From: Nitrospirota bacterium
GTDB taxonomy: Bacteria > Nitrospirota > UBA9217
Length of the DNA stretch: 64,000 nucleotides
Direction of reading: 5' to 3'
NCBI GenBank assembly: GCA_963796285.1
Contig: CAWCKW010000003.1
Span: forward strand, 1 to 64,000
Below, piece after piece: positions 1 through 64,000 of this stretch. Numbering within the stretch: position 1 is the first letter of the stretch; the number at the start of each line of letters is the position of its first letter. The position numbers and the translations under genes were made by a program. The notes under the pieces were generated by a model, which worked only from the letters and a program-made list of their open reading frames with translations, made no database searches and had not been told where the DNA came from.

Positions 1-1332
1 TCTCGAGCAAGATGAAATCGTAATTACGTCGAGACTTAGCGCATTGCTCTTCTCATGTTTAACTTGAGTATCATCGAATATTGCTGCGACTCCATCGGGA
101 TAATGGATTGTCCATTGATTTGACTTATGCGCTTTTTCTACGGCATGATCCGATTGAATAATTCCACCCTCTTCACCAATATGTATTTCTTGGCCGCTAC
201 CAATAAGGCCAACAACGCACCATTCAGGAATACGCTCTGCGAACTCAACAAAATGCTCAGGCTCAGATTTACCATCAATAAAACCTGGTCTGTGGCCATG
301 TTTCTCCTTGACCTGCTCGGCATCGAAAGCACGCTGTGCCTCATCGTAGACTAGCACGTGCTCAGGCGGTACAAGATCTGCTTTAGCAGAATAACGCTTT
401 ACATAGTTCAAAACATCACGTACGAAAGTACTTCCGCCACCACCGGCACTCTTTAGTTCGTACTGCAATACTTCGCATGCGGTCCATTTCCAGAGAGAAA
501 CACCGCCGGTGCAGTAGGTTTTCCGTTCTTTCTCGGAACAGCAAGATCGTCAAGAAAGTGTGCATGTACGACTTGGAGACCTACGAGCGTCTTACCTGCT
601 CCAGGTACGCCCGTGAGTAGAATAAGATGCCGTGTTCTTGTTCGCGCAGCCTCATGAATAATCTTGGTAATCTCAGCAAGGGCTGGCTCAGTTGCAGCTC
701 GCGCCCTATGAATTGCGCGGATCGATCCGGATTTCATCAGTTCCCGCGCAGCCTGAACTAGTGTCGGGAGTGGTCGGTATGCATCGGCCGAAAGAAAAGA
801 ACTCACGGAAACTGGGGCAGAAATTGTTGGACGGTCTTTTTTTTGCAACAAAATCATCAAGGACATCGGGCCCATAATGTAGTACGCCCCCGGCTTCACC
901 ATGGTATCCCTTTGCCCGTGTTGGCATAAGCACAACATGCACAGTGACATTCAGCGCACTCTCGATGATAACAACGAAGTCACGACCATAAGCAGCAGCC
1001 TGATCAAGATCTGCCTGAGAAGGACGTTCTTTCCCCTTTAATTCAATTACGACTACTGCCCCACTGATTAAGAATATTACGTCAGTGCGGCGTGACTCCA
1101 TCGGCAGCTCGTATTCGAATAGTCTTCATAATGGGCAGCCGATAGCATTTTGCGCAAGTATTTCCGCAACCTCATGTTGCAACGGTGGGATCGACTGATC
1201 CCAGGCAGACACCTGTTGGTGACTTGCATCGGTGATGAACGCTTGTAGCCGTTCACGTATTTCTCCAGCCCCGCTCTTCTGAAAGGTTGGAAAATCCGAC
1301 TCCCAGCCGTAACGTGCGGAATTGTCGCTCAT
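1..1332 (-). CDS. DUF2075 / Schlafen-type P-loop helicase-like protein; frameshifted, runs off the window start
   Basis: Consecutive fragments 1126-1365, 706-1101 and 453-950. NERD-like 'RRTDVIFL..VVVIELKGK' and Walker A 'LTGVPGAGKT'. ATG at 1332. Confidence 0.7.
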
Positions 1333-1365
1333 AACGAAAGCCTCGACGAACTTCTTAATCCTCAA

Positions 1366-1730
1366 TTAGCGGGAAATCCGCTTCAGCCCAATCAGTTCAT
1401 GCAGTTTCTCTGGCGGAAGCCAAGTAAGAGCCTTATGCTCGTGTAATTTTATTTCACCCGTTGTGATTCTGCAGACAAATGGATAGAGGGTAATTATGAA
1501 GGTCGGATATTGGTGGGTTACTGGGGCAAGAGACCGAGATATAACAATAGCAATACCAAGTTCTTCATGTAATTCACGTGAGAGGCAATCTTCCGGGCGC
1601 TCCCCGTCGTTGATCTTACCGCCAGGGAACTCCCACTTCAGCGGCAAGCTCATGGTCTCACTCGCTGAGTAGAGAGCACCTTGCCGTCTTTTTCGATTAT
1701 TGCACATGTGACATGAATGTGTTTCATCAT
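1366..1730 (-). CDS. NUDIX (MutT-like) NTP pyrophosphohydrolase; frameshifted near the 5' end
   Basis: Nudix box 'WEFPGGKINDGERPEDCLSRELHEELG'. N-terminus MMKHIHVTCAIIEKDGKVL lies in another frame. Confidence 0.85.
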
Positions 1731-1771
1731 TTTCAGAAAAACCCGTCGATCTTTGATTAAATCACACTCTG

Positions 1772-2065
1772 TTATTCGCCCACATGATGCCAATTGTTCT
1801 CTGGCAACTTGCATAAGAAGTCATATACCTTCTCAAGACAGCCCTGCGCAGCAGCCCAGTCAATGTGTTCGCGGAGTCGCATAATTTTAATCTGTGCTGG
1901 CGTATCCCACAAGGCGGCCAAAATAAGCGGTAGTGCGGGTTCACAGCCAGATATTTTGCGCTGCTTATTGGGAAGCAGGTCATATAGCTCCTGCCATCTT
2001 TTCGGTTGCGGACATACCCGGTTGTTCTTCTGAATTTCTTTTATAACGTCATCAATTGTTACCAT
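1772..2065 (-). CDS. hypothetical protein
   Basis: 97-aa ORF with GAGGAG RBS, co-oriented with its neighbours. Confidence 0.65.
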   Translation of the reverse strand: MVTIDDVIKEIQKNNRVCPQPKRWQELYDLLPNKQRKISGCEPALPLILAALWDTPAQIKIMRLREHIDWAAAQGCLEKVYDFLCKLPENNWHHVGE

Positions 2066-2128
2066 TCAACAATGCTCCTCGCTAACAATTCACCCTGAGT
2101 GGAATTTTCTCACGATAGGCTCCATCTT

Positions 2129-3139
2129 TCAACGCATCTGTTCATAATAATCTAAAAGCAAATATAATTCTAAGTGAATACCTCTTGCAGGCAGCAAATG
2201 GCTTCGTTTCTCATAAACTATTTCGGAGAATATTTTTTCGCTCGACGTCCTCTGCAAGATGTATCTTCCTATGGCAGTTTGGACAGATACAAAGGATGTT
2301 TTCAGGCACATCAATATCATACTCAAAAGTGCCCTGCTTGCTCATAGGGATAAGGTGGTGAGCTTCCATATACTGTTTTCCGGATATCTTATTAATGAAC
2401 GTGATATGAGCGGGATCTATTTCGCATTTATACTCCGCTGCGATAAGAGCATTTCTCGTCTCTCGGATTACTCTGATACTTCTCAGCTTTACTGTACTTC
2501 TTGGGCATGGGACGAGGCAAACTACCCGCAGGGATTGCAACCGGATCAACTTCGTTCACCGTTTTCTGATAATGGACCTCTCGTTCATTGTCCGCTAGCA
2601 GCAAGTCCCTTTCTCCTATGCTCAACAGGCCGAGTTCGTCGATATAGCTTATGCCGAAATTTGTGAATCCAGAAAACGTAACAGCAGATTTCCATGCTTT
2701 CTCTTTTCCAATCTCGATTGCATACTGTTGCTCCAGTTTCTGTCCACTATAGCCTTTCCGGACCAACTCGAAAAGCATAGCAATTGCATATATTGTTTCT
2801 GTACGATAGTAATCCGCTAGGATATATTTACATAGCAATTGCTGCTGCGGTTTCGATAAACTCCACTTACCACCCGACCTTGCCTCATAATATTTTTTCC
2901 CAAGATCGGTTATCTCAACTTTGCTCTTACGCTCAATGGTAATAAGACCAAGCCCCTCTGCCAATCTGGCAAGCGTCCGTACTCGAACTAGCGGATGCTT
3001 GACCTTTCCACTTGGTGTTGTTTCGCTCGAGCAGCCGCAAGAGACTGCATATCTGTCAAGTGCTTCTCAGCGGCATAGTAGACAACGCCGTTAATGTAAT
3101 GTAACTTCGCTACAGTGAAGACCTGACCTCTCAAGCCAT
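2129..3139 (-). CDS. McrA-like HNH endonuclease with N-terminal extension; frameshifted
   Basis: 'YMEAHHLIPMS...ENILCICPNCHRKIH' in 2211-2549. Fragments 2428-2964 and 2129-2326. AGGAG RBS before ATG 3139. Confidence 0.75.
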
Positions 3140-3241
3140 TCTCCTATTTTAAACTACTTTGGGATCATTGTTTCTAACTATGTTTTACAATATCAGATAA
3201 AATGCAATAATGGAAATAACATCACCCTCTAGGTTCCTTTT

Positions 3242-4075
3242 TCATACCAAATCTTTGGCATATCTAAGAAGTCCGGGGAAAGCGCTCATTCCATTCCAAA
3301 ATGCGATTTCCCAATTATTTCGGCCCCTCACCTTTCTGAATAAGTTCCTTCATTTGATATTTAATGATTTTATTGATCCACATTTTGTCAGGCTGACTAT
3401 GTGTTATTTCGAATAATAGCTTTATCTCTCTCTCAAATCCCCTATTTTTCTGCTAGACTCAGCACCTAATTTACGAGCCAATCCGTATGAATCAAAGTGT
3501 TTACGCACTACCTTTTCCACATAAGGATCATAGCCATTCGAGGTTTTATCTGGGTCAATACTGAATGAAGCAAAAAGACATTGTCATGGTTAATAGTACA
3601 TTTTAAATAACGAGTTTTCGTTAATGGGTCATAATAAGGGTGGATCGTCTTCCGGATCGGATGGACTTTGCCAACACTCTTCCCTCGTTGCAGGCATTGC
3701 AAACGCGAACTAGGTTCGGTGGATAAACATAGTAATCAGGAAATTTCGAACCCGGTAGAAAATGATCCCAGGTTCTAGCTGTTTCAATCTGACAATATGG
3801 ACAGCGAGGAGTGGTGGACCTTTTCGCACTAAGTCCCTTTTTGAATTTGGTGCTTGTATCGTAACAGCTTTTTAATGCTATTTTTTCACTTGCCGTCCTC
3901 GGTACAATTGAAACCTTTTCCGGTTTTAATTTCTTAGAATCATACTCTGCATACCTGTCTGCGATTTTTTGAAATAAGGCTTCGGAATAGTCCGATTAGT
4001 ACCGCTGTATTTACGCCTAACCAAATTACGAAAATCTACAAAGTGATCACCAATGGGAGCAACAACGTTTTTCAT
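3242..4075 (-). CDS. HNH endonuclease, PtuB-like; frameshifted
   Basis: Manual translation gives MKNVVAPIG..., 'RCPYCQIETARTWDHFLP', and a second Cys pair. The start overlaps the ATPase stop (ATGA). Confidence 0.65.
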
Positions 4076-5570
4076 TTATTCCGCCTTTTTGCAGCCGACC
4101 ATAAATAGATAAGCGCATTAGATCCCAATCCACGCGGGAATAGTGCTTCTACACTTTTTGGTTTATAGTTATGTTTTTCTAGCAACTTATCTATAATTGA
4201 CGTGTAGTCACGCTTAAACTCCTGAGCCTCAAATAGCACGTTAGAAATCTCGGATAAGTTCTCACCAAAACATTCGAATGTCAGGAATTGTAACCTCAAC
4301 CGAATTGCCTACTCTTGCCATAACGCGTATAGAGCTACTTGATACTTGCTGTGCAATAATTGGCGAATGCGTGGCAATAACTGCATATGACTTAAATATT
4401 CTGAGAAGACGCGATATTTCAGATATAAGACTTGTCATTAGACTAGGATGCAGATGAGTTTCTGGTTCATCTATCAGCACTAAGGTCTTTTCGTGAAGGT
4501 TGGACATCAAGTGTGTCAAGATGTTAAGGGCGATACGTTGGCCTGCGCTCAGCCTATTATAATAATTAGCATTTGCATCATTCATGTCATACCCAAGGTC
4601 AACTCCAAGTACATTCTTGATAGCAACCGATAACGTTTTCCGTTGTTCACTATCCATCCTATCAACTGACTCCTGAATGCTTTGAATCAGATCGTTTTCT
4701 GTACACAAATTACCATCTATTGTTCGGATGCCGCAGTACGTATATGATAATATTGCGCCTGGTTGAGGTTTGGGCAGTTCAAATTTGTCAAAAGCATTGA
4801 ATGATATTGCGACAACACTATAAAAAGACGGCGCAGGATTTACGCGGCCTGCCTTCATTCTTTTCCCTATGATAACTTCATCATGCGCGCTAGTCCCTTC
4901 CTCTGATGTTATTCCGCTTAAAGCAATGGCCAGCCTTGAAAGGAACTGCGTTTTGCCCGCCCCATTAGGGCCCACGAGCAGCATTATGTTATTATGCAAT
5001 CCCTTAGAAGCTCGAAAATTAAAAAAGAAATTTAATTCATTTTCGGCACCCGGAAGTTTCACTGTATATGTGAAGGATTTTATACTTCTTCGTTGCCCAC
5101 CAAATATTTGGGGAACCTCATCCCGCACCTTAATTACTAAAGATTTATCACGTAAAAGTGACACTTGAAAACATTCATCCTCATCAAAAGATTTCCAAAT
5201 ACGAGGGAAATAGGCAGCATCTTTAATTGCTCGAAGGAATTGGACACCAAATCCTGCACTGAACTCTTTTAGACTATTGTAGAAATCGATATTTGAACTT
5301 AGGGCACAATAATTATCAGCTAGTGATGTGAAATTATTGGGACCGTTTCAAATACCCACGTGCCAGATTTCTGCCCACGATACATAATTCGATAAGACCC
5401 GACCTCTACGTAGGAGGAATCTGGCTTCATGTAGACGTAAACGGTGCAGCTCGTGTAGTAGCTATAGTCGTTCCAGTCATCTTTTTTAGCACCACAACAG
5501 GATAAGACTTTTCAGGTCCAGGATGACTGGGCGGCCTTCGACCAGACTCTTTATCAACAATAAAAAGCAT
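4072..5570 (-). CDS. ABC/AAA_21-type ATPase, PtuA-like; frameshifted
   Basis: Walker A 'GPNGAGKT', signature 'LSAGQ', Walker B 'LIDEPETHLHP', 'ATHSP'. AGGAG RBS before ATG 5570. Confidence 0.8.
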
Positions 5571-5689
5571 CAATTCTCCTATTGAAGTGTGGGATGCGCG
5601 GACCCTTTAGGGTCACCCATTTGAAGGCTCCCTGTCAAGAGTAAAAGCCACCCCATGGCGAGAAAATGAAATTTTCTCGTCGATGTTTA

Positions 5690-6020
5690 TGCAGTCATCG
5701 TTTTCTCTACCATTGCCGTAGTTTCATTCAGTTGCGGTATTCAGTTCTTCACTGCGTCACCCATCTCGATTAAGGTTTCGCTAATGTTGTTTCGCGTAAC
5801 CCTTTCCCCGCGAAGCGGGGACCAGAAAATAATCGGCTCCTTGCCGTGTCCAAAACGGGTATCACAGATCATGTGGTTGTCAGCCAAGCCCCAGGGTGGC
5901 TCACGGCACGGGCAGTAAAGATCCCGACAACTCTATAGTATTGGGTGGAGCGGGATTACCAATCAAGTCTCGTGGTTCTTCCACACCCTAAGCAGGTTCA
6001 CCGCTCCAGCCATCCTGTAA
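5690..6020 (-). ncRNA. bridge/seek RNA of the IS1111 element (ends approximate)
   Basis: Minus strand carries TTAGGGT-hairpin-AGACTTGA matching the target flanks, and ATTA-hairpin-ATGGGTGA matching the circle junction. Confidence 0.75.
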
Positions 6021-7041
6021 TTACACAAATATCTTCTCCGGCATAAACAGCACCTCGTCGCGCATTACGTAATACGCTGCTCTCGCCAGCTTGTGCGCAA
6101 GGGCGTTGTGCGCGGCCATGAAGTTGGTTTTCTGCATCTTGCGATTATAGTATGTCCTTGCCTGGGTGTAGCTGCGCCGGGCATGCTCGGCTGCCTCGGA
6201 ATAGGCCCATGCAAGATACTTGTTGCCGCTCTTTTTGTTCCCTTTGCCTTTTACCTTGTCGTTGCTGAGCCATTTGCTTGAAACTTTCCGGCAGTATAGA
6301 TACGTAGTTGCCAACCTTGGCGAAGCGGCTGATCGGCCCGGTCTCCAGCATGATGGTCAGCGCCAGAATCTTGCCGATCCCGAATACGCTCTGCAGCTTC
6401 TCGTAAGGTGGCTTCAGCTCTACCTTATTTTCTATCACTGCCTCGATCTTTTTGATCTGGCGCGTCAGAAAATCGATGGACTCTTTGCTGACCATCCCCG
6501 CCAGAGCCAAGTCAGCGCTTCCCGCAAGAAAGGGGGTCACTCGATCCTCGGTCAGTATTTTTACATCGCTCGTCTTGAGCTTAAATCCGTTGTTGCGGCT
6601 GAGGATGTTCTGCAGGCTCACGATGAGTGAGGTTCGCAGTCTTACCAGGTGCATGCGTTTTCGCAGAAGATCGCGTATCGGCCGGTCTTCCTTCGGATAG
6701 ATGTAACCCTCGGGCAGAATCCCCAGCCGCAGCATTTCTGCCAGCCAGAAGGCGTCGTGCTGATCGTCGGCGAATTTTAGCCCGGTGTATTTCTTGATCG
6801 CTGCCGGATTGGCCAGATGAACGTGGTAACCTTCACCCATCAGCAGGTCAACCAGCCAGTACCAGTTATAGGTCGATTCCACAACGATACCGGCGATGTC
6901 ATTCTTGTACGGGTTGAGCGCCGCCTGAATACGCTCTCGATCATTCGGCAGCTTCTGTTTATATACCCGCTTGCCGGATTCGTCGATGATGCCGAGATAA
7001 CTGTTGCTTGAATGTAGATCTAATCCAGTGTACAATTTCAT
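6021..7041 (-). CDS. IS110-family transposase/recombinase; frameshift near 6300
   Basis: 'YTGLDLHS', 'VESTYNW', 'DDQHDA', 'GIGKILALTI'. C-terminal 'KKSGNKYLAWAYSEAA' in 6021-6314. Confidence 0.92.
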
Positions 7042-7132
7042 ATAGCACCTCCAAGGTTAGATTGGACTCTTCCCTTGAAGCATACCAGAGTGCCAAAACG
7101 CTCTGGTATGCTGAGGTGCCTTCATATGATTA

Positions 7133-7693
7133 TCAAGTCTTGCGGCTTGACATTCCCCGCTTCCGGGCTTTTTTATAAACCGCCTGACTCTCCTTTACGA
7201 TAAAACCAATTTTCCTCTTCGGCTTTTCCTCAACTTCTATCAATTGACGAATCGCTTCAAAAACGATCTGGAACTGCCCGTCATATTTCTTCTCCAATTC
7301 AGCCAGCTTCCGGGCCAGGTCCTTATGGGACGCGATCATCTCCCTCAGCTGTGTGAATGTTCTCATGATCTGAATGTTCACCTGGATCGCCTTGGGGCTA
7401 TTCAGAATGCTTGACAGCATCGCCACCCCGTTTTCCGTAAATGCGTACGGGAGATACCTCCTGCCTCCCCATCTTGAGGTGCCAAAATGGTACTTCAAGT
7501 TGTCGAACTCTTCTTTCGTCAGCTGTACCATGAAATCATCAGGAAAGCGATCAAGATTTCTTTTGACCGCACGCACCAGCATCTTCGTTTCAACGCCATA
7601 GAGCGCTGCCAGATCGCTGTCCAGCATCATCTTCTGGCCGCCGATCAACAAGATCTTCTTTTCAATCACCTCTATTGGCACGAGTGCTTTCAT
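7133..7693 (-). CDS. ORF6N (KilA-N-like) domain protein
   Basis: '[27 protein letters not shown]', '[16 protein letters not shown]', C-terminal 'KRKIGF'. Confidence 0.9.
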
Positions 7694-7984
7694 GTATTCT
7701 CCGTTTTGCTGTCAGAGGTCTGGGCCGTTGTTGCACCGTTGAGTTCCTGTTGAAGGGCTGAAAGGTCGTTCATGGTTCTCCGGGATGTAGACCGTCTGGA
7801 AGGAATGCTAGATAGATGAAACCTGTCGACCGAACAAGAAGAACAATATACCGGAAAGCGCTAAATTGCAAGGGGAGAGGTGGGGGGGATGCAGTGTAGA
7901 ATTCGGAGTGCGGAGTGGAAACCCTGAGGGCCAAAGAAGACAGGGGTCTGGGTGAAGGGCACAGGGGTTCATGACCTACCGCTT

Positions 7985-8431
7985 TTATTCTTCCCCTAGT
8001 GCTTCCAGATCAGCGAGGTCTTTTTTTCTCCCCAGTGCCTGTTTGTTGCGAATGAAAGCGCGTTTCCCGAGATAGTGCACCACAACATCGCCGTAGTTGC
8101 CGTTTTCACGGCTTGCTGCGGCTTCTTCCCAGGACAATCCCGTAATGGATGTGATGATATCAACACGAACAGGCACGACGCCGAGCTGTACGATCTTGTC
8201 CGGCGAAGAGAAGTCCTCATTTCTCAAACCCAGGGAGCCGAAACCATATTCCTCAAGCGCGCTGAGGATGCGCCTCGCGTTCTCCTGATCGGCACGAACG
8301 AGAATATCCATGTCGCCGGTATATCGTGGAGCTCCGTAATACGCAAGTGCATATGCGCCGACGATAAGATAATCGACGTCATGGGCGTTGAATAACGCGA
8401 GCAGTTCTTTGAAGTCTCTCTGAACTTCCAT
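7985..8431 (-). CDS. nucleotidyltransferase-fold protein
   Basis: 'YLIVGAYALAYYGAPRYTGDMDILV' (G...DxD) and 'KQALGRKKDLADLEAL'. Confidence 0.8.
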   Translation of the reverse strand: MEVQRDFKELLALFNAHDVDYLIVGAYALAYYGAPRYTGDMDILVRADQENARRILSALEEYGFGSLGLRNEDFSSPDKIVQLGVVPVRVDIITSITGLSWEEAAASRENGNYGDVVVHYLGKRAFIRNKQALGRKKDLADLEALGEE

Positions 8432-8561
8432 GCTGTTGTCTCCTCAACGACTCAACCGCAGCGATGCGTTCCTCGGGCGTCTTTTCCAACCAGAAGTTAA
8501 GGTTCTCCCTCACTTCGGAGAGGTTACGCAGGTTTTCTTTTCGTATGGTCTTTGTGATCAT
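8379..8561 (-). CDS. small partner protein of the nucleotidyltransferase (toxin-antitoxin-like pair)
   Basis: 60 aa 'FWLEKTPEERIAAVESLRRQ' with GAGG RBS, overlapping the NTase start. Confidence 0.6.
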   Translation of the reverse strand: MITKTIRKENLRNLSEVRENLNFWLEKTPEERIAAVESLRRQQHGSSERLQRTARVIQRP

Positions 8562-8850
8562 ATTTGCCTCACCAGGTCCGACTCCGTGTTTGCATCGCCA
8601 GCGAGTTCAGCATCACGTCTGATTGAAGAATACTATATCAATGGGGAAATGGCAAGCGGATTAAGAAGCAGCGAGGTGAGGGTTATGCAGTGTGGAATGC
8701 GGATTGCGGAGTGGAAAACCGGAGGCCCAACGAAGACTGGGGTCAGGGTTCAGGGTGCAGGAGACAGAGTACTCAGTACTACGTTCAAAGAACAGAGTAC
8801 CGGGTACAGAGTCCCCTACATATAACAGCATTCATTTACGGGACGCTGCG

Positions 8851-9177
8851 CTAGGCTTTCTTGACATACAATGTACAGTAGCCCTGTGGGCTGATCGAAC
8901 CCTCCACTATCTGACAGGTGCCCTCGGCCGTTGACGTCTTGCCGGGGATGAAAAAATTACAATTGCCGCATTTCATATCGCCCTTCGGCTTGTCTTGATA
9001 ACTCACCGCGGCTTTGGCCGACTTTGCTGCGAGTGCCTTGCCGGCGAAAGCGGATGCGAGTGCGACGCATGTTACTGCGGCAGCGCCTTTAAGCAGTGTG
9101 CGGCGGGAAATCAACTTGTCCATGTCCAGGTCTTCGTTCATTTGTGTTTCCTCCTTTTTTGTCATCTCCAGAACCAT
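8851..9177 (-). CDS. high-potential iron-sulfur protein (HiPIP/Iro-like) with Tat signal
   Basis: Tat motif SRRTLLK. Cys pattern CGNCNFF...CQIVEGSISPQGYC. True start may be the ATG at 9141. Confidence 0.85.
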   Translation of the reverse strand: MVLEMTKKEETQMNEDLDMDKLISRRTLLKGAAAVTCVALASAFAGKALAAKSAKAAVSYQDKPKGDMKCGNCNFFIPGKTSTAEGTCQIVEGSISPQGYCTLYVKKA

Positions 9178-9430
9178 TGACCTCGTCGGGTCGACCTGCT
9201 AACTCCGCTGCGGCGGCAGCGAAATTATCTTCTGTATATGAAAAGAACATAGCAGGTGAAAGTTGTCTTGTCAATACGACGAAAGTTCGGATGTCCTGTC
9301 GTTCTTTCCTGTTTCCCGGTACGAGTGCTATACTTTAAGCATGAAGGCTTCTCTAAATGGTTAGAAAGCAGGTATGGTGGAGGGTTCTGCAACTTTTTGA
9401 TAACAAGAACAGACGAAAGGAGTAATCATC

Positions 9431-9958
9431 ATGAAAGAGGAACTCACAAATAGGAATGGCTCGATCCTGACGCTGGTTCTGGCAGGCGGTGCTCTGGGGG
9501 CCGGGTTGGCACTGGCACTGGCGCCGAAACCGGGAAACGAGATCAGGAAAGACCTTAGACGGGTAGCCGACCGTTTCTCACAGGCCGTTGATATTGGCAA
9601 GGACCTCTATGGAGAGAGCCGGGTGTTTGTCGGCAAGGCCGTTGAAGCGAGCAAGAAGGCCTACGTGGAGGAAAAGCCCCTTGAGCCCATAAGAATCGGG
9701 ATGCGCTCTCTCCTGGTGCCGATCCTTGCGAGCGGTATCATCGGGGCAGGCATTGCGCTCCTGCTGGCGCCGAAGTCGGGAACCGCGACCAGGAATGATT
9801 TGAAACGGCTCGCAACGACCACGCGGGAAGGCGTTGTTTCCGCTATTGACGCGGGCAAGGACCTCTACGTGGCAGGCAAAGACGCGATAACCGGGGCAGT
9901 GGAATCAAGCAAGATACCGTATGTCGAAGGGAAAAAGGATATTATGCATGCAGTGTAG
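9431..9958 (+). CDS. YtxH-domain protein (two repeats), copy 1
   Basis: Two 'GAGxALxLAPKxG' YtxH motifs; paralogue at 47920. Confidence 0.85.
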   Translation: MKEELTNRNGSILTLVLAGGALGAGLALALAPKPGNEIRKDLRRVADRFSQAVDIGKDLYGESRVFVGKAVEASKKAYVEEKPLEPIRIGMRSLLVPILASGIIGAGIALLLAPKSGTATRNDLKRLATTTREGVVSAIDAGKDLYVAGKDAITGAVESSKIPYVEGKKDIMHAV

Positions 9959-9975
9959 CAGGGTGTAGGGTTCAC

Positions 9976-10031
9976 TTGAGGTGCCAAAATGGCACCTCAA
10001 GTTGTCGAATACCGCCATAGAGCGCTGCCAG
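9976..10031 (-). pseudogene. internally deleted relic of an ORF6N gene
   Basis: Joins near-identical matches to 7473-7507 and 7595-7612. Confidence 0.7.
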
Positions 10032-10042
10032 TCTGCGTCATC

Positions 10043-10640
10043 TTTCTTGCGTGCCCAAGAAAGGTGACAAAGCATAAGTAAGCCCCTGCCAGGAAGTCCA
10101 CGATCCTTGTTTTTTTTCTGCACCCCAGTTCACAGGTCCGCGCAGTCATGCTTTGATCTTGCCAATTATCATCCTTTTCTGCTGTCGCAGCGCTCCACCC
10201 TCACCCTTTAAAAAGGGTTCGGCCGCGTCTGCCTGGTCTTGTGGGTTAATTATCTTTATCGAGCATCGCATGTTGTGCGCGAACCTGTTCATGGGATGCA
10301 GGGGGTTTTGGAAAGGCAGTTGGATTCGGGTAAGGATCTGCACGACGGTTTTCTTTCAGCCCCCCATGCGAAAATTTAGGCAGGCGACTGAGTCCGAGGG
10401 TAAAGCATTTCGGACTGTCTGAGCCCGACGCAGGGCGAGTTTCCGAAATGTACTGAGGACGATTGAGCATGCCGTAAAGAATTTTCGCCGGGTGCCCTTC
10501 TTTGGGTCACCTTTCTTGGGCAAGCAAGAAAGGTGACAAAGTATAAGCAAGTCCATGCCAGGAAGTCCACGATCCTTTTTTTTTCTGCACCCCAGTTCAC
10601 AGTTCCGCGCAGTCATGCACTGATTGTTACCAACTATCAG
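10043..10640 (-). repeat. about 1.4 units of the ~428-bp structured repeat, inverted
   Basis: Reverse complement of the 15-16.5 kb array units with a different linker. Confidence 0.9.
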
Positions 10641-10763
10641 AAGCTCCGACCCCGCATGTCCCCGGAGAAGATCCATAACTTTCATTTGCCCTGATAAACC
10701 CAATCACCTATAATAGGAATAGACAGCATATCACTCCAATACCATCAACATCTCAGGCATGCA

Positions 10764-13700
10764 ATGACATCCCGCAAAAAAATACTCCTCTGGTCCTCCG
10801 GCATCGTTGGCCTGGTAACGGCTTTGCTGATCGCTGTTATCGTCCTGGCGCCGATGTATCTGGACTCTCAGGGAGTGAAAAACAAGATCCAGGCCGCGGT
10901 TTCGGAAAAACTCGGCGGAAAAGTCTCCTATGAAAGGATCGACGTTTCGCTCTTTCCCCTGCCTCACGTGATCATCAGGCAATTATACCTGGCCTATCCC
11001 CGGACATTCAGCGGTCAGCTGCAGTCCATCACTATCTATCCCCACCTGTTCCCGCTCTTCAGGGGCAAGCTCCAGTTTTCGAAGATCCAGGTCCAGGAGC
11101 CGGACTTCACCATCGTCCTTCCCGCCGTGGTATCTGAATCGACGCCTACGGCTCCGTCTCTCGAGGAAACGAAAGCGAATATCCGGGCCGTGCTTGGATA
11201 CCTGCAGACGATCGGCCCCGGTCTTGTCGTTGAAATGGACAACGGCAAATTCCTGTTCAAACGGAGCAACCGGGATTTTCTCTCCCTTCGGAACGTGACC
11301 GTGCATTTCAACGCACCGCCCGGCGAGATGAAACTCCTGGTCAAGGCCGGCACGGACCAGTGGGGGGATTTTAGCCTGAGCGGGGCATACTCCTTTACCG
11401 AAGCGCAATCAGAGGTCAGGGATCTGACCGTGTCCCTGGGCCACTCTTCCCTCCAGGACTATTCCGGTGTCCTGACCTGGGACCGGGTCCCGCGTTTTGA
11501 GATACGTTCGGGCAGGGCCGTGCTCGCGCTGCAGGAGATCTTCCAATGGCTTTCGTCATCGGAAAGCCTGGTCCCCTTTATGAAGGAGATGTCGTCGTTA
11601 AAAGGTCAGCTCACCATTCAGTCCATGCGCGGAGAGGGATCGGTCTCCGATCCAAAGAAATGGCGCTTGAGGCTGACCGGCGAGGCCCGGCATATTGAGA
11701 TCGAGTCGCCGCGGATCCCCGCACCCGTGATGATCGATACGCGTTTTATCCTGGAAGATAACCTGCTGGAGGTATCCGAACTGTCTGCCCGCCTGGGGAC
11801 GTCTACCCTGTCTCACGTGTCCGCGCAGCTTGTCGGGAGAAACGATCCCGAGCTCGAGATCCGGAGCGGCAACGCCGCGATCAATATCACCGAGGTCTTC
11901 GGCTGGCGGCAGTGGCATCCGGCATTGGAGCATTCTCTGCAGAAGGTCGACACGCTTGCCGGCAACTTCACCCTTACCTCGTTGAAATTGAAGGGGCCCC
12001 TGTTCCGGCCTGAGGAATGGAACATCAATGCCGGCGGCATGGTTGACCATATTGTTTTTAATTCTGCGTTCTTGCCCGGACAGCTCGGCCTGGTCAAGGG
12101 TAATTTCAGTTATGTTCCGGATAAACTGTCCTTTGCCATGAAGGAAGCCACGATCCTGGATTCGTCATTGACCGGCACAGCCGTGGTGAGCGGCGTTACC
12201 GATACCCTGCAAAGCATCGACCTGACCGTAAACGGGCAATCAGGCAGAAAGACCCTTGATTGGGTTTTTAAGGACCTCGAGCTTCCAGCCGCGCTGATGG
12301 TAAAGACCCCCCTTACCCTTGTTGATTCCCATCTGGTCTGGCAAAGGCAAACGGGCACATCCTTCAGGGGAACGGCATCCGTGGCAAACGGGCCGACGTT
12401 CTTCGTGGACCTTTCCCAGCACGGCCGGGACCTCGCGATCCGCCGTCTCTTGATCCAGGACCAGGAGACCAAGGCGTCCATTACTTTGAATTGGCAGAAG
12501 CAGGCAGCGGACTTCTCCCTGTCCGGTCTTCTGGCGCAGGCCACGCTGAGCAGAATATTCGAGCAGGGAAACTTCGGCAACGGGACCGTGCACGGCGATC
12601 TTCATGCCCTGGTCCGCACGGACCAGCCGCTCCGGTCGCGGGCAACGGGCACCCTTGCGGGGAATGACATTTTCATCCCCTGGGGCATGCCGATCCCGAC
12701 CATGGTGGACAAGTTCTCCCTCCATGCCGACGACGACGTGATCACCATCGACTCCGCCGACGTAACCTGGGGCACACATCATTACTCCATGTCCGGGGCC
12801 GCAACCACCTCTGACGAGGGGATCGCCTTCAGCATGGCCCTCACGGCGGACGGCATCGAGATACAGGCGATCCAGCAGGCCCTGGAGCAGGCAGGCACGA
12901 AAAGCACCGATCGACAAGCCAGGCCCTTTCCCATGCCGCCCATACGAGGCGACCTCCGTGCCGACTCTGCGTACGTTAAATTCGGACGCTTTACCCTTGC
13001 TCCCGCCCACGCCGTCATAACCGTGGATCCGGACAGGGTGAATATGGATTTTACCGACACCAGGACCTGCGACATTTCACTGCCGGGTTCACTCCTTATT
13101 TCCAGGGAAAGCATGTCTTTTACGTTCACCCCCACGGCAAAGAAAGAAACCCTGGGTTACACGATCTCCTGTCTAACCGGCATGGACGTTCATGTTACCG
13201 GCGAGTATGACCTGAACTCGAACTTCCAGGCGCACGGAACGGGGAAGGAGATCCTCTCTTCCCTGGAAGGCAGAGTGGATTTCAAGGCGCGGGACGGCAA
13301 GATCTACCGTTATCCGATCCTGCAAAAAATATTGTCCGTGTTGAGCGTGCTTGAAATATTTCGCGGAAGGATCCCGGACCTGGGGGGAAGCGGCTTCCCC
13401 TATCATTCCATGGCAATACGGGGAGATATCCACAAAGGAATATTCACGCTGGAGAAAGCCTACATCGGCGGAAAGTCTCTGGATATCATCGCTGAAGGCG
13501 AGATCGATCTGGGGAAGCAGAAGTTGGACGTCGTCGTGCTCGTGGCGCCTTTCTCGACGCTCAACTGGATCATCAGGAACACCCCGTTCCTCGGCAAGAT
13601 CATGGGCGGCACGCTGATTTCGATCCCGGTCCGGGTCTCCGGCGATCTGGCGAACCCCAACGTCGTCTTTCTCTCTCCCACGGCCGTGGGCTCGCGGATC

Positions 13701-13790
13701 CTGCGTCTCCTGGAGAACATCATCATGCTGCCGGTCGACATCATCTCGCCGATATTGCCGAAGGAAAAGGAACAGGAAAAGAAGAAGTGA
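10764..13790 (+). CDS. AsmA-like (bridge-type lipid transfer family) protein
   Basis: N-terminal TM anchor, beta-rich 1008 aa, AsmA_2-like C-terminus 'IPVRVSGDLANPNV'. Confidence 0.8.
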   Translation: MTSRKKILLWSSGIVGLVTALLIAVIVLAPMYLDSQGVKNKIQAAVSEKLGGKVSYERIDVSLFPLPHVIIRQLYLAYPRTFSGQLQSITIYPHLFPLFRGKLQFSKIQVQEPDFTIVLPAVVSESTPTAPSLEETKANIRAVLGYLQTIGPGLVVEMDNGKFLFKRSNRDFLSLRNVTVHFNAPPGEMKLLVKAGTDQWGDFSLSGAYSFTEAQSEVRDLTVSLGHSSLQDYSGVLTWDRVPRFEIRSGRAVLALQEIFQWLSSSESLVPFMKEMSSLKGQLTIQSMRGEGSVSDPKKWRLRLTGEARHIEIESPRIPAPVMIDTRFILEDNLLEVSELSARLGTSTLSHVSAQLVGRNDPELEIRSGNAAINITEVFGWRQWHPALEHSLQKVDTLAGNFTLTSLKLKGPLFRPEEWNINAGGMVDHIVFNSAFLPGQLGLVKGNFSYVPDKLSFAMKEATILDSSLTGTAVVSGVTDTLQSIDLTVNGQSGRKTLDWVFKDLELPAALMVKTPLTLVDSHLVWQRQTGTSFRGTASVANGPTFFVDLSQHGRDLAIRRLLIQDQETKASITLNWQKQAADFSLSGLLAQATLSRIFEQGNFGNGTVHGDLHALVRTDQPLRSRATGTLAGNDIFIPWGMPIPTMVDKFSLHADDDVITIDSADVTWGTHHYSMSGAATTSDEGIAFSMALTADGIEIQAIQQALEQAGTKSTDRQARPFPMPPIRGDLRADSAYVKFGRFTLAPAHAVITVDPDRVNMDFTDTRTCDISLPGSLLISRESMSFTFTPTAKKETLGYTISCLTGMDVHVTGEYDLNSNFQAHGTGKEILSSLEGRVDFKARDGKIYRYPILQKILSVLSVLEIFRGRIPDLGGSGFPYHSMAIRGDIHKGIFTLEKAYIGGKSLDIIAEGEIDLGKQKLDVVVLVAPFSTLNWIIRNTPFLGKIMGGTLISIPVRVSGDLANPNVVFLSPTAVGSRILRLLENIIMLPVDIISPILPKEKEQEKKK

Positions 13791-13810
13791 TTACGCTTCA
13801 GGGTTCAGGT

Positions 13811-14099
13811 GGGGGTAAAGCTATTCGATTCTGACGTTCACCTGCGCCGGGTAGCTCTGACGCGAAAGACGCGCATAGCAATGCTGCACAGATCGAAATG
13901 AGAGAACAAGACAAGGCAGACGCGGCCTCACCCTTGTAAAAGGGTGAGGGTGGAGCGCTGCGAGACCTGCATATCAGGGCGGAGGCACTGTTAATATACC
14001 TGGCATGCTGCGCGTCTAAGCGATGAGCTGCCCAAAAAAATCGATGCACACATGGAACAATCGCCAACTTAGATAACCTTCAGAAGACAGCTTGTTAAT
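13811..14099 (+). repeat. dispersed structured repeat, type B, copy 1
   Basis: Homologous to 61512-61844; long hairpin 13849-14033 followed by an A-tract. Confidence 0.85.
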
Positions 14100-14100
14100 C

Positions 14101-14216
14101 TCGCCGTCGGATCCTCTGCGCCAACAAGGCAAAAGACCATCACATCAATCTTGCCGGTTTTGTAAAAAGAGCAGAACGACACGTTTCGCAAAGCAACCCG
14201 GGACTATAGGACGTCC
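14101..14216. repeat. dispersed repeat type C, copy 1
   Basis: Shares TCGCCGTCGG..CCT.TGCGCC, CACATCAATCTTGCC and GCAACC.GGGA with 39241-39356. Confidence 0.7.
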
Positions 14217-14253
14217 CTAAAGATTTCCATCTCCAAAATTTTCCCAGCTCTGT

Positions 14254-14808
14254 TTATCCTGCCCGATGTCCGTGAAGGTGACCCTGGCGCGCATCCCGCA
14301 TAAGCTCAATGAACTTCGTTCGCTGTTCCGGCGTCAGTTTGGATTTTATCTCCTCCCGCGCCTTTATTGCATTGAGCATCATGGCGGTCTTGAAACCCTC
14401 CATCTTTTTTACCTGCGACTCAACAGCGCTCATATCCACGCTGTCCTTGCGGAGATACTCGCGAAACTCCATTGCCGCGATCTTGAGCTCCGCGCGCTTT
14501 TTGATCTCGTCCTTCCTCAGCGCGATACTGATATCATGTATCGCGGCCTTTTGGGCGGCAGTGAGGTCGAGCTGCTTGAGCGCATGCCATAGACGCCGGC
14601 CATGATGACCAGAGCCCGGGCCTCCTCTTTCAGACCAATGATGTGATGCCGGCCCGTCACACTGCTGTACCGGATCGCTGTCTCCCTTGACCCCATCGGG
14701 GTATCCTTTGTCGGCTGCGGATACCTGCGCGGCTGCTATGAGACCCAGACACAAGAAGCCTGCGGCAAGAAGAAGACCGTACATCCTTACCCTTATTACT
14801 TTGATCAT
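14254..14808 (-). CDS. Spy/CpxP-family periplasmic chaperone
   Basis: Signal peptide and two LTxxQ motifs (LDLTAAQ, LTPEQR). Confidence 0.85.
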   Translation of the reverse strand: MIKVIRVRMYGLLLAAGFLCLGLIAAAQVSAADKGYPDGVKGDSDPVQQCDGPASHHWSERGGPGSGHHGRRLWHALKQLDLTAAQKAAIHDISIALRKDEIKKRAELKIAAMEFREYLRKDSVDMSAVESQVKKMEGFKTAMMLNAIKAREEIKSKLTPEQRTKFIELMRDARQGHLHGHRAG

Positions 14809-15042
14809 TGTTGTTTCCTCCTTTGGAGTGATTTTGATGTTTCAGATATCCGTATGGACTGCCAAGCTTCATTTCCTTCGGCATGTTGCTGATGGTATAG
14901 ACCCGACCTGCTGGAAAAGGTTTAATAGACGCTTTCAATTCCGGTGACGTGCGGGGTTAGGGTAAAAAACTCTCATGTTTTTTGAGGGCCACGCCTGACG
15001 CACGGGTAAGGCCGAAGCTTTAGTTCTTTGCTTTTCCAGAGG

Positions 15043-16555
15043 CCCCTGCATCCCATGAACAGGTTCGCGCACAAGCATGCGATGCTCGATAAAGATAGTT
15101 AACCCACAAAACCAGGCAGACGCGGCCGAGCCCTGTTTACATGGCGAGGGTGGAGCGCTGCGACAGCAGAAGAGGGTGATAATTGGTAACATCAGTGCAT
15201 GCCTGCGCGGACCTGTGAACTGGGGTGCAGAAAAAAAACAAGGATCGTGGACTACCTGGCAGGGGCTTGCTTATGCTTTGTCACCTTTCTTGCGTGCCCA
15301 AGAAAGGTGACCCAAAGAAGGGCACCCGGCGAAAATTCTTAACGGCATGCTCAATCGTCCTCAGTACATTTCGGTCCGGAAATGCTTCACCCTCGGACTC
15401 AATCGCCTGCCTAAATTTTCGCATGGGGGGCTTCAAAGAAGTAAAGACTTAAAGCTTTCGGTTTTCCAAAACCCGCTGCATCCCATGAACAGGTTCGCGC
15501 ACCAGCATGCGATGCTCGATAAAGATAATTAACCCACAAGACCAGGCAGACGCGGCCGAGCCCTGTTTACATGGCGAGGGTGGAGCGCTGCGACAGCAGA
15601 AGAGGGTGATAACTCGTAACATCAGTGCATGCTGCGCGGACCTGTGAACTGGGGTGCAGAAAAAAACAAGGATCATGGACTACCTGGCAGGGGCTTGCTT
15701 ATGCTTTGTCACCTTTCTTGCGTGCCCAAGAAAGGTGACCCAAAGAAGGGCACCCGGCGAAAATTCTTCACGGCATGCTCAATCGTCCTCAGTACATTTC
15801 GGTCCGAAATGCTTCACCCTCGGACTCAATCGCCTGCCTAAATTTTCGCATGGGGAGGCTAAACGCGATATCCTCAGAGCTTTTGCCTTACCAAAACCCC
15901 CTGCATCCCATGAACAGGTTCGCGCACACGCATGCGATCCTGGATAAAGATAATTAACCCACAAGACCAGGCAGACGCGGCCGAGCCCAGTTTACATGGC
16001 GAGGGTGGAGCGCTGCGACAGCAGAAGAGGGTGATAACTGGTAACATCAGTGCATGCCTGCGCGGACCTGTGAACTGGGGTGCAGAAAAAAAAACAAGGA
16101 TCGTGGACTTCCTGGCAGGGGTTTGCTTTTTCTTTGTCACCTTTCTTGCGTGCCCAAGAAAGGTGACCCAAAGAAGGGCACCCGGCGAAAATTCTTCACG
16201 GCATGCTCAATCGTCCTCAGTACATTTCGGTCCGAAATGCTTCACCCTCGGACTCAATCGCCTGCCTAAATTTTCGCATGGGGAGGCTAAACGCGATATC
16301 CTCAAAGCTTTTGCCTTACCAAAACCCCCTGCATCCCATGAACAGGTTCGCGCACACAGCATGCGATGCTCGATAAAGATAATTAACCCACAAGACCAGG
16401 CAGACGCGGCCGAGCCCATGTTTACATGGCGAGGGTGGAGCGCTGCGACAGCTGAAGAGGGTGATAATTGGTAACATCAGTGCATGCCTGCGCGGACCTG
16501 TGAACTGGGGTGCAGAAAAAAAACAAGGATCGTGGACTACCTGGCAGGGGCTTGC
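15043..16555 (+). repeat. tandem array of ~428-bp structured units (3 full plus 1 partial) with variable linkers
   Basis: TGCATCCCATGAACAGG begins at 15047, 15477, 15902 and 16330 (periods 430, 425, 428). Confidence 0.95.
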
Positions 16556-16622
16556 ACAACAACAGAAAATAGAAAAGCCGCGTGTTTATTCCGTTGATCT
16601 CGTTCTCATTGCCCCTGATCTC

Positions 16623-17105
16623 TCATTGCCGCGCTAACGCAGGCTCTTTCTCAAAAATTATGACGGGATAGGAGTGATATATTGTTTCTTCTTTTACTTT
16701 CCAGCCCAATCTTGAATAGAACGGAACAGCAAGAGCGGCATCGGTGCTAAACAAAAACAATTTGCGTATTTCCAATTGTGCGGCCTTCTGCTCTATGGCC
16801 TTGACCAGGCTTGAGCCGATCCCTCTCCTTCTCCATGGTTCGGCCACGTGCAGGCTGGTAAGCCATGGCGTCAGGTCGCTTCTCGTCTCCATGTCGAAGG
16901 CCTTGAGAGAAACAGTGCCTATCGGTTCTCCTGCTTCGAGGGCGACGAGGGTAAGGGGCAGACTTTTTTTATTGACCCTCTCCCGGAGAAGGCCTTCAAA
17001 ATCCTGCAGCGTTGCCCCTGGATACAGATATGACCACTCGTTGTATATCCAGGCGGCAAGGACCGGTATTGTTTCCTGGTGATCTCCTAAATATTGAATA
17101 TCCAT
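16623..17105 (-). CDS. GNAT-family N-acetyltransferase
   Basis: 'LHVAEPWRRRGIGSSLV' acetyl-CoA motif and 'FYSRLGW'. Confidence 0.9.
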   Translation of the reverse strand: MDIQYLGDHQETIPVLAAWIYNEWSYLYPGATLQDFEGLLRERVNKKSLPLTLVALEAGEPIGTVSLKAFDMETRSDLTPWLTSLHVAEPWRRRGIGSSLVKAIEQKAAQLEIRKLFLFSTDAALAVPFYSRLGWKVKEETIYHSYPVIIFEKEPALARQ

Positions 17106-17414
17106 TTACGCACTGTTCTTTCATGGTAAATTCATTCGTAGTATATGCGTCGGCAAGAGGATCGTACCCATAACGCTTATTTCCTTAATGTCAAAATCTA
17201 ACCACAGAGTCCACAGAGAACTGCTTGAATTTAAGGGATATGAACTTCCTTGGCATCGCCTCTCCCTCTGTGCTCCTCCTATTTCATTCTCACGGCTCTT
17301 CAACCATGAGAGCACTATGCGTCGTATTGAAAGAAAGGCTCAATGTGTTCATGTTTACCACCGAGCGTTCCTCAGTGCACTCTGTGGTTTCATACTTTCC
17401 TCTTTGCACGATCA

Positions 17415-18161
17415 TCACTTTACTTCGTTCGCCGGGATAGCGTTGATCAATTCCCGGGTGGTCACGACCGTAGCCTGCCGGGGAAAAACCTTGTCCATCA
17501 AAACGCGGTTCACTTCCGCATCCGGGTCCGCGCAGGCATCTGACACGACCACGATGAAGTAATCCCAGTCAGCGGCCCAGCGTACCGTGGAAAGGACCAC
17601 GCCGCTCGTCGAGATGCCGAGCAGTACGAGGGTGTTGATATTTTTTGCGCGCAGGATCGTTTCCAGATCAGTGGTGGAAAAAGCCCCGACACGGCGCTTC
17701 GTGACCACGATATCTCCGGGTTCAGGCGCGACCCTGGCATGGATCTCGGCCCCGGATGTGCCTTCACGCAAGCGTCCCGATGCTTTTAAATTGCCGAAGA
17801 GCTTGTTGTGCGGATCGACCTCAGGGTAACCATCGCGAAAGCGCACAACGACATAGACAATGGGCAAATGGGCTTGCCGCGCCTTCTTGAGTATGGCGCC
17901 TGCTCTGTCCAGCAGGGGCGCTTGCATCTTCTCAGGCAGCATGCTGACGATATCATTCTGGTAGTCCATGATCAGTACCGCCGTTCTCGTTGTATTGATC
18001 GTAAGCGCCGGTTCGATCAATACGGCTGTTCTGGCGCTCGTATTGGCCGACCCCGGCATGCCGGCGCCTTTCTGCGTGTCCTGCTTGTCCACGGCGGCGA
18101 GCGCGTTCCCCGCTATGGACAGTGACACAACCAACAGTGAGATCATAACAATAGTGCGCAT
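17415..18161 (-). CDS. isochorismatase-family hydrolase with signal peptide
   Basis: 'TAVLIMDYQND', 'KRRVGAF', 'GISTSGVVLST'. Confidence 0.85.
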   Translation of the reverse strand: MRTIVMISLLVVSLSIAGNALAAVDKQDTQKGAGMPGSANTSARTAVLIEPALTINTTRTAVLIMDYQNDIVSMLPEKMQAPLLDRAGAILKKARQAHLPIVYVVVRFRDGYPEVDPHNKLFGNLKASGRLREGTSGAEIHARVAPEPGDIVVTKRRVGAFSTTDLETILRAKNINTLVLLGISTSGVVLSTVRWAADWDYFIVVVSDACADPDAEVNRVLMDKVFPRQATVVTTRELINAIPANEVK

Positions 18162-18331
18162 GTATCATACCCTCCTTCGCGAAACAGGAACGATAATAAC
18201 TTCTTACACTGCAATCGAATGGCTTTTGGATGTCGCGTCCGGCGATTGCCGGAGATTTATACAACCGGGTCCACCATATCCTGCGTGAAGTCTGCAATAA
18301 CCAATGCTGCCTGTGGAAAACACGTGCATGC

Positions 18332-18586
18332 TTAGTTCTCCGGGGGCGTATCTGCAGGCGCGGATTGCAGACAACTATTGAGACAACTGGTTAATGTGTC
18401 CTGGCTCTCCTGCACGCACTGAGCGCGCGCCTGATCAGGCTCTTCACCGGGTGGCGGGCAGGTTACATCCCTTGATGCTTTTTCGGCGGCACATCTTGTT
18501 TGGCACTCAGCGTTGGTCTCTGCGGAGCCCACACGAGGCAAAAGCAGCAACGTTCCGAATATGACGAGAATGAGGATTGATCGCAT
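18332..18586 (-). CDS. small secreted Cys-rich protein
   Basis: GGAGG RBS before MRSILIL, signal peptide, 6 Cys. Confidence 0.6.
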   Translation of the reverse strand: MRSILILVIFGTLLLLPRVGSAETNAECQTRCAAEKASRDVTCPPPGEEPDQARAQCVQESQDTLTSCLNSCLQSAPADTPPEN

Positions 18587-18854
18587 TGTCCCTCCTGTCG
18601 GGTTTGCAGGTACGAACCCTGCCGTTTTACAAGACAATTAAAACCATTACATATTATTTTATCATGACCTGATCGGCAAAACCAGGTTTTTTTGGCATAG
18701 TGTGCAGGATGAAACCCGCACGTTAAGCATAAGGATGGGGCATCCGCGTCGCGCCCGTATCGGCCCCGGCGACTCCTCAGATAACATGATATAATTCAGG
18801 CATGGACCCAAATCGACAAAGATTGTAGAACAGCAATTCCTGAAGGAGGTCAGT

Positions 18855-19784
18855 ATGCCGCAGCGTTCCCTGCTGGTCGCCGATGACATCGAGAACCAGA
18901 CTGATGCCGGGAAAAGACTGTCACAGGCGATTTTCAGTGTCGCCTCTTCGTTGGCGCAGCATTTGAAAACCGTTGTCGAGCTCCTGTATGTGGAAGACAG
19001 CAAGTCCTATCCCCGCGCCAAGATCGATCCCGCCGGCATCCAGGCATGGCATGCCGGACATCAGAAGACCCTCGAAGAGGCCGGCAGGCGGCTCCAGGTC
19101 CCTGTTCGCTGTTCACTGGCGAGCGGCTCTCCCGCTGAGCAGATCTTGACGAAACTTCAGTCCCGCCCTGCACCTGAACTCGTGATCGTAGGCACCCGGG
19201 GCCTGAAAGGATTGAAGCGCTTGTTCATCGGAAGCGTCGCTGAAGAAGTGATCCGTTACGCCAGGCGGCCCGTGATGGTGATCGGGCCGAATGCCCGGAA
19301 GAAAGAACTCTTGCTCGTCGGACGGAAGCAGGCGGGCATCCTCGTCCCGACCGACCTCGGCAAGAACAGCAGGGCCGCCGAGCTCTATGCAATCTCTCTG
19401 GCCAAGCGCATCGGGGCCCGGGTGGTCCTGTTTCATTGTCTTGGGGACAATTACCACGCCATCGTCGACCAGAGCATGGCCTCCGGCATGATCCCGTTCA
19501 ACATCGAAAACGTGCTGGACGAGCTTCGGGAGGATGCCATCAAGTCGCTCAAACAGAAAGCCGGTAATTTTCAAAAACACGGCGTTCCCTGTGAATATAG
19601 GATCGAAGAAAGCGTGGCCCTGTCCTCCTGCGCCGTTCATCAGGAGAGTGACCAGGGCTATTCGTTCATAGTCATGGGGACCCACGGCAGGAACGTCCTG
19701 CTGCAGGCCTTTATTGGAAGCACTGCCCGCGAAACGATCCTGAACGCCCCGATCCCGGTGATCACGGTCCATGCCGGGAAATAG
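18855..19784 (+). CDS. universal stress protein (tandem Usp domains)
   Basis: Two 'GxxG....GS.A' Usp motifs; AGGAGG RBS. Confidence 0.9.
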   Translation: MPQRSLLVADDIENQTDAGKRLSQAIFSVASSLAQHLKTVVELLYVEDSKSYPRAKIDPAGIQAWHAGHQKTLEEAGRRLQVPVRCSLASGSPAEQILTKLQSRPAPELVIVGTRGLKGLKRLFIGSVAEEVIRYARRPVMVIGPNARKKELLLVGRKQAGILVPTDLGKNSRAAELYAISLAKRIGARVVLFHCLGDNYHAIVDQSMASGMIPFNIENVLDELREDAIKSLKQKAGNFQKHGVPCEYRIEESVALSSCAVHQESDQGYSFIVMGTHGRNVLLQAFIGSTARETILNAPIPVITVHAGK

Positions 19785-19919
19785 CATTTCCGAAGTGCGC
19801 GAAATGCATGATAGCATTATGTCAAAATCCAACCACGAGTTCACAAAGAAGGGCTGAAGAATGGCTGAGGTTATTTTTGAATGGGGGGAACCCCGGGGAC
19901 TGTGTGTCTCAAGCCTGAA

Positions 19920-20739
19920 TTATTCCCCCTGCTGATCAGGGAGAGATCTCATGGAATAGAGGATCTGCAGGATACTGAGAGCGGTTAGGATCCCCAAGAG
20001 CGCGATCCCGGACAGGACGAACGCGAGGGCCCCTGCCGCAATGGCAAGAACAGCCAGCATATACTGCGGCAGGACAAAACGAAGCGCCGCATCAGGCGGT
20101 TTGCCGGGGTATGAAGAGAGAAAGATCGTATTCAAGGAAAGCATGCAGACCCCTGCGGAGGCACTCAGGATAAAGGCCTCCTGGACCGGCATCATCGCGT
20201 ACGGCGCCAGCACGATCACCCGCTTGACCCCGACGGCAATGGATACGATACCCAGCGTCAGCGGCAGGTGAGAATACAGCCATTGCTGATATGCCCTGAC
20301 ATGATCCCTCGATAGGAAGGACAGCCGGTATGTGTTGTCCGGCGCGATAATATTCAGCCACCAGGATGAGACGGACCGCCGCATACGACAGGGCAAAACC
20401 AATGGAGCTTTGTCCAAGGGCATGCGGCACGTGCACGATGAGGGAAGCCACGGCCACGATCTGTGCCATCGTCAGAAGCCTGTGGACAAGGTCATCGGAA
20501 TCAAATCTGGTCAGATAAAAGGTCTGGCCGACCCAGGCCCACCAGACAGGTACAAGGAGAATGGTGAAATGCAGCGATCCTCTCAATGAGTAATCGCTCG
20601 CGAGGTTTCCAGCCAGCTGGGATATGGCCGCGACAAAAACAAGGTCATAGAAGAGCTCCAGCCAGGTCGCATGCCTCTCCCGTTCCTCAGCAACATCGGT
20701 CCTGAGCCTCGGCGGTTTGATGAGTCCCTTCGTGAGCAT
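19920..20739 (-). pseudogene. ltrA: low-temperature requirement A (LtrA)-family membrane protein with apparent internal deletion and frameshift
   Basis: 'ATWLELFYDLVFVAAISQL' at the N-terminus. C-terminal 'WLYSHLPL' lies in another frame and the central part seems missing. Confidence 0.7.
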
Positions 20740-20775
20740 GCTATCTCATGACCTGTCAGTATTCCACCGTACTTT

Positions 20776-21020
20776 GGGTAACGCTCCGGGATTCTGACGT
20801 TCGGAGGCCCCTGCATCCCGTGAACAGTCCCGCGCACAAGCATGCGCAAACAGTCATGACCGATGCCATCACAAAAACAGGCAGACACGGCCGAGCCCGT
20901 TTGAACGGGCAAGGGGAAGTGCTGCGATATTCGAAGATGCTTATTGACGGCACTGGCAATGCATGCCTGCGCGGACTGTGAACCGGGGTGCAGAAAAAAA
21001 AGAAAAACATCGTGCGCTGC
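20776..21020 (+). repeat. diverged single copy of the ~185-nt hairpin repeat
   Basis: Hairpin 20811-20993 plus A-tract, with compensatory changes relative to the array. Confidence 0.85.
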
Positions 21021-21192
21021 CTGCAAGGAGTCGTCTTTGCTGATGATCCCTGACGTTCGGCCGGCTCGCTGCACGCAAACGTGAAATGTTATCCGCTTGT
21101 TATGGAGATGATTCAATTCCTTTAACACAGCGGAATGGGTGGCTAAATCATGTCGTATCAGGATACCGGGTACATGCTTACTTATGGATCGT

Positions 21193-22101
21193 CTACTTGT
21201 GCTTTATGAACGTTCCGTTCCGGTATTCTTCGAACGCGACTTCCAGCTCCTCATCGGTGTTCATCACGATCGGGCCGTACCAGGCTACCGGTTCGTTGAT
21301 GGGCTTGCCTGATACGAGCAGGAAGCGGACCGGCTCGCCCTGGGACGAGACGGTCACCTGATCGCCGTCGCTGAAAAGAACCGCCGTGCCGTTGTGGATG
21401 TATTTGTCCCGCTTCATGTCGAAATAGTTTTCACCCAGGGCATCATAGGCATAGGGGTTCTTCTCATTGCAGAAGACGCCCTTCCCGCCGATCACGTAGG
21501 CGAAGACCGTATGGCCGCGCGGTGTCTTGTGCATGAACTCGGAAAGCGCCGGGAGCGTCACATCGAGATACTCAGGATCGATGACGACGTCCCTGACCGG
21601 GCCCTGTTTTCCCTCCATGGTCCCGGCGATGACCTTGACCTTCGCGCCGTTCTTCATCACGACCTCCGGCACCTGCGCGCTCTTGACATCGCGGTACCGG
21701 GGGTCCATCATCTTGTGGGATTTGGGAAGGTTGGCCCAGAGCTGAAATCCCTCCATGACCCCGTTGTCGTCTCCCTGCGGCATCTCCTGGTGGATGATGC
21801 CGCTCCCCGCCGTCATCCACTGCATGTCTCCCGACGTGATAACGCCCTTGTTGCCCATGCTGTCGCCGTGCTCCACGTCGCCCTTGAGCACGTACGTGAT
21901 CGTCTCGATGCCCCGATGAGGGTGCCAGGGAAAGCCTTTGATGTATTGATACGGATCGGTGTTTCGAAAATCATCGAGCATCAGGAACGGGTCGAACAGC
22001 GGGACCTCGCTGTTTCCGAACACCCGCCTGAGATGGACCCCTGCTCCTTCGAGCGTAGGCCTGCTTTTGAACACTTTCCTGATCTTTCGGTTTTCCGTCA
22101 T
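21193..22101 (-). CDS. pirin-family protein
   Basis: 'GFPWHPHRGIETITY', 'WMTAGSGIIHQE', 'QLWANLP'. Confidence 0.95.
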   Translation of the reverse strand: MTENRKIRKVFKSRPTLEGAGVHLRRVFGNSEVPLFDPFLMLDDFRNTDPYQYIKGFPWHPHRGIETITYVLKGDVEHGDSMGNKGVITSGDMQWMTAGSGIIHQEMPQGDDNGVMEGFQLWANLPKSHKMMDPRYRDVKSAQVPEVVMKNGAKVKVIAGTMEGKQGPVRDVVIDPEYLDVTLPALSEFMHKTPRGHTVFAYVIGGKGVFCNEKNPYAYDALGENYFDMKRDKYIHNGTAVLFSDGDQVTVSSQGEPVRFLLVSGKPINEPVAWYGPIVMNTDEELEVAFEEYRNGTFIKHK

Positions 22102-22191
22102 GGACGTTCCTCCTTAATATTTGTTTATTGTCCTCGAAAGGAGGACAGATGCTTTCTTCACCGATCTTTTCATACGAACGTTATCCAAAGA

Positions 22192-22758
22192 TTATTGCCC
22201 TCCGCCGGACGTGTTGGTTTCAACCCACGCCGCGAACGCATTCATGAACTTTGCCGCGAATTCCCGGGTCGACTCATTGGACAGGTCGCCTCGCTCATCG
22301 AAGAGGTCCCCGGCTTTCCCGATGTATGCCTCCGGCTGTGGCATTGCGGGTACATCGATGAATACCAGAGATTGCCTGAGATGGTGGTTCGCGCCAAATC
22401 CGCCGATGGCGCCGGGCGAGACGCTCACCACCGCGCCCGGTTTTCCAGCCCACGCGTTTTTCCCGTAGGGACGGGACCCCACGTCGATCGCGTTCTTGAG
22501 CACCCCGGGAACAGAGCGGTTGTATTCCGGCGTGACGAACAGGACGCCGTCAACCTTCTTCAAGCTTTCACGGAACCCGGTCCAGGCAGCCGGCGGGTCG
22601 TCTTCAAGGTCCTGATTGTACAGCGGGAGCCCTCCGATCTCGATAATTTCAAGACTGAGAGAGTCGGGCGAAAGTTTCATCAACGCCTTAGCCATTTTAC
22701 GGTTGAATGATCCCTTTCGAAGGCTCCCAACGAGAATGGCTATTTTTTTCTGTGCCAT
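22192..22758 (-). CDS. NADPH-dependent FMN reductase (ChrR-like)
   Basis: 'GSLRKGSFN' and 'TPEYNRSVPGVLKNAID'. Confidence 0.93.
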   Translation of the reverse strand: MAQKKIAILVGSLRKGSFNRKMAKALMKLSPDSLSLEIIEIGGLPLYNQDLEDDPPAAWTGFRESLKKVDGVLFVTPEYNRSVPGVLKNAIDVGSRPYGKNAWAGKPGAVVSVSPGAIGGFGANHHLRQSLVFIDVPAMPQPEAYIGKAGDLFDERGDLSNESTREFAAKFMNAFAAWVETNTSGGGQ

Positions 22759-22854
22759 TGTCTCCCCTCCCTCGTGCGTAGTTCAGCCGATCTGGACCGC
22801 AAGCATCGAGACCGAACCGCTATCAACTTCCTGTATTTGATTTGTCCATTGATC

Positions 22855-23436
22855 TCAATGCACGAGCTTGAACCCGATATCCGTGCCCATTTTGAGCGTG
22901 TAGCCGAGTTGGATATTGAAGTATCCGAGCGTCTCCATCCAGCGCGCGTTCATCAGAGGGCCGGCATCCACGGGATCGAACCCTATCTCCTGCCCGGCGG
23001 CAAGCACCAGTTTCTTTGCCGGTTCGTCGTCCCCGGCGACGAACAGCGTGAGCTTCTCGCCCTTCACCTTGCCGCTGGACATGTTTTGCGCGAAGACGGT
23101 GTTGAACGCCTTGACCACCTTCGCTTTCGGCGCCTTCTTCTGGAGTTCCTCCCCGCCGCTGGTCGTACAGCCGAGGGCAAGCTGGAAACCGGGTGTCAGG
23201 GCGTTGGTCACATCGAGGAGAACCTTTCCATGAACAGCATCGCCCATCACACGCAGCGCATCATCAATAGCGCCAAAAGGAATGGCAAGGACCAGCATCT
23301 CTCCCCAGGCGGCGATCGCACGCACCTCCTTCGGGTCGCTTCCCGCGCCTTTCACTTCGTACCCAACGCCCTCCAGCCCGCGCTTCAGCGCGGTCCCTAC
23401 ATTTCCTTTTCCGATGATCCCGATCTTCGGTCTCAT
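22855..23436 (-). CDS. NADPH-dependent F420 reductase-like oxidoreductase
   Basis: 'IGIIGKGNVG' and 'VVKAFNTV'; AGGAGG before ATG 23436. Confidence 0.88.
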   Translation of the reverse strand: MRPKIGIIGKGNVGTALKRGLEGVGYEVKGAGSDPKEVRAIAAWGEMLVLAIPFGAIDDALRVMGDAVHGKVLLDVTNALTPGFQLALGCTTSGGEELQKKAPKAKVVKAFNTVFAQNMSSGKVKGEKLTLFVAGDDEPAKKLVLAAGQEIGFDPVDAGPLMNARWMETLGYFNIQLGYTLKMGTDIGFKLVH

Positions 23437-23629
23437 ATACGCCTCCTTGATTGCATACTTTTTTATCACAACGGGTTTGAGCGTATCACGCTTGCCTTTA
23501 TAGTATAACAGAACAGCAGGCCATTCATGTTTAGGCCGGATCACTCCAGGGTCAGGAAGGGGCAGGAGTTCAGAGTTCGGAGTAAAAAAGGGGCCTGGAT
23601 AACCAGTCCCCTGTGTCCATTTTCCCAAA

Positions 23630-23657
23630 GAAAAAGCCCCTCATCTTCAAGGGGCTT
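23630..23657. terminator. hairpin matching the tmRNA-downstream terminator repeat
   Basis: AAAAAGCCCCTCATCTTCAAGGGGCTT, also near 51752, 53528 and 54662. Confidence 0.7.
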
Positions 23658-24477
23658 ATGCGTTACTTGGATTTAAATAAAACTCGAGTGGATCTTCCGT
23701 TCGATCGTTCTCTGACTTCAATTTCGCTGCTAAATTTTACGGCTCTTCAGTTTAAATATTAACACCACGTATGCTATGTTGGTAACCGGCATGAGCATGT
23801 CGGCAATAAAGGCCCCGATCGCCCCCGTTCTTTCCAGCGCCAAGAAATAGTTAAAAGAAATAATTAAATAAGGAACAGCAAAAGGGATCATTATCATCCA
23901 TAAACGGGGAAAGAAAGCTGCAACATTCATTGCTGAAGAATCTTGCGATTGGTTCTGTTGAGACCGGCTGTTTCCCCTGTCCGCACTATGATGCATGTCC
24001 TGACTCCTCTCGGCGCAGCAGTAAATATTTCCTCTGTCGGTATAACTATAACTATACATATATTAAATGTCAAGACAATTAAAATTGGTTATATTCAGGG
24101 ATATACGAGCGTCCTTCTATTTGAAAGCGAGTGAATATGTCCCGGCATGTCTCCCGTTATCAGATTAATGCCGGCCCGACTTGTTGCATGGACAAAAATG
24201 ACATAAATCAAAACATTGATAGTTTAACGACCCACACAAAAGTCAGAAGACCCATATTTTTGAATATACCCTTAACCTACGCCGACAATTTATATCTGTC
24301 CATAAATCTTGCCCATGCGTGTGATCAATAAAATGGTTCTATCCTTCCTTGAACATCTTTACTGTTCGACTAATTGTGCGATATGTTTAATTTGCAATAC
24401 TTATAAAATAGGTTATTATAGTTTGTATCCAAACTGGATAAATCTGCGATGCAACGGAGATCGGCTACACCAAAACC

Positions 24478-25527
24478 TTGATGAAGAGAGATGAAAAGAA
24501 AATCGTATCGATCAACGTATCGATCAAACGATCTCTCCTGATGCTTCTGCTTGCCGCCGCCTTTGCGTTCGGTGTATTCGTGGGTGCAGGGATGGGTGTG
24601 TTCACCTCTCCTACAGCGAGCAAGGTCGACGCTGTCCCGGAGATCACGGACGGATCGTTCAGGTTCATCCGTGCCATCGTGGATTCGAATCGCACCGGCA
24701 AAAATCGCACAACCAAAGAACTGAAGCCTTTTCAGTACAAAGTGAATGCATTGGTCGAAAATACGCTAAAAGAAGGCGGTGCTGCTGCTGTCTCGGTTTA
24801 TTTTCGGGACTTGAACCATGGGAATGTATTCGGCATCAGAGATCAGGACAAATTCTCACCCAAGAGCCTGTTAAAGGTCCCGCTCATGATCGCCTATTTC
24901 AAGTGGGCGGAAACGAATCCTCTCATTTTACGAAAAACCCTCAGGAGCCCGGGCACGGGACAAGAAGCAGTGCAGGGACAAAGCGATCAAGTTAAAAAAC
25001 TGGAACCTGGAAAAGCCTACACAATCAACGACCTTATCTTCAGGATGATCGCCCACGACGATGCCGACGCGTACACTCTCTTGTATGCGAACCTGCCGTC
25101 AAACCGCCTTGAGAAAATATTCAATGATCTCTACGTGGAATACGATCCGCTCAAACAGGAAAACTCCTTGTCGTTGAAAGCCTTCGCAGTCTTCTTTCGC
25201 GTCTTATACAACTCCTCCTATCTTACAGAGGAGATGTCGGAAAAAGCGCTTCGTTATCTGTCAAAATCAGCGATCCAGACAGGCATGGTCGCCGGCATCC
25301 CTCCGAATGTCGACATCGTAAGCAAGCGTGGAGAACGAAGAATATCGGTTACTTCAAACGGCAACGAAAAAGAGCTGTCCCAGCTCCACGAATTCGGAAT
25401 AATCTATCATCCGCATCGTCCGTTTCTCCTCGGAATCATGGTGCAGGGCGAGGACCTTGACCAGCTGACCAAAATACTTCGCGACATCACCCGTCTTGTT
25501 TATGAGGAAGTGGATAAGCAATCATAG
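24478..25527 (+). CDS. class A beta-lactamase-like serine hydrolase, membrane-anchored
   Basis: SxxK 'SLLK'; SDN-position 'HDD' and KTG-position 'KRG'; 'HEFGIIY'. Confidence 0.8.
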   Translation: MMKRDEKKIVSINVSIKRSLLMLLLAAAFAFGVFVGAGMGVFTSPTASKVDAVPEITDGSFRFIRAIVDSNRTGKNRTTKELKPFQYKVNALVENTLKEGGAAAVSVYFRDLNHGNVFGIRDQDKFSPKSLLKVPLMIAYFKWAETNPLILRKTLRSPGTGQEAVQGQSDQVKKLEPGKAYTINDLIFRMIAHDDADAYTLLYANLPSNRLEKIFNDLYVEYDPLKQENSLSLKAFAVFFRVLYNSSYLTEEMSEKALRYLSKSAIQTGMVAGIPPNVDIVSKRGERRISVTSNGNEKELSQLHEFGIIYHPHRPFLLGIMVQGEDLDQLTKILRDITRLVYEEVDKQS

Positions 25528-25741
25528 CCCCGCGCATGCGATCGATGATCTTCCGTAGGCAAGCAAATACCCGGTTACGTTCATGGCAGAAATGGTATAC
25601 CACCTTGCAAAGGATGCGGTTTTCAGTAGTGCACACAATGGTTGACCGGCTCAAAGTAATTTGCCTTGACTATTCTGTCGTGAGGCGTTAGCATTCAGCT
25701 TACTCCAGTTTATTTGCGGAATACCGAGTACTATTAAAATA

Positions 25742-26182
25742 ATGATGTTTACCGAACATAAAAAACAATTTTCCAGGCTACTCCTCGTCATTTACTTTCT
25801 TGCCTATTCGATATCTCCGATTACGTATACTCTTTCCGCCAAACAAGTACCTGAACATATCTATGCGACAAATCAAGAATCGTCAAGCATAAAAAGTATT
25901 CATATATTGCTGTGGGAGTTTTTCATAGAAAAACTATCTTCTGTGGAGGAAAACCCGCACGACGATGGGAATGCTTCCATTCTTATAAAGAAAAAACGTG
26001 CCCTCGCACCGGAAGATGCTTCTGATAAATTATCCTTGTTTAAGAATGCGTCAGTGCCGAAAGGCTGCCACAATCCTTTGGCACCGGCAACATACAGTTT
26101 AAACGTCCTACCGGCAAATACCTGTAGTATATACAAAGGTTTCAATCCCTTATACGCTGGCAATTCTCCTCCGCTTGTTTAA
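25742..26182 (+). CDS. hypothetical protein
   Basis: 146-aa ORF with an N-terminal hydrophobic segment, ending 'NSPPLV'. Confidence 0.5.
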   Translation: MMFTEHKKQFSRLLLVIYFLAYSISPITYTLSAKQVPEHIYATNQESSSIKSIHILLWEFFIEKLSSVEENPHDDGNASILIKKKRALAPEDASDKLSLFKNASVPKGCHNPLAPATYSLNVLPANTCSIYKGFNPLYAGNSPPLV

Positions 26183-26352
26183 TCTCTAGTACTATCCAGT
26201 CCACACAACTCATTTTCAAAGACCCATTCCGCCTGTATTTATGAGAAGGCAGATAATGCCGCGAATGACTGCTCGTGCATGGCGTTGTCTTTATGTGCCC
26301 CGACAGAATGGGAACTGTTTTATCACGTCATCATCATAAGGAGAGGTTTCCA

Positions 26353-26913
26353 ATGAGATACAAGGGAATACTGCACTATGGAATAATTTTACTGTTAACC
26401 ACCATCGTTCTCTGGGGTTGTCCTAAAAAATCCGAAATCACGGCTTCGCCCGAGCTCCAAAAGGAGAACGTGACCTCTCCTGCAACCCCTGATGCCGCGG
26501 AGACCGGCATAAACGGTAAATCTGCTTCACCATCCGAATCAATGGATGAGGCAAAAGAACGCGCCATGGCAAACAGAGGAGGTCTGCAGCCAATCTATTT
26601 CGATTTCAACAAAGCCTTCGTACGAGACGACGCAAAATCCGTCTTGAAAAAGAACGCCGAATGGCTCAAATCGAATCCAAAGGCGATGATCAAGATCGAA
26701 GGCAATTGTGACGAGCAAGGCACGGCGGAATACAACCAGGCCCTTGGCCAGCGACGCTCACTCAGCGCAAAGAAATACCTTACCGAAATGGGCATTGCTT
26801 CCCGCCGGATGTCGCTGATCAGTTTTGGCAAGGAAAAGCCGATCTGCACAGAGAGCGCTGAAAGTTGCTGGCAAAAGAACAGGCGGGACGATTTTATCGT
26901 CGTAAATCAATAA
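26353..26913 (+). CDS. pal: peptidoglycan-associated lipoprotein (Pal/OmpA family)
   Basis: Lipobox LWGC, 'IYFDF', 'EGNCDEQGTAEYNQALGQRR', 'KNRR'. Confidence 0.85.
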   Translation: MRYKGILHYGIILLLTTIVLWGCPKKSEITASPELQKENVTSPATPDAAETGINGKSASPSESMDEAKERAMANRGGLQPIYFDFNKAFVRDDAKSVLKKNAEWLKSNPKAMIKIEGNCDEQGTAEYNQALGQRRSLSAKKYLTEMGIASRRMSLISFGKEKPICTESAESCWQKNRRDDFIVVNQ

Positions 26914-26998
26914 AGACTAAAATCAAACTAAGACAGAGGGCGACGAAAATTAAAATAGATACTCCCAATGGCGATGGTTAAAAATATTCGCCGCTCAT

Positions 26999-27532
26999 AT
27001 GCAGGAGGGATTTGAAATGGGAAAAAGGCAGTTGTTGTTCGTTACGTACCGTGATGATAATTTAGCAGAAGGCGTTTCATACGCCATCGATCTGGCAAAA
27101 GCAATGGATGAGGATATCATGTTCCTTTTTGTTCAGAAGCAGTCCAGCCTCATCGGGAAATTAGAGGACCTGATGACCGCCGTGGCTTTTGCCGAAGCAG
27201 GCGAGCACAATACAGCGCGTCAGATCGCGACTGAGGACGCCCGGGACAGGGAGGACGTCTACAATAACGAGCTTGATGCTGTTGTTAAAAAATGCCTCTA
27301 TGAAGGTATTCACGTGAGCGTCCATACGTCGCCTCGTGATACCCTGTCAGGCATAAGAAATTTTTTGAAAGAACACTGGGGCATCGATAAGGTAGTGTTG
27401 AGTCCGGCGATAACCGCGGCAGGGAACATCACTTCAAAGGACATGGGCCGGCTGGTACGTACCATTTCCCGTCCGATCGTGACCATGACGCGGCAGACCT
27501 GTGCAGTTGCATGTGGAATGGAGAATGGATGA
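26999..27532 (+). CDS. hypothetical protein, Usp-like fold
   Basis: 'YAIDLAK' and 'AVAFAEAGEHNTA'; start may be the ATG at 27017. Confidence 0.6.
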   Translation: MQEGFEMGKRQLLFVTYRDDNLAEGVSYAIDLAKAMDEDIMFLFVQKQSSLIGKLEDLMTAVAFAEAGEHNTARQIATEDARDREDVYNNELDAVVKKCLYEGIHVSVHTSPRDTLSGIRNFLKEHWGIDKVVLSPAITAAGNITSKDMGRLVRTISRPIVTMTRQTCAVACGMENG

Positions 27533-27846
27533 AGATTCGGGTGATGGTCCTGTCACTTTGCATGCTGATCTTGGTGAGCCCGGTTTTCGGCGAAGACATG
27601 GCTGAATTAAAAACGCAGAAAGAAAAACAAAGCTATGCGGTCGGAATGAACATGGGCAGAAACCTCAAAGACAAATCAATCGATATTGACTATGCTGTTC
27701 TTATTAAGGGCATCAAGGACGCGTTGTCCGAAGGAAAAACGCTCTTGACCGTGCAAGAAGCCCGTGACATAATAACGGCACTTCAAAAAGATTTGCAAGC
27801 CAAACAAGAGGTAAAAATGAAAACATTGGGAGCATCGTCAAAATAG
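27529..27846 (+). CDS. FKBP-type PPIase N-terminal domain only (truncated)
   Basis: Signal peptide and 'KQSYAVGMNMG...GIKDAL'; no catalytic domain follows. Confidence 0.75.
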   Translation: MKIRVMVLSLCMLILVSPVFGEDMAELKTQKEKQSYAVGMNMGRNLKDKSIDIDYAVLIKGIKDALSEGKTLLTVQEARDIITALQKDLQAKQEVKMKTLGASSK

Positions 27847-28304
27847 GGCAAAGGCAAAGTCATATTCACGCAATAGACGTAGGAGCGTAGCATGGCCCCT
27901 ACGTCTATTTGTATCTCGTGTTTTTCAAAGCGATTATAATATTCATATTCACAGCATATATAGTTTATTTGCTTCTGTTATACTGTTTCTGCTTCACAGG
28001 AGCGGCTTATGATGACGGTGTTTCGAAGTAGGTCCTGAAAGGAGACGTATGAGGAAGGCGAATTGGATAGCGATTTGCATAATTCCCAACAAAGAAGAAA
28101 CAAAAGAAAAATATGTGTGCTGTGCCTGCATCGGAAAGAAATGTACGTTGCTGCTTTCTCTAAATAGTGAAAACCCGCAAGGTTGCAAAGAAGAGGCCGA
28201 CGCGGAAATTGTCAATTCAGATTCTCAAAACGAACTCGCTAATGTCTAAAACGAAATTTGCCTTGGCAAATTTCGCCCCGATAAAAACGGGCCAATAAAC
28301 AAGG

Positions 28305-29630
28305 TTGGTAGATCAGGACAGCGATCTATTGAAAGACATTGATGAACCCTTCTCCACAAGATGCGTGAATACGCTTATGTCCCCTATTACGAATAAATTC
28401 ATCAATATCTCGATAGGTCTCTTCGGCAGTCAGGCGATCCGCGCGCTTTCTAAAAACAAGACGCGGAGCGCGTTGTCGGCAATAGGGATAACCATCGGCA
28501 TCGCCGCGGTAGTTTGCGTGGTGGCCATCGGCACGGCAGGTTCACAGCGTGCCGAGCAGCAGCTCCAAAACCTGGGGGATAATCTGATATGGATCGAGGC
28601 TGGTTCCCGCAATGTGAACGGGGTACGGTCCGGCAGCCACGGCATGACTTCCCTTACCATGGAAGATGCCGAGGCAATTCTCCATGAAGTTCCGTTCATT
28701 AAAAGTGTTTCTCCGAACGTGGACGGAAGTCTGCTCATTGCCTCCGGGAAGCTCAATTGGACGACGCATTACCGCGGCGTCACCCCTGAATTCCTGGAAA
28801 TCAGGCGCTGGGGATTGACGGAGGGAGAACCATTCACGAGTGAAGACGTGGATCATGTGGCAAATCTGGTTATCATCGGGCAGACCGTGCGTCAGCAGCT
28901 CTTCGGAGTCGAGGCGGCGGTTGGACGCGAAGCACGAATCAATAAACAGATATACCGGGTGATCGGTGTGCTGGCGCCGAAAGGCCAGTCCGCTACCGGA
29001 CAAGATCAGGACGACACCATCTTAATGCCCTACACTACAGTACAGAAGAGGCTGCGGGGCAAGGGTTTCTCGTGGCTGGACGACATTATGTGTTCGGCTG
29101 AGTCCCTGGACGCTGTTAAACCCGCTGTTGACCGGATCAATGAACTTCTGCGCGAGCGACATCACATCCGAACGGGAAGTGATAGCGATTTTAACATCCG
29201 TCGTCCGGAAGATGTAATCAAGGCCCAGATCGCAGCAAACAGAACACTCTCGCTATTTCTCATCAGTGTCGCCTCCATCTCTCTTCTGGTCGGCGGGATC
29301 GGGATCATGAACGTGATGCTTGTATCCGTTACTGAGCGAACCCGGGAAATTGGTTTGCGCATGGCGGTCGGGGCTAAGACATCTGCCATCCAACTGCAGT
29401 TTCTCGGTGAAGCCGTCATATTGAGTCTCTTCGGCGGTCTCTCGGGAGTATTTGTGGGTGTGATCGGCTCTTTTATTATGGGGTACACATTGGGCTGGCC
29501 CATGTCCATCCCTCCGGAATCTCTTATAATCGCTCCAATATTCGCCATTGGGGTCGGCATCTTCTTCGGATTTTATCCGGCATGGAGGGCCACACAGCTG
29601 GACCCGATCGCCGCCCTGCGTCGTGAGTGA
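28305..29630 (+). CDS. MacB-like ABC transporter permease (start uncertain)
   Basis: 'SLLVGGIGIMNVMLVSVTERTREIGLRMAVGA' and 'LDPIAALRRE'. Confidence 0.92.
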   Translation: MVDQDSDLLKDIDEPFSTRCVNTLMSPITNKFINISIGLFGSQAIRALSKNKTRSALSAIGITIGIAAVVCVVAIGTAGSQRAEQQLQNLGDNLIWIEAGSRNVNGVRSGSHGMTSLTMEDAEAILHEVPFIKSVSPNVDGSLLIASGKLNWTTHYRGVTPEFLEIRRWGLTEGEPFTSEDVDHVANLVIIGQTVRQQLFGVEAAVGREARINKQIYRVIGVLAPKGQSATGQDQDDTILMPYTTVQKRLRGKGFSWLDDIMCSAESLDAVKPAVDRINELLRERHHIRTGSDSDFNIRRPEDVIKAQIAANRTLSLFLISVASISLLVGGIGIMNVMLVSVTERTREIGLRMAVGAKTSAIQLQFLGEAVILSLFGGLSGVFVGVIGSFIMGYTLGWPMSIPPESLIIAPIFAIGVGIFFGFYPAWRATQLDPIAALRRE

Positions 29631-29797
29631 TAAATCCTTTGTCGCCTCACAGTGAACTTTGGCATTCGTAACATGAAATAGATTTCTGATGATCACAGCA
29701 GAAGCAGCTTTTAGGGCAAGAGTGGAAGTTTCATTCTGCAATTGCCTATTTAATGTCTATCAAAATGTCATCCGCATAGGCGGTATACGGAGAATTA

Positions 29798-30547
29798 ATG
29801 AATAAGATTGCGAAAGTCACTCTCTTCTTTTGGATAATGAAGATCTGTGCAACGACTCTCGGTGAAACAGCAGGAGATCTCCTTTCGATGACGATGAACC
29901 TCGGTTACGCCGTTAGTTCCATCATTCTGATCAGCTTGTTCCTGATTTCTGTTGTTGCCCAGCTCAAGTCGGCTAAGTTTCATCCGTTACTTTATTGGAC
30001 TGTGATCCTTACGACAAGTACGGCTGGAACAACGATGTCAGATTTTATGGATCGAACCCTGGGGCTTGGTTATGCGAAAGGCTCACTAATCTTGATCATG
30101 TGCTTGCTAGCGGTGCTGGCATCTTGGCGTATTAGTGAAAAGACATTATCCGTTAGCAACATTCGAACGACCAAAGTGGAGCTTTTCTATTGGACGGCCA
30201 TATTGTTTTCGAACACATTGGGGACAGCCTTGGGAGACTTCCTGGCCGATAGCTCCGGCCTGGGCTTTTTGGGAGGGGCCGCTCTCATCGGGGGCCTGCT
30301 CGGGTTACTCATTCTTGCTGCCACCTTTACGCGGCTTAATCGAGTCATGTTGTTCTGGATAGCTTTCGTTTTGACTCGCCCGTTTGGTGCAACCTTCGGA
30401 GACCTTCTTACAAAACCCGTCGTCAAGGGTGGACTCAATTTTGGCACGGTTGGGTCTTCCCTCCTCCTCGCTTTCATGTTCGCAACATTCGTCATATATA
30501 CGAGCGCAATGGAGAAGCGTGCAGTGAGTCAAGATGTAATCGAGTGA
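29798..30547 (+). CDS. COG4705/DUF347 membrane protein
   Basis: 'FWIMKICATTLGETAGD' and 'LTRPFGATFGD'. Confidence 0.88.
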   Translation: MNKIAKVTLFFWIMKICATTLGETAGDLLSMTMNLGYAVSSIILISLFLISVVAQLKSAKFHPLLYWTVILTTSTAGTTMSDFMDRTLGLGYAKGSLILIMCLLAVLASWRISEKTLSVSNIRTTKVELFYWTAILFSNTLGTALGDFLADSSGLGFLGGAALIGGLLGLLILAATFTRLNRVMLFWIAFVLTRPFGATFGDLLTKPVVKGGLNFGTVGSSLLLAFMFATFVIYTSAMEKRAVSQDVIE

Positions 30548-30844
30548 ACGTTGTGCAGATGGGAAGGATAGAGGCGTTCTGATGTCCTATCAGTTTTAGA
30601 GCAGGATTACCGGGTTATCATTTAGTGAGCTTTGAAACAAAGCATACTTATGGAATAGTGTGCGCCCTCCCTGCTTCGCTCAAACGCGCACTGGGCCACA
30701 CATCGTCTCAAAGCGCACTAGGCCAGGACACCAAGAGACTGCCACAATGACAGAAGCGATTAATCCCGAAAAGATCGAGAACACTAAGGATTGCCTTTCC
30801 GTGAAGCCTAGCCGCTTTTAACCGTTCCACATAGACAGTAAGAT

Positions 30845-32440
30845 ATGAAAAAAAGTCCAGCAGCAATATCCATCGCCATTGGCATTCTCCTCTCGCGCAT
30901 CATGGGGCTTGTGCGAGAACGCGTATTCGCTCATTACCTCGGCAACTCCGATGCCGCGGGCGCATTTCGTGCCGCCTTGCGCATTCCCAATCTTTTGCAG
31001 AATCTTTTCGGGGAAGGGGTCCTTTCCGCTTCGTTCATCCCGGTTTATGCAAAACTGCTGGCGGAAGGGAAAGAGGAGGAGGCGCGTAAGGCTGCATCCG
31101 TTGTGCTTACGCTTCTTGTGGTTATAACCGCGGTACTCGTGGTCATAGGCGTAACTTTCAGCCGACCCCTTATCGGGGTCCTTGCGCCCGGATTTCACGG
31201 CGAGGTTCGGGAACTGACCATCAGGATGGTTGCAATTATGTTTCCCGGGACGGGAATCCTCGTACTGTCTGCGTGGTGTCTCGGCGTCCTTAATAGTCAC
31301 CGGAAATTTTTTCTCTCCTACGTCGCGCCGGTGCTCTGGAATTTGGCCATCATCGCAATTCTCGTTGGTATCGGCGGGTATTATCTGGCAAATCGTCCCG
31401 GGGCTCAGACGCGGCTCATCATCTGGGTCGCGTGGTCCACGGTCATAGGGGCGGCGCTTCAATGGGCGGTTCAGTTCCCACTCGCTTTAAAACTTAACAA
31501 CGGATTCGCTTTTTCACTCAAAACCCGGCTGGCGCCGGTGCGATTAATTATAACCAGCTTCATGCCGGCGGTGGTCACCCGCGGCGTCGTGCAGCTGTCG
31601 GCCTACATAGATCAGGTCCTGGCAAGCTATCTCGGGCCCGCATCTGTCTCGGCCATGGCATACGCGCAGACGATTTATACCCTGCCGGTGTCGTTGTTCG
31701 GGATGGCGATATCATCGGCCGCACTGACGGAGATGTCAAGAACCACCGGAACAAAAGAGGAAATCATCCAGGCATTGAAAGCCCGACTGATCGCCGGAAG
31801 CAGAAGGATCGCGTTTTACGTCGTTCCATCAGCTGTGGCGTTTATCGTCCTGGGCGACGTCGTCACGGCAACGCTCTTCCAAACAGGGCACTTCGGCGGG
31901 TCGGATTCGCGTTTTGTCTGGTTTATCCTGGCAGGGAGCGCAGTAGGGCTCGTGGCCACAACGCAATCACGCCTCTTCGTATCGGCCTTCTGGGCACTCG
32001 GAAATACCAGAACGCCGCTGGGCATTGCATGTTTTCGTGTGGCATTAACCGCTCTCCTGGGCTTCTTTGTCGTGTTTCCCATGCGTTCCCTTTTTGCATT
32101 AGACGCCATATACTGCTCGGCTGCTCTCACCGCATCGGCAGGCGTCGCGGGCTGGATCGAGTTTCTGCTGTTCAGATACGCCCTCGCTGCAAACATCGGC
32201 CGCTTTAATCTCGGGGGCCGGATGATAATGGCGCTTTGGGGCATAGCCATCGCATCCGCCGCTATCGTCTTAGGAGTAGAGTTGTTCGTACCTGGATTTC
32301 ATGTTGTCATTCGCGGGATCGTCATACTGGGGCTTTACGGCCTGCTCTACATTGGCGGTGCTACTGCAGCAGGAATCCCGGAAGCGGCGGAAGCGATTCG
32401 TCCGATAAGACGGTACCTTTCAGGCATCAAGGAAAGATAA
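30845..32440 (+). CDS. murJ: lipid II flippase MurJ (MviN)
   Basis: 'SRIMGLVRE', 'RIPNLLQNLFGEGVLSASFIPV'; many TM segments. Confidence 0.93.
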   Translation: MKKSPAAISIAIGILLSRIMGLVRERVFAHYLGNSDAAGAFRAALRIPNLLQNLFGEGVLSASFIPVYAKLLAEGKEEEARKAASVVLTLLVVITAVLVVIGVTFSRPLIGVLAPGFHGEVRELTIRMVAIMFPGTGILVLSAWCLGVLNSHRKFFLSYVAPVLWNLAIIAILVGIGGYYLANRPGAQTRLIIWVAWSTVIGAALQWAVQFPLALKLNNGFAFSLKTRLAPVRLIITSFMPAVVTRGVVQLSAYIDQVLASYLGPASVSAMAYAQTIYTLPVSLFGMAISSAALTEMSRTTGTKEEIIQALKARLIAGSRRIAFYVVPSAVAFIVLGDVVTATLFQTGHFGGSDSRFVWFILAGSAVGLVATTQSRLFVSAFWALGNTRTPLGIACFRVALTALLGFFVVFPMRSLFALDAIYCSAALTASAGVAGWIEFLLFRYALAANIGRFNLGGRMIMALWGIAIASAAIVLGVELFVPGFHVVIRGIVILGLYGLLYIGGATAAGIPEAAEAIRPIRRYLSGIKER

Positions 32441-32493
32441 TCCTGATGTTATACGTTGCTTCGTGAATTATGTCTTGCCCACTCGCCGTCATT

Positions 32494-33012
32494 TTAATTG
32501 ATATTATCCATAATATAGTTGATGATATCCGTCAGAGTGATAATGCCCGACAGTCTGTCATTGTCGACGACAGGGAGCTGCTTTATCCCCTTGAGGATCA
32601 TGAGAGAACCCGCCTTCACGATGGGAGTGTCGCTCGTTATTGTGATGGGCGGCGTCCCCATGAGGGCCCGCACCTTCAGGTCGTCCAGCTGGTGCGCCCT
32701 CACTTCGATGCCCTCGAAGCTCGCCATGTGGCGCTCGCCGTCCCTAATGTCAGAATAGCCCGGCAGCATGGCTTTTGAAATATCTGCCTTCGGAATTACT
32801 CCAGCAACCGTTCCCCCATCCAACACCACAAGGCCGTTTAGCAGAAAGGCCTTGAAAATATCGGCCTTCGTAATTACTCCTACAATCGTTTCGCCATTCA
32901 GCACAACGAGGCCGTTTACGTGGTGTTTCTTGAGGATCTTGGCACAATCCTTCAAGGTTTGTTCCTGCCCAATGGTATGGACTTGCTTCGTCATAATCTC
33001 GGATGTCTTCAT
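32494..33012 (-). CDS. CBS-domain protein with an internal 26-aa duplication
   Basis: CBS pair; 'NGLVVLxGxTxxGVIxKADIxKA' occurs twice. Confidence 0.85.
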   Translation of the reverse strand: MKTSEIMTKQVHTIGQEQTLKDCAKILKKHHVNGLVVLNGETIVGVITKADIFKAFLLNGLVVLDGGTVAGVIPKADISKAMLPGYSDIRDGERHMASFEGIEVRAHQLDDLKVRALMGTPPITITSDTPIVKAGSLMILKGIKQLPVVDNDRLSGIITLTDIINYIMDNIN

Positions 33013-33186
33013 GACTAGATCTCCTTCGGAGAAAGATTATTAGCCACAGTGCTCACAATGAATTTAGAGAATAGCTTTGGGCTTCTCGACCGGTGATTAT
33101 AAGTTGTAATCTGTTCGATTATAGCAGATTCTATTCAAAGGTAGGTATTGCCGGTGAATTCAGGCCGAACTACGCTCGACCAGCAT

Positions 33187-35649
33187 CTATGCCGCAGCCG
33201 CGGGAACGCGCCATTTGATCATCGCGACCTTTACGGCGTCGTTCACGACAAGGCACGAGACCATCGCATAGCCGAAGATCACGAGCGTCTGCCACCAGGG
33301 CAAGGGCATGAGTCCCGGCAGCCCCACGAACGTCAGGATGGTGCCCGTGAGCGCATTTGCCACAAGAGCCCCCGCCAGGCTCTTGCTGGGCATCGTCGTC
33401 CAGAACCAGTGGCGCTCCCGCGCGGACACGATGGAGAACACGGCAAAATAGAGCAGCGTGAGGAAGCTGAAGGTAGTGAGGGCATTGTCGTTCGTTGCCA
33501 AGCCGAAACGCGACCAGCCGATCCACAAGAAGAGCAGCGCCTCCGCGACCATCGTAACTCCCAGCACCGCGGAAACGGTAATGAATCCCCCGATGTTCCA
33601 CGTCTCAGGCTTTTTGGATGGCTGAACATGGTCGGTGGCAAGAGCGATCTTCGCGAAGTCCGTCATGAAGACCAGCAGCAGCATCGCAAAGGCTGAGACA
33701 ACGAACTTGCCGGTCACCACGAACGCGATGGCCACGAAAGCAGCCTTCAGGATCGTCCGGCTGATCTTGTTGATGATCCACGTGAGTATGCGTTGATAGA
33801 TGGTCCGACCTTGCTCGACCAAAGCCACGATGTTCGTCAGCCCTGGTTCTGTCAAAACGACGCTTGCGGCGCCCTTTGCAATGTCGGTGGCGGTGCTGAC
33901 GGCGATGCCCACTTCGGCCTGGCGCAGCGCGGGCGCATCGTTGACGCCATCGCCCGTCATGCCGGTCACATGCCCTGCGGCTTGCAGGTGCTGCACCACG
34001 ATGTATTTGTCCTCCGGGTACACTTCGGCGAAGCCATCGGCGCCCGCCAGCAAGTCCACCGCCTCGTTGCCGGCCTGAGCGCTCGCGGCCTTCAGGTCCG
34101 CCACGCGCCGTATGTTGGGCAACCCGACGCCGCGCGCGATCTCACTCGCGACAGCCAGTGCGTCGCCGGAGAGCATCTTCACGGGAACACCGAGGCCGTG
34201 AAGTGTGGCGATGAGCTGCTTTGCCTCCGGTCGCGGCGGATCATACAACGTCACCAATCCGACCAATGCAAGGGTGCCCGTCTCGGGGCCGCGCGCTACC
34301 GCCAGTGTCCGATATCCCTTCAGCGCCGATTCTCTGACCTGCGCCTCCAACGCCTCGATCGCCGGGGGCTGGAGTCCGCAGGCCTGGGCAACGCTTCGCA
34401 CGGCGCCTTTCATCACGCGCAGCCGCTGCCCGTTCTGTTCGACCACGGCTTCCGTCCTCCGGTTTGTTGCATCGAACGGAGTGAAGGAGACCGGCATGAC
34501 CCTGGGAAGATCGTCGAAGATATGCCGCCCTTTTGCCGCGGCGAGGAACGCCAAATCGATCGGATCCTGGTTGGCTTCCTGAGACGCGAGGGCGCCGACA
34601 AACAGCACGTCGGATTCCGTCGCGTGCTCCAGCGGGATCACTCCGGTGACCGCCAGTTGGTTCATCGTGATCGTGCCCGTCTTGTCCACGCAAAGCACAT
34701 CCATCGTCGCCGCATCCTCCGCGGCGCTGAGGCGCGTGACCAGCACGCCGCGCTTCGCCAGCTCCTTCGCCCCGAAAGCCATGCTGACCGTGAACATGAC
34801 GGGGAGGGCGACCGGCACCGCGCTCATCAGCAGGACCAGCATGAGCGGGACCATCTCAAGAAGCGGCGCATGGCGGATGAGCGACAGGACGATCACTACG
34901 CCCAGCAGCGCGCCGACGATAACGAAGAGCCAGCGGACCACCTTGGCCACCACCGCTTCGATGTGAAGCTTCGGACGCGCCTCCTGCACAAGTTCCGTGG
35001 TTCGGCCGAAGTAGGTCTTCGCGCCGGTCAGAATTACCACGCCGTTGCCTTCTCCCCGGCGGACCACGGACCCCGAAGAGAGCACTTCGCCGGGGGCTTT
35101 GTCGGCATCCTGCGACTCGCCGGTGAGGGCCGACTGGTCAACACTCAACGCTCCGGTGAGAAGTTTTACGTCAGCCGGGATGATGTCGCCGGGACGCACG
35201 CGGAGGATGTCGCCGGGGACCAGCTCACGGGCGGGAATGACCTGCCAATTGGCGTCACGCAGCACGCGCGCACTGACCTGCAAGCGCTGCCGAAGCGTTT
35301 CGACGACACCGGCGGCGCGATGCTCCTGGATAAAGCTCAACACGGCATTGACAACCAGCAGTGCGCTGACCACCGCGAGGTCCGAGTATTTCCCGAGGAC
35401 AGCCGACAGGACCATGATCAGTTCGAGCATCCATGCCGACACGCCCCAGAATTTCTCGAGGAACTTGAGGACCGGGTGCCTCTTCTGCTCGGCCACTTCG
35501 TTGTAGCCGTGCTCCTTCAAACGGGCCTCCACATCCGCCCGCGTGAGACCGGCCTCCGGGGCCACATGAAGCAGCGAGAGCGTATCAGGCACCGACGCGG
35601 AAGCGATATCGGGTCCCTTCTTATTTGATGGCATCGAACTCAAGATCAT
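33187..35649 (-). CDS. plasma-membrane proton-efflux P-type ATPase (P3A-like)
   Basis: DKTGT, TGES, PVALP and TGDGVNDAPAL motifs; GGAGG RBS before ATG 35649. Confidence 0.93.
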   Translation of the reverse strand: MILSSMPSNKKGPDIASASVPDTLSLLHVAPEAGLTRADVEARLKEHGYNEVAEQKRHPVLKFLEKFWGVSAWMLELIMVLSAVLGKYSDLAVVSALLVVNAVLSFIQEHRAAGVVETLRQRLQVSARVLRDANWQVIPARELVPGDILRVRPGDIIPADVKLLTGALSVDQSALTGESQDADKAPGEVLSSGSVVRRGEGNGVVILTGAKTYFGRTTELVQEARPKLHIEAVVAKVVRWLFVIVGALLGVVIVLSLIRHAPLLEMVPLMLVLLMSAVPVALPVMFTVSMAFGAKELAKRGVLVTRLSAAEDAATMDVLCVDKTGTITMNQLAVTGVIPLEHATESDVLFVGALASQEANQDPIDLAFLAAAKGRHIFDDLPRVMPVSFTPFDATNRRTEAVVEQNGQRLRVMKGAVRSVAQACGLQPPAIEALEAQVRESALKGYRTLAVARGPETGTLALVGLVTLYDPPRPEAKQLIATLHGLGVPVKMLSGDALAVASEIARGVGLPNIRRVADLKAASAQAGNEAVDLLAGADGFAEVYPEDKYIVVQHLQAAGHVTGMTGDGVNDAPALRQAEVGIAVSTATDIAKGAASVVLTEPGLTNIVALVEQGRTIYQRILTWIINKISRTILKAAFVAIAFVVTGKFVVSAFAMLLLVFMTDFAKIALATDHVQPSKKPETWNIGGFITVSAVLGVTMVAEALLFLWIGWSRFGLATNDNALTTFSFLTLLYFAVFSIVSARERHWFWTTMPSKSLAGALVANALTGTILTFVGLPGLMPLPWWQTLVIFGYAMVSCLVVNDAVKVAMIKWRVPAAAA

Positions 35650-35867
35650 GCACCTCCGGTAATTGACGCCGCCCAGCGCGAAGCTCAAGGGCGCGGTGGC
35701 TTTTATACTGCGAGGCGCTTGAGCCGCGTCTCCCTTCAGTTATTGTACCAGATGGAGAGTTGGATTTTGCGCGAAACCTCTAATTCCGGCGCGGCACTAC
35801 AAAGGGCAGGAGCTAATCTTTTCTCCATCTGCTCAGTTCATGGAGTCACTCTTTTCGCGGATAAGGA

Positions 35868-35899
35868 AGGCCGCTGAATCGTACGGAGTCAGCGGCCTT
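35868..35899. terminator. stem-loop downstream of the DUF3365 gene
   Basis: AGGCCGCTGA...TCAGCGGCCT inverted repeat. Confidence 0.55.
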
Positions 35900-35933
35900 A
35901 GTTTATTTAGAAGTAAGATGTAGATACAACACT

Positions 35934-36506
35934 TTACAATGCTTTTTTTATTGAGAATGCACCGCGTATTTGGTTGACCGTATAGCCGGTGGCCTTATCG
36001 TGCGGATACTCGGCAGTAAGCTGTTCCTTGACCTGCGGCGCAATGGTTTCCAATGGACCATGGCACTTCAGGCAGATATCCTGCATCGGGATCGCCTTCA
36101 TATAACGCATAAATTTGCCCTGCGGTTCAATAACGATTTCAGCAAATTCCATGTTTGCAGGATTTTCCTTTTCCAGGCGACTTGCAAAATCAGCCAGCAC
36201 TTTCTGCTCCCATGCATCTGGTGAGCCAAGCAAGGGGTTCCGGGTTTTCAAGGAAACCCGCGTTACACGCTGTCCGGTCTTTCGCGATAGATCGGAGGTA
36301 ATTGCCGGAGCAAGGTCCTTGCAAACTTTGATCGCTGCTGCCGGGCCATTTGCCGTCATTTCTTTCTGCAGTGCACCTCCCAGTTGAGACACCATTTCTT
36401 TGACCACGTTGCGGCTGTCTTCTTGAAATTTCGCCAAATCGTCTGCCATTGCCGGACTCGCACTCAAAAAAAGTGCCAGGGTAACCATGAGCCATGTATT
36501 TCTCAT
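35934..36506 (-). CDS. DUF3365 (Tll0287-like) c-type heme protein
   Basis: Signal peptide, 'RVSLKTRNP', CLKCH heme motif, 'IRGAFSI'. Confidence 0.88.
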   Translation of the reverse strand: MRNTWLMVTLALFLSASPAMADDLAKFQEDSRNVVKEMVSQLGGALQKEMTANGPAAAIKVCKDLAPAITSDLSRKTGQRVTRVSLKTRNPLLGSPDAWEQKVLADFASRLEKENPANMEFAEIVIEPQGKFMRYMKAIPMQDICLKCHGPLETIAPQVKEQLTAEYPHDKATGYTVNQIRGAFSIKKAL

Positions 36507-36522
36507 AACATTTATTCTCCTT

Positions 36523-37023
36523 TTAATTTGTTACGTCGTGCACTTCATTTAACGACGTATCTATTATGTTGTACGAAACTTTCACATCCATGTCTTTTCT
36601 TAGTGAGTTGTAGACGGAGCAGTATTTTTCATGCGACAGGGATACGGCACGGGCGACTTTTTTTGTGTTCAGGTTTTTCCCTGTAAGATGAAGAGCTATC
36701 TCTACTGTTTTAAAGTACTGAGGCGGTGTTGTGTTCCGTTCCCCGGCGATATCCACTTTGAAATTCTCCAGTTCCATCTTCATCTTCTGCAAGAACATAA
36801 CAACGTCGATGCCCATACAACCGGCCAAGCTCAAGAGTAGAGCGTCCGTTGGTTTGCAGCCCCACTGGACATGGGCGTCGAACTCTATTTCATACCCTTC
36901 CTGTGTTCTTCCGACGAATATCAGTTCCTTGTCCCAGGTCAAAGTTGCTTTGGACAAATGGTTGATTTTTTGTTTATATCCCGTTAAGGACTGTTCCAGC
37001 TCTTCCTTCTCGTTCTCAGACAT
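36523..37023 (-). CDS. OsmC-family protein
   Basis: 'LAGCMGIDV' and 'LSHEKYCSV'. Confidence 0.88.
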   Translation of the reverse strand: MSENEKEELEQSLTGYKQKINHLSKATLTWDKELIFVGRTQEGYEIEFDAHVQWGCKPTDALLLSLAGCMGIDVVMFLQKMKMELENFKVDIAGERNTTPPQYFKTVEIALHLTGKNLNTKKVARAVSLSHEKYCSVYNSLRKDMDVKVSYNIIDTSLNEVHDVTN

Positions 37024-37100
37024 AATAACTCTCCATTGCTGTCATTCCGCTTTTGTCAAGAAAGGAGCCCGCCCCGGCTCAGAACGGGCTTTTTGTTTTG

Positions 37101-37556
37101 CTATCTTCTCCACCCCGCCCATGCGGGGACGCCCGAGCTATCCCGCAGGATAAGGACGCTGTCACCCTTTTTGCATTCCGCCGCGATGATGGCTGGTTTG
37201 CCATCAAAGGTTACCCTTGATCCCTTCACCTCGATCTTGTCGCCTTTCTCAAGTTTCACGTCTTGCCGCTCAAGGTACCATTCCGGGCCGAGATGAATGG
37301 CTATGGCCTCTTTGTCCGTCTTAAGCATGAGATGGATACCGGAGTACATCCCCTTCATTGGTGTTATCTTGTCCACTGATTCTATGACTCCGGAAACGGT
37401 CTCCACTGTTGCCGGATCGTACATCCTCTGGTAGGATGAGCCCATGCCCCACCCGCCGCTCCCGCGCCAGCCTTTCCAGGGGCCCGCAAGGGCGACCGAA
37501 GAGACAAAAAGCACTGATAAAGCAACTACCACACTGATAATTCTTGCTGTTCTCAT
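37101..37556 (-). CDS. exported OB-fold protein
   Basis: Signal peptide, 'IHLGPEWY', 'GDKIEVKGS', 'LRDSSGVPAW'. Confidence 0.75.
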   Translation of the reverse strand: MRTARIISVVVALSVLFVSSVALAGPWKGWRGSGGWGMGSSYQRMYDPATVETVSGVIESVDKITPMKGMYSGIHLMLKTDKEAIAIHLGPEWYLERQDVKLEKGDKIEVKGSRVTFDGKPAIIAAECKKGDSVLILRDSSGVPAWAGWRR

Positions 37557-37736
37557 GACTGCCTCCTTTTAGCCGGGATTAAATGATGCGTTCATTCAGC
37601 AAACTATTTCTTTTTTGTATTTTCAAGACCTGGCTTTACTTACAAGAATTACATGTCGAAATACCAAGCAAATGGTAGAGCGGGCACCATCCGATCGGGA
37701 AACTCGGGCTGATCGGAGACTGGTCCCGGAATGTGA

Positions 37737-38105
37737 TCAAAATGTCACGTTCTGGCGCTTCATGAGGAGTTCCCCAAGATAGGACCCCGGCTTGACCTCA
37801 GCATTCTTGATCCACTCCGCTCCCTCAAGACCATATGGTTTAACGCAGGATGCGCAGATATAGAACTTGCAGTCGAAGTCTTCGACCAGGCTTTTCATAA
37901 GTTCCGCAACAGGCGAAAAACCCTTCTGCCACTGGACCGACTCGGCAAAGCCCTTCCGCGCCAGGTGCACACCTTCATTCATCAGGAAAAAGTCTATCTT
38001 GGCATCAAAAGCCGCCATGTTGGTGGCAAGCTGGAGCGCTGCGGCTGCGCGTTCAATAGCATCATACGAATGAGTGAGCACGAAGACGAATTCCTTGTTT
38101 TCCAT
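37737..38105 (-). CDS. DsrE-family protein
   Basis: 'FFLMNEGVHLARKG' and 'YICASC'; AGGAG RBS. Confidence 0.85.
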   Translation of the reverse strand: MENKEFVFVLTHSYDAIERAAAALQLATNMAAFDAKIDFFLMNEGVHLARKGFAESVQWQKGFSPVAELMKSLVEDFDCKFYICASCVKPYGLEGAEWIKNAEVKPGSYLGELLMKRQNVTF

Positions 38106-38136
38106 CTTTTTCTCCTTTTGATCTCGACGGTGATAC

Positions 38137-38517
38137 TTAATGAGCGCAACCCCCATCATCGCTGTGGCCACCGCAGCACCCCTGGACCGTCAACACAGGA
38201 AGGTTTTTCGCCTGAAACAGAGAAAGATTTTCCCGTATTGTCTCCCCCTGCGAACGATGCACCGTGATTCCCATCTGGTTCAGCCTGGTAAGAGCTCCCG
38301 CTCCGATGCCACCAACAACGATCGCATCGACCTTTTGGTTATCGAGCGCCTTCATCGGGTTGCATGCGCCATGCGTGTGGTGCTGGTCCCGATTGTTTAT
38401 CGACGCAACGCCGTTTGTGTCCGTATCGAAAACGACAAATACCGGCGCTGAGCCAAAATGGTTGTACACCGTGCTCTCGATCCCATTATCATTCTGGACT
38501 GGAAAACAGATCTTCAT
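38137..38517 (-). CDS. NifB/NifX-family (FeMo-cofactor-binding-like) protein
   Basis: 'HFGSAPVF' and 'VGGIGAGA'. Confidence 0.88.
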   Translation of the reverse strand: MKICFPVQNDNGIESTVYNHFGSAPVFVVFDTDTNGVASINNRDQHHTHGACNPMKALDNQKVDAIVVGGIGAGALTRLNQMGITVHRSQGETIRENLSLFQAKNLPVLTVQGCCGGHSDDGGCAH

Positions 38518-38551
38518 GTGATGTTCCTCCTCTTTATGGTTTATACAACGA

Positions 38552-38827
38552 TTATTCAAATACGATAGCCTGGCCTTTGCTCAGGGCTTTCGCAACCTTT
38601 TTCCGTGCTGTCGTGAGTATTCTTTGAACGGTCCCTCTTGATACGCCCATCCTGGCGCCGGCCTCCGCTTGCGTAAGATCATCCAGATCGCAGAGCTTTA
38701 AAGCCTCAAGCTCTTCCCGCAAAAGGGGTATTTGCTCGACCTCGGACATCGGGATGCATGTGGGTTTGAAGGCTTTGCCTTTAAACTTACACTTGCAGTT
38801 TCGCGGCTTTTTGCACCTCGGCGACAT
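38552..38827 (-). CDS. DUF134 HTH protein
   Basis: 'EELEALKLCDLDDLTQAEAGARMGVSRGT'. Confidence 0.9.
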   Translation of the reverse strand: MSPRCKKPRNCKCKFKGKAFKPTCIPMSEVEQIPLLREELEALKLCDLDDLTQAEAGARMGVSRGTVQRILTTARKKVAKALSKGQAIVFE

Positions 38828-39240
38828 GCTTGCCCCCTCTCGTTTTGTGCATATGCTCATAAACATAACAGGCGCCGGTGATAATGTCAAGGATCATTCA
38901 GGGGCCTTTCGCTTTTATTAGAAAAGACGCGTAGATAGAATATCGTTATATTTTAAGCATAACGGAAAAACTGCTGTCATCGCGCTTGATTTTGAAGGTA
39001 ATGAAATACTCAGAAAGATAGGATAGTTTGAGCCGGAGGTATTTGTGGAAAACTCGAAATGGCAAGAAAAAAGACTGCCCGTAGAGCGGCAAAAGTCATG
39101 TTGCGATAACAAGAGGTAACTTAGAGTATGTCAGTTCTTAATGAAGAAACAGAGGTCTCAAAGAAACAAGCGCTGGGCTGCGTGGGGAAGTTGTTTCCTA
39201 TGATGCCTCATGATTCCTTGTTGCCGAACTTTTATTTTGA

Positions 39241-39356
39241 TCGCCGTCGGCTCCTGTGCGCCGACCGCGCAGAGCAAAAGGCCGACACATCAATCTTGCC
39301 TTATTAACTATCGGAACTGCGCTTTACGTAATGCAACCAGGGAAACAACGTCTCCG
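39241..39356. repeat. dispersed repeat type C, copy 2
   Basis: Homologous to 14101-14216. Confidence 0.7.
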
Positions 39357-39401
39357 GATATGTTCATCCCGCGGTACCCGCTGCTGCAGAGAAGAACATC
39401 C

Positions 39402-40019
39402 TCAATCCAGGATCTTGAGGGCATAGCAGCACATATGGTTGTCGAGGACCTTGTCCACGACCTCCCGGGCCGCACCGCTTTCCTTCAGCCACTTTTCCGC
39501 GAAGCCCTTCTTGCCGGACCCGGACTTGCACCCGAGCTGTATGACCCGGATCTTCTTGCCGCCGATCTTGATCTTTCCCGCGAACGCGCTCCTCATCGGC
39601 TGATGCACGGAGCAGAACGGGCTTACCCCGGCCCCCTCGCCGACCTGGTACTGGTCGGTGATGTTGCTCTGCCTATTGAACTCCGCGGTGAAATCCGCAA
39701 ACCCCTCGGGCAGCTTCTCGAACACCTTGGTGTAGTTCTTGATGGACGGGCCGAAGGGACAGTTCTTCAGGCCGAAGATGTAGTTGTCCATGTGGGTCGC
39801 CTTGCCTTCGATCACCGTGATGGGGTTCGTCGCGTTCTCGATCGCTGCGAGATATGCCTCGAAGGTCGGGTAGTCGGTCTCCGCGATCCGGTCCGCCGTC
39901 TTGATGGCGTTCCGGATCAGCGTCCCCTTGGCGCTTGCCGCGCCGGAGAGCGTGATCATGACCTTGATCATGTCGAGAAAACTGATGTGCGCTATATCGA
40001 GAATATTTTCGTCACTCAT
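39402..40019 (-). CDS. hypothetical Cys-containing protein, possibly V4R-like, copy 1
   Basis: 205 aa with CPF, FCSVH, GCK and CCY motifs. Confidence 0.75.
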   Translation of the reverse strand: MSDENILDIAHISFLDMIKVMITLSGAASAKGTLIRNAIKTADRIAETDYPTFEAYLAAIENATNPITVIEGKATHMDNYIFGLKNCPFGPSIKNYTKVFEKLPEGFADFTAEFNRQSNITDQYQVGEGAGVSPFCSVHQPMRSAFAGKIKIGGKKIRVIQLGCKSGSGKKGFAEKWLKESGAAREVVDKVLDNHMCCYALKILD

Positions 40020-40218
40020 AATTTACTCCCCCCTAACCCGGACAAGCCGGAACCAAGCAAATCTTTTTCTCGCAAAGACGCAAAGGTCGCAAAGGGGTAA
40101 ATCATAAATCCTGCCTTTCTTGGCGCTCTTTGCGTCTTTGCGAGAGATAAGGTTTTCTCTCTTTCGTCTTACTCTTAATCCGATGGTATCCTGTTATCCT
40201 GTCAAAAAAGGATTTCCA

Positions 40219-41406
40219 TTATATCGCGGCCGCGAGCGCAAGTTCGTGGCTGTGCTTCTTCAGCTTCAGCCGGATCATGCCGAGGTTCGCCTCCCGGTCG
40301 GCGACGATCACCAGAAACGCGTCCTCGCCGATCGGCGAGAGCATGACCGGGCCCTTCTCGAACTCGATCATGTTGATATGCATGGCGCCTTTGTCGAGCT
40401 GTCTCCCCATGGACGAGGACGCGCCGAAGCCGCTCGAGGCGATCGCGCCGATCATTTCCCGGTCGATGCCGCTCCGCGCGATGCTGTCGAGCAGAAACCC
40501 GTCGCGCGCGACGAGGCAGACGGCTTCGATGTTCTGCATCTTCGCCAGCTCGCTCAATATTTCCCGTGTCGTTGCCATGTTTCCCTCCTGCTTGGATGCC
40601 GCTACTGCGGCCTTGTGCTCTTCATGCTCCATGCTCCGTATCTCCGCCTTCGGCGCTTCGGCCTGGGGGGCCGGCGCGGGCATGGCGGCGCGTTCGGTAT
40701 CAGGCGCCCGCGCAATGACATCGGGTCTTACCGGCCCGGACGCTTCTTTTCGCGTGCGACCTTCCTTGAGCAGCTCTTCCACCGACTTCGATACATTTTT
40801 CTCCGTTATCGCGCACGTTCGGGAAATATCGATTTTCGCTCGATCCCAGGCAGCCATGTGGCTCACTGCAGCATCACCGTGCAAAGGCCCGCTAAAAGCA
40901 TAAATCAGCTCCCCCATGTTGAAATAGAGGGTCCCCGATTCCCCGCCGAATTCTACGGACAGCGTACAGGTCCTTTTCTCATTCGCGACCAGCCGGAGGA
41001 ACGCGGGAAGGTTGAGGCCTTGATAATGTCCGGCGGTCGCGAGGTTCAATTCGGTCACGATCGCGGAGGTCAGTTCCTCGAGATCGAATGGTTTCCGAAT
41101 ATAATGGGGGACGTCGAGCAGTTTTAATTTTTTTTCAATGTCCGGCGCCGTGCCGTGCGCGGTCATGATGATGGAGGGAATGTCGGGATGGTGCTTGCTC
41201 ATATACGCCATCAGCTCGAACCCGTCCACCACCGGCATTTTGAGGTCGGTCACGACCAGGTCCACCGGCTGCGAGGATAGGATCACGCTCGCCTTGGCGC
41301 CGTTTTCCGCGGTCACGATCGTGAACGCGCCGGCGTGCTCCCGGAAACCCTCTTTCAGGCTTTGCAGCAGGTTTGTTTCATCATCAACGATCAGAACAGT
41401 CTTCAT
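40219..41406 (-). CDS. receiver-DUF4388(PATAN-like)-Roadblock/LC7 fusion protein
   Basis: REC 'LIVDDE..TDLKMP..KPF'; 'RTCTLSV..GTLYFNMGEL'; roadblock 'LVARDGFLL...ANLGMIRL'. Confidence 0.85.
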   Translation of the reverse strand: MKTVLIVDDETNLLQSLKEGFREHAGAFTIVTAENGAKASVILSSQPVDLVVTDLKMPVVDGFELMAYMSKHHPDIPSIIMTAHGTAPDIEKKLKLLDVPHYIRKPFDLEELTSAIVTELNLATAGHYQGLNLPAFLRLVANEKRTCTLSVEFGGESGTLYFNMGELIYAFSGPLHGDAAVSHMAAWDRAKIDISRTCAITEKNVSKSVEELLKEGRTRKEASGPVRPDVIARAPDTERAAMPAPAPQAEAPKAEIRSMEHEEHKAAVAASKQEGNMATTREILSELAKMQNIEAVCLVARDGFLLDSIARSGIDREMIGAIASSGFGASSSMGRQLDKGAMHINMIEFEKGPVMLSPIGEDAFLVIVADREANLGMIRLKLKKHSHELALAAAI

Positions 41407-41442
41407 GTGACTTCCCGAGTTATGACTTCGGTTCGATGGGCA

Positions 41443-42060
41443 TCAATCCAGGATTTTGAGGGCGTAGCAGCACATATGGTCGTCGAGGACCTTGTCCACG
41501 ACCTCCCGGGCCACACCGCTTTCCTTCAACCACTTTTCCGCGAACCCCTTCTTGCCGGACCCGGACTTGCACCCGAGCTGTATGACCCGGATCTTCTTGC
41601 CGCCGATCTTGATCTTTCCCGCAAACGCGCTCCTCATCGGCTGATGCACGGAGCAGAACGGGCTTACCCCGGCCCCCTCGCCGACCTGGTACTGGTCGGT
41701 GATGTTGCTCTGCTTATTGAACTCCGCGGTGAAATCCGCAAACCCCTCGGGCAGCTTCTCGAACACCTTGGTGTAGTTCTTGATGGACGGGCCGAAGGGA
41801 CAGTTCTTCAGGCCGAAGATGTAGTTGTCCATGTGGGTCGCCTTGCCTTCGATCACCGTGATGGGGTTCGTCGCGTTCTCGATCGCTGCGAGATACGCCT
41901 CGAAGGTCGGGTAGTCGGTCTCCGCGATCCGGTCCGCCGTCTTGATGGCGTTCCGGATCAGCGTCCCCTTGGCGCTTGCCGCGCCGGAGAGCGTGATCAT
42001 GACCTTGATCATGTCGAGAAAACTGATGTGCGCTATATCGAGAATATTTTCGTCACTCAT
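41443..42060 (-). CDS. hypothetical Cys-containing protein, copy 2
   Basis: 3 aa differences from copy 1. Confidence 0.75.
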   Translation of the reverse strand: MSDENILDIAHISFLDMIKVMITLSGAASAKGTLIRNAIKTADRIAETDYPTFEAYLAAIENATNPITVIEGKATHMDNYIFGLKNCPFGPSIKNYTKVFEKLPEGFADFTAEFNKQSNITDQYQVGEGAGVSPFCSVHQPMRSAFAGKIKIGGKKIRVIQLGCKSGSGKKGFAEKWLKESGVAREVVDKVLDDHMCCYALKILD

Positions 42061-42259
42061 AATTTACTCCCCCCTAACCCGGACAAGCCGGAACCAAGCA
42101 AATCTTTTTCTCGCAAAGACGCAAAGGTCGCAAAGGGGTAAATCATTAATCCTGCCTTTCTTGGCGCTCTTTGCGTCTTTGCGAGAGATAAGGTTTTCTC
42201 TCTTTCGTCTTACTCTTAATCCGATGGTATCCTGTTATCCTGTCAAAAAAGGATTTCCA

Positions 42260-43441
42260 TTATATCGCGGCCGCGAGCGCAAGTTCGTGGCTGTGCTTCT
42301 TCAGCTTCAGCCGGATCATGCCGAGGTTCGCTTCCCGGTCGGCGACGATCACCAGAAACGCGTCCTCGCCGATCGGCGAGAACATGACCGGGCCCTTCTC
42401 GAACTCGATCATGTTGATATGCATGGCGCCTTTGTCGAGCTGTCTCCCCATGGACGAGGACGCGCCGAAGCCGCTCGAGGCGATCGCGCCGATCATTTCC
42501 CGGTCGATGCCGCTCCGCGCGATGCTGTCGAGCAGAAACCCGTCGCGCGCGACGAGGCAGACGGCTTCGATGTTCTGCATCTTCGCCAGCTCGCTCAATA
42601 TTTCCCGTGTCGTTGCCATATGCTCCTCCTTAGTTGATGCCGCTACCGCGGCTTTGTGCTCTTCATGCTCCATGCTCCGTATCTCCGCCTTCGGCGCTTC
42701 GGCCTGGGGGGCCGGCGCGGGCGCGGAATCCGGCTGACGGTCGCCGGAAGCTTTGTTCCGCTCATCCCACACACGGAAACCTTCAAGCAGAATATAACCC
42801 AACGTAGACTTGATGTTTCTGTCTTTTATGGTACAGACGCTCTCAATCTCGATGGCGGCGTCGTCCCAGCAGACGATGTCGAGCGCGGCCTTCTCATGAG
42901 CATCCAGGCCATTGACGGCGTCCATCAGCACGCCTTCCAGAAAATACAAGGACCCTTCTCGTCCGCGCGACGAGATCCTGAGCGTGCAGGTCTTCTTCTC
43001 CATCTCAACGAGCTGAATAAATGCCGGCAGCGTTATCCCCTTGATGTAGCCCCTCGCTACCGCCTGAAGTTCGGAGAAAATTGCTTCGACAAAATCCTGA
43101 AATTCTATCGGCTTTTCCAGGATCTTGAAGTTACCGATGCTCTTCAGGCGGGACTTGATATCGGGCGTACCATATGCGCTCACGACGATCGCCGGGATGC
43201 CGGGATAATTTTTTGTCATGTGAGCCAGGAGGCCAAATCCGTCCAGTTCCGGCATCTTCAGATCGGTCACGACCAGGTCGATATTGTGCGTTTTGAGTAC
43301 GTCCAGCGCAACCCTGCCGTTCGGAGCTGACAGAGTATTAAAGTCGGACGCATACGCTTCCAGCCCTTGCAGCAGGCTGAGCAGGTAGGACTTTTCGTCA
43401 TCCACGATCAGCACATTTTTCATTGAACCGTTCTTTCCCAT
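42260..43441 (-). CDS. receiver-DUF4388-Roadblock/LC7 fusion protein (paralogue)
   Basis: Same architecture with a divergent N-terminal two thirds and a near-identical roadblock domain. Confidence 0.85.
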   Translation of the reverse strand: MGKNGSMKNVLIVDDEKSYLLSLLQGLEAYASDFNTLSAPNGRVALDVLKTHNIDLVVTDLKMPELDGFGLLAHMTKNYPGIPAIVVSAYGTPDIKSRLKSIGNFKILEKPIEFQDFVEAIFSELQAVARGYIKGITLPAFIQLVEMEKKTCTLRISSRGREGSLYFLEGVLMDAVNGLDAHEKAALDIVCWDDAAIEIESVCTIKDRNIKSTLGYILLEGFRVWDERNKASGDRQPDSAPAPAPQAEAPKAEIRSMEHEEHKAAVAASTKEEHMATTREILSELAKMQNIEAVCLVARDGFLLDSIARSGIDREMIGAIASSGFGASSSMGRQLDKGAMHINMIEFEKGPVMFSPIGEDAFLVIVADREANLGMIRLKLKKHSHELALAAAI

Positions 43442-43455
43442 AGTATTTATTCATA

Positions 43456-43471
43456 TGCAATGGTCATGCCA
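43456..43471 (-). promoter_or_regulatory. sigma54 -24/-12 promoter
   Basis: Minus strand TGGCATGACCATTGCA (GG-N10-GC), next to a sigma54 activator gene. Confidence 0.8.
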
Positions 43472-43688
43472 GTGATAAGTCATGCGCCACAAGCTTGACG
43501 CGCGAATGAGGACCATCGATAAATCAATGAGTTTGGTCTTATGAAGGTCCTGAGTGATGTTGTTTGGGAGAGGCGTAAAGATAGGTTAGTCTGAATAATT
43601 CAAAATGCTATAGCAGTTTAAACAACGAAATACCGGGTCTCGCACTGCTCCAGCCGGCTAAATGGTCCAATAAATGAAGACCGCGACA

Positions 43689-45062
43689 TCAATCGATCCG
43701 ATATTTTTTCAGCTTCCGTTTCAGCGTGGTCAGGGATATACCCACGGCGCGCGCAGCGCGGCTGAAATTGCCGCCATGCTCTTCAAGCGCGGCAAGGATG
43801 TGCCGCTTCTCCACCTCGTCCATGGTCTTGAGCGGACCCGGCGCTGCCGTTGCGGATGGCATCGTGCGCCCCCGGGGAGGCGGGGGACCCTTCACAACAG
43901 ATGACCTGAGAAATTCGGACGGCCGCAGGTCCGCTCCTTGCTGCAGGATGATGGCGCGCTCGATCACATTCCTGAGTTCCCGGACATTGCCGGGCCAGTC
44001 ATACTGCGCAAGCTTGGCAAGCTCGCCGTCTGCGAGGCGCACGCCCTTGCCCTTCGTTGTTCTGCTGATCAGGAAGCCGCAGAGCTCTGCGAGATCGTCC
44101 TTTCGTTCACGCAGAGGAGGCAGGTGCATCTTGATCACGCTCAGCCGGTAGAAAAGGTCCTCGCGGAATTTTCTCTCCCGGATCCCCTTCTCGATGTCCA
44201 CACTGGTCGCGGCGATGACCCTGACCCGGGCATGAAGGAGCGTCGTGCCGCCGAGCCGCCTGAACGTGCCGTCATCGAGCACGCCTAATAGCTTTGACTG
44301 GAGCGAAACAGGCAGTTCGCCGATCTCATCCAGGAACAAGGTCCCGCCCTCAGCCACCTCGAACAGGCCTTTCTTCATGCCGACAGCGCCGCTGAAGGCC
44401 CCCTTTTCATGGCCGAACAGTTCCGCCTCGATAAGATTTTCAGGAAGCGCCGCGCAATTGATGCCGATGAACGGCGCATGTCTCAGGGGACCGCGAAAAT
44501 GCACCGATCGCGCTGCAACGTTCTTTCCTGTCCCCGTCTCTCCGGTTATGAGCACCGGCGCGTCCGCTGTTGCGGCCAGGTCGATCAGGCGGAGGATTTC
44601 CCGGATCCCGGAGCTCTGCCCCACGAGGACGTTTTCGGCGCTTTCCACGTCGGAGCGGTAATTCTGGAACTGCTCCACTTTTTCCAGGTCAAGCGTCCGC
44701 AGCGCCTGCTTCAGGACCAGGTCGAGTTCCTCCAGTTCGAACGGCTTCGACAGATAGTCGAACGCGCCGGCCCGGACCGCCTTGACCGCGTTCTCAAAGC
44801 TCGGAAATGCGGTCGTAAAGATGATCTTGGTCTGGCTGTTGCGCTCCAGAATGGACGCGCAGAGCTCGGCGCCTTCGACGTCCGGCAGTTTCTGATCAAG
44901 CAGCACGATGTCGATCTGGGTCGACGAGCAGAGGTCGAGGCAGTCCTTGCCGGTGTGCGCAAGGTAGACTTCGATCCCGTCCGTCCGCATGTAATCCCGA
45001 ACGGAGAACGCGAAGTTCCTGTCGTCATCCACGATCAAAAGGTTGGTCTTCGCCTTATGCAT
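43689..45062 (-). CDS. NtrC-family sigma54-dependent response regulator
   Basis: REC, 'GETGTGK', 'GAFSGA', 'WPGNVRELRN', Fis-type HTH. Confidence 0.95.
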   Translation of the reverse strand: MHKAKTNLLIVDDDRNFAFSVRDYMRTDGIEVYLAHTGKDCLDLCSSTQIDIVLLDQKLPDVEGAELCASILERNSQTKIIFTTAFPSFENAVKAVRAGAFDYLSKPFELEELDLVLKQALRTLDLEKVEQFQNYRSDVESAENVLVGQSSGIREILRLIDLAATADAPVLITGETGTGKNVAARSVHFRGPLRHAPFIGINCAALPENLIEAELFGHEKGAFSGAVGMKKGLFEVAEGGTLFLDEIGELPVSLQSKLLGVLDDGTFRRLGGTTLLHARVRVIAATSVDIEKGIRERKFREDLFYRLSVIKMHLPPLRERKDDLAELCGFLISRTTKGKGVRLADGELAKLAQYDWPGNVRELRNVIERAIILQQGADLRPSEFLRSSVVKGPPPPRGRTMPSATAAPGPLKTMDEVEKRHILAALEEHGGNFSRAARAVGISLTTLKRKLKKYRID

Positions 45063-46140
45063 GCCGGTTCTCGCCCGCGGGCAGGGTCATGGTGACTGTT
45101 GTCCCCGCGTTTTCCCGGCTCCCGATCTCTATCGTGCCGTCCATCTTCAGAAGCATTTTTTTCACAATGACCAGCCCCAGGCCGGTCCCGTGGCTCTTCG
45201 TTGTGGAGAATGGCTGAAACAGGTGCTTCTGCTGCTCTTTAGGGATCCCCCTGCCGTTGTCCATGACCGTGATTGCGATCCGGTCCCCGGAGCGGGACGC
45301 GGCGATGCCGATCACCGGATCAGCGATGCCGTCAAGCGCGTCAAAAGCGTTCGTCAGGAGGTTCAGCATGACATGCTGGAGAACGCGCGCATCGAAAAAA
45401 CCGTACTCCACATCCTGGGTGAATGCCGTATCGATCCGGATGTTCCTGGCGCTGAAATCCCGCTTCACAATGGAGAGGAGGTTCTCCATGAACGACACCA
45501 GAGGTACCTCGCTGCATTCCGGATTCTCATACATGCTGAAGTTCTTCAGGTCCTTCAGGAGCACCTCCACGCGGGTAATATCGGAAAGCACGCGGTCGAT
45601 GAATTCGCCTATCAACTCCCTGGAGTAGGTATTCAGGTTTTTTTTGCATACGGTCACCGTCGTTTTTATGGAATTGATCGGGTTGCCCAGCTCGTGACGG
45701 ATGCCGGAAAAGATATAGCCGAGGTTGTTCATGGTATTGACCGCTTCCGCGATGGCATTGAGCCGTGTTTTTTCGGTTATATCCGAAAGATAGATCCAGA
45801 GATAAGAGTCGGAAATGACATAGATGGAATATCCGATGAACTTGCGGCCATGCCGTATGGTAAGCGGTCCCAGGGTTTGTGCATAGGTGATCGGCATTTT
45901 TATGTTGGAAATAAGGACCGAGGCGAGCGCTTTGTAGTCTTTGGGTTTTATTGTATCACGGAAGACGTCAATGGCAAGCTTGTTCTGAAAAAAAACCTCC
46001 TGTTTCACGATATCGAATCCGATGATCCCGATGCTGATATCATCGAGGATATTGGCGTAGATGCACTCTCCCAGACAGGGGGTCTTGCTGATCGGACAAG
46101 TCCGGCCGTCCTGCCGGTGAAAACAGGTATCCGTGATCAT
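45055..46140 (-). CDS. cytoplasmic sensor histidine kinase
   Basis: H-box 'RHELGNP'; N, G1, F and G2 boxes; N-terminal Cys cluster (C-x7-C-x6-C-x3-C). Confidence 0.92.
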   Translation of the reverse strand: MITDTCFHRQDGRTCPISKTPCLGECIYANILDDISIGIIGFDIVKQEVFFQNKLAIDVFRDTIKPKDYKALASVLISNIKMPITYAQTLGPLTIRHGRKFIGYSIYVISDSYLWIYLSDITEKTRLNAIAEAVNTMNNLGYIFSGIRHELGNPINSIKTTVTVCKKNLNTYSRELIGEFIDRVLSDITRVEVLLKDLKNFSMYENPECSEVPLVSFMENLLSIVKRDFSARNIRIDTAFTQDVEYGFFDARVLQHVMLNLLTNAFDALDGIADPVIGIAASRSGDRIAITVMDNGRGIPKEQQKHLFQPFSTTKSHGTGLGLVIVKKMLLKMDGTIEIGSRENAGTTVTMTLPAGENRHA

Positions 46141-46322
46141 AAGCTCTCCTTATGCTCTGCGTCTGCCGTACGAACGATTACTTCAGCGCGGAATCCATTC
46201 CGCGAGTAACCTCGTTGTTGATGAACCTGCGGATGATCTCTCCCACTCGGAGAAGCCTTCAGGAAGTGTGCGACCCCTGCGGGGCAGGTCACCTTTTTTT
46301 GCTCATCATGAACAGGCCTTCT

Positions 46323-46634
46323 TCAATTGCCGCGAACTTTGAACAGGACCGCGCTGATCTTATCCATGCGGACCACGGCATCATAGAAGTCTCTGCCGGA
46401 GACCTTCGAGATATGCACGAGGCTGTCCCCGATCTTGCTGACCGTGCCTTCCAGCGTATCGCCGGTATCCATGCGCACGATCACCCTCTTGTTGATATTT
46501 TCCGACAGTATGTCCTTGACCGTTGCCGCCGCGGACTTCATTTCGTACTTCTGTTCATCGGCAAAAACGTTGGGAGCATGCACCGCCATACCGCTCACCA
46601 TAAGCACTGCAACACACAGAATATTTTTTATCAT
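46323..46634 (-). CDS. exported hypothetical protein, possibly Sm-like
   Basis: GAGGAGG RBS, signal peptide, 'SGRDFYDAVV'. Confidence 0.7.
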   Translation of the reverse strand: MIKNILCVAVLMVSGMAVHAPNVFADEQKYEMKSAAATVKDILSENINKRVIVRMDTGDTLEGTVSKIGDSLVHISKVSGRDFYDAVVRMDKISAVLFKVRGN

Positions 46635-46679
46635 GAAGATCCCCTCCTCGAAATGTGGTCGTTGATCTGCTCGACCTCC

Positions 46680-46980
46680 TGCTGTTGAGAACGCTCGAGA
46701 GCATGGCAACACCTTGCTCTGTAAAAGCGAAAGGAAGCGCGCCACCGAAGAATTTCTTGTGTGGTATCACAGTCTGTGATACCAGCACTTCGGCCTCGGC
46801 AGCGGTCAACGGGAACATGAAATCCTCCGCGAATCTCTCCTCATTCCTCTTAACCGCCTGGTTCAATGCTCTCGTTTCAACACCATAGAGTTCGGCGAGG
46901 TGTGGACTCAGAATAACCTTCTGACCGCGAATAATCAGTATCCTCCGTTCAATTGCTTCAATCGCCATAATTACCTTCAT
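46680..46980 (-). pseudogene. 3'-truncated ORF6N protein
   Basis: ORF6N motifs up to 'VAMLSSVLNS', then homology stops. Confidence 0.75.
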
Positions 46981-47092
46981 CCGATCTCCTTTTTCAAGGA
47001 CCCCGTAGCATAAATTAAGAAGTAAGAAAGGAAAAGTAAGGGAGCCGTTAGGTTCTTACGGCCTGACCTTGAGAATATCACACGCGCTCCTT

Positions 47093-47437
47093 TTAAGGTC
47101 TTACAGCGCTGCATTGTTCGTTTATTGGCATTCCCGTATTTGATACGACTTGAATACACCGATCGTCCCAAAGTTCCAGCATCGCGAAGTCCTTTATGTT
47201 CGTGACTTCAAGACGCGGCAAACCGTGCTTTTCAAGCCAATCATGGATAAACGGGATTTGTTCCGGCACGCCTGCCCGTGCTGTGAAGATCTTAACAATA
47301 ACACCTTGTGATACCCATGCGTTGACACGGGCCATCATGGGCTGAATAGGCTCTCCGATATGCTCAATGCCTTTCCATTCGTCATAATGAGCAAGCGTCC
47401 CGTCCAGATCAACACCGACCCAGTTATTGTTTGACAT
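47093..47437 (-). CDS. small HAD-superfamily phosphatase-like protein
   Basis: 'VDLDGTL', 'FTAR', 'WDDR'. Confidence 0.8.
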   Translation of the reverse strand: MSNNNWVGVDLDGTLAHYDEWKGIEHIGEPIQPMMARVNAWVSQGVIVKIFTARAGVPEQIPFIHDWLEKHGLPRLEVTNIKDFAMLELWDDRCIQVVSNTGMPINEQCSAVRP

Positions 47438-47919
47438 TCAATCTCTCCTGTTCTTAAACAATACTTCACGGCTGCTATTATGTCCGTCTTACAAATTCTA
47501 TTTCGCGAAAGGGTGAAACTGATCGGCCGACAGCAGGAAGAATATAACAGAATGCGCTAAATAGCAAGCAGAGTTGATTGGTTCAGGGGTCAGGGGTCAG
47601 GGGGATGCAGTGCGGAATTCGGAATGCGGATTTCGGAATGGAAACATCTGCGTGCTCCGCGGTGAACATCTTGTTACACAACAAGAAAGAGAACCAGGGA
47701 ATCGCACAAACATGGTCGAGCAGCAATACAACCTTCGTCGTAGATATGCCCTGAGCAGCCGCTTCCTGTCCCCTTTTTCCCTCTTAATGCTGATATCCTG
47801 TTGTTCTCTCCCGTTTCCCGGTACGAGTGCTATACTATCAGTATGAACACGTGAAAGCAGGCGTGAAGCAGGGTTCTCAACCCTTTTGAGAATAGTGACG
47901 GAAGAAAGGAGTAATAATT

Positions 47920-48447
47920 ATGAAAGAGGAACTCACAAATAGGAAAGGCTCGATCCTGACGACGGTTCTGGTGGGCGGTGCCGTGGGGGCCGGGTTAGCG
48001 CTCGTGCTGGCGCCGAAATCGGGAAGTGAGATCAGGAAAGACCTGAAGCGGGTCGCCAACCGGTTCACACATGCCGTTGATATCGGCAAGGACCTCTACG
48101 GAGAGGGCAGAGAGTTTGTCGGCAAAGCCGTTGAAGCCGGCAAGAAGGCCTACGTGGAGGAAAAGCCCCTTGAGCCCATAATCAGTGAGAGGGGCTCACT
48201 CGTGGTACCGATCCTGGCGGGCGGTATCATCGGGGCAGGCATTGCGCTCCTGCTGGCGCCGAAGTCGGGAAGCGAGACCAGGGCTGACCTGAAGCAGTTC
48301 GCATCGACCACACGGGAAAAGGTTGGGTCCGCCATTGATAAGGGCAAGGACCTCTACGTGGCAGGCAAAGGCGCGATCACGGAGGCCGTGGTAGCAGGCA
48401 AGAAAGCGTACATCGAAGAGAAGGAGGAAATTTTGCGTGCAATGTAG
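47920..48447 (+). CDS. YtxH-domain protein, copy 2
   Basis: Same length as, and highly similar to, 9431-9958. Confidence 0.85.
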   Translation: MKEELTNRKGSILTTVLVGGAVGAGLALVLAPKSGSEIRKDLKRVANRFTHAVDIGKDLYGEGREFVGKAVEAGKKAYVEEKPLEPIISERGSLVVPILAGGIIGAGIALLLAPKSGSETRADLKQFASTTREKVGSAIDKGKDLYVAGKGAITEAVVAGKKAYIEEKEEILRAM

Positions 48448-48726
48448 CAACAGGCGGTTCCGGGAGTGCGCTCGGAGGGTGATGCTTATGCCCCCTGAGT
48501 GCATTTCAGGGACGTGGCTTCCTTCGTTGCATAACGCTTATTCGACCACTCGCTCCAGACTCAATAGGTCTTTACTCAAGACATCCCCCGCTTCCCGCCC
48601 GTCCGATACACTACCCGGCTCTCATTCACCCCGTTAGAATTTGGAAACGCTTCAATCGTTTTATAAATATCTTTTGCCCATGCCTGTCTTTAGATATTTT
48701 TCACGTGCCGTAGCATCTTGTTCATG

Positions 48727-49527
48727 CTATAACTGTTCCGCTCGCCGGATCACCCAGAAGTCGTCCGACAGGTTCCTGTCCGCTAGGTACGCGTAGGGGA
48801 TCGTAAAATAGCCCTTCATACCCCAGTCCGTTCCCCAGGAATTTCTGACGATGAACCGTTTTTTTGAGTCATTGTATCCCACGGCCAATACCGCGTGGCC
48901 GCCCACCACGCGCTCGGCGGACTTCGGCATCGGCACGACGCCGGTCCGTGCGACCTGCTGCGTTTCGAAGCTTTCATACACCGTGAATCCGAACACAAAG
49001 GGATAACCTTCGGCAAGACAGGCGCGCATCTGATCGACGGTCAGGAGGCGCTGGTATGAAATGATCTGGTGCCACAGCCCTTCCTTGTAGCAAGCGGGGC
49101 CCGGCTTGACGGCGAACTTCGCTATCACATAGGGCCATTTCCCCTCGGAACAGACCCCCTGGTGTTTCAGCGTCTTGATGCCGTCCCGGATCATCGCGCC
49201 TGAATCGGATCTCACGGAATGCTCGATAACGCGCTCGTTATAATAAATGAAAAGCCTGCTCAGATCTACAAAGCGGATGTTGTCTTTCTTTTCCAGGAAT
49301 TCCAGCGAGCCCGCCAGGGCATTCCCCGTGCAACTGCCGAGGTCCCCCTGGTTTTCCACGGGCGGGCACTGCTGTCTCAGATCGATCGCGGATGGGAGTA
49401 TCGCGGGCACCATATGCACCGCGCCGTACAGGTGATCTCGCTGGTCCGGTAAATCCGGCATCCAGCCGTAGCGGCGTTTTTTGGCATTGCCCTTTTTTGC
49501 CTTACTTGTCTTCTTTTTCACTACCAT
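48727..49527 (-). CDS. papain-like C1 cysteine peptidase
   Basis: 'NQGDLGSCTG', 'GGHAVLAVGY', 'RNSWG'. Confidence 0.93.
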   Translation of the reverse strand: MVVKKKTSKAKKGNAKKRRYGWMPDLPDQRDHLYGAVHMVPAILPSAIDLRQQCPPVENQGDLGSCTGNALAGSLEFLEKKDNIRFVDLSRLFIYYNERVIEHSVRSDSGAMIRDGIKTLKHQGVCSEGKWPYVIAKFAVKPGPACYKEGLWHQIISYQRLLTVDQMRACLAEGYPFVFGFTVYESFETQQVARTGVVPMPKSAERVVGGHAVLAVGYNDSKKRFIVRNSWGTDWGMKGYFTIPYAYLADRNLSDDFWVIRRAEQL

Positions 49528-49631
49528 ATCATCTCCTCCTTGGGTCGCTGTTCAGATTTTTAAAACCCACCACAGAGAACTCAGAGAAACGTATTTGATC
49601 TTAGTAAGTTCTGTCTTTCCAGTCGCGCGCT

Positions 49632-51110
49632 TCAGAAACCCCCGCATACCTCGTCGATTAACTTCGCGTCAATCACCACCCGCAGCGGCTGCCATGACGG
49701 ATCGAGACGTTTCATCCCGGCAACGAAATCATCGGAGTTCATGAGAAGATACCCTGCTGCCGCGCGAAGAAGATCGATGGTTTTTTCAGGCAGAGAGAAT
49801 GACGTTGGAAGCGCCTGCAGGCATCGGCGCAGGCGCGGATCGGGGATATCGTCGAAGGTCAACTCGGCAAAGGTAAAATCAGTGGTAAGCGGATTATTGA
49901 TCTGCGCTGCATTGGGGCAATTCTGCGCAAGGCGCTTGTTGCAGGAATCAACCGTGTGGGCCAGCTGCTTCATCTGTTTAAAATGTCCATCGGTCATTTC
50001 GAGGCTGTCATAGGAAACGTCATCCATCGGTCCATTCATGATCACATCGAGGACAGCGCCGATACCGGGAGGTGAACTCCTGGCATCCCAGGTCCCCTGC
50101 TTGGTAGTCTTGGCATTGACCGCTATAACCATCAGTCTCCCCAGTTGCCCCAGATTAGCGGCTTTCAGTATGCTCCAGGCGCTGTCGGTGGTGGTTATTG
50201 CCTGAAACGGTCCCCGCAGGCCCAGGTTGTCAGATATGCCGCCGTCCAGGAGGTGGGCAAAGCGACGATCAGGGTCGCGGTACGATTGCGCGGCAAAGGC
50301 TTCGGAAACCCGGCGCTTTGGGTTTTTCTCCCGGTCCAGGCCAAGTTCAACCCACAGGGGAAGCGGTCCGCACTGCTCCTTATAAATGTCCACGGTAAGA
50401 GGGGCGAACGCAACTGGAAAATTCGAAGAAGCAGCCACGGCCCGGGAAAGGTTCACGCCGGAGAGATCCGAGCAAAGCAGGTCGAATTGGTCCTGGGTGA
50501 ACTCGAAGCGGTGGGCAACGCTTATGTCGGTGGCATTCAGCACCAGAAACGGCACGCTCCCTTTGGGCTTCTTGAGCAGGTCACCAAATGTTTTCCCCTC
50601 GAAAATCGTGTTGTTGTAATATTCATCTGCCAGGTCTATTCGGCTGAAGTCCGGCGAGGCAAGCCTTATCCAATTATAAGGATTGAACAGCCTCACAAGA
50701 AGCCCGCTCTGAATGTTTCGCTTGAGGAATTGGTCAGGGAAATCGCTGAAAAATCGTTCGGGAAAGAGGGCGTAGTACGTAGAGGTGAAGCTCCCGCCGG
50801 AAACCGACGAGATGATCTCCACATCGTCGAGGAGACGCCGCTTCGAGCCGTCATGAGAAGTGTATTCCACTAGCCTGAGTTCTTCCATCAATCCGAAGGA
50901 AAAGGCCGCGGCGCGCGTTCCGCCTCCGGAAAACGCCAGAAGAACGAAAGGCCTGTCGCTCGCAGGCTGCCGGCGCACGACGCTGTAGCGGTAACCGGCA
51001 TCCGGTGAAATGGCATCAAGGCGAGGGTTATCTGGATAATGAGCGCACCCGCCAATGATCATTGCCACAACTATGGAAAGGCGCTTCAGACCACAGCTTT
51101 TTTTCTGCAC
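49632..51110 (-). CDS. patatin-like phospholipase, lipoprotein
   Basis: Lipobox IGGC, 'SGGGTRA', 'SVSGGS', 'DGG'. Confidence 0.9.
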   Translation of the reverse strand: MQKKSCGLKRLSIVVAMIIGGCAHYPDNPRLDAISPDAGYRYSVVRRQPASDRPFVLLAFSGGGTRAAAFSFGLMEELRLVEYTSHDGSKRRLLDDVEIISSVSGGSFTSTYYALFPERFFSDFPDQFLKRNIQSGLLVRLFNPYNWIRLASPDFSRIDLADEYYNNTIFEGKTFGDLLKKPKGSVPFLVLNATDISVAHRFEFTQDQFDLLCSDLSGVNLSRAVAASSNFPVAFAPLTVDIYKEQCGPLPLWVELGLDREKNPKRRVSEAFAAQSYRDPDRRFAHLLDGGISDNLGLRGPFQAITTTDSAWSILKAANLGQLGRLMVIAVNAKTTKQGTWDARSSPPGIGAVLDVIMNGPMDDVSYDSLEMTDGHFKQMKQLAHTVDSCNKRLAQNCPNAAQINNPLTTDFTFAELTFDDIPDPRLRRCLQALPTSFSLPEKTIDLLRAAAGYLLMNSDDFVAGMKRLDPSWQPLRVVIDAKLIDEVCGGF

Positions 51111-51337
51111 TTGAACGCTACCTCCACGGGTGAAATCGGGTCGGTATCATTTATTTCGATCTTGACCTGTCGTGGAGTACATTTTTTCTTGTCAGGGCAC
51201 TGTAAGGCAATGGTGTGCAGGCCAGCGTCGCATTGTTTAGTCAGCAGGTTGCCGGCGCTGTCCTTGGTAGGACCCTGGTCGCTGCCATCGAGAATCACTC
51301 GTCCTATTACAGTGCAGCGGCATAGAAAGAACTCCAT
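51086..51337 (-). CDS. small hypothetical protein
   Basis: AGGAGG before MEFFLC; overlaps the patatin start. Confidence 0.6.
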   Translation of the reverse strand: MEFFLCRCTVIGRVILDGSDQGPTKDSAGNLLTKQCDAGLHTIALQCPDKKKCTPRQVKIEINDTDPISPVEVAFKCRKKAVV

Positions 51338-51749
51338 TGAGAACCTCCTGTGCAATAGTGCATCGGACTCTTATGACATTTAAGGGCATTTCCTAGTGAT
51401 TCCAACCCGAGCGGCTCGAAGACATCGGGATCGGGGAGGTTGTCAATTTCTTCAAAGAATAAGTCCTTGAGCCAGCAGAACCGCCCTCAGGACCCAGTTT
51501 GGGGCCTTTGTTGCACCCGTTGCGTACCGCCCGGTTACGCTCGTTGCTAATGCCGAGAATTTTCCTTTGAAAGGCTGAAAGGTCGCTCATGGTTCTCCGG
51601 GATGTTGACTGTCTGGAAGGGATGCCACATAGTGATACTGACCGATTGAACAGTAAGAAGAATATAATAGAATTCGCTAAATTGCAAGCAGAGAGGTGGT
51701 TGGTGTCCAGAAAAGAGGTGAGAGATTGCCGGTGTATGCGACAACGACG

Positions 51750-51905
51750 AAAAAAAAGCCCCTCATCTTCAAGGGGCTTTTGCACTTCATTTAACTTTGT
51801 TGGATGGTGAAATGGGGCGGCGGACATCAAACAGATTGTCCAACCTCATGGAATCATTTCAGTATTTTCAATGCTATTTTTCGACTTACCCCTAAAGCTA
51901 CCCCA
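51750..51905 (-). mobile_element. degenerate att site: copy of tmRNA 3' end and terminator plus arm-like repeats
   Basis: Homologous to 54661-54735, followed by TACCCCTAAAGCTACCCC. Confidence 0.7.
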
Positions 51906-52033
51906 AAACATTCTATTTGCCGTACCAATAATCGAAGTTATTAGTGCCCCATCAGGGCGATAAAAAAAAGAAGCCACTGCACTCTCAAGTGGATGCAACC
52001 GCAGCGTAGTTTACACGGCACGGGAAACCGCTA

Positions 52034-52861
52034 CTACTTCACGTTTTGGTCAAGCACTACAGACTTGGTCTCTCCCGTTTCCGCAGCTGACTTGCCTGCC
52101 TGATTCAGCGCTGCCGACTGTGTATTCGCAACCTCTGGATTGGGGGCAGCGATCTGAACAGCGTCCGCATTTATCTTCGCTGCGTTTTCGGCTGCAACTT
52201 TTTCTGCCTCCACTTTTTCGGCCGCAGCTTTTGCCTCCGCCTCTGCCTTTATCTTCGCTGCATTTTCGGCGGCAACTCTTTCTGCCTCTGCTTTTTCAGC
52301 GGCTTTTGCAGCAGCAATCTTTACAGCTAGATCATACTTTGTCACTGCAATCCTCAAAGAATTGAAGAAATCGGAATAATAACCTGGGTCAGTAATATTC
52401 CCTTCCTTGATAACTAAGGTTTGATATTCGGTTCCAGTAGGAATAACCGGTAGGATCCAAAGAAGGTGCCACCAGGTAGTAGATGCGCGGTGGAGAATTG
52501 TCTGCTGGCTTGAAGCCAAGGAGACATTTGTTTCGGAACCTGTTACTTCTGAAATATCTACTGATGCACTGATATTATAAGATATCTCAGGTTTTTCCTT
52601 ATCCTGCATGTTTCGTACAGCTTTTACTATGCCCGACTTTAAGTCTGCGCTTTCAATAGTGAATCCTTGCTGAATAAATACTTGTTTTGTGATCTTGAAA
52701 ATATTTTCAGGTGGCTGCGTGAAGGCGCACTGATTATGGGTAAGTGAATGTTGACTATCAAATGCCTTTTGATACGCCTGTTGATTATTTGCACATCCGG
52801 TTAGTGCAATCATTGCCACAAGCAAAAACCACTGCAAAAGTCTGCTGCCTCTGTTTCTCAT
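52034..52861 (-). CDS. lipoprotein with Ala/Lys/Glu-rich tail
   Basis: Lipobox LTGC and AGGAG RBS. Confidence 0.75.
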   Translation of the reverse strand: MRNRGSRLLQWFLLVAMIALTGCANNQQAYQKAFDSQHSLTHNQCAFTQPPENIFKITKQVFIQQGFTIESADLKSGIVKAVRNMQDKEKPEISYNISASVDISEVTGSETNVSLASSQQTILHRASTTWWHLLWILPVIPTGTEYQTLVIKEGNITDPGYYSDFFNSLRIAVTKYDLAVKIAAAKAAEKAEAERVAAENAAKIKAEAEAKAAAEKVEAEKVAAENAAKINADAVQIAAPNPEVANTQSAALNQAGKSAAETGETKSVVLDQNVK

Positions 52862-53091
52862 AATTTCTCCTTTATAAGTTCTCAGAATATAAATCAGTGA
52901 ACTTTCAATTTTTTTATGAAGCTGCCTCTGTCAGGATTTTGGCGTATGCGCTGCAAACTGCTACTTGAAACAAATAATGTTATTAAGTATTGCTGCTACA
53001 AAAGATACAGGAAGAATGCTACTCCTAATTTATTTAGTTGTCAACATAATAAATGGTAATTTAACAAATACCGAATGTAACCCGATATGTT

Positions 53092-53283
53092 TCAAATAAA
53101 TGCACCTACAACGGGTTCAGGACGGATAACTTTGGGGACGTTGTTTCTATCTATGCTTTCCTTCATCAAAGGAGTCATTAGCTCGTATAAATTCACCGCC
53201 TTCGCGTCCTGAACAGCCCACCCTGCTGATACCAGCATCCGGTCGATCTGTTCACGGGCTATGTCTTCGGGGCCTGGAGACAT
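53092..53283 (-). pseudogene. N-terminal remnant of a type I restriction enzyme R subunit
   Basis: 'PEDIAREQIDRMLVSAGWAVQD' is typical of EcoEI/EcoAI-type HsdR N-termini; the frame then ends. Confidence 0.65.
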
Positions 53284-53521
53284 GCGGCCTTTCGTTAAAG
53301 CAAGTTTGCTAAAATCATGGCGCGCTGAAATGAGTGTGCTAAGGCGAGGTTTCCGGCTGCTACTGTATTATAAACAAAGGAATATGTCAAAGACATTCAT
53401 GAAATTTTGACGCACCCTGAGGCTACTCATACCTTAGTGCGTCGAAGGGATTAAGGTGCCTTGGACCACGTATATCGCATCTTACCGCCTGTCGCCGTTA
53501 GTGTTTGGCTATCACAACTGA

Positions 53522-53682
53522 AAAAGAAAAAGCCCCTCATCTTCAAGGGGCTTTTGTACTTCATTGGACTTTGTTTGATGGTGAAATGGTGGGGCGGCGA
53601 CCATTTAATAGGTTGTCCAAGCGCCCTGATTTACAGTACATCTCACAATGGGAATTTAACTCGTACCCCCAAAAGTACCCCA
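53522..53682 (-). mobile_element. degenerate att site: copy of tmRNA 3' end and terminator plus arm-like repeats
   Basis: TGGTGGGGCGGCG versus tmRNA TGGTGGAGGCGGCG; TACCCCCAAAAGTACCCC at 53664-53681. Confidence 0.75.
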
Positions 53683-53722
53683 ACGTGATTTAGCGGCCTT
53701 CAAACATTTCTACGCAGCTGCC

Positions 53723-54133
53723 TCAGACGCGAAACGGATTGGTGATCCGAAGACGGTTGTTAATAAGCTGACCATGTTGCAAATCTTCCGTGTATAAGAC
53801 GGAACAATCGTTTTCCAGTGCGGCTGCAACGATCAAACTATCCCAATATGAAAATTTGTACTTCTTAGTCACCTTAAGTGCGCTGTCAATCGTGCTCTCC
53901 TTAATGGACGCCAAACGAAGCGCGCGCATGAAACCATGCGAGGCTTCGGAAACCTCTTCGATATTGAGAAGGCGCTTTTGAAGACAGGTGCTTATGAATT
54001 CACTGATGACCTGCGAACTGATGACCGCGTCGGAACTTCCGAGGATCACTTCACGTGCTTTTGCTTTCCGGTCGCTGTCACTGCTTATGAAGTAGATAAG
54101 GATATTTGTGTCAATGAATGCCTTATCGGGCAT
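53723..54133 (-). CDS. PIN-domain toxin (VapC-like)
   Basis: 'FIDTNILIY', 'SYWDSLIVAAA', 'LYTEDL'. Confidence 0.92.
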   Translation of the reverse strand: MPDKAFIDTNILIYFISSDSDRKAKAREVILGSSDAVISSQVISEFISTCLQKRLLNIEEVSEASHGFMRALRLASIKESTIDSALKVTKKYKFSYWDSLIVAAALENDCSVLYTEDLQHGQLINNRLRITNPFRV

Positions 54134-54308
54134 GGATTTCCTCCCTGTCGAATTTATATCGTGCAGGGAGCTTTACGTTGAATTTATTAAAAATGGAGTC
54201 GAGTATCGACTCTTTTTGAGATGTCAAGATCGCGACGTGTTCCTTACCGAACATCTTTCTGATTTTATTTACTTCCTCTTTACCTTTCACCTCAACGATA
54301 ACTTTCAT
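54123..54308 (-). CDS. putative antitoxin
   Basis: 61 aa overlapping the PIN start; ends 'KFDREEIHAR'. Confidence 0.75.
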   Translation of the reverse strand: MKVIVEVKGKEEVNKIRKMFGKEHVAILTSQKESILDSIFNKFNVKLPARYKFDREEIHAR

Positions 54309-54721
54309 ACTATACCTGCCTTGTCCAGCAAATTGAAAAGCGATTTCTTAATCTGCCGTTATTATATCCACAATGACGCATATTTCAAGACATTTCTGCT
54401 GCCAAGCATTATGGTTTCCATCACGACTTCGCTACGGGCGCTATTAGCTTTCGGATATCAGCAATGGATTCACTTGTTGACGGTCGCAGTGAAGCAGATA
54501 AAGTTAAAGTAGCTTTCATGGTTGAGGGCGTTCACATACGGGTCTGCCCTGGGGATATTATCCAGGCCGTGGACCTCGCTGATCCAGAGCCGCCTTACCA
54601 AAGGCCTGAACAGAAAGGCAACAACCGGAGAATCAAGTCCACTGTGCCCATTTTCCTAAAGAAAAAGCCCCTCGTCTTCAAGGGGCTTTTGCACTTCATT
54701 GGTCTTTGTTAGATTGTAAAT

Positions 54722-55075
54722 TGGTGGAGGCGGCGGGAATTGAACCCGCGTCCGAAAACCGTCAGCCAGAAGCTCATACATGCTTATCCCCGCTTTTATT
54801 GCTCTCGCTTCATCCGGCGCCTTGGGGAAAGCTTCGGAATCGGCCAGCCCGGTTTTTCTTATCTCCCCGCCCCGGACGGCGTCGGGAAGACCAGCCTGGT
54901 TTTTGACATCTCTGCGATCGTTCAGGCGCCAACCGCGAGACGCGCTACCTATTTAGGCGGCGTATGCCAGTTCTTGATTATTGGCAGTTGATCTTTACCA
55001 TGTGTTTAACGAGCCCCATGGTACCTCGGCATGCAACTCCTGACCTCTAAATCCCCGTCGAAGCCTGTCGCCCCC
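54722..55075 (-). ncRNA. ssrA: tmRNA
   Basis: 5' GGGGGCGACAGGCTTCGACGGGG, 3' TTCAATTCCCGCCGCCTCCACCA, tag ANNQELAYAA*. Confidence 0.97.
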
Positions 55076-55086
55076 TTTTGTTGAAC

Positions 55087-55195
55087 CGATGAAATGCGAC
55101 CAGAACCGACGAAAGTCGACTTAAAACGAATAGATGTCCTTTCGATTCTCGTCACTGCACGTCGCTTCTCGTCGTTTCATGCCGCTTCATGTCGA
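55087..55195. repeat. inverted arrays of 10-bp-period CGAC/GTCG repeats with no cargo
   Basis: CGAC/T/A at 55087, 55097, 55107, 55117, 55127; GTCG-like at 55141-55191. Confidence 0.7.
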
Positions 55196-55209
55196 TACAA
55201 TATATTACC

Positions 55210-55500
55210 TCATTCGTCCTTGCTATTCAATACCCTTTTCACCTCAGCATTGCTTATGCCGGTGATGCGGACGACCTTTTCCCTGGAGGTGTGGCCGGTA
55301 ACGATCTCAACATGGGATCTGGGGATAGACAGGGTATGGGCGAGGAACTTCACTAACGCCTCGTTGGCAGCGCCGTCGACCGGCGGGGCGGTGAGTCTGA
55401 TCTTGAGTCCGCCGCTCTCCATCTGGACGATCTCGTTCTTCGAAGCGCGGGGCTGGATGCGTATCGAGAGTGAAACCGGCGCCTCAGGCCCCTTATTCCT
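55210..55500 (-). CDS. yggU: DUF167/YggU protein (start uncertain)
   Basis: 'IQPRASK' and 'LTAPPVDGAANEAL'. Confidence 0.88.
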   Translation of the reverse strand, partial: RNKGPEAPVSLSIRIQPRASKNEIVQMESGGLKIRLTAPPVDGAANEALVKFLAHTLSIPRSHVEIVTGHTSREKVVRITGISNAEVKRVLNSKDE

Positions 55501-55996
55501 GGGCAGGTTCCTGGGCAGGCTCTTCTTTGGCGTCACCACCGGCCTCCTCGAAGCTGACCATTTCCCGGTGCATCTCAATGACCTTCTTGATGTCCTGCAG
55601 GAAGTGATGCTTCCTGCGCTTCAACTCCTGGATCTCCACCTCAAGCTTCGCCTTCTCATCCTGGGAATTGTTTATGAACTGCAGCCTGCGCACCTCCGCG
55701 TCCTTGATGATGACCTCCGCTTCCCTGCGCGCGTTGTCCTTCTGGTCCTCCATGAGCTTCTGGGTCATCAGCAGCGTGTTCTTGACCGTTTCTTCCCGTT
55801 CAGTCAGTTCGCGCAGGCGCTCATCGTAGGACTGGCGGAATTCCTTCAGCTCCGTTGTTTCCCGATACAGTGTTTCCATTTCGTCCCGCACCAGGTCGAG
55901 AAACACCTCGACCTCGGCTTGTTCGTAGCCGCGAAAAACCACATGGAACCGTTTCTGCTGGATATCGATAGGTGTTAACCTGTTGCCGTTACTCAT
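55493..55996 (-). CDS. divIVA: DivIVA-domain protein
   Basis: 'LTPIDIQQKRF..VFRGY...EV..FLD' followed by coiled coil. Confidence 0.92.
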   Translation of the reverse strand: MSNGNRLTPIDIQQKRFHVVFRGYEQAEVEVFLDLVRDEMETLYRETTELKEFRQSYDERLRELTEREETVKNTLLMTQKLMEDQKDNARREAEVIIKDAEVRRLQFINNSQDEKAKLEVEIQELKRRKHHFLQDIKKVIEMHREMVSFEEAGGDAKEEPAQEPAQE

Positions 55997-56033
55997 ACGA
56001 GTGCCTCCTCGGGCGCAGCGCTCCAGTGAGCGC

Positions 56034-56333
56034 TTACCCCATTGCGTTTCCGATGCGATAGAGAGTATTGATCAGCGCGTACTGCAGGAACAGAATAATG
56101 AGCGCGGCGATCAACGGCGAGAAATCAATCCCGACTTTGTGGGGAGGGACCAGCTTGCGGATCGGCCTGAGTACCGGCTCGGTCATTTTCGTCAGGACCT
56201 GCACAATGGGATTGTAGGGGTCCGGGTTCACCCATGAGATAAGCGCCCTGATAATGATGATCCACATGTAGATATTCAGCACGACATCAAGCACCTTGGC
56301 CAGCCCCAGAACGATATTTCCAAATACGAACAT
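56034..56333 (-). CDS. yggT: YggT-family membrane protein
   Basis: 'ISWVNPDPYNP', 'TEPVLRPIR', 'DFSP'. Confidence 0.93.
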   Translation of the reverse strand: MFVFGNIVLGLAKVLDVVLNIYMWIIIIRALISWVNPDPYNPIVQVLTKMTEPVLRPIRKLVPPHKVGIDFSPLIAALIILFLQYALINTLYRIGNAMG

Positions 56334-56419
56334 TGCTCCTCCCTTAAAAAACGGACATAAAGTCGACAGAGATGCGACAAGAAGCGACGAGAAACGACCT
56401 GAACCGGTGATGTTTCCAC

Positions 56420-56794
56420 TTACAGCGTCCAATTCTCTGCGTTCCGACTCATGGAAACCAACCGTGTCAGAATGTGCTCGTACGTTCTATCGAGTTTCTC
56501 CGCGGTTTGCTTGTCGATATACGCACATCGAAGCGCAACTTCAAGCCACGTTTGCGTTTCTGATGCCTCTGCTTCGGCGTCGTTTAATTTGCTCTTAAAT
56601 GCCGCCTCATATCTTCTCTTTCTCCATGCTTCGGCAAGATTCGCGGCAACCGAACGGGACGATCTCCGAATTTGATCTACAAGAGAATACTTCTCTTCCG
56701 AAGGAAATGCTTTGGTCATGGTATAGATCTCCATGGCGCCATCCATCGCATCCCGCCACACGTGCAGTTCTTTATGGCTCTGTATGTTCCCCAA
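56420..56794 (-). CDS. four-helix-bundle protein (23S rRNA IVP/bAvd-like)
   Basis: 'FPSEEKYSLVDQIRRSSRSVAANLAEA'. Confidence 0.92.
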   Translation of the reverse strand: MGNIQSHKELHVWRDAMDGAMEIYTMTKAFPSEEKYSLVDQIRRSSRSVAANLAEAWRKRRYEAAFKSKLNDAEAEASETQTWLEVALRCAYIDKQTAEKLDRTYEHILTRLVSMSRNAENWTL

Positions 56795-56874
56795 ACCTCA
56801 GCCTTCTCTTGTCGTCTTTGTCGTTTTTGTCGTTTCTTGTCGTCTTTCGTCGGTTTTAGTCGTCTCGCTTCTCC

Positions 56875-57685
56875 TTACTTCCCCAGTTCCCTGCTCCTCG
56901 TTGTCGCCGCCTCAACCGCGTTCATGAGCGTCGCGCGGAGTTTTCCCTTTTCAAGGGCATGAAGGCCTTCGATGGTCGTCCCGCCGGGAGAGGTTACCAT
57001 GTCCCTGAGCTTGCCGGGATGTTCCTTTGTCTCAAGCACCATCTTGGCTGCGCCGTACACGGTCTGGGCCGCAAGCTCGAGTGCAAGCTGCCGGGGAAGA
57101 CCCGCCTTTACTCCGGCGTCGGACAATGCGTCGATGATCATGAATACGTAAGCCGGACCGCTGCCCGAAAGCCCGGTCACGGCATCCATGAGCTTTTCCT
57201 CCACGATCACCGCCCTGCCCACTGAGTTGAAGATGCTCTGCGCCAGGGCAAGATCATCGCTCGTTGCGTGCTTCCCTCCCGCAAGCGCTGCCGCGCCCGC
57301 AAGCACCAGCGCAGGGGTGTTCGGCATCACGCGCACCACATGGGAAGTCTCCTTCAATCCCTTTTCGATCTTGGCGATCACAATTCCCGCGGCAATGGAG
57401 ATAACGAGCTTCTTAGCATCAACAGCAGATGAAAATATCCGCGAGTACCCGTTCGACCACCTGCGGCTTGACGCACAGGAGTATAATATCAGCCTCACGC
57501 GCAGCCTCAACATTACCCCTCTGCTGAACACCATAGGTCGTATGGAGATGCGCAAGCCTGTCAACGGAGACGTCGGTGACCAGGATGTGGTCGGGTTTTG
57601 CCGTCCCTGCCGCGATCAAACCCTTGATGAGCGCCTCGGCCATGTTCCCGCCGCCGATGAACGCTATTGTTTTATTTGTCGTCAT
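56875..57685 (-). CDS. proC: pyrroline-5-carboxylate reductase; single frameshift near 57433
   Basis: 'FIGGGNMAEA', 'RVMPNTP', 'SGSGPAY', 'VTSPGGTT'. Confidence 0.93.
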
Positions 57686-57746
57686 GAAACCTCCGGTGAC
57701 TTTCGCTGCTCTTCATTCCGCACTCCAAACTCCGAACTCCGAACTC

Positions 57747-58433
57747 TTAAACCCTCTCCCCGAATATCGCCGTACCCACTCGCACCACGGTTGCTCCTTC
57801 TTCGACAGCGGCCTCAAAATCTCCGCTCATCCCCATGGACAACTCTTTCATGACCGCGTTCGGAATATGCTCCATTGCAATGCTCTCCGCCAGCTCCCGC
57901 AGCACGCAGAAATACGGTCTTGAGTCCTCCTGGTTCTCCGAGAACGGAGGGATGGTCATCAGCCCCTGAATGGCGATATTGCCCAGTTTCGCGGCCTCCC
58001 TCACCAGTGCCGGGGCATTTCGTACGGTCATGCCGGCCTTGCTCGCCTCTCCCGCGATGTTCACTTCGACCAGAACGTTCTGCACCTTCCCGATCTTCGC
58101 CGCCTGCCTGTCGATCTCCTTCGCAAGCTCCAGGCTGTCCACTGAATGGATCAGGTCAAAAAGCTTCACCGCGTACTTGGCCTTGTTCGCCTGCAAATGG
58201 CCGATCAAATGCCAGCTCGCAATACTGCCGAGCTTCTCGATCTTCTCCTTCGCTTCCTGTACCCGGTTCTCGCCGAGGATGGTCGCGCCCGCGGCAACTG
58301 CCTCGCGAATCCTTTCAACATCGACGGTCTTGGTCACGACCACGAGCTTGACGGACGCCGGATCGCGGCCTGCGCGCTTTGCCGCGGCAACGATCCTGTT
58401 GCTCACCGTCTTGAAGTTGTCCGCAATTGACAT
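57747..58433 (-). CDS. yggS: PLP homeostasis protein YggS
   Basis: 'VTKT', 'WHLIGHLQANK', 'LSMGMSGD', 'RVGTAIFG'. Confidence 0.95.
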   Translation of the reverse strand: MSIADNFKTVSNRIVAAAKRAGRDPASVKLVVVTKTVDVERIREAVAAGATILGENRVQEAKEKIEKLGSIASWHLIGHLQANKAKYAVKLFDLIHSVDSLELAKEIDRQAAKIGKVQNVLVEVNIAGEASKAGMTVRNAPALVREAAKLGNIAIQGLMTIPPFSENQEDSRPYFCVLRELAESIAMEHIPNAVMKELSMGMSGDFEAAVEEGATVVRVGTAIFGERV

Positions 58434-58607
58434 AAAAAAGAGACGATTCGTCTCGCGCAAAGACGCAAAGTACGCCAAGAAAAGCTTTGAGAACAATTGA
58501 TGCATTCATAAAATTCGGAACTGTCACCGTCTGCTTTTAGTTCAGGCATTTCAGCCATTTTATGAAACTGCACCAATTAAGATGATCTCGTAGAAAGGCA
58601 TAATCTA

Positions 58608-58772
58608 CCGCAGAGGCGCGGAGACACGGAGACACGGAGAAATGCATATCGAAAATAATAAAGATTTTCTCTGCGCCTCTGCGTCTCAGCGGTTAAATCC
58701 GACTGATTTCGTGTTCATCAATTATACATGATAACTTTTTTATGCTCCTCTGCGACCTCTGCGCCTCTGCGA
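58608..58772. repeat. 9-bp-period inverted-repeat hairpin element
   Basis: ACCGCAGAGGCGCGGAGACACGGAG...CTCTGCGCCTCTGCGTCTCAGCGGT, plus a further half copy. Confidence 0.65.
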
Positions 58773-58783
58773 GAAATAATGCT

Positions 58784-59563
58784 TTATGGCTTTATCATGA
58801 TCACCGACAGCATCCTGCCGGTCCTGCCCTCGGCGCGGAAGGAGTAGAACAGGTCACGCCTGCATGACGTGCAGAGCCCGAGCGCGTGCACATTCTTTTC
58901 AGCCAACCCGATCTGCAGCAGCTCCAGTTTGTTCGCTGTTACCAGGTCCAGGCTCCAGCGGTCATCTCCGCGCGGAGTGGAGACCTCTTTCCAGAACGAG
59001 AATGCCTCTCTGACCCGTCCCATCACCGCCTCGTCCACCTCGTAGCATTCGGGCCCAATGGCCGGTCCGATCGCCGCGATCAATTGCGCAGGTTCTGATC
59101 CGAATTCTTCGTGCATCCGGTGTACGGCCTTCTGGACGATCTTCTTTACCGTGCTCCGCCAGCCCGCATGCACAGCGGCCACCGCGGGTTTGACCGGATC
59201 GAATAAGAGGACCGGCACGCAGTCCGCGGTCTCTACGCCGATGGCGATCCCCGGAACATCGGTAATCATCGCGTCGGCATGCACGGTCCGGACATCCCGG
59301 ACGTTCAGGTCGTCCACCGTGACGATATTTTCGCCGTGCACCTGGTTCACGGTCACCACCCGGTCTCTGCAGACCCCGAACGCGCTTGCCACCGCGGTCC
59401 AGTCATCCGGATGCCTGATCCCGTTGTTCCTTGCGCCCAGCCCGCCCTGCCGCGTGGTAAAGGCATGGAGCATCCCGGTTAATTTGTCGAGCGCGGGGAC
59501 CGAAAGCAATCCATCGTCCCTGACCTTGGCGCATTTTTTATGCTGTGATTTGACGGTATTCAT
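58784..59563 (-). CDS. pgeF: peptidoglycan editing factor PgeF (YfiH)
   Basis: 'QVHG', 'TADCVPV', 'HAGWR', 'GPAIGPECYEV'. Confidence 0.93.
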   Translation of the reverse strand: MNTVKSQHKKCAKVRDDGLLSVPALDKLTGMLHAFTTRQGGLGARNNGIRHPDDWTAVASAFGVCRDRVVTVNQVHGENIVTVDDLNVRDVRTVHADAMITDVPGIAIGVETADCVPVLLFDPVKPAVAAVHAGWRSTVKKIVQKAVHRMHEEFGSEPAQLIAAIGPAIGPECYEVDEAVMGRVREAFSFWKEVSTPRGDDRWSLDLVTANKLELLQIGLAEKNVHALGLCTSCRRDLFYSFRAEGRTGRMLSVIMIKP

Positions 59564-59584
59564 CGGTGATCCAGATACAACGCG

Positions 59585-61312
59585 TTACTGACAAACTCCG
59601 CAGGTCTTGCACGAGCCGACCTTGCACGGTGGAGTGAATTTTCCCTCGAGCGCCCGCTGATATTCATTCTTAAGATATTCTTTTCTCACACCGATGTCAA
59701 TAAAATCCCAGGGCAGGTGCTCGTTGAACTCGCGCCGTCGATACACGTAAAAATCCATATCGATCGCCGTTGCTTTTGCCGCCTTTTTCCAGTCCCCGCC
59801 GTTTTCATGGGCCGCCCTGATCAGTTTTCCGGTCCTGCGGTCCCCGCGCGAGAGCAGCGCCTGGACATATTCCCACTTCGGAATGTCGTGAATGACGTTC
59901 ATGTTCCCGATCTTCCGCACCGCCTTGTCCAGTGAGCGCTGCTTTTTATTCAGACTCTCGACGGAATCCATCGGCTCCCACTGGAACGGCGTGAACGGCT
60001 TCGGGACAAAGGAGTTCACCGAGAGCGTGATCCTGCCGATCCTGCCGAGGGGCCGGGCATGGTCGAGCTGGACCTCATGCACCTTGAGCGCGAGCAGGAT
60101 GATCGCGTCCACATCTGCCTGGGTCTCCGTCGGCAGGCCGATGATGAAATACAGCTTGAGGTTCGGGATGCCGTGGCGAAAGACCATATCGGCGGCGCGA
60201 AGGATGTCTTCTTCCGTTATGCCCTTGTTGATCACCTTGCGAAGCCGCTCGGATCCGGCCTCGGGGGCGATCGAAATGGTCTTGTGTCCGCTCTTCGCGA
60301 GCCGTTCGATCAGCGTCTCACTGACCGAATCCGCGCGCAGCGATGAGACCGAGACGCCCCCCTCGATCCTTGCGCAGAGGTCGTCAATGTCGGGATAGTC
60401 GGACAATGCCGCGCCCACGAGCCCGATCTTGCCGCACAGCTCGTCCGCCTTGCCTGCCTGCTCGCCTGATCTTTCGATGTTCAGGTTGCGGGGAGGAAGG
60501 TACAGGTAGCCTGCCATGCAGAACCGGCAGTGCCTGCCGCATCCCCGGGTGATCTCCGACAAATACCGGTCGCTGAACTCCGTATGCGGGGTGAGAATAA
60601 CAGTGGCTGCAGGCGCCTTGTCGAAGTCTTTGACCGTCCGCTTGACGATGCGGTCGGGGGCAACGGGCTCAAGCTTTGTTCGTCCCATGATCGTCCCGTC
60701 TTCATGATAGACGACCTCATAAAACTCCGGCACGTATACACCGGGGATCCTGCTGAGGGCGCTCAGAAGCTCGTGCCGCTCTTTTCCCCTGTTCTGCTTG
60801 TACGCATCAATGAACTCTCCTACAACTTCTTCCCCCTCCCCCACGATCACGACATCAACGAAGTCCGCAAGCGGCTCAGGGTTGAAAAAGGAACAAATGC
60901 CTCCGAGGACCACCAGCGGATCATCCTCCGTCCGTTCGCGTTTATCCGCCGGGATGCCGGAGAGTCTCAGGATCTCGAGAATATTCACATAGTCCTGTTC
61001 AAAGGACACGGAGAAGGCCAGGAGGTCGAACTCTCTCACGGGCCGCTTGCTCTCGAGGCAGAACAGTTTTGTGCTGGTTGTACCATACTCTTCAATGTCG
61101 TCCTCATCAGGCAGGAACACCCGTTCACAAGCAGTGTCGGCGCGGCGGTTCAGGATGGAGTAGATCTGGTGCACGCCGAGGTTCGACATGCCGATGTGAT
61201 AGGTATTGGGATAGGCCAGCGCGAATGCGACCTCCGTTCCACGGGCCTTTAAGATCGTCCCGCGCTCGGCAGCGAGCAGGGCATCGGCTTTTTCCTTCAG
61301 CTTTCTGGACAT
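59585..61312 (-). CDS. B12-binding-like radical SAM protein
   Basis: CxxxCxxC 'CGRHCRFC', 'APEAGSERLR', 'FVPKPFTPFQW'. Confidence 0.92.
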   Translation of the reverse strand: MSRKLKEKADALLAAERGTILKARGTEVAFALAYPNTYHIGMSNLGVHQIYSILNRRADTACERVFLPDEDDIEEYGTTSTKLFCLESKRPVREFDLLAFSVSFEQDYVNILEILRLSGIPADKRERTEDDPLVVLGGICSFFNPEPLADFVDVVIVGEGEEVVGEFIDAYKQNRGKERHELLSALSRIPGVYVPEFYEVVYHEDGTIMGRTKLEPVAPDRIVKRTVKDFDKAPAATVILTPHTEFSDRYLSEITRGCGRHCRFCMAGYLYLPPRNLNIERSGEQAGKADELCGKIGLVGAALSDYPDIDDLCARIEGGVSVSSLRADSVSETLIERLAKSGHKTISIAPEAGSERLRKVINKGITEEDILRAADMVFRHGIPNLKLYFIIGLPTETQADVDAIILLALKVHEVQLDHARPLGRIGRITLSVNSFVPKPFTPFQWEPMDSVESLNKKQRSLDKAVRKIGNMNVIHDIPKWEYVQALLSRGDRRTGKLIRAAHENGGDWKKAAKATAIDMDFYVYRRREFNEHLPWDFIDIGVRKEYLKNEYQRALEGKFTPPCKVGSCKTCGVCQ

Positions 61313-61511
61313 GGAAGAATTATACTATGCCTGCATGCCGGGCGCAAAACAATTCCTGCACACCGTAATGAAGGTTCGTATAGGAAGGGACAAAAGATGA
61401 GGGGCAAAGCTGTATCAGTATTTCATGCGTTTGTATTAGTATGAGAGCGTTAATGATCAGGATACGAAGCTATTCCTGCTATTCTCCGCGCCTCTGGGGA
61501 CATGCGGGGTT

Positions 61512-61844
61512 GGGGTAAAGCTATTTGATTCTGTCTTTCCCCTGCGCCGGGCAGCTCTGACGCGAAAGACGCGCATAGCAATGCTGCATTGATCGTAGTT
61601 ACGAGTACAAGACAAGGCAGACACGCCCTGCACTCGCGACGTGGCGCTCGTAAACGCTGGGTGCAGGCGGCCTCACCCTTTTATAAGGGTGAGGGTGGAG
61701 TGCTGCGAGACCTGCATATCAGGGCGGAGGTACTGTTAATATACCCGCCATGCTGCGCGGCTGAGCGATGAGCTGCCCAAAAAAAACGGTGCACATCTGG
61801 GGTAAGTACCAACTTAGATAACCTTCATAAGACAGATTGTTAAT
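61512..61844 (+). repeat. dispersed structured repeat, type B, copy 2, with a ~45-nt hairpin insertion
   Basis: Homologous to 13811-14099; extra segment ~61622-61667. Confidence 0.85.
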
Positions 61845-61924
61845 GAAGAATAAAAAGCGATACCTGCTATTAAGTGACCCACATAAAGTCAGAAGATCCA
61901 AAAAAGCTTGCTTCTGTTCCCGTC

Positions 61925-64000
61925 CTATTTTTCATCCAGGATCTCCCGCACCTTTCGCAGGAGGTCGTTCATGTCGACCGGCTTGAGGAGAAAGTTCACA
62001 TCTTTTTCCAGCAGTCCTTGTTTATGCATGACATCGGCGGTGTATCCGCTCAGGAACAGCGCCTTGATAGTGGGCTCGAAGATCCTGATCTTTTCATAGA
62101 CCTCTTTTCCGTTCTTTTTCGGCATAATAACGTCGAGGAGGAGCAGTTTGATCTTGCCCCGGTTGGCCATGAATTTATTGACGGCATCCTCCCCGTTTTC
62201 CGCAGCAATAACAGTATAGCCGCTCTGCACCAGCATGCTGGTCATAAAGCCTCTCACGATCTCATCGTCCTCAGCAACAAGAATGGTTTCCGATCCACCT
62301 TCGATGGGCGGCGATACGGCTGGTTGCGTTTCTTCCGTCGTCGTTTGAGCAGCCGGCAGATAGATCCTGAACGTGCTCCCCCTTCCGACCTCGCTATCGA
62401 CCTCGATAACGCCGTTGTGCTGTCTGATGATGCCATATACCATGGCAAGTCCCAGACCCGTGCCCTGGCCCACTTCTTTTGTCGTGAAGAAGGGTTCGAA
62501 GATATGCTCTTTGGTTTTCTGTTCCATGCCCATACCCGAATCCGTCACGGCGATCAGGGCGTATGTCCCGGGCTTGCGCAGATCGCGGGCCTTTGCAGCT
62601 TCCTCGTCCAGGTATACCAGCCGGGTTTCCATATACACATATCCGCCGTCCGGCATCGCATCACGCGCATTCGTCACGAGATTTATCAGAACATACTCTA
62701 TCTGCCCGGCGTCCGCCATGACGGTTACTTCCTGATCGATCAGGACGCTCTTAAGCTCCACGTCCTCGCCGATGAGCCTTTCGAGAAGCTGCTCCACTTT
62801 CCGGATAATGTTGTTAATGTTCACAAGCTGTATGTTCAGGACCTGTTTTCTGCTGTAGGCAAGAAGCCCCTTGGTCAGGTTGGCGGCACGGTTTGCCGAG
62901 GCAAGGATCTGAGCAACATAGTGCCGAAGCGGTTCATCCTCCTTCATTTTCATCTGTAAGAGGCTTCCGTATCCGATGATCGCAGTGAGGATATTGTTGA
63001 AGTCATGGGAAATCCCGCCGGCAAGGGTGCCGATGGATTCCATCTTCTGGGACTGGCGGAGCTGCTCCTCAAGCAGTTTCCGCTCTGAAATGTCGATACC
63101 TACGCCCACGAGATAACGCTTGTCATTCATGCTCATCCGAAATCCCGTGAGAAGGAAGGGAATGCGTGCGCCGCGCTTCGTAAGGATCCTGACCTCGGCG
63201 GAAGCCTTGCCGGTATCAAATACTTCTTTCATTTTGCTTAGTATCAGATCCCAGTCCTCGAGAAAAAGATTTCGTAAATTAATTCTTGACAACTCTTCAC
63301 CAGAATAGCCGGTCGTCTCTTGAACATTGTTGTTCCATTGGATCAAAGTCCCCTGTTCATCGCAGATATAGAACATCCCCGGCAGGCTGTCAATGACCGT
63401 ATCTGAGAATTTTTTCTCCTGCAGAAGCGCTCCCTCCGCCTTCCGGTGCTCGGTGACATCAATGCCCGTGGCGATCACATACTCGACCGAGCCGTCCTTG
63501 TCAAGGAGTGCGGTGTTCGACCACGCGATCAGCTTTCTCTGTCCGTCCTTCGCCACCCAGTAGTTTTCGTATCTGTTCGGAAACTTTCCTGATGCCAGGT
63601 TCTTGAATACGCCCTTGACCCCTTCCACCTGTTCAGGGGGGATGAGAAAATCCCAGATAAAACGGTCCCGGACCTCTGCGAACCGATATCCGCTTACCTC
63701 CTCGCAGGTACGGTTGAAGCGGACGATCCTGCCGTCACGGTCGAGCACGAGGACAATAGAGCCGACCGTGTCCAGCACCGTAGACATGAAATCGCGCTCT
63801 TTCTTGAGAGCCTCTTCTGCCTTCTTTTGCTCGGTGACGTCACGGGTTATGCCGAGTAGGGCAATAATATCATTTCCCTCGTTGCGGAGGGGCACTGCAT
63901 GGGTATTGAGCCAGAGATGCCTCCCCTTGACACCGGCCACCTCAAAGGTGAGGTTCCCTGACTTTCCCTGGAAGACCTCGTCCGTGAGTTTTTTGAATGC
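61925..64000 (-). CDS. multi-PAS hybrid histidine kinase (CckA-like); 5' end beyond the window
   Basis: PAS/PAC repeats, 'HDFNNIL', 'EPFFTTK', C-terminal receiver. Confidence 0.93.

Follow-up and report, generated by a model that had tools for sequence, protein, structure and literature searches.

RNA-guided recombination in the IS110 family was described in 2024, and the element analyzed here adds a clear natural example of this mechanism, not a new mechanism. In the portions of the IS621 studies considered here, the IS621 bridge RNA is a bispecific guide in which, relative to a dinucleotide core, one arm addresses the bottom strand on the left and the other the top strand on the right, target and donor have the same dinucleotide core, and once strands have been exchanged, two-base handshake extensions base-pair with the DNA of the partner (Durrant et al. 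2024, PMC11208160; Hiraizumi et al. 2024, PMC11208158); our element appears to follow the same logic on each of these points. For IS1111 bridge RNAs, Durrant et al. (PMC11208160) report that a multi-loop holds the nucleotides that bind the donor, and the sections consulted of PMC11187229 and PMC11208158 describe such elements' junction promoters in the cases of ISEc11 and IS621.

The window, a stretch of 64,000 nucleotides from a Nitrospirota bacterium, very probably carries one copy of an IS1111-group (IS110 family) insertion sequence (7135..5614, minus strand), whose non-coding end on the right codes for a structured RNA guide (seekRNA or bridge RNA) with a first loop, loop 1, that binds the target (Table 1). 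A sequence-only reading had already assigned the element to the IS1111 type, and this assignment held: the recombinase is of the DEDD type, the inverted repeats are subterminal, and a short left end (92 nt, 7133-7042) stands opposite a right non-coding end of 405 nt (6020-5616). The 10-bp subterminal repeats (IS1111-group criterion, 7-17 bp) were conserved in relatives, with terminal extensions of 6 nt on the left and 3 nt on the right. The junctions read CAAGACT-TGA-TAATC on the left (from 7141, minus strand) and ATGGG-TGA-CCCTAAAGGGTC on the right (ending at 5600, minus strand), and the right flank ACCCTAA belongs to a palindrome, GACCCTAAAGGGTC. For the relatives, counting BLAST end points gave blurred boundaries, as the targets resemble one another, and junctions anchored on motifs took its place. 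Comparison with relatives, at the level of sequence, establishes the element boundaries, the covariation of guides and flanks, and the RNA helices.

Table 1. Features of the element and its flanks in window coordinates, ordered 5' to 3' along the minus strand.
Feature	Position	Strand	Basis or remark
Left target flank (LT) AGACT	7136..7140	-	Outside element; identical to left target guide 5970-5966; covaries with guide
Left TG core	7134..7135	-	TG at both junctions in loci aligned
Left end	7042..7133	-	92 nt; direct reading and alignment of 70 left ends
Terminal extension ATAATC	7133-7128	-	Within left end
Left subterminal inverted repeat ATATGAAGGC	7127-7118	-	Within left end; 9/10 identical to ATTTGAAGGC (reverse complement of 5628-5619)
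Conserved hairpin	7110-7081	-	Within left end
Ribosome-binding site	within 7042..7133	-	Within left end
Recombinase gene	6021..7041	-	Broken by extra T at 6298; 339-348 aa when intact (relatives)
Loop 1, target-binding (seekRNA-like)	5943..6012	-	Compensatory changes in 7/11 pairs of basal stem; guide-flank covariation
Right target guide TTAGGGT	5991-5985	-	Loop 1
Hairpin GTGG/AAGAA/CCAC	5984-5972	-	Loop 1
Left target guide AGACT	5970-5966	-	Loop 1
Loop 1 core TG	5965-5964	-	
Loop 1 handshake AT	5963-5962	-	
Multi-branch domain	5694..5931	-	Closed by long-range helix 5931-5911 with 5717-5694; RNAalifold and pair counts
Loop 2	5843..5907	-	Motifs arranged as in loop 1 (GTGAGCC...TGG-loop-CCA...N5-TG...TTGG); GCCGTG/CACGGC closes the loop
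ATTA of the sequence-only reading	5782..5785	-	Apical loop of covarying hairpin; not supported as guide
Donor-side guide ATGGG (= right end) + core TG + handshake AC (= first two right-flank bases)	5756..5764	-	
Conserved hairpin then T-rich stretch, terminator-like	5656..5682	-	Upstream of -35 box; helix 12, compensatory changes in 8/9 pairs
TTGACA, putative -35 box	5633..5638	-	CTTGAC in 17/18 rows; CTTTAC in L030
Right subterminal inverted repeat GCCTTCAAAT	5628-5619	-	Direct reading; conserved in alignment
Right subterminal inverted repeat + terminal extension GGG	5616..5628	-	Direct reading; conserved in relatives
Right TG core	5614..5615	-	Junctions of relatives
Right target flank (RT) ACCCTAA	5607..5613	-	Outside element; complementary to 5991-5985; covaries in relatives

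A PF01548 domain was recognized in the window ORF 7041..6145 (E 3.2e-17), the ORF 6314..6021 gave no family match, and the C-terminal Tnp domain (PF02371) is split by a frameshift. The shift, suspected earlier near 6300, was confirmed as a +1 shift caused by the extra T when judged against an intact copy (L002) and the contigs of three public runs, and the RNA region, as assembled, carries four private indels besides. The window copy is probably inactive and could be moved at most in trans by L002, which lies elsewhere in the same genome (C13:350746-352274) and is 98% like it. The L002 protein matched PF01548 (E 4.8e-17), PF02371 (E 5e-10) and NCBIfam NF033542 (174.2 bits, curated cutoff 140). 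Residues D8, E55, D92/93 and D96 of the DEDD domain are readable in the alignment of relatives, and the PDB sequence matches of the recombinase were IS621 and ISCro4 only, the match to IS621 being weak (E 1.9e-6). Intact recombinases, translated from 22 intact relatives, were 335-348 aa long, 20 of the 22 falling within the 330-350 aa of the IS1111-group criterion. The serine aligned to that of the S-G in IS621 (ESG) is kept as S-N in the clade and replaced by T-N in L038. The motif GL-P----S(t)G, presented in the consulted part of Siddiquee et al. (PMC11187229) as conserved and not as a definition of the IS1111 group, was absent from the clade, which instead has YCRKVSxxWxSN; the serine is retained, and the G, L, P and following G are not.

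The strings quoted in the sequence-only reading are present on the minus strand, TTAGGGT, the hairpin GTGG/AAGAA/CCAC and ATTA as given in Table 1, AGACTTGA at 5970-5963 and ATGGGTGA at 5764-5757. The arrangement TTAGGGT-N(5-25)-AGACTTGA occurred once in the 64-kb window and in none of 100 shuffles. The reading had taken the right-end RNA to contain a loop specifying the target, here read as AGACT-TG-ACCCTAA, and had proposed aligning the flanks of homologous copies to look for guide-target covariation. We found 78 related loci and used 67 that had the N-terminus together with three own copies; guides were readable in 68. Across these 68 copies the arms of loop 1 changed together with the flanks, which bears out this part of the reading, and the observed match was not reached in 10,000 permutations, which ignore relatedness among the elements. 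The left guide agreed with its own left flank at 147/185 positions in 37 distinct pairs (permutation mean 74; 0/10,000), and with one row per guide at 105 of 130 positions (26 guides; 0/10,000). The corresponding figures for the right guide and right flank were 257/336 positions in 48 distinct pairs (permutation mean 187.7; 0/10,000) and, with one row for each of 32 guides, 170/224 (0/10,000). An unbiased scan of alignment columns against flank positions assigned LT-1, LT-2 and LT-3 to window positions 5966, 5967 and 5968, with identity in 50/52, 46/52 and 42/52 rows, respectively. Some sites matched poorly, namely L033 and L034 (left 1/5; right 3/7 and 4/7) and L019 (left 2/5). L002 has the same guides as the window copy, yet lies at AGACC-TG-ACCCTGA, with one mismatch on each side. 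In L082, whose left end begins with AG, the handshake of loop 1 is likewise AG.

The target belongs to a repeat of about six copies with the pattern GTCAAGCCGCAAGAC(Y)TGA..CCCTAnAGG, and a paralogous copy at C12:2048641 corresponds to the uninterrupted sequence minus one T. An orthologous empty allele was not found in 40 relatives searched with the left-flank gene, which gave only paralogues at up to 70% identity. Among contigs of the public runs, one of 2,002 nt represents the L002 copy with the flanks of L002; none bridged the empty site or the circle junction, the flanks of the window copy were without cover, and three listed joints derived from relatives at 90-95%. The core itself had been given as TGA and has to be shortened to TG, as relatives have A, C, G or T following TG where the element joins its right flank, with the left junction always TG-AT. 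The upstream ORF 7133..7693 is an ORF6N-domain gene (PF10543), whose TGA stop consists of the left TG and the first A of the element. The apparent TGA duplication is thus a TG core with a coincidental A, and the stop codon of the gene that was hit was preserved, which is a lesson for annotation.

The RNA alignment, with 94.7% of cells paired, contained 33 pairs with compensatory changes, compared with 13.6 in shuffles (0/500) and 10-15 in slid controls. The long-range helix closing the multi-branch domain (helix 4) showed such changes in 9/16 pairs, and the domain encloses the donor guide as well as loop 2 and a further three conserved hairpins. The conserved hairpin with its T-rich stretch may act as a terminator, and TTGACA would, by analogy, combine with GATAAT across the circle junction at 18-nt spacing into a promoter. 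An Rfam 15 scan of 5000-7800 at E <= 1 returned no family. Contigs from RNA libraries covered parts of the right end (5610-5754 and 5833-5912) at 90-100% likeness, all of them from relatives at 90-95%; given this origin and possible DNA carry-over, they cannot show transcription.

On the donor side, the proposal of the sequence-only reading stood in one half only: the internal ATGGGTG was borne out as a donor-side guide by a handshake that tracks the flank in relatives, and ATTA as a 5' guide fell away. The base after the internal ATGGGTG equalled the first flank base in all 14 distinct combinations (61 loci; 0/10,000 permutations), and the second base agreed in 12 of the 14 (50/10,000); the handshake classes were AC, CA, TC, GC and TA. 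The lineage of L013 and L016 has ATGGA both at the right end and at the internal donor guide. The two occurrences of ATGGGTGAC in the window (right end and internal) are weak on their own (shuffle mean 0.55; at least two in 10/100 shuffles), and its support therefore comes from the relatives. ATTA, a 4-mer without statistical weight, is not 5' of a hairpin but part of the apical loop above the stem GGTTACGC (5801-5794)/GCGAAACC (5781-5774), and was absent at that place from all 17 relatives compared, all of which except L003 and L020 start the left end with ATAATC or ATAACC.

No guide for the left end was found when right ends were scanned, with G-U pairs permitted, for complements of TG plus the left end and when lineages differing in their left ends were compared. 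Candidates on one strand of the long-range helix (GTTATCA), in a conserved hairpin's loop (GATTTTC/GATTAT), in the loop-2 hairpin (TGGTTAA) and in the gamma group (GGGGYAYCA) showed no clean covariation, and that of GTTGTCG (5931-5925) and GATTAT (5834-5829) as left-end arms was unconvincing; independent left-end variants were too few. The description of the element as fully decodable was an overstatement: the search for a left-end guide came up empty, the donor guide is set in a multi-branch domain and not in a simple internal loop, and both gene and RNA are damaged in the window copy.

Loop 2 was rejected as the donor loop, its 3' arm reading AGACY-TG and not ATGGG-TG. Its stem (helix 6) covaries, and its arms follow the target only in part. 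Loop 2, and not ATGGG-TG, might nevertheless be the functional second guide module, a target-type loop for excision, proofreading, or an alternative or ancestral site, which we consider unlikely. It shares its motif order with loop 1, its 3' arm tracks LT-1 (44/52) and LT-2 (34/52), its 5' arm agrees with the right flank at 155/240 positions (permutations, 127; 0/5,000), and the right flank of L018 fits loop 2 (5/6) better than loop 1 (3/6). Furthermore, the long seekRNA of 145-170 nt is given no role in the consulted part of PMC11187229, and loops 1 and 2 here span about 170 nt. However, among the 51 positions where the 3' arms differ, the flank agrees with loop 1 at 40, with loop 2 at eight and with neither at three, and the mean right-flank match is 3.88/6 for loop 2 and 5.00 for loop 1. 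In loop 2 the dinucleotide following TG varies, whereas the AT of loop 1 is invariant; shared descent or conversion between the modules could yield partial tracking, and in ISEc11 the short RNA sufficed alone (PMC11187229, as far as its consulted part goes). A tentative extension, to which we give similarly little credence, is a right-end RNA with three guide modules: the target loop, a loop 2 of like build whose arms track the target near the crossover only, and a multi-loop right-end guide with handshake, the left end being read without a classical antisense arm. If so, loop 2 would be a working part of the long seekRNA, and might serve to grip the flanks of its own element during excision or to verify the site.

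The simple bridge RNA of two loops, with a TGA core and a donor loop of ATTA, a hairpin and ATGGGTGA reading ATGGG-TGA-TAAT, is very improbable. Its strings are present, ATGGGTGA recurs at the right end, and in the window copy alone TGA and TG both fit; it is contradicted by the variation of the third base (A, C, G or T) on the right beside the constant TG-AT on the left, by the place of ATTA in the apical loop above a stem that covaries and its absence there from 17/17 relatives, and by the multi-branch setting of the donor guide. Similarly improbable is that the internal flank-like segments act as DNA, whether recombinase-binding or decoy sites or relics of nested insertion with captured target, and that the protein picks the target, since, even though no transcript of the window element was seen (Rfam scan; public-run contigs, those from RNA libraries coming from relatives) and junction capture could in principle make segment and junction identical, such capture would have to recur in each lineage with a different target (26 left-guide classes, five handshake classes), the segments lie between helices whose compensatory base changes point to selection on RNA pairing, and RNA co-purification and reprogramming were demonstrated for IS1111 elements (PMC11187229, part considered).

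In the favored reading, with loop 1 as the target guide and the internal ATGGG-TG as the right-end guide, the RNA would, by analogy with the published family, be made from the junction promoter on the excised circle, bind the recombinase and direct recombination. The 5' arm of loop 1, TTAGGGT, would pair with the top strand right of the crossover and the 3' arm, AGACT-TG, with the bottom strand left of it, so that insertion would take place at AGACT-TG-ACCCTAA. The crossover is predicted at the TG dinucleotide common to target and element ends, and the right end would be read by the internal ATGGG-TG guide within the multi-branch domain. Each 3' arm would extend two bases past TG into its neighbor after recombination: in loop 1 the handshake is the left end's AT, and behind the internal ATGGG-TG it is the right flank's AC, an arrangement like that of the IS621 handshake guides in the opposite orientation.

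As the mechanism was already known, the value of the element lies in the material. On a scaffold that stays constant, the clade offers about 26 left guides and 32 right guides re-targeted in nature, along with five classes of handshake and a clear TG core. It is furthermore a natural table of mismatch tolerance in IS1111-type guides, as exemplified by the L002 site with its single mismatch per arm.

Repeated structured sites are the homing targets of IS4321/IS5075 and of the IS1111-attC group. Like these elements, the window element inserts in a specific orientation at one position of a short repeated sequence; unlike theirs, its target repeat is, as far as tested, neither a transposon end nor an attC site. 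Compared with IS621, as depicted in the portions of the studies considered, the RNA lies in the right end and not in the left, the order of the arms is reversed, the core is TG and not CT, and the handshake bases extend the bottom-strand-binding arms (in the orientation of the element); in addition, a multi-branch domain contains the donor guide, and of the donor arms a single one is readable. In relation to ISEc11, ISPa11, ISKpn4 and ISPst6, compared by description only, the window element belongs to a separate clade with relatives in genomes labelled Nitrospirota, Desulfobacterota and gammaproteobacterial metagenome, its target is AGACY-TG-ACCCY, and its catalytic serine stands in S-N where theirs stands in S(t)G. 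As far as the consulted part of Siddiquee et al. (PMC11187229) describes these elements, the clade shares with them a recombinase of the DEDD type and about 340 aa, inverted repeats that are subterminal and flanked by short terminal extensions, a long non-coding region 3' of the gene, and a stem-loop of about 70-80 nt directly after the stop codon, in which the top-strand match lies 5' of the bottom-strand match, their overlap falling at the insertion point, as well as natural re-targeting among relatives and a right-end -35 box that would form a junction promoter.

Relatives of the element were found at 78 loci (41-86% identity) when one genome per species was scanned; judged by their record titles, these belong mostly to metagenome genomes of Nitrospirota and Desulfobacterota, along with some gammaproteobacteria. 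Eleven loci were dropped because the N-terminus was missing from their match (L012, L057, L061, L071, L073, L077, L078, L080, L081, L083, L084), and the analysis set comprised the remaining 67 loci and the host genome's own three copies. In the left-end alignment, five bases that vary between loci precede TG-ATAATCAT in most members, with variant left ends in four lineages. Right ends read ...AATGGG-TG, and because the following base can be A, C, G or T, the shared core is TG. The TGA core proposed in an earlier sequence-only reading is therefore not retained; it arose because the element's first base and the first base of the right target flank both happen to be A here. The strings quoted in that reading were all found where it had placed them on the minus strand.

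Coordinates of the element, its right-end RNA and related sequences (unprefixed positions, window; C12, contig of the same genome, G000)
Feature	Position	Strand	Remarks
Left flank		minus	ends ...TGTCAAGCCGCAAGACT; direct reading
Left TG	7135-7134	minus	direct reading
Element body	7133 to 5616	minus	ATAATCATATGAAGG... to ...CCTTCAAATGGG; direct reading
Right TG	5615-5614	minus	direct reading
Right flank	3' of right TG	minus	starts ACCCTAAAGGGTC...; direct reading
Loop 1 stem-loop	6012-5943	minus	directly 3' of stop codon
Loop 2	5907-5843	minus	motif order as in loop 1
ATTA	5785-5782	minus	apical loop of hairpin 5801-5794 with 5781-5774
Loop-1 basal stem			supported helix; 7/11 pairs compensatory
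Long-range helix	5931-5911 with 5717-5694		supported helix; 9/16 compensatory
Loop-2 stem			supported helix
Hairpin immediately 3' of donor guide			supported helix; 4/8 compensatory
Terminator-like hairpin			supported helix; 8/9 compensatory
Target repeat copies	C12:880252, 1119804, 1573210, 2037699, 2048641; window 7137-7151		
Fragment	C12:1106410-1106649		right end, 5'-truncated, still ending ...AAATGGG-TG
Fragment	C12:1054905-1054957		middle piece of right end
Fragment	C12:2027410-2027483		left-end stump and gene start

The target-binding loop of the right-end RNA (loop 1) consists, in order, of the basal stem, GTGAACC, a 7-nt 5' guide arm, a TGG...CCA hairpin, a 1-2 nt spacer, a 5-nt 3' arm, TG-AT, TGGTAAT and the basal stem, and its guides were readable in 68 of 70 loci. 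The 3' arm matched the left flank at 147 of 185 positions in 37 distinct pairs (permutation mean 74), and at 105/130 with one row per guide (26 guides; mean 50.6), while the 5' arm matched the complement of the right flank at 257/336 in 48 distinct pairs (mean 187.7) and at 170/224 for 32 guides (mean 121); none of 10,000 permutations, which ignore the relatedness of the elements, reached the observed value in any of these comparisons. Shared descent cannot alone give such a match, because the flanks lie outside the element. Re-targeted guides with matching flanks include AAGTC, AAACT, AGAAA, AAAAG, AATAT and TTCAC as well as AATCA, AGGTC, ATTAT, AGATT, AGGTT and AGGGC. When every variable RNA column was scanned against every flank position, the loop-1 columns for the three left-flank positions nearest the core ranked second, third and fifth (50, 46 and 42 identical of 52), behind the handshake column. 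The target loop of the sequence-only reading was right: both arms covary with the flanks in relatives, and in the window copy the match is perfect (5/5 and 7/7). The guides of the copy L002 are identical to these, yet its insertion site is AGACC-TG-ACCCTGA, which mismatches each arm at one position. Mismatches elsewhere are also real: the left match is 1/5 in L033/L034 and 2/5 in L019, the gamma group is off by one register, and the right match is 2/7 in L018, L030, L037 and L074 (two registers scored). In L033 and L034, which come from the same metagenome genome but different contigs, the left flanks are identical over more than 60 nt whereas the right flanks differ and the guide match is poor; duplication or flank exchange between copies could account for this.

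The insertion point coincides exactly with the TGA stop codon of a gene for an ORF6N-domain protein (PF10543; 7133-7693, minus strand; junction 7133-7135). This stop survives because the core supplies its TG and the element's first base its A. The left flank is part of a short repeat, GTCAAGCCGCAAGAC..., of which the genome has six close copies including the window's own. The repeat has the form GTCAAGCCGCAAGAC(Y)TGA..CCCTAnAGG; its roughly six occurrences lie in unrelated surroundings, and one of them is the element's target. The uninterrupted copy at C12:2048641, GTCAAGCCGCAAGAC-TG-ACCCTAAAGGTTCC, differs from the predicted empty site in lacking one T. Only four more AGACYTGACCCYR sites occur in the genome. 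TGTCAAG is also found 5-6 bases upstream of the guide-matched pentamer in left flanks from other genomes. A neighbouring ORF (4262-5164, minus strand) encodes AAA_21/AAA_15 ATPase domains (PF13304, 'putative AbiEii toxin, type IV TA'), which together with the ORF6N gene suggests a mobile or defence-type neighbourhood.

The internal motif CTTAATC-nn-G-ATGGG-TG-NN has been kept throughout the set, even in relatives with 41-50% protein identity, and its ATGGG-TG equals the right end plus core. The L013/L016 lineage has ATGGA-TG at both places; L058 is an exception, with ATGGA at the end and ATGGG internally. The first of the two handshake bases that follow the internal TG is identical to the right flank's first base in 14/14 distinct combinations from 61 loci (permutation mean 5.0; 0/10,000 reach 14/14), the second agrees in 12/14 (reached by 50 of 10,000), and the handshake column at 5757 scored 52/52 in the unbiased scan. 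Past the TG of loop 1, AT equals the left end's first two bases, and L082 has AG in both places. The ATGGG-TG half of the donor guide originally proposed is accordingly upheld. Its other half, ATTA, is unsupported: it lies in the apical loop of a hairpin whose stem relatives retain with different sequences, among them GTCA.TGG/CCA.TGAC, GTC.TGCTG/CAGCG.GAC and GTCG.GCTCA/TGAGC.TGAC, and it is absent from the loop in these relatives, most of which have the same left end. No convincing candidate for a left-end guide was found in the right ends searched.

Loop 2 follows the target in part. In the column scan its 3' arm tracks the first and second left-flank positions in 44/52 and 34/52, and its 5' arm gives 155 matches to the right flank vs 127.2 in permutations (0/5,000). 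Of the 51 positions at which the 3' arms differ, the flank agrees with loop 1 at 40, with loop 2 at 8 and with neither at the remaining 3, and the mean right-flank match is 3.88/6 for loop 2 vs 5.00/6 for loop 1; the loop-2 bases after TG are not conserved. Together the loops span ~170 nt, which matches the length of the 'long seekRNA' in PMC11187229, a species described there as having no known role. In a literature search on IS1111 with handshake or donor-binding loop, no paper addressed the loop-2 question by title or abstract.

RNAalifold on 18 right ends, combined with pair counting, gave 94.7% paired cells and compensatory changes in 33 pairs, vs 13.6 in shuffles (0/500) and 10-15 in slid controls. 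The helices so supported place the donor guide in a multi-branch domain, in agreement with a remark on IS1111 orthologues in PMC11208160. TTGACA (5638-5633), downstream of the terminator-like hairpin, is conserved in 17/18 right ends. Across the predicted circle junction it is spaced 18 nt from GATAAT, and the two form a putative junction promoter like the one demonstrated for ISEc11 (PMC11187229).

The recombinase gene of the window copy starts with ATG at 7041 and matches PF01548; ORF 7041..6145 goes out of frame, and the remainder is ORF 6314..6021, which matched no family in a domain search. Its 5' leader holds a conserved hairpin (7081-7110, minus strand; CATACCAGAG...CTCTGGTATG), with pairing kept in relatives with other sequences, e.g. 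CATAGCAGAA...TTCTGTTATG. A whole-genome search returned L002 (98% identical, G000:C13:350746-352274), L003 (73%, full-length, no ORF >144 aa) and three fragments; decay of the element family has been under way for some time in this genome. The 348-aa ORF of L002 is intact, contains PF01548 and PF02371, and with 174 bits exceeds the cutoff of 140 for NF033542 ('IS110 family RNA-guided transposase'). A 4-nt difference (L002:2600-2641) abolishes the usual stop (…EKIFV*), so that this recombinase reads on for 9 more codons into the loop-1 stem's 5' strand (348 aa vs 339). Alignment of the three full-length copies revealed an extra T at 6298 and private non-coding indels in the window copy (+C 5952, +T 5886, -4 at 5755, +A 5740), of which the 4-nt deletion truncates the 5' strand of the hairpin 3' of the donor guide. 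The window copy is the deviant one, since public-run contigs covering the indel places all carry the L002-like state; its differences may be real decay or assembly error.

Overall, the element is a real and well-supported case, from a clade not previously described, of a mechanism already known; the relatives' junctions and loops bear out the initial reading in its target loop and half of its donor guide, and correct it in core length and the ATTA arm. Set against the published description of the IS1111 group (PMC11187229, PMC11208160), its features fit that group: 10-bp subterminal inverted repeats (7127-7118 and 5628-5619, 9/10 positions identical), terminal extensions of 6 and 3 nt outside them, a 92-nt left end, a 405-nt right non-coding end and a recombinase of 335-348 aa (22 intact relatives translated). 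The two-base extensions would be counterparts of the IS621 handshake guides (PMC11208158, PMC13626964), allowing for the reversed arm order of IS1111-type RNAs. Whereas IS1111 transposases are described as carrying GL-P----S(t)G (PMC11187229), the whole clade here has YCRKVSxxWxSN at about residues 260-275 of the L002 recombinase; the catalytic serine, which aligns with that of the IS621 S-G, is retained, but the next residue is N, with T-N in L038.

Follow-up and report, generated by a model that had tools for sequence, protein, structure and literature searches.

The stretch of DNA analysed here (64,000 nt from a Nitrospirota bacterium; hereafter the window) holds copies of a long hairpin of types A, B and C. 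A type B hairpin of 185 nt lies on the plus strand at 13849-14033 (MFE -82.3 kcal/mol, z -4.25). Upstream of it is a conserved 5' leader (13808-13848, plus strand, found as a repeat match); across 47 dereplicated copies the ~20-nt 5' flank of the hairpin is conserved. Downstream lie an A-run and a truncated tail (14034-14099, plus strand), which repeat with 61667-61844 and are homologous to the left-arm tail of an ISL3-type MITE described below; the tail is kept in the composite units of genome G001. Four type A hairpins follow on the plus strand, at 15046-15230 (copy 1, 185 nt, MFE -83.2 kcal/mol, z -5.49), 15476-15659, 15901-16085 and 16329-16515. They belong to a tandem array at 15043-16555 (plus strand; period 428, 3.5 units, 95% matches by TRF) in which type A alternates with a second rod-like hairpin repeat, S, whose fold has a z of -3.7 on one strand and -4.4 on the other. 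A further type A hairpin, in inverted orientation (10118-10301, minus strand), is followed by an S unit and a truncated A copy (10577-10639).

The 20.8-kb copy is of type C (20811-20993, plus strand, 183 nt, z -5.19), with A-like stems. It clusters with copies from genomes G005, G006, G018 and G023, and C is the type paired with B inside the MITEs of sister species. Its leader (20791-20810, plus strand) is common with type B, and the ~12-nt core of that leader recurs after the element at about 21050. The last copy, a type B hairpin at 61549-61778 (plus strand), has a core interrupted by the insertion of a 41-nt mini-hairpin repeat (61627-61667); this repeat has four copies in the genome, and a related one inserts at a fixed CACRC site, hairpin core included. 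Together with the A-run, tail and ISL3-type terminal inverted repeat (61874-61899) of the adjoining segment (61779-61899, plus strand), this hairpin makes up one MITE arm; the segment aligns with the left ends of the G001 and G005 MITEs and with the left end of an ISL3 element in G018.

An earlier note, made from the letters alone, had given positions and lengths for the first A copy, the 13.8-kb B copy and the 20.8-kb copy (185, 185 and 183 nt), with an A-run after each, and these are as it stated. The shared core, the CGCGCA/TGCGCG pairing, the three versions of the outer stem, the two apical hairpins and the B leader upstream of the 20.8-kb copy are likewise all present.

Fold and covariation

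None of 200 shuffles folds as well as the type A, type B or 20.8-kb hairpin of the window (MFE z -5.5, -4.3 and -5.2, respectively). A covariance model built from A- and C-type rows only, R1, matches all five of the A copies listed above (220.8 bits for the first of the array) and the 20.8-kb copy (202.5 bits), and also recovers the 13.8-kb B copy at full length (60.7 bits). The proposed covariation across copies is borne out: with 90 copies aligned by CM, the share of cells that pair is 94.9%, compared with 85.8% when shuffled and 20-44% when partners are slid, and both sides are changed in 24 of 36 pairs; in a second, separate set (27 copies, other genera) it is 91.9% compared with 80.6%, with both sides changed in 25 of 36 pairs, both alignments being fitted to the model and the copies being related.

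Between lineages the fold is kept, on the strand with the A-run at its end. G-U cells outnumber A-C cells (220 versus 22), and six pair positions have high-frequency or fixed G-U while none has high-frequency or fixed A-C. For 82 of 90 copies the A-run strand is the more stable one, with a mean difference of 7.7 kcal/mol. (Folded single-stranded DNA would yield the same strand bias.) The apical core is conserved, with A-U/G-C exchange inside it. Both strands of the presumed central loop (~35 nt each) are variable, as the earlier note had it, but the loop is not simply open: its strands are partly mutually paired within each type, and the 3' strand contains a small covarying 3-bp helix (helix 7), seen in both the 90- and the 27-copy set.

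Stems and apical cores are shown to be exchangeable modules, since B has the core of A but other stems, and copies in distant genera have the stems of A but another core. Best conserved across genera are the outer 35-40 nt of both arms, with the interiors swapped, and the conservation extends to the ~20-nt 5' flank and to the 3' flank, which are asymmetric. The A-run is nearly fixed in length and conserved sequence follows it.

Within single copies the picture is different. Recent substitutions hit paired and unpaired sites alike. They destroy a pairing no less often than they leave it intact (43, 31 and 34 times versus 32, 15 and 31 times), and they yield G-U and A-C about equally (20/17, 7/6 and 11/12). 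Individual copies decay or drift neutrally, regardless of pairing, and the claim that selection acts on structure is supported between lineages, where compensatory changes are common, but not for individual copies. Since the fold is kept between lineages while single copies drift, we infer that it matters for the success of the repeat lineage and not at each locus. One comparison is not predicted by pure neutral decay: the hairpins within G001 MITEs are 94-95% identical while the tails and terminal inverted repeats around them are 70-83% identical, which points to gene conversion or per-copy constraint.

Distribution and the ISL3-type carrier

The hairpin is a multi-copy, non-coding repeat specific to one lineage, a single Nitrospirota family. 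Its own genome has 21 copies by BLAST and 22 by covariance model, clustered in five regions; relatives have from 0 to 37, with the same spread inside one genus, and a sister genome of 100% completeness has zero. Within the family the repeat is carried by 27 of 64 genomes, which represent 12 of 19 genera; in another survey 12 of 27 family genomes had it, while none of 123 genomes belonging to 21 other families of the phylum did. A core-motif search of the genome collection returned 60 stretches, 12 of them labelled other than Nitrospirota; two of these are full elements, both from one MAG labelled Betaproteobacteria, and the remaining ten lack common stems and seem to be random matches in GC-rich sequence. 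Turnover is rapid: in G004 (14 copies, genome 89% complete) the same intergenic spots are occupied by other types or orientations, and its counterpart of the 20.8-kb locus retains a leader-like remnant rather than a clean empty site. The family has no entry in Rfam, whether the window is searched at gathering thresholds or positions 9900-21200 at E<=10, and a literature search on MITEs in Nitrospirae/Nitrospirota found nothing relevant.

In the sister species the hairpins occur as a divergent B + C/A pair, 5' ends facing, inside units of ~600-750 bp, and the divergent B/C arrangement with a short common spacer is seen in two genera. Alignment of 16 composite B'/C units (from 20 G001 loci fetched) shows a common sequence ending in inverted repeats. 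Thirty G001/G005 loci gave 14 pairs of these terminal repeats, with the flanking 8 bp identical in 7 of 14 and matching at no fewer than 7 of 8 positions in 9 of 14. G018 holds a 1380-bp ISL3 element (PF01610, 241 bits) in two copies, each with an 8-bp target duplication, TTTTTTCT and TGATTAAT, and both of its ends align with the G001/G005 MITE ends, left/right asymmetry included. The terminal inverted repeats and 8-bp target duplications of the MITE are thereby shown to be those of an ISL3-family insertion sequence. An ISL3 element with an inverted repeat starting GGCTCTTCG, 8-nt duplications and a 187-nt MITE is described for Microcystis (PMC11448079).

ISL3-type ends in the window are found only at 61874-61899, after the B copy, and at 24253, in another element. 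The type A array and the 10.1-, 13.8- and 20.8-kb copies have no terminal inverted repeats, and most window copies lack a terminal repeat or target duplication of their own; the array and these three copies are arrays or remnants. In their own genome the B copies are shown to be MITE-arm remnants, and type A to have multiplied as tandem arrays with the S repeat. No ISL3 transposase was found in the window's own genome or in the copy-richest genomes (G000, G001, G004 and G005). Across 64 family genomes hairpin and PF01610 show no clear co-occurrence (both in 9, hairpin only in 18, ISL3 only in 16, neither in 21), bearing in mind that MITEs can outlive their partner and that many of these genomes are incomplete.

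Candidate roles of the hairpin

We consider it likely that the hairpin is a repeat module of ISL3-type MITEs and tandem arrays whose fold is kept by lineage, probably as a cis-acting RNA rod. The module measures ~190 nt, or ~250 nt with the ~20-nt 5' flank, the A-run and ~25 nt of 3' flank. It spreads as cargo, B and C/A lying back to back in the 600-750-bp non-autonomous MITE of the sister species, which an ISL3-family DDE transposase would mobilise in trans. Read-through from neighbouring genes would let it form a stable RNA rod, which may act in cis on the stability or processing of the transcript and make insertions tolerable. A cis-acting RNA hairpin, as proposed for ERIC and Correia elements, is the function we favour as most likely.

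The main alternative is a true small-RNA gene family that hitch-hikes on the MITEs, with many copies expressed and the RNA, trans-acting or protein-binding through an apical core with tandem G-A pairs, used by host or element. The conserved core with its A-U/G-C exchange would fit such a family, as would the single strand favoured for folding, hairpins better kept than the MITE tails and terminal repeats around them, the divergent layout with a short shared spacer in two genera, and flanks conserved across genera on both sides. Against it, the 47 dereplicated upstream regions have no conserved -35/-10 and no conservation past -20; a scan of 13600-16700 found 0 sigma-70-like promoters where 2.0 were expected and no convincing terminator, and A's rather than U's follow the hairpin. 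A copy number of 0 to 37 within one genus, the complete sister genome that has none, the core altogether replaced in distant genera, recent substitutions indifferent to pairing and the absence of a matching Rfam family also speak against it, and we regard a small-RNA gene family as unlikely. Less likely still is that the rod works as a single-stranded nucleic acid, with RNA the likeliest form, and that the ISL3-type MITE depends on its fold to spread or to be tolerated, or that the host has adopted it as a many-copy regulatory RNA.

About as improbable is that the hairpin matters as single-stranded or cruciform DNA, either as a structure recognized by a recombinase or HUH protein or as a relic of an older foldback MITE with long inverted ends, in which case the covariation would be DNA-level symmetry. 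Conserved outer arms with swapped interiors are typical of transposon ends, G-T is the mildest mismatch in DNA hairpins too, and the related mini-hairpin inserts at its fixed site even inside the core. However, the hairpin ends show no target duplication or variable flank, the flanks being conserved and asymmetric; the covariation spans the whole rod and the apical hairpin, beyond the tips; and if the inverted ends were recognized as double-stranded DNA, no preference for G-T over A-C would be expected on one strand. Y1 (HUH) transposase genes, one of the protein families for which the earlier note suggested a co-occurrence check, are found in 4 of 5 genomes tested, but G004, despite its 14 copies, gave no Y1 match at 89% completeness. 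As for a REP/RAYT system, REPs are far shorter than the 190 nt of this element.

The earlier note's own suggestion, that the rod recalls 6S RNA or a guide-type RNA (IS110 bridge RNA, TnpB/IscB omega RNA) with programmable loop strands, is already contradicted and has hardly any probability left. The rod shape, the length of about 185 nt and the variable inner strands on either side invite it, and each of 5 genomes has IS110 genes, with 4 of 15 IS110 matches within about 6 kb of hairpin clusters (window 6145-7041 among them). Against 6S RNA, there is no match to RF00013 or any other Rfam family even at E<=10, the 22 copies contrast with a single housekeeping gene, and the canonical 6S lies elsewhere in the genome (C12:1524125-1524304, 103.5 bits). 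Against a guide, 54 ORFs neighbouring the copies gave no recombinase or nuclease match in Pfam scans, and no annotated copy adjoins a recombinase gene; the IS110 genes are never adjacent (the nearest is about 3 kb from the hairpins), the window's IS110 has a 5' region that bears no relation to the hairpin, and TnpB turned up in 0 of 5 genomes. Within a type the inner strands are the same from copy to copy, and since hairpins with 94-95% identity occur at sites whose 8-bp duplications differ, the loops cannot encode targets.

Some other identities were considered and rejected: (i) an A-tailed, SINE-like retroelement, as reverse transcriptase (PF00078), another family suggested for the co-occurrence check, turned up in 1 of 5 genomes and there at a great distance from the copies, and the A-run is near-fixed in length; (ii) an integron attC-like array, suggested by the 428-nt array, as no R'/R'' motifs are seen by eye and the copies are divergent inside MITEs; (iii) an ECF- or sigma-54-type promoter in the leader, an idea from three copies that the 47 upstream regions did not sustain; and (iv) a small ORF in the array spacer, as this 25-codon frame has a stop at codon 3 in the 10.4-kb copy.

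Comparison with known systems

These results remove a tempting false lead, that of a new 6S-like or guide RNA, and illustrate in detail how mobile repeats come to show covariation, which is usually taken to signal an RNA gene. Two features stand out: hairpins kept much better than the ends of the transposon that carries them, and a one-strand fold kept across genera. In length (about 185 nt) and rod shape the hairpin is like 6S RNA (RF00013), but it is unlike 6S in its many copies, in matching no such model, and in its partly paired inner strands that form no conserved open bubble.

ERIC/IRU, Correia/NEMIS and the bcr1 element of Bacillus cereus are intergenic imperfect palindromes of 100-200 nt, varying in copy number between related species, with optional internal insertions and a presumed RNA hairpin that acts in cis on transcripts. 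In these features the present hairpin resembles them, as an interspersed structured repeat with variable copy number and optional internal insertions; it differs in being limited to one Nitrospirota family, in its modular cores and stems, and in its encoded A-run.

The carrier is most like the 187-nt ISL3-family MITE of Microcystis aeruginosa (PMC11448079): that MITE too is non-coding and multi-copy with a predicted stem-loop fold, its terminal inverted repeats begin GGCTCTTC with 8-bp target duplications, and a full ISL3 element with matching ends exists. The present case differs in that no ISL3 transposase was found in the window's genome, that the mobile unit is 600-750 bp, that it holds two divergent ~190-nt rods with a shared covarying core, and that these rods are found independently of the MITE as well, both in tandem arrays and alongside other partners.

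The hairpin repeat, its fold and its modules

The ~185-nt hairpin is a multi-copy repeat, with 21-22 copies in five clustered regions of the window's own genome (G000, 3.58 Mb) and 0 to 37 copies in sister species. Of 64 genomes of this Nitrospirota family, 27 carry it, and they represent 12 of its 19 genera; a second survey found it in 12 of 27 family genomes and, across 21 other families of the same phylum, in none of 123. The core pattern hit 60 stretches of a species-level genome collection: 48 carry a Nitrospirota or Nitrospirae label, 2 are full elements from a single MAG labelled Betaproteobacteria, and 10 look like chance matches. Literature search listings on MITEs in Nitrospirae/Nitrospirota gave nothing relevant.

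In the window, hairpins of type A (15046-15230, 185 nt), type B (13849-14033, 185 nt) and type C (the 20.8-kb copy, 20811-20993, 183 nt) have the positions and lengths read earlier from the sequence, each with a run of A directly 3' of it; the further copies at 10.1 kb, 61.5 kb and 15-16.5 kb (four) are also real. The common core, three outer-stem versions and two apical hairpins appear in the alignment, as does the leader common to type B and the 20.8-kb copy. All three fold into a long rod (z -5.5 for A, -4.3 for B and -5.2 for the 20.8-kb copy), with 0 of 200 shuffles folding as well in each case. The earlier note had staked the family on types A and B being alignable under one model. Our covariance model, built from 14 A/C-type rows and no B rows, matches type B copies from end to end (60.7 bits for the 13.8-kb copy), and the family therefore withstands that test. 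Among 90 copies from four genomes, 94.9% of cells are paired (85.8% shuffled, 20-44% with partners slid) and 24 of 36 pairs changed on both sides; among 27 copies from other genera the values are 91.9% (80.6%, 28-45%) and 25 of 36. The copies are kin and were aligned by fitting to the model; strong as the counts are, they are not probabilities. The ~35-nt inner strands do vary between types, as first read, but they are not simply an open loop: in any one type the two strands are partly paired to one another, and the 3' strand holds a small covarying helix (helix 7). The overall shape is that of a rod bearing a side hairpin rather than of a stem around an open two-sided loop.

The elements are modular. 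Type B has the core of A on different stems, and several other genera keep A's outer stems almost unchanged around a different apical core. A 41-nt mini-hairpin (39-41 nt) occurs four times in G000 (window 61627-61667, C6:10501, C13:148231 and C13:611938), each directly after CACRC; the window copy sits inside the core of the 61.5-kb type B hairpin, and hairpins of both types in the related genome G005 carry similar inserts at the matching core position. Conservation across genera extends to ~20 nt of 5' flank, with none upstream of that, and on the 3' side to the A-run and ~25 nt.

The four type A copies at 15-16.5 kb are arranged in tandem with a period of 428, and the hairpin alternates there with a second rod-like repeat, S; this pairing is also present in other genera. 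S (window 10345-10545, minus strand; 15239-15456; other array spacers) consists of a ~140-nt rod and a perfect 13-bp hairpin, and either strand folds well. Sister genomes, including one without hairpin copies (G008), contain pieces of it in many places (88-94% identity), and a related hairpin accompanies our hairpin upstream in the sister genus (G018).

In the close relative G004, the matching intergenic spots around AsmA/YhdP-like and LTXXQ genes hold other hairpin types or the opposite orientation, so that turnover must be fast; this comparison yielded no clean empty site. Three side observations concern genes: (i) The LtrA gene (19920-20739, minus strand) is split into two ORFs, and G004 has 363 bp more at the split point, hence the gene in the window has suffered a deletion; an alcohol dehydrogenase gene beside the hairpin cluster on contig C12 is likewise split. 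(ii) Paralogous YtxH-like genes (9364-9960 and 47853-48450; DNA 83% identical) contain internal repeats D4, D5 and D11. (iii) The tmRNA gene (RF00023, 191.8 bits; 54722-55075, minus strand) has copies of a terminator-like repeat (D9/D10) on either side.

ISL3-type MITE units

Composite units were aligned from the sister species G001 (16, from 20 loci fetched). In each, a type B and a type C hairpin lie on opposite strands, with 5' ends facing across a spacer of ~25-90 nt. With flanks included, the shared part is bounded by imperfect inverted repeats that begin with GGCTCTTC / GGGTCTTC, and short AT-rich direct repeats lie just beyond. Examination of 30 G001 and G005 loci gave 14 end pairs, whose 8-bp flanks are identical in 7 and match at no fewer than 7 of 8 positions in 9. 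A matching autonomous element exists: G018 has two copies of a full 1380-bp ISL3 element (PF01610, 241 bits), with 8-bp duplications and the same ends as the composite units, including the left/right difference. This identifies the composite units as ISL3-type MITEs and the hairpins as their cargo; the 1380-bp insertion sequence itself has no room for them.

The 61.5-kb type B copy is one arm of such a MITE, with its tail and a single ISL3-type end (61874-61899) still in place. The 13.8-kb copy has just part of the tail left (repeat D6), and most copies in the window lack ends of their own. Another ISL3-type terminal repeat (24208-24253, minus strand), with no hairpin adjoining, probably marks where a different MITE ends; repeat D9, close to it at 23605-23661, has further copies at 51.7, 53.5 and 54.6 kb.

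Counting against our overall reading, hairpin and ISL3 do not co-occur at the Pfam level among 64 family genomes (both in 9, hairpin only in 18, ISL3 only in 16, neither in 21). No ISL3 transposase was found in G000 or in the other genomes richest in hairpin copies. The missing ends of most window copies and the failure to find a clean empty site weigh on the same side.

The level of selection on the fold

The earlier claim that selection acts on structure holds between lineages, through compensatory changes, G-U excess and strand bias, but not within a genome, where substitutions break pairs no less often than they keep them. G-U occupies 220 paired cells and A-C 22; six pair positions have high-frequency G-U and none high-frequency A-C. 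In 82 of 90 copies the A-run strand is the more stable of the two, and the mean difference is 7.7 kcal/mol. Both features argue for a single-stranded fold of the A-run strand, RNA or DNA, and speak against an explanation by the symmetry of double-stranded transposon ends alone.

Within genomes, substitutions per site per copy at paired and unpaired positions were 0.035 and 0.037 in G001 type C (19 copies; 43 paired-site changes broke the pair and 32 kept it; G-U arose 20 times, A-C 17), 0.024 and 0.036 in G000 type A (16 copies; 31 broken, 15 kept; 7 and 6), and 0.048 and 0.087 in G001 type B (13 copies; 34 broken, 31 kept; 11 and 12). Single copies thus drift. Simple drift does not fit ten G001 MITEs in which identity is 94-95% for the hairpins and 70-83% for tails and ends; this gap could reflect gene conversion among many copies or sequence constraint.

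Candidate roles and known systems

A role as folded DNA is possible, the strand bias and G-U excess suiting either nucleic acid. A true sRNA family is likewise possible; no conserved promoter was found upstream of the hairpins, and 13600-16700 gave no sigma-70-like site and no convincing terminator.

The guide-type RNA first suggested for the hairpin is very unlikely. Each of the five genomes tested has IS110 genes, at times a few kb from hairpin clusters (4 of 15 matches within ~6 kb), but none adjoins a copy, and the region upstream of the window's IS110-family transposase gene (PF01548; 6145-7041, minus strand) is unrelated to the hairpin. None of the five has TnpB, and Pfam annotation of 54 ORFs around hairpin clusters gave no transposase, only ordinary, partly decayed genes. 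An ORF6N-domain gene (7133-7693, minus strand) recurs as fragments at 9970-10030, beside the 10.1-kb copy. As for a retroelement, reverse transcriptase occurs in just one of the five genomes, distant from any copy. The suggested likeness to 6S RNA falls away, since Rfam has no family matching the hairpins (0 matches at gathering scores or E<=10) and G000 has a normal 6S gene elsewhere (C12:1524125-1524304, 103.5 bits).

We prefer to see the module as an RNA rod that would act within read-through transcripts, because of the strand bias and the lack of a conserved promoter, sigma-70-like sites or terminators; ERIC and Correia elements have been proposed to act in this way. The composite units would have been moved in trans by ISL3 transposase, the arrays may have grown by unequal recombination, and the repeat lineage may need the fold to succeed. 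In Microcystis (PMC11448079), ISL3 elements are described whose ITR starts with GGCTCTTCG and which make 8-nt duplications, along with a 187-nt MITE derived from them; the 8-nt duplications compare with the 8-bp flanks of the composite units here.

Follow-up and report, generated by a model that had tools for sequence, protein, structure and literature searches.

The first 64,000 nucleotides of contig CAWCKW010000003.1 from a Nitrospirota genome (GenBank assembly GCA_963796285.1), below called the window, contain an array of long hairpin-forming units. This array raises two questions: whether the units are genes of a structured RNA, parts of mRNAs or repeats of the DNA itself, and how they were multiplied.

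Tandem array in the window

Tandem Repeats Finder assigns to positions 15043-16555 (plus strand) a period of 428 bp with 3.5 copies, 95% matches and 1% indels. With the third unit as a blastn query, the units start at 15047, 15477, 15902 and 16330, exactly where the first-pass annotation had placed them, and the last one contains only unit positions 1-225. The order of elements is (A - tail - B-C - linker) three times, followed by A and a partial tail. The units diverge by 4-7%. Their lengths of 430, 425 and 428 nt are not divisible by three, indels shift the reading frame between copies, and none of the eight ORFs across the repeats has a match in Pfam; thus the array is non-coding, as had been claimed. 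The sequence-run contigs at the array are short, and none spans it. A possible assembly artefact was checked by comparison with other loci: similar arrays of varying copy number occur at five more sites here, and another genome of the genus has them too. The tandem is genuine.

The only Rfam family found in the window at the gathering threshold is tmRNA. There were no matches on the repeats at E<=10 over 9800-21300, nor at E<=1 in 14 loci from four phyla. No cas, reverse transcriptase or transposase gene is adjacent, in agreement with the initial reading; the closest transposase gene, of the IS110 family, is approximately 8 kb away at 6145-7041. The negative Rfam searches and the conserved structure described below support the view of an unnamed multicopy non-coding structured element.

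Modules, linkers and mosaic clusters

The 428-base unit is a composite of two separately distributed hairpin-forming modules, A and B-C. Module A is a branched hairpin of 185 nt, closed by CTGCATCCC.../...GGGGTGCAG, with imperfect terminal inverted repeats of approximately 26 nt at its ends. It is followed by an A-run and a tail (CAAGGATCGTGGAC...; 15231-15279 after the first copy), which travel with it. The copies of A, at 15046-15230, 15476-15659, 15901-16085 and 16329-16515, coincide with the long hairpins reported initially. The fourth one, with its A-run and truncated tail, occupies 16329-16555 and brings the array to its end, ...GGGGCTTGC.

Module B-C is 150-172 nt long, and its left end is sharp at GTCACC. 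Its 5' end, the head, is a 13-6-13 hairpin, and the near-perfect hairpin of the first-pass annotation proved to be a perfect one of 13 bp, GTCACCTTTCTTG-CGTGCC-CAAGAAAGGTGAC, in every full unit. The body is closed by the helix CGAAAATT/AATTTTCG, again in every full unit, as expected for the nested domain. The copies are at 15280-15427 (head 15280-15327, with CCAAAGAA and GGGCACCC; 168.5 bits), 15708-15854 (head 15708-15755; 174.3 bits) and 16136-16282 (head 16136-16183). The array copies lack an apical hairpin of approximately 25 nt, the best conserved one of the family consensus, and score 168-174 bits versus 208-219 bits for full copies from the same genome.

The modules are joined by small hairpin linkers. 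Linker 1 (15428-15475, 48 nt, with the 3' end CCAAAACCC) is unlike linkers 2 (15855-15900) and 3 (16283-16328), which are both 46 nt long and differ by 1 nt. The suggestion that linkers carry specificity has not survived: the 20 linkers found here and in the sister genome are all homologous, small hairpins built on a single pattern, and variants resembling one another turn up in different arrays and in both genomes. For the same reason, and since there is no cas gene among the neighbours, a CRISPR-like repeat-spacer array was rejected. An integron-like reading was rejected alongside it and the coding reading, after the linkers, neighbouring genes and ORFs had been checked.

Other copies lie nearby. 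An inverted block on the minus strand (10034-10639) consists of a partial A, a full-length B-C of the 172 type (10363-10537, 208.4 bits), a linker of 61 nt, which is indeed longer than those of the array, module A (10118-10301) and a head alone (10037-10068). A solitary diverged module A (20811-21035, plus strand; 72% to the array copies) has retained its A-run and tail. A further repeat module, F, is found at 13808-14099 (plus strand) and again at 61508-61844; in related genomes its reverse complement stands directly upstream of module A.

Matches of one unit elsewhere cover A alone (unit positions 1 to approximately 205/220), B alone (approximately 228-329) or B-C (approximately 228-382). 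Elsewhere, B-C is followed by a linker and then by another long hairpin, D, and other small repeats are nested within copies of B-C. Since the modules can stand alone, change their order and combine with different partners, forming mosaic clusters of palindromic units in extragenic DNA, the BIME-like mosaic offered as an alternative by the first-pass annotation fits. Its view that the 428-bp unit amplifies in tandem as one element does not agree with the array boundaries. The arrays at C3:15047, C12:2035290 and in the sister genome all begin with A and finish within A or its tail. Arrays are thus mostly of the form (A-BC)n-A, which indicates recombination between direct copies of A.

Conservation of the fold

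In 34 copies of B-C, paired cells make up 95.5% and double changes are seen in 10 pairs, a result reached in none of 500 shuffles; these counts refer to a manually built structure, whose helices were missed by RNAalifold on the B-C alignment. A set of 30 diverged copies, taken from two Nitrospirota families and one Burkholderiales metagenome-assembled genome (MAG), shows two to four Watson-Crick types at nearly every pair, with 1093 Watson-Crick, 8 G-T and 23 A-C cells. In 27 copies of module A there are 35 pairs, of which 6 have double changes. For both modules the structures tested had been derived from the same sequences on which covariation was counted. Conserved unpaired motifs (AAACTCGC...GCTCAGACAG) accompany covarying stems across phyla. 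The best explanation is that the intramolecular fold of the modules is kept by selection.

The strand that folds is another matter. The plus strand had been taken for the folded one because of its T-G pairs, and this holds for module A (66 G-T versus 6 A-C cells) but not for B-C (10 versus 20).

The head: hairpin, mirror rule and candidate triplex

Changes in the arms of the head hairpin are compensated (GTC/GAC, GCC/GGC, CCC/GGG, GTT/AAC). An additional helix, formed by the hairpin loop and the 3' flank, covaries across phyla. Finally, the purine run 3' of the hairpin (block 3) mirrors the purine run of arm 2 and changes along with it. Counted by eye, block 3 is an exact mirror in 21 of 25 parsed heads, the types being AAGAAA/AAAGAA, AAGAAAA/AAAAGAA, AAAGAAAA/AAAAGAAA, A5/A5 and A6/A6. 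The rule also holds in three of four heads of a third family, fetched later as a test. An automatic count over 343 entries, noisy because the palindrome is parsed in both orientations and duplicates are included, gave 129 entries with the mirror only, 23 with both arrangements, 12 with the direct repeat only and 179 with neither. In the same noisy set with duplicates, the exact mirror is the commonest partner for four of six arm-2 run types (AAGAAA, AAAGAAAA, AAGAAAA, A6), A5 is paired with A5 in 9 of 17 entries, and the single AAAGAAA entry has AAAAGAAA.

A class II intrastrand triplex motif, as defined in PMC4666352, contains a pyrimidine domain, a purine domain and a reverse-Hoogsteen purine domain on one strand. 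The head has this order, CCTTTCTTG - loop - CAAGAAAGG - GTGACCC - AAAGAAGG, in all 14 heads of this genome, and the order also occurs in heads of other phyla. The mirrored third block allows A.A-T and G.G-C triads. The ITxF definition of PMC4666352 limits stems to 6-15 nt and loops to 1-6 nt. The array-type head, with 6 potential triads and loops of 8 and 8 nt, falls outside the loop limits, whereas a variant in family f3, with 8 potential triads and two loops of 6 nt, is within them. Judging by sequence, the layout of the head is that of a class II motif of the BoxC/PIT/TMECO kind, and the head may form a triplex.

There are only 2 nt between the base of the stem and the third strand, so the full 13-bp hairpin and the triplex are sterically incompatible and two states have to be assumed. 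The mirror rule also fits a pyrimidine-motif triplex on the complementary strand, or contacts between loop and helix in an RNA pseudoknot.

Distribution among genomes

Matches to the unit were found by blastn in 29 of 36 other genomes of the same Nitrospirota family and in none of 24 genomes from 11 other families. In most of the genomes searched within the family, modules A and B-C are found independently of each other and in many copies. Copy numbers range from approximately one to more than 100 per genome, and there are nested insertions and copies at contig ends. B-C is also present in a second Nitrospirota family and in one Burkholderiales MAG. The head alone is multicopy in MAGs of Latescibacterota, Gemmatimonas and Betaproteobacteria, and its sequence is nearly unchanged between MAGs of Nitrospirota, Burkholderiales, Latescibacterota and Gemmatimonas. 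Plasmids and phages searched with blastn and viral contigs scanned with a pattern gave no match. A full-text literature search for the letters of the hairpin returned only unrelated eukaryotic matches, and none of the matches listed for Nitrospirota together with repeat terms concerned repeats. Thus no published description of this family was found by full-text and keyword search.

Turnover and neighbourhood

Occupancy and copy number of the repeats differ between genomes. In the sister genome (G004), where the coding flanks are 89-93% identical, the interval between the two genes that enclose the array here holds other modules instead, and 2.7 units lie in the opposite orientation before a gene for an AsmA-like protein. 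The lolD/lolE spacer contains an element of approximately 400 nt in G018 and none in G000. Comparison of filled and empty loci could show neither a target-site duplication nor an exact empty site, as the spacers were too diverged or the flank was not conserved. A comparison of conservation between presumed orthologous copies and their flanks was dropped because the flanks aligned at only 50% and orthology was doubtful. One head copy, at C12:702799-703420, is placed in frame within a CMD/AhpD-like ORF and adjoins the 3' half of an ECF sigma factor gene; simple models of site-specific recombination fail for this split copy.

Several candidate mobilisers were considered. The link to Y1 transposases (IS200/RAYT type) is inconsistent: the flanks of the two Y1_Tnp matches in G000 share no sequence with the unit, no Y1 genes were found in G004 and G009, which carry the repeats, and one of five RAYT-like loci in relatives has a copy of B-C within approximately 100 nt. 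Two of the three array clusters have IS110-family genes or remnants at a distance of 3-8 kb, and the third has a 100-bp remnant in its vicinity; none is adjacent to a cluster, and this link was dropped. A search for a recurrent neighbouring protein over 95 loci yielded only spurious ORFs inside the repeats. With respect to replication, 6 of 10 blocks are on the G-rich strand, that is, there is no bias.

Nature and origin of the array

The explanation that we favour, and to which we would give about an even chance, is that the units are gene-less DNA repeats dependent on their fold and amplified here through recombination between flanking copies of A. Modules A and B-C, distributed separately, would have come together as A - B-C - A, and this block may then have been multiplied to (A-BC)3-A through replication slippage or unequal homologous recombination involving the direct copies of A. 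The modules would be part of a lineage-wide mosaic family of intergenic repeats, gained and lost between related genomes. Their mobility probably depends on a function supplied in trans and encoded elsewhere, and the fold of B-C most likely acts on single-stranded DNA. Triplex-forming DNA would be recombination-prone, like the known BoxC/TMECO triplex repeats.

One alternative is that the plus strand gives rise to a multicopy structured non-coding RNA, of which A and B-C would be the genes or domains. The array transcript would be cut into unit RNAs, and the head would form an H-type pseudoknot with an A-rich loop along the stem. The covariation of helices around conserved unpaired motifs in two Nitrospirota families and the Burkholderiales MAG suits an RNA, as does the strand asymmetry of module A. 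The order loop-stem-loop, with a first loop of 1-2 nt and a long A-rich last loop, agrees with the pseudoknot topology. A contig of 123 nt from an RNA library covers 16072-16195, but such contigs carry no strand information and the library may contain DNA. However, a search for promoter-like sites in and before the array gave none (1.6 expected in the array), no Rfam family corresponds to it, and the array copies have lost the best-conserved apical hairpin. B-C has almost no G-T pairs, 8 of 1181 cells with letters on both sides, an unusually low share for a functional RNA. Copy numbers of approximately one to more than 100, nested insertions and copies at contig ends also argue against RNA genes. 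We consider this reading possible but rather unlikely. As to the head, purine-motif triplexes do not form in RNA according to work cited in PMC4666352.

A bolder and distinctly improbable idea is that the 48-nt head is a cross-phylum recognition module. It would switch between the 13-bp hairpin and a pseudoknot of three strands, and would be read on single-stranded DNA (or RNA) by a widespread enzyme that copies or moves the attached element. The arrays could then be rolling-circle-like products rather than results of simple unequal crossing-over. If this were true, the three-way covariation (C-G.G to T-A.A) would be comparative evidence for a selected intrastrand triplex in bacteria, of which we are aware of no earlier account.

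It is more doubtful still that the modules are cis-acting parts of mRNAs, that is, stabilisers, processing sites or insulators similar to REP/BIME, ERIC and Correia elements, the array being an exaggerated case. Every copy seen is intergenic, and there is a suggestive bias in orientation: when the longest left-flank ORF of at least 100 aa was taken at each of 53 loci, it ran on the opposite strand in 38. Yet the flank analysis relies on crude ORF calls, and the loci are not independent of one another. The nine blocks of this genome comprise five antisense to both neighbours, one sense to both and three mixed. At the array, the strand on which module A folds is antisense to both neighbours, so co-transcription would give the wrong strand. 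Moreover, there is one weak terminator-like site versus 3.0 expected, and the genes next to the repeat blocks are functionally unrelated.

Decayed protein-coding DNA, or an artefact of repeat assembly, is hardly credible: the in-frame head copy at C12:702799-703420 might suggest the former, but it is outweighed by the Pfam and frame results, by compensatory changes that follow helices and not codons, and by arrays at six places in this genome and in a second one, with units 4-7% apart.

Comparison with known repeats

BOX elements of Streptococcus pneumoniae have the structure boxA-(boxB)n-boxC, with boxB of approximately 45 nt. They too are modular structure-forming intergenic repeats with an inner module multiplied in tandem between fixed outer ones. 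They differ in size, show no sequence relation, and the block multiplied here consists of two modules. Correia/NEMIS and ERIC are MITEs with structured cores. The repeats described here are likewise gene-less, multicopy, hairpin-forming and variable between relatives, and module A has imperfect terminal inverted repeats. However, B-C has no such repeats, neither a target-site duplication nor matching transposase ends were found, and no protein recurs as a neighbour in the 95 loci; the assignment to MITEs was therefore rejected.

REP/BIME elements of enterobacteria and pseudomonads are mosaics of 20-40 nt units mobilised by RAYT. They share with our family extragenic palindromic units combined with other motifs, variable mosaics, tandem clusters, absence of coding capacity and variation between strains. 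In contrast, the units here are of 150-430 nt, and a RAYT gene flanked by repeats was not found. REP/BIME mosaics are summarised in the introduction of PMC4666352.

The closest parallel to the head is the BoxC/PIT/TMECO group of intrastrand triplex repeats (Hoyne & Maher 2000, as cited in Holder et al. 2015, PMC4666352). The common features, all on one strand, are a pyrimidine block, the purine block complementary to it and a further purine block that mirrors the first purine block; both are multicopy, intergenic, conserved over distant bacteria and associated with rearranged loci, to which PMC4666352 links such motifs. In contrast to the known repeats, the head is A/T-rich (TTTCTT / AAGAAA / AAAGAA) instead of CCCTCNCCC / GGGNGAGGG. 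It would have 6 triads only, and its second loop of 8 nt includes the lower half of the 13-bp hairpin. It also has the extra covarying helix between loop and 3' flank, and forms the 5' end of a structured element of 150-172 nt. TMECO/BoxC proper was rejected, as the head does not fit CCCTCNCCC N3-6 GGGNGAGGG N3 GGGNGAGGG. The ten matches to the TMECO pattern in this genome are all outside the array, and such motifs are nested in copies of B-C in relatives.

The most strongly rearranged regions of these genomes are marked by this family. Because assemblies of uncultured Nitrospirota break at it and it gives rise to spurious ORFs, annotation would profit from a covariance model. Mosaic intergenic repeats and triplex-prone repeats are known, and the selection that maintains them is a long-standing question, to which this family offers an approach. 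Where the head changes, three strands change together, which is directly testable.

The tandem array

Tandem Repeats Finder reports a repeat with a period of 428, 3.5 copies, 95% matches and 1% indels at 15043-16555, and blastn with unit 3 as the query places the unit starts at 15047, 15477, 15902 and 16330, the last unit comprising positions 1-225 only. The tandem array proposed in the first-pass annotation is thus borne out, and all features listed there are present: the 185-nt hairpins (15046-15230, 15476-15659, 15901-16085, 16329-16515), an A-run, a perfect 13-bp hairpin with a 6-nt loop, and the helix CGAAAATT/AATTTTCG. The linker lengths also agree (48, 46 and 46 nt, the second and third differing by one base, and 61 nt in the copy near 10.3 kb). 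The units are 430, 425 and 428 long and hence shift the frame between copies, and none of eight ORFs over the repeats has a Pfam match. The Rfam search suggested earlier yielded no match on the repeats, either in the whole window or, at E<=10, in the repeat region; the sole match in the window is the tmRNA gene.

The array is genuine and of unusual size. However, it does not consist of one 428-nt element, such as an RNA gene, in tandem: two members of a large family of gene-less repeats that conserve their fold have been amplified here as a block.

Modules and their distribution

This genome (G000) has 13 contigs, and the window corresponds to C3:1-64000. Its full and partial units form three clusters of about 10 kb each: on contig C3 at 10034-10639 (-), 15047-16555 (+) and 20812-21031 (+, 72%); on contig C12 at 1141671-1142548 and 1148270-1149309; and on the same contig at 2028159-2028889, 2035290-2036367, 2038116-2038948 and 2040017-2040782. 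Since partial copies break at identical points, two modules can be delimited: A (unit positions 1-185, followed by the A-run and about 30 nt of tail) and B-C (positions about 235 to 383, then the linker). The mosaic alternative of the first-pass annotation fits these data, as A and B-C are found separately, and with other partners, in relatives. Among 60 relatives, unit matches occur in 29 of 36 same-family genomes and in none of 24 genomes from eleven other families, almost always as A alone or B-C alone and many per genome. The public records containing the hairpin have titles naming Nitrospirota MAGs.

Beyond this genus, B-C usually lies next to a linker plus a different long hairpin, D, likewise ending in an A-run. 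Module A often has the reverse complement of the window repeat 13808-14099 in front of it. B-C has a sharp left boundary at GTCACC. The array copies of B-C are deletion forms: an apical hairpin of ~25 nt, AAACTCGCCC-loop-GGGCTCAGACAG, the most conserved part of B-C elsewhere, is absent from them. With the family model they score 168-174 bits, and full copies of this genome 208-219 bits.

The window also contains two dispersed repeat pairs, 9290-9663 / 47792-48152 and 7750-7894 / 51567-51710 (83-89% identical), which include the start of a YtxH-family gene and point to duplicated segments.

Folds of modules A and B-C

The folds of both modules are under selection. In 34 distinct B-C copies, 95.5% of the cells of a six-helix structure are paired, with both-side changes in 10 pairs (39 cells), though this structure was derived from the tested sequences themselves, which favours it; none of 500 shuffles reached the observed values, and slid controls were 25-50% paired. 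A covariance model built from these copies detects full-length, far more divergent ones in a second Nitrospirota family (17 matches in G069, 55-103 bits) and in a Burkholderiales MAG (G065, 67 bits). When 30 diverged copies are aligned to the model, almost all pairs in the four body helices take two to four Watson-Crick forms (in one pair, for example, GC 10, AT 7, TA 7, CG 3), with 1093 Watson-Crick, 8 G-T and 23 A-C cells in total; such an alignment, being fitted to the model, leans towards it. In module A (27 copies), 6 of 35 predicted pairs have double changes.

The first-pass claim that the + strand is the folded one stands for module A, where G-T cells outnumber A-C cells 66 to 6, mostly at three fixed positions, but not for B-C, where the same test (10 G-T, 20 A-C) indicates no strand. 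We infer that the near-absence of wobble in B-C fits a DNA-level or both-strand constraint better than a typical RNA.

The head of module B-C

Of greatest interest in the array is the head, which makes up the 5'-terminal 48 nt of B-C; its conservation extends across phyla, and three of its strands covary. It consists of the 13-bp hairpin with a 6-nt loop followed by CCAAAGAA and then GGGCACCC. The outer stem covaries (GTC/GAC, GCC/GGC, CCC/GGG, GTT/AAC), and the loop covaries with the six bases 3' of CCAAAGAA (GTGCC/GGCAC, GCGCC/GGCGC, GCGGCC/GGCCGC, TCGCC/GGCGA, CGTGC/GCACG, CGTC/GACG, GTGCG/CGCAC). Finally, the purine run that follows the hairpin mirrors that of the 3' arm (AAGAAA-AAAGAA, AAGAAAA-AAAAGAA, AAAAA-AAAAA, AAAAAA-AAAAAA). 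Counted by eye, the mirror is exact in 21 of 25 parsed heads and one base off in the remaining 4. In a third family, used as a later test set, AAAGAAAA occurs with AAAAGAAA in three of four heads, with one substitution in the fourth; these heads have no loop-flank helix. An automatic count over all loci is noisy, as palindromes parse in both orientations, and 179 of its 343 entries fit neither the mirror nor the direct rule. In it the exact mirror is the commonest partner of AAGAAA (117 entries; next partner 23), AAAGAAAA (8/12), AAGAAAA (4/4) and A6 (14/16); A5 pairs with A5 in 9/17, and the single AAAGAAA type with AAAAGAAA, not its mirror.

When a mirror purine run follows a pyrimidine-purine hairpin, the layout is that described for class II purine-motif intrastrand triplexes (Holder et al. 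2015, PMC4666352), and the change from C-G.G to T-A.A at one stem level is the one such a triplex predicts. The third strand reaches its partners only with the lower six hairpin pairs open, and therefore two alternative head states are needed. Purine-motif triplexes are stated in the same paper, with earlier work cited, not to form in RNA. Two other structures may be considered: an RNA pseudoknot with the A-rich loop along the stem, which has the same register as the triplex, and a pyrimidine-motif triplex on the complementary strand, a type that can form in RNA.

Joined to other bodies, the head is also present in MAGs with the labels Rubrivivax, Rhizobacter, Curvibacter, Burkholderiales, Betaproteobacteria, Latescibacterota and Gemmatimonas. 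Mis-binned Nitrospirota contigs do not account for this, because in five of these genomes the head pattern occurs 2-16 times on different contigs, versus 0 for the reversed control; the model finds 11-144 matches in them, palindromic ones counted on both strands. Two records labelled otherwise (L039, L082) are of the full Nitrospirota type and may be mis-binned.

Several loci carry further elements. In L030, L065, L166 and L171 a structured insert of ~105 nt (ATCCCTGGCGAC...GTCGCCGGGAGG...) lies inside the head, between CCCAA and GAAGGGCACCC. In a genome of another Nitrospirota family (L164, G038:C18) the head variant GTTACTTTTCTTT-N6-AAAGAAAAGTAAC directly follows the CCA end of a tRNA-like sequence. 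In Burkholderiales MAGs (L020, L064, L066, L087, L090) several copies of a CCGTTCGCGCTGAGCTTGTCGAAGCG-type repeat, a second family combined with the head, lie upstream of it, most of them at contig ends.

Linkers

All 20 C-to-A linkers of G000 and its sister genome G004 share one pattern, GGGGC-AAA, a variable loop and AAAGC-TTTGCC-TTTCCAAAACCCC, which forms a small hairpin; the long linkers (60-61 nt) are this pattern plus an insertion. Similar variants recur across different arrays and in both genomes. Therefore these homologous hairpins are a weakly constrained module rather than spacers, and the suggestion that linkers carry specificity is not upheld.

Turnover and genomic setting

G004 belongs to the same genus, with long coding matches 89-93% identical. 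In its LTXXQ-family/GNAT interval the array is absent, and a 13808-type repeat and a miniature D hairpin are found instead; before the AsmA-like gene it has 2.7 units (+) versus 1.3 units (-) in the window. A B-C-linker-D element of ~400 nt lies in the lolD/lolE-like spacer of G018 and is absent from that of G000. Small accessory genes surround the arrays, namely isochorismatase, nitroreductase, FMN reductase, GNAT, universal stress protein, NUDIX, and a frameshifted alcohol dehydrogenase and LtrA. The LtrA-family gene of the window, which directly adjoins the solitary module A, is split into two overlapping ORFs (19920-20423 and 20092-20739, -; profile positions 1-117 / 223-352) and is probably frameshifted.

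A typical array has A at its start and A or its tail at its end; recombination between direct A copies flanking a B-C would yield this form. In one B-C copy of G000 outside the window (C12:702799-703420), 441 bp separate unit positions 278 and 279. This insert comprises the 3' half of an ECF sigma gene together with the opening 21 codons of a CMD/AhpD-like gene; the head piece extends the latter ORF in frame to the length expected, although it contains a TAG stop (…ANCKPCL*VTFLGHASKGDEDEEI…). None of the simple recombination models explains this copy.

The tmRNA gene lies at 54722-55075 (-, 191.8 bits). Its terminator-proximal region AAAAAGCCCCTC.TCTTCAAGGGGCTTTTG with about 40 nt recurs in three to four copies inside 3 kb and in one more at 23.6 kb (23605-23661, 51727-51823, 53501-53597, 54636-54732); the copies resemble att-type repeats from islands that inserted in tandem at this gene.

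Mobility and expression

No gene that could serve as a mover was detected in or next to any copy, nor does any neighbour recur among 95 loci; a partner, if any, would act in trans. The flanks of the Y1 transposase genes of G000 share nothing with the repeats, and the repeat-carrying genomes G004 (89% complete) and G009 (98% complete) have no Y1 match. RAYT-like genes (about 300 aa) occur in relatives, one of five inspected having a B-C copy about 100 nt upstream. Plasmids, phages and viral contigs gave no match to the repeats.

Two array clusters have IS110-family genes at distances of 3-8 kb. The window ORF, a DEDD transposase of 298 aa (6145-7041, -), adjoins an ORF6N/Rha-like gene (7133-7693, -); a 73%-identical, stop-interrupted copy (C12:1137834-1139362) lies beside another cluster, and a 100-bp remnant (C12:2027400-2027505) beside the third.

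Among contigs from four sequencing runs (contigs only), none spans the array. A 123-nt contig of a soil RNA library matches 16072-16195 with 4 differences, which is no proof of transcription. No sigma-70-like promoters were found in 14800-16700, versus 1.6 expected.

Relation to known systems

Motifs of the TMECO/BoxC pattern, CCCTCNCCC-N3-6-GGGNGAGGG-N3-GGGNGAGGG, occur at 10 places in G000 (e.g. C3:83099, C12:1696098); in relatives (L054, L046, L083 and others) they are inserted behind GATAGA into the B-C apical loop. B-C copies also harbour other small repeats, of which one fits the published TMECO triplex pattern. TMECO were counted in 262 proteobacterial genomes, and their loci are described as more rearranged between E. 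coli strains (PMC4666352).

In the literature searched, we found no published description of the hairpin letters or of the Nitrospirota repeats. The array resembles BIME/BOX mosaics in architecture, and its head resembles BoxC/TMECO motifs, but by sequence or size it belongs to neither. We file it as a variant of the intergenic mosaic/triplex-repeat kind.
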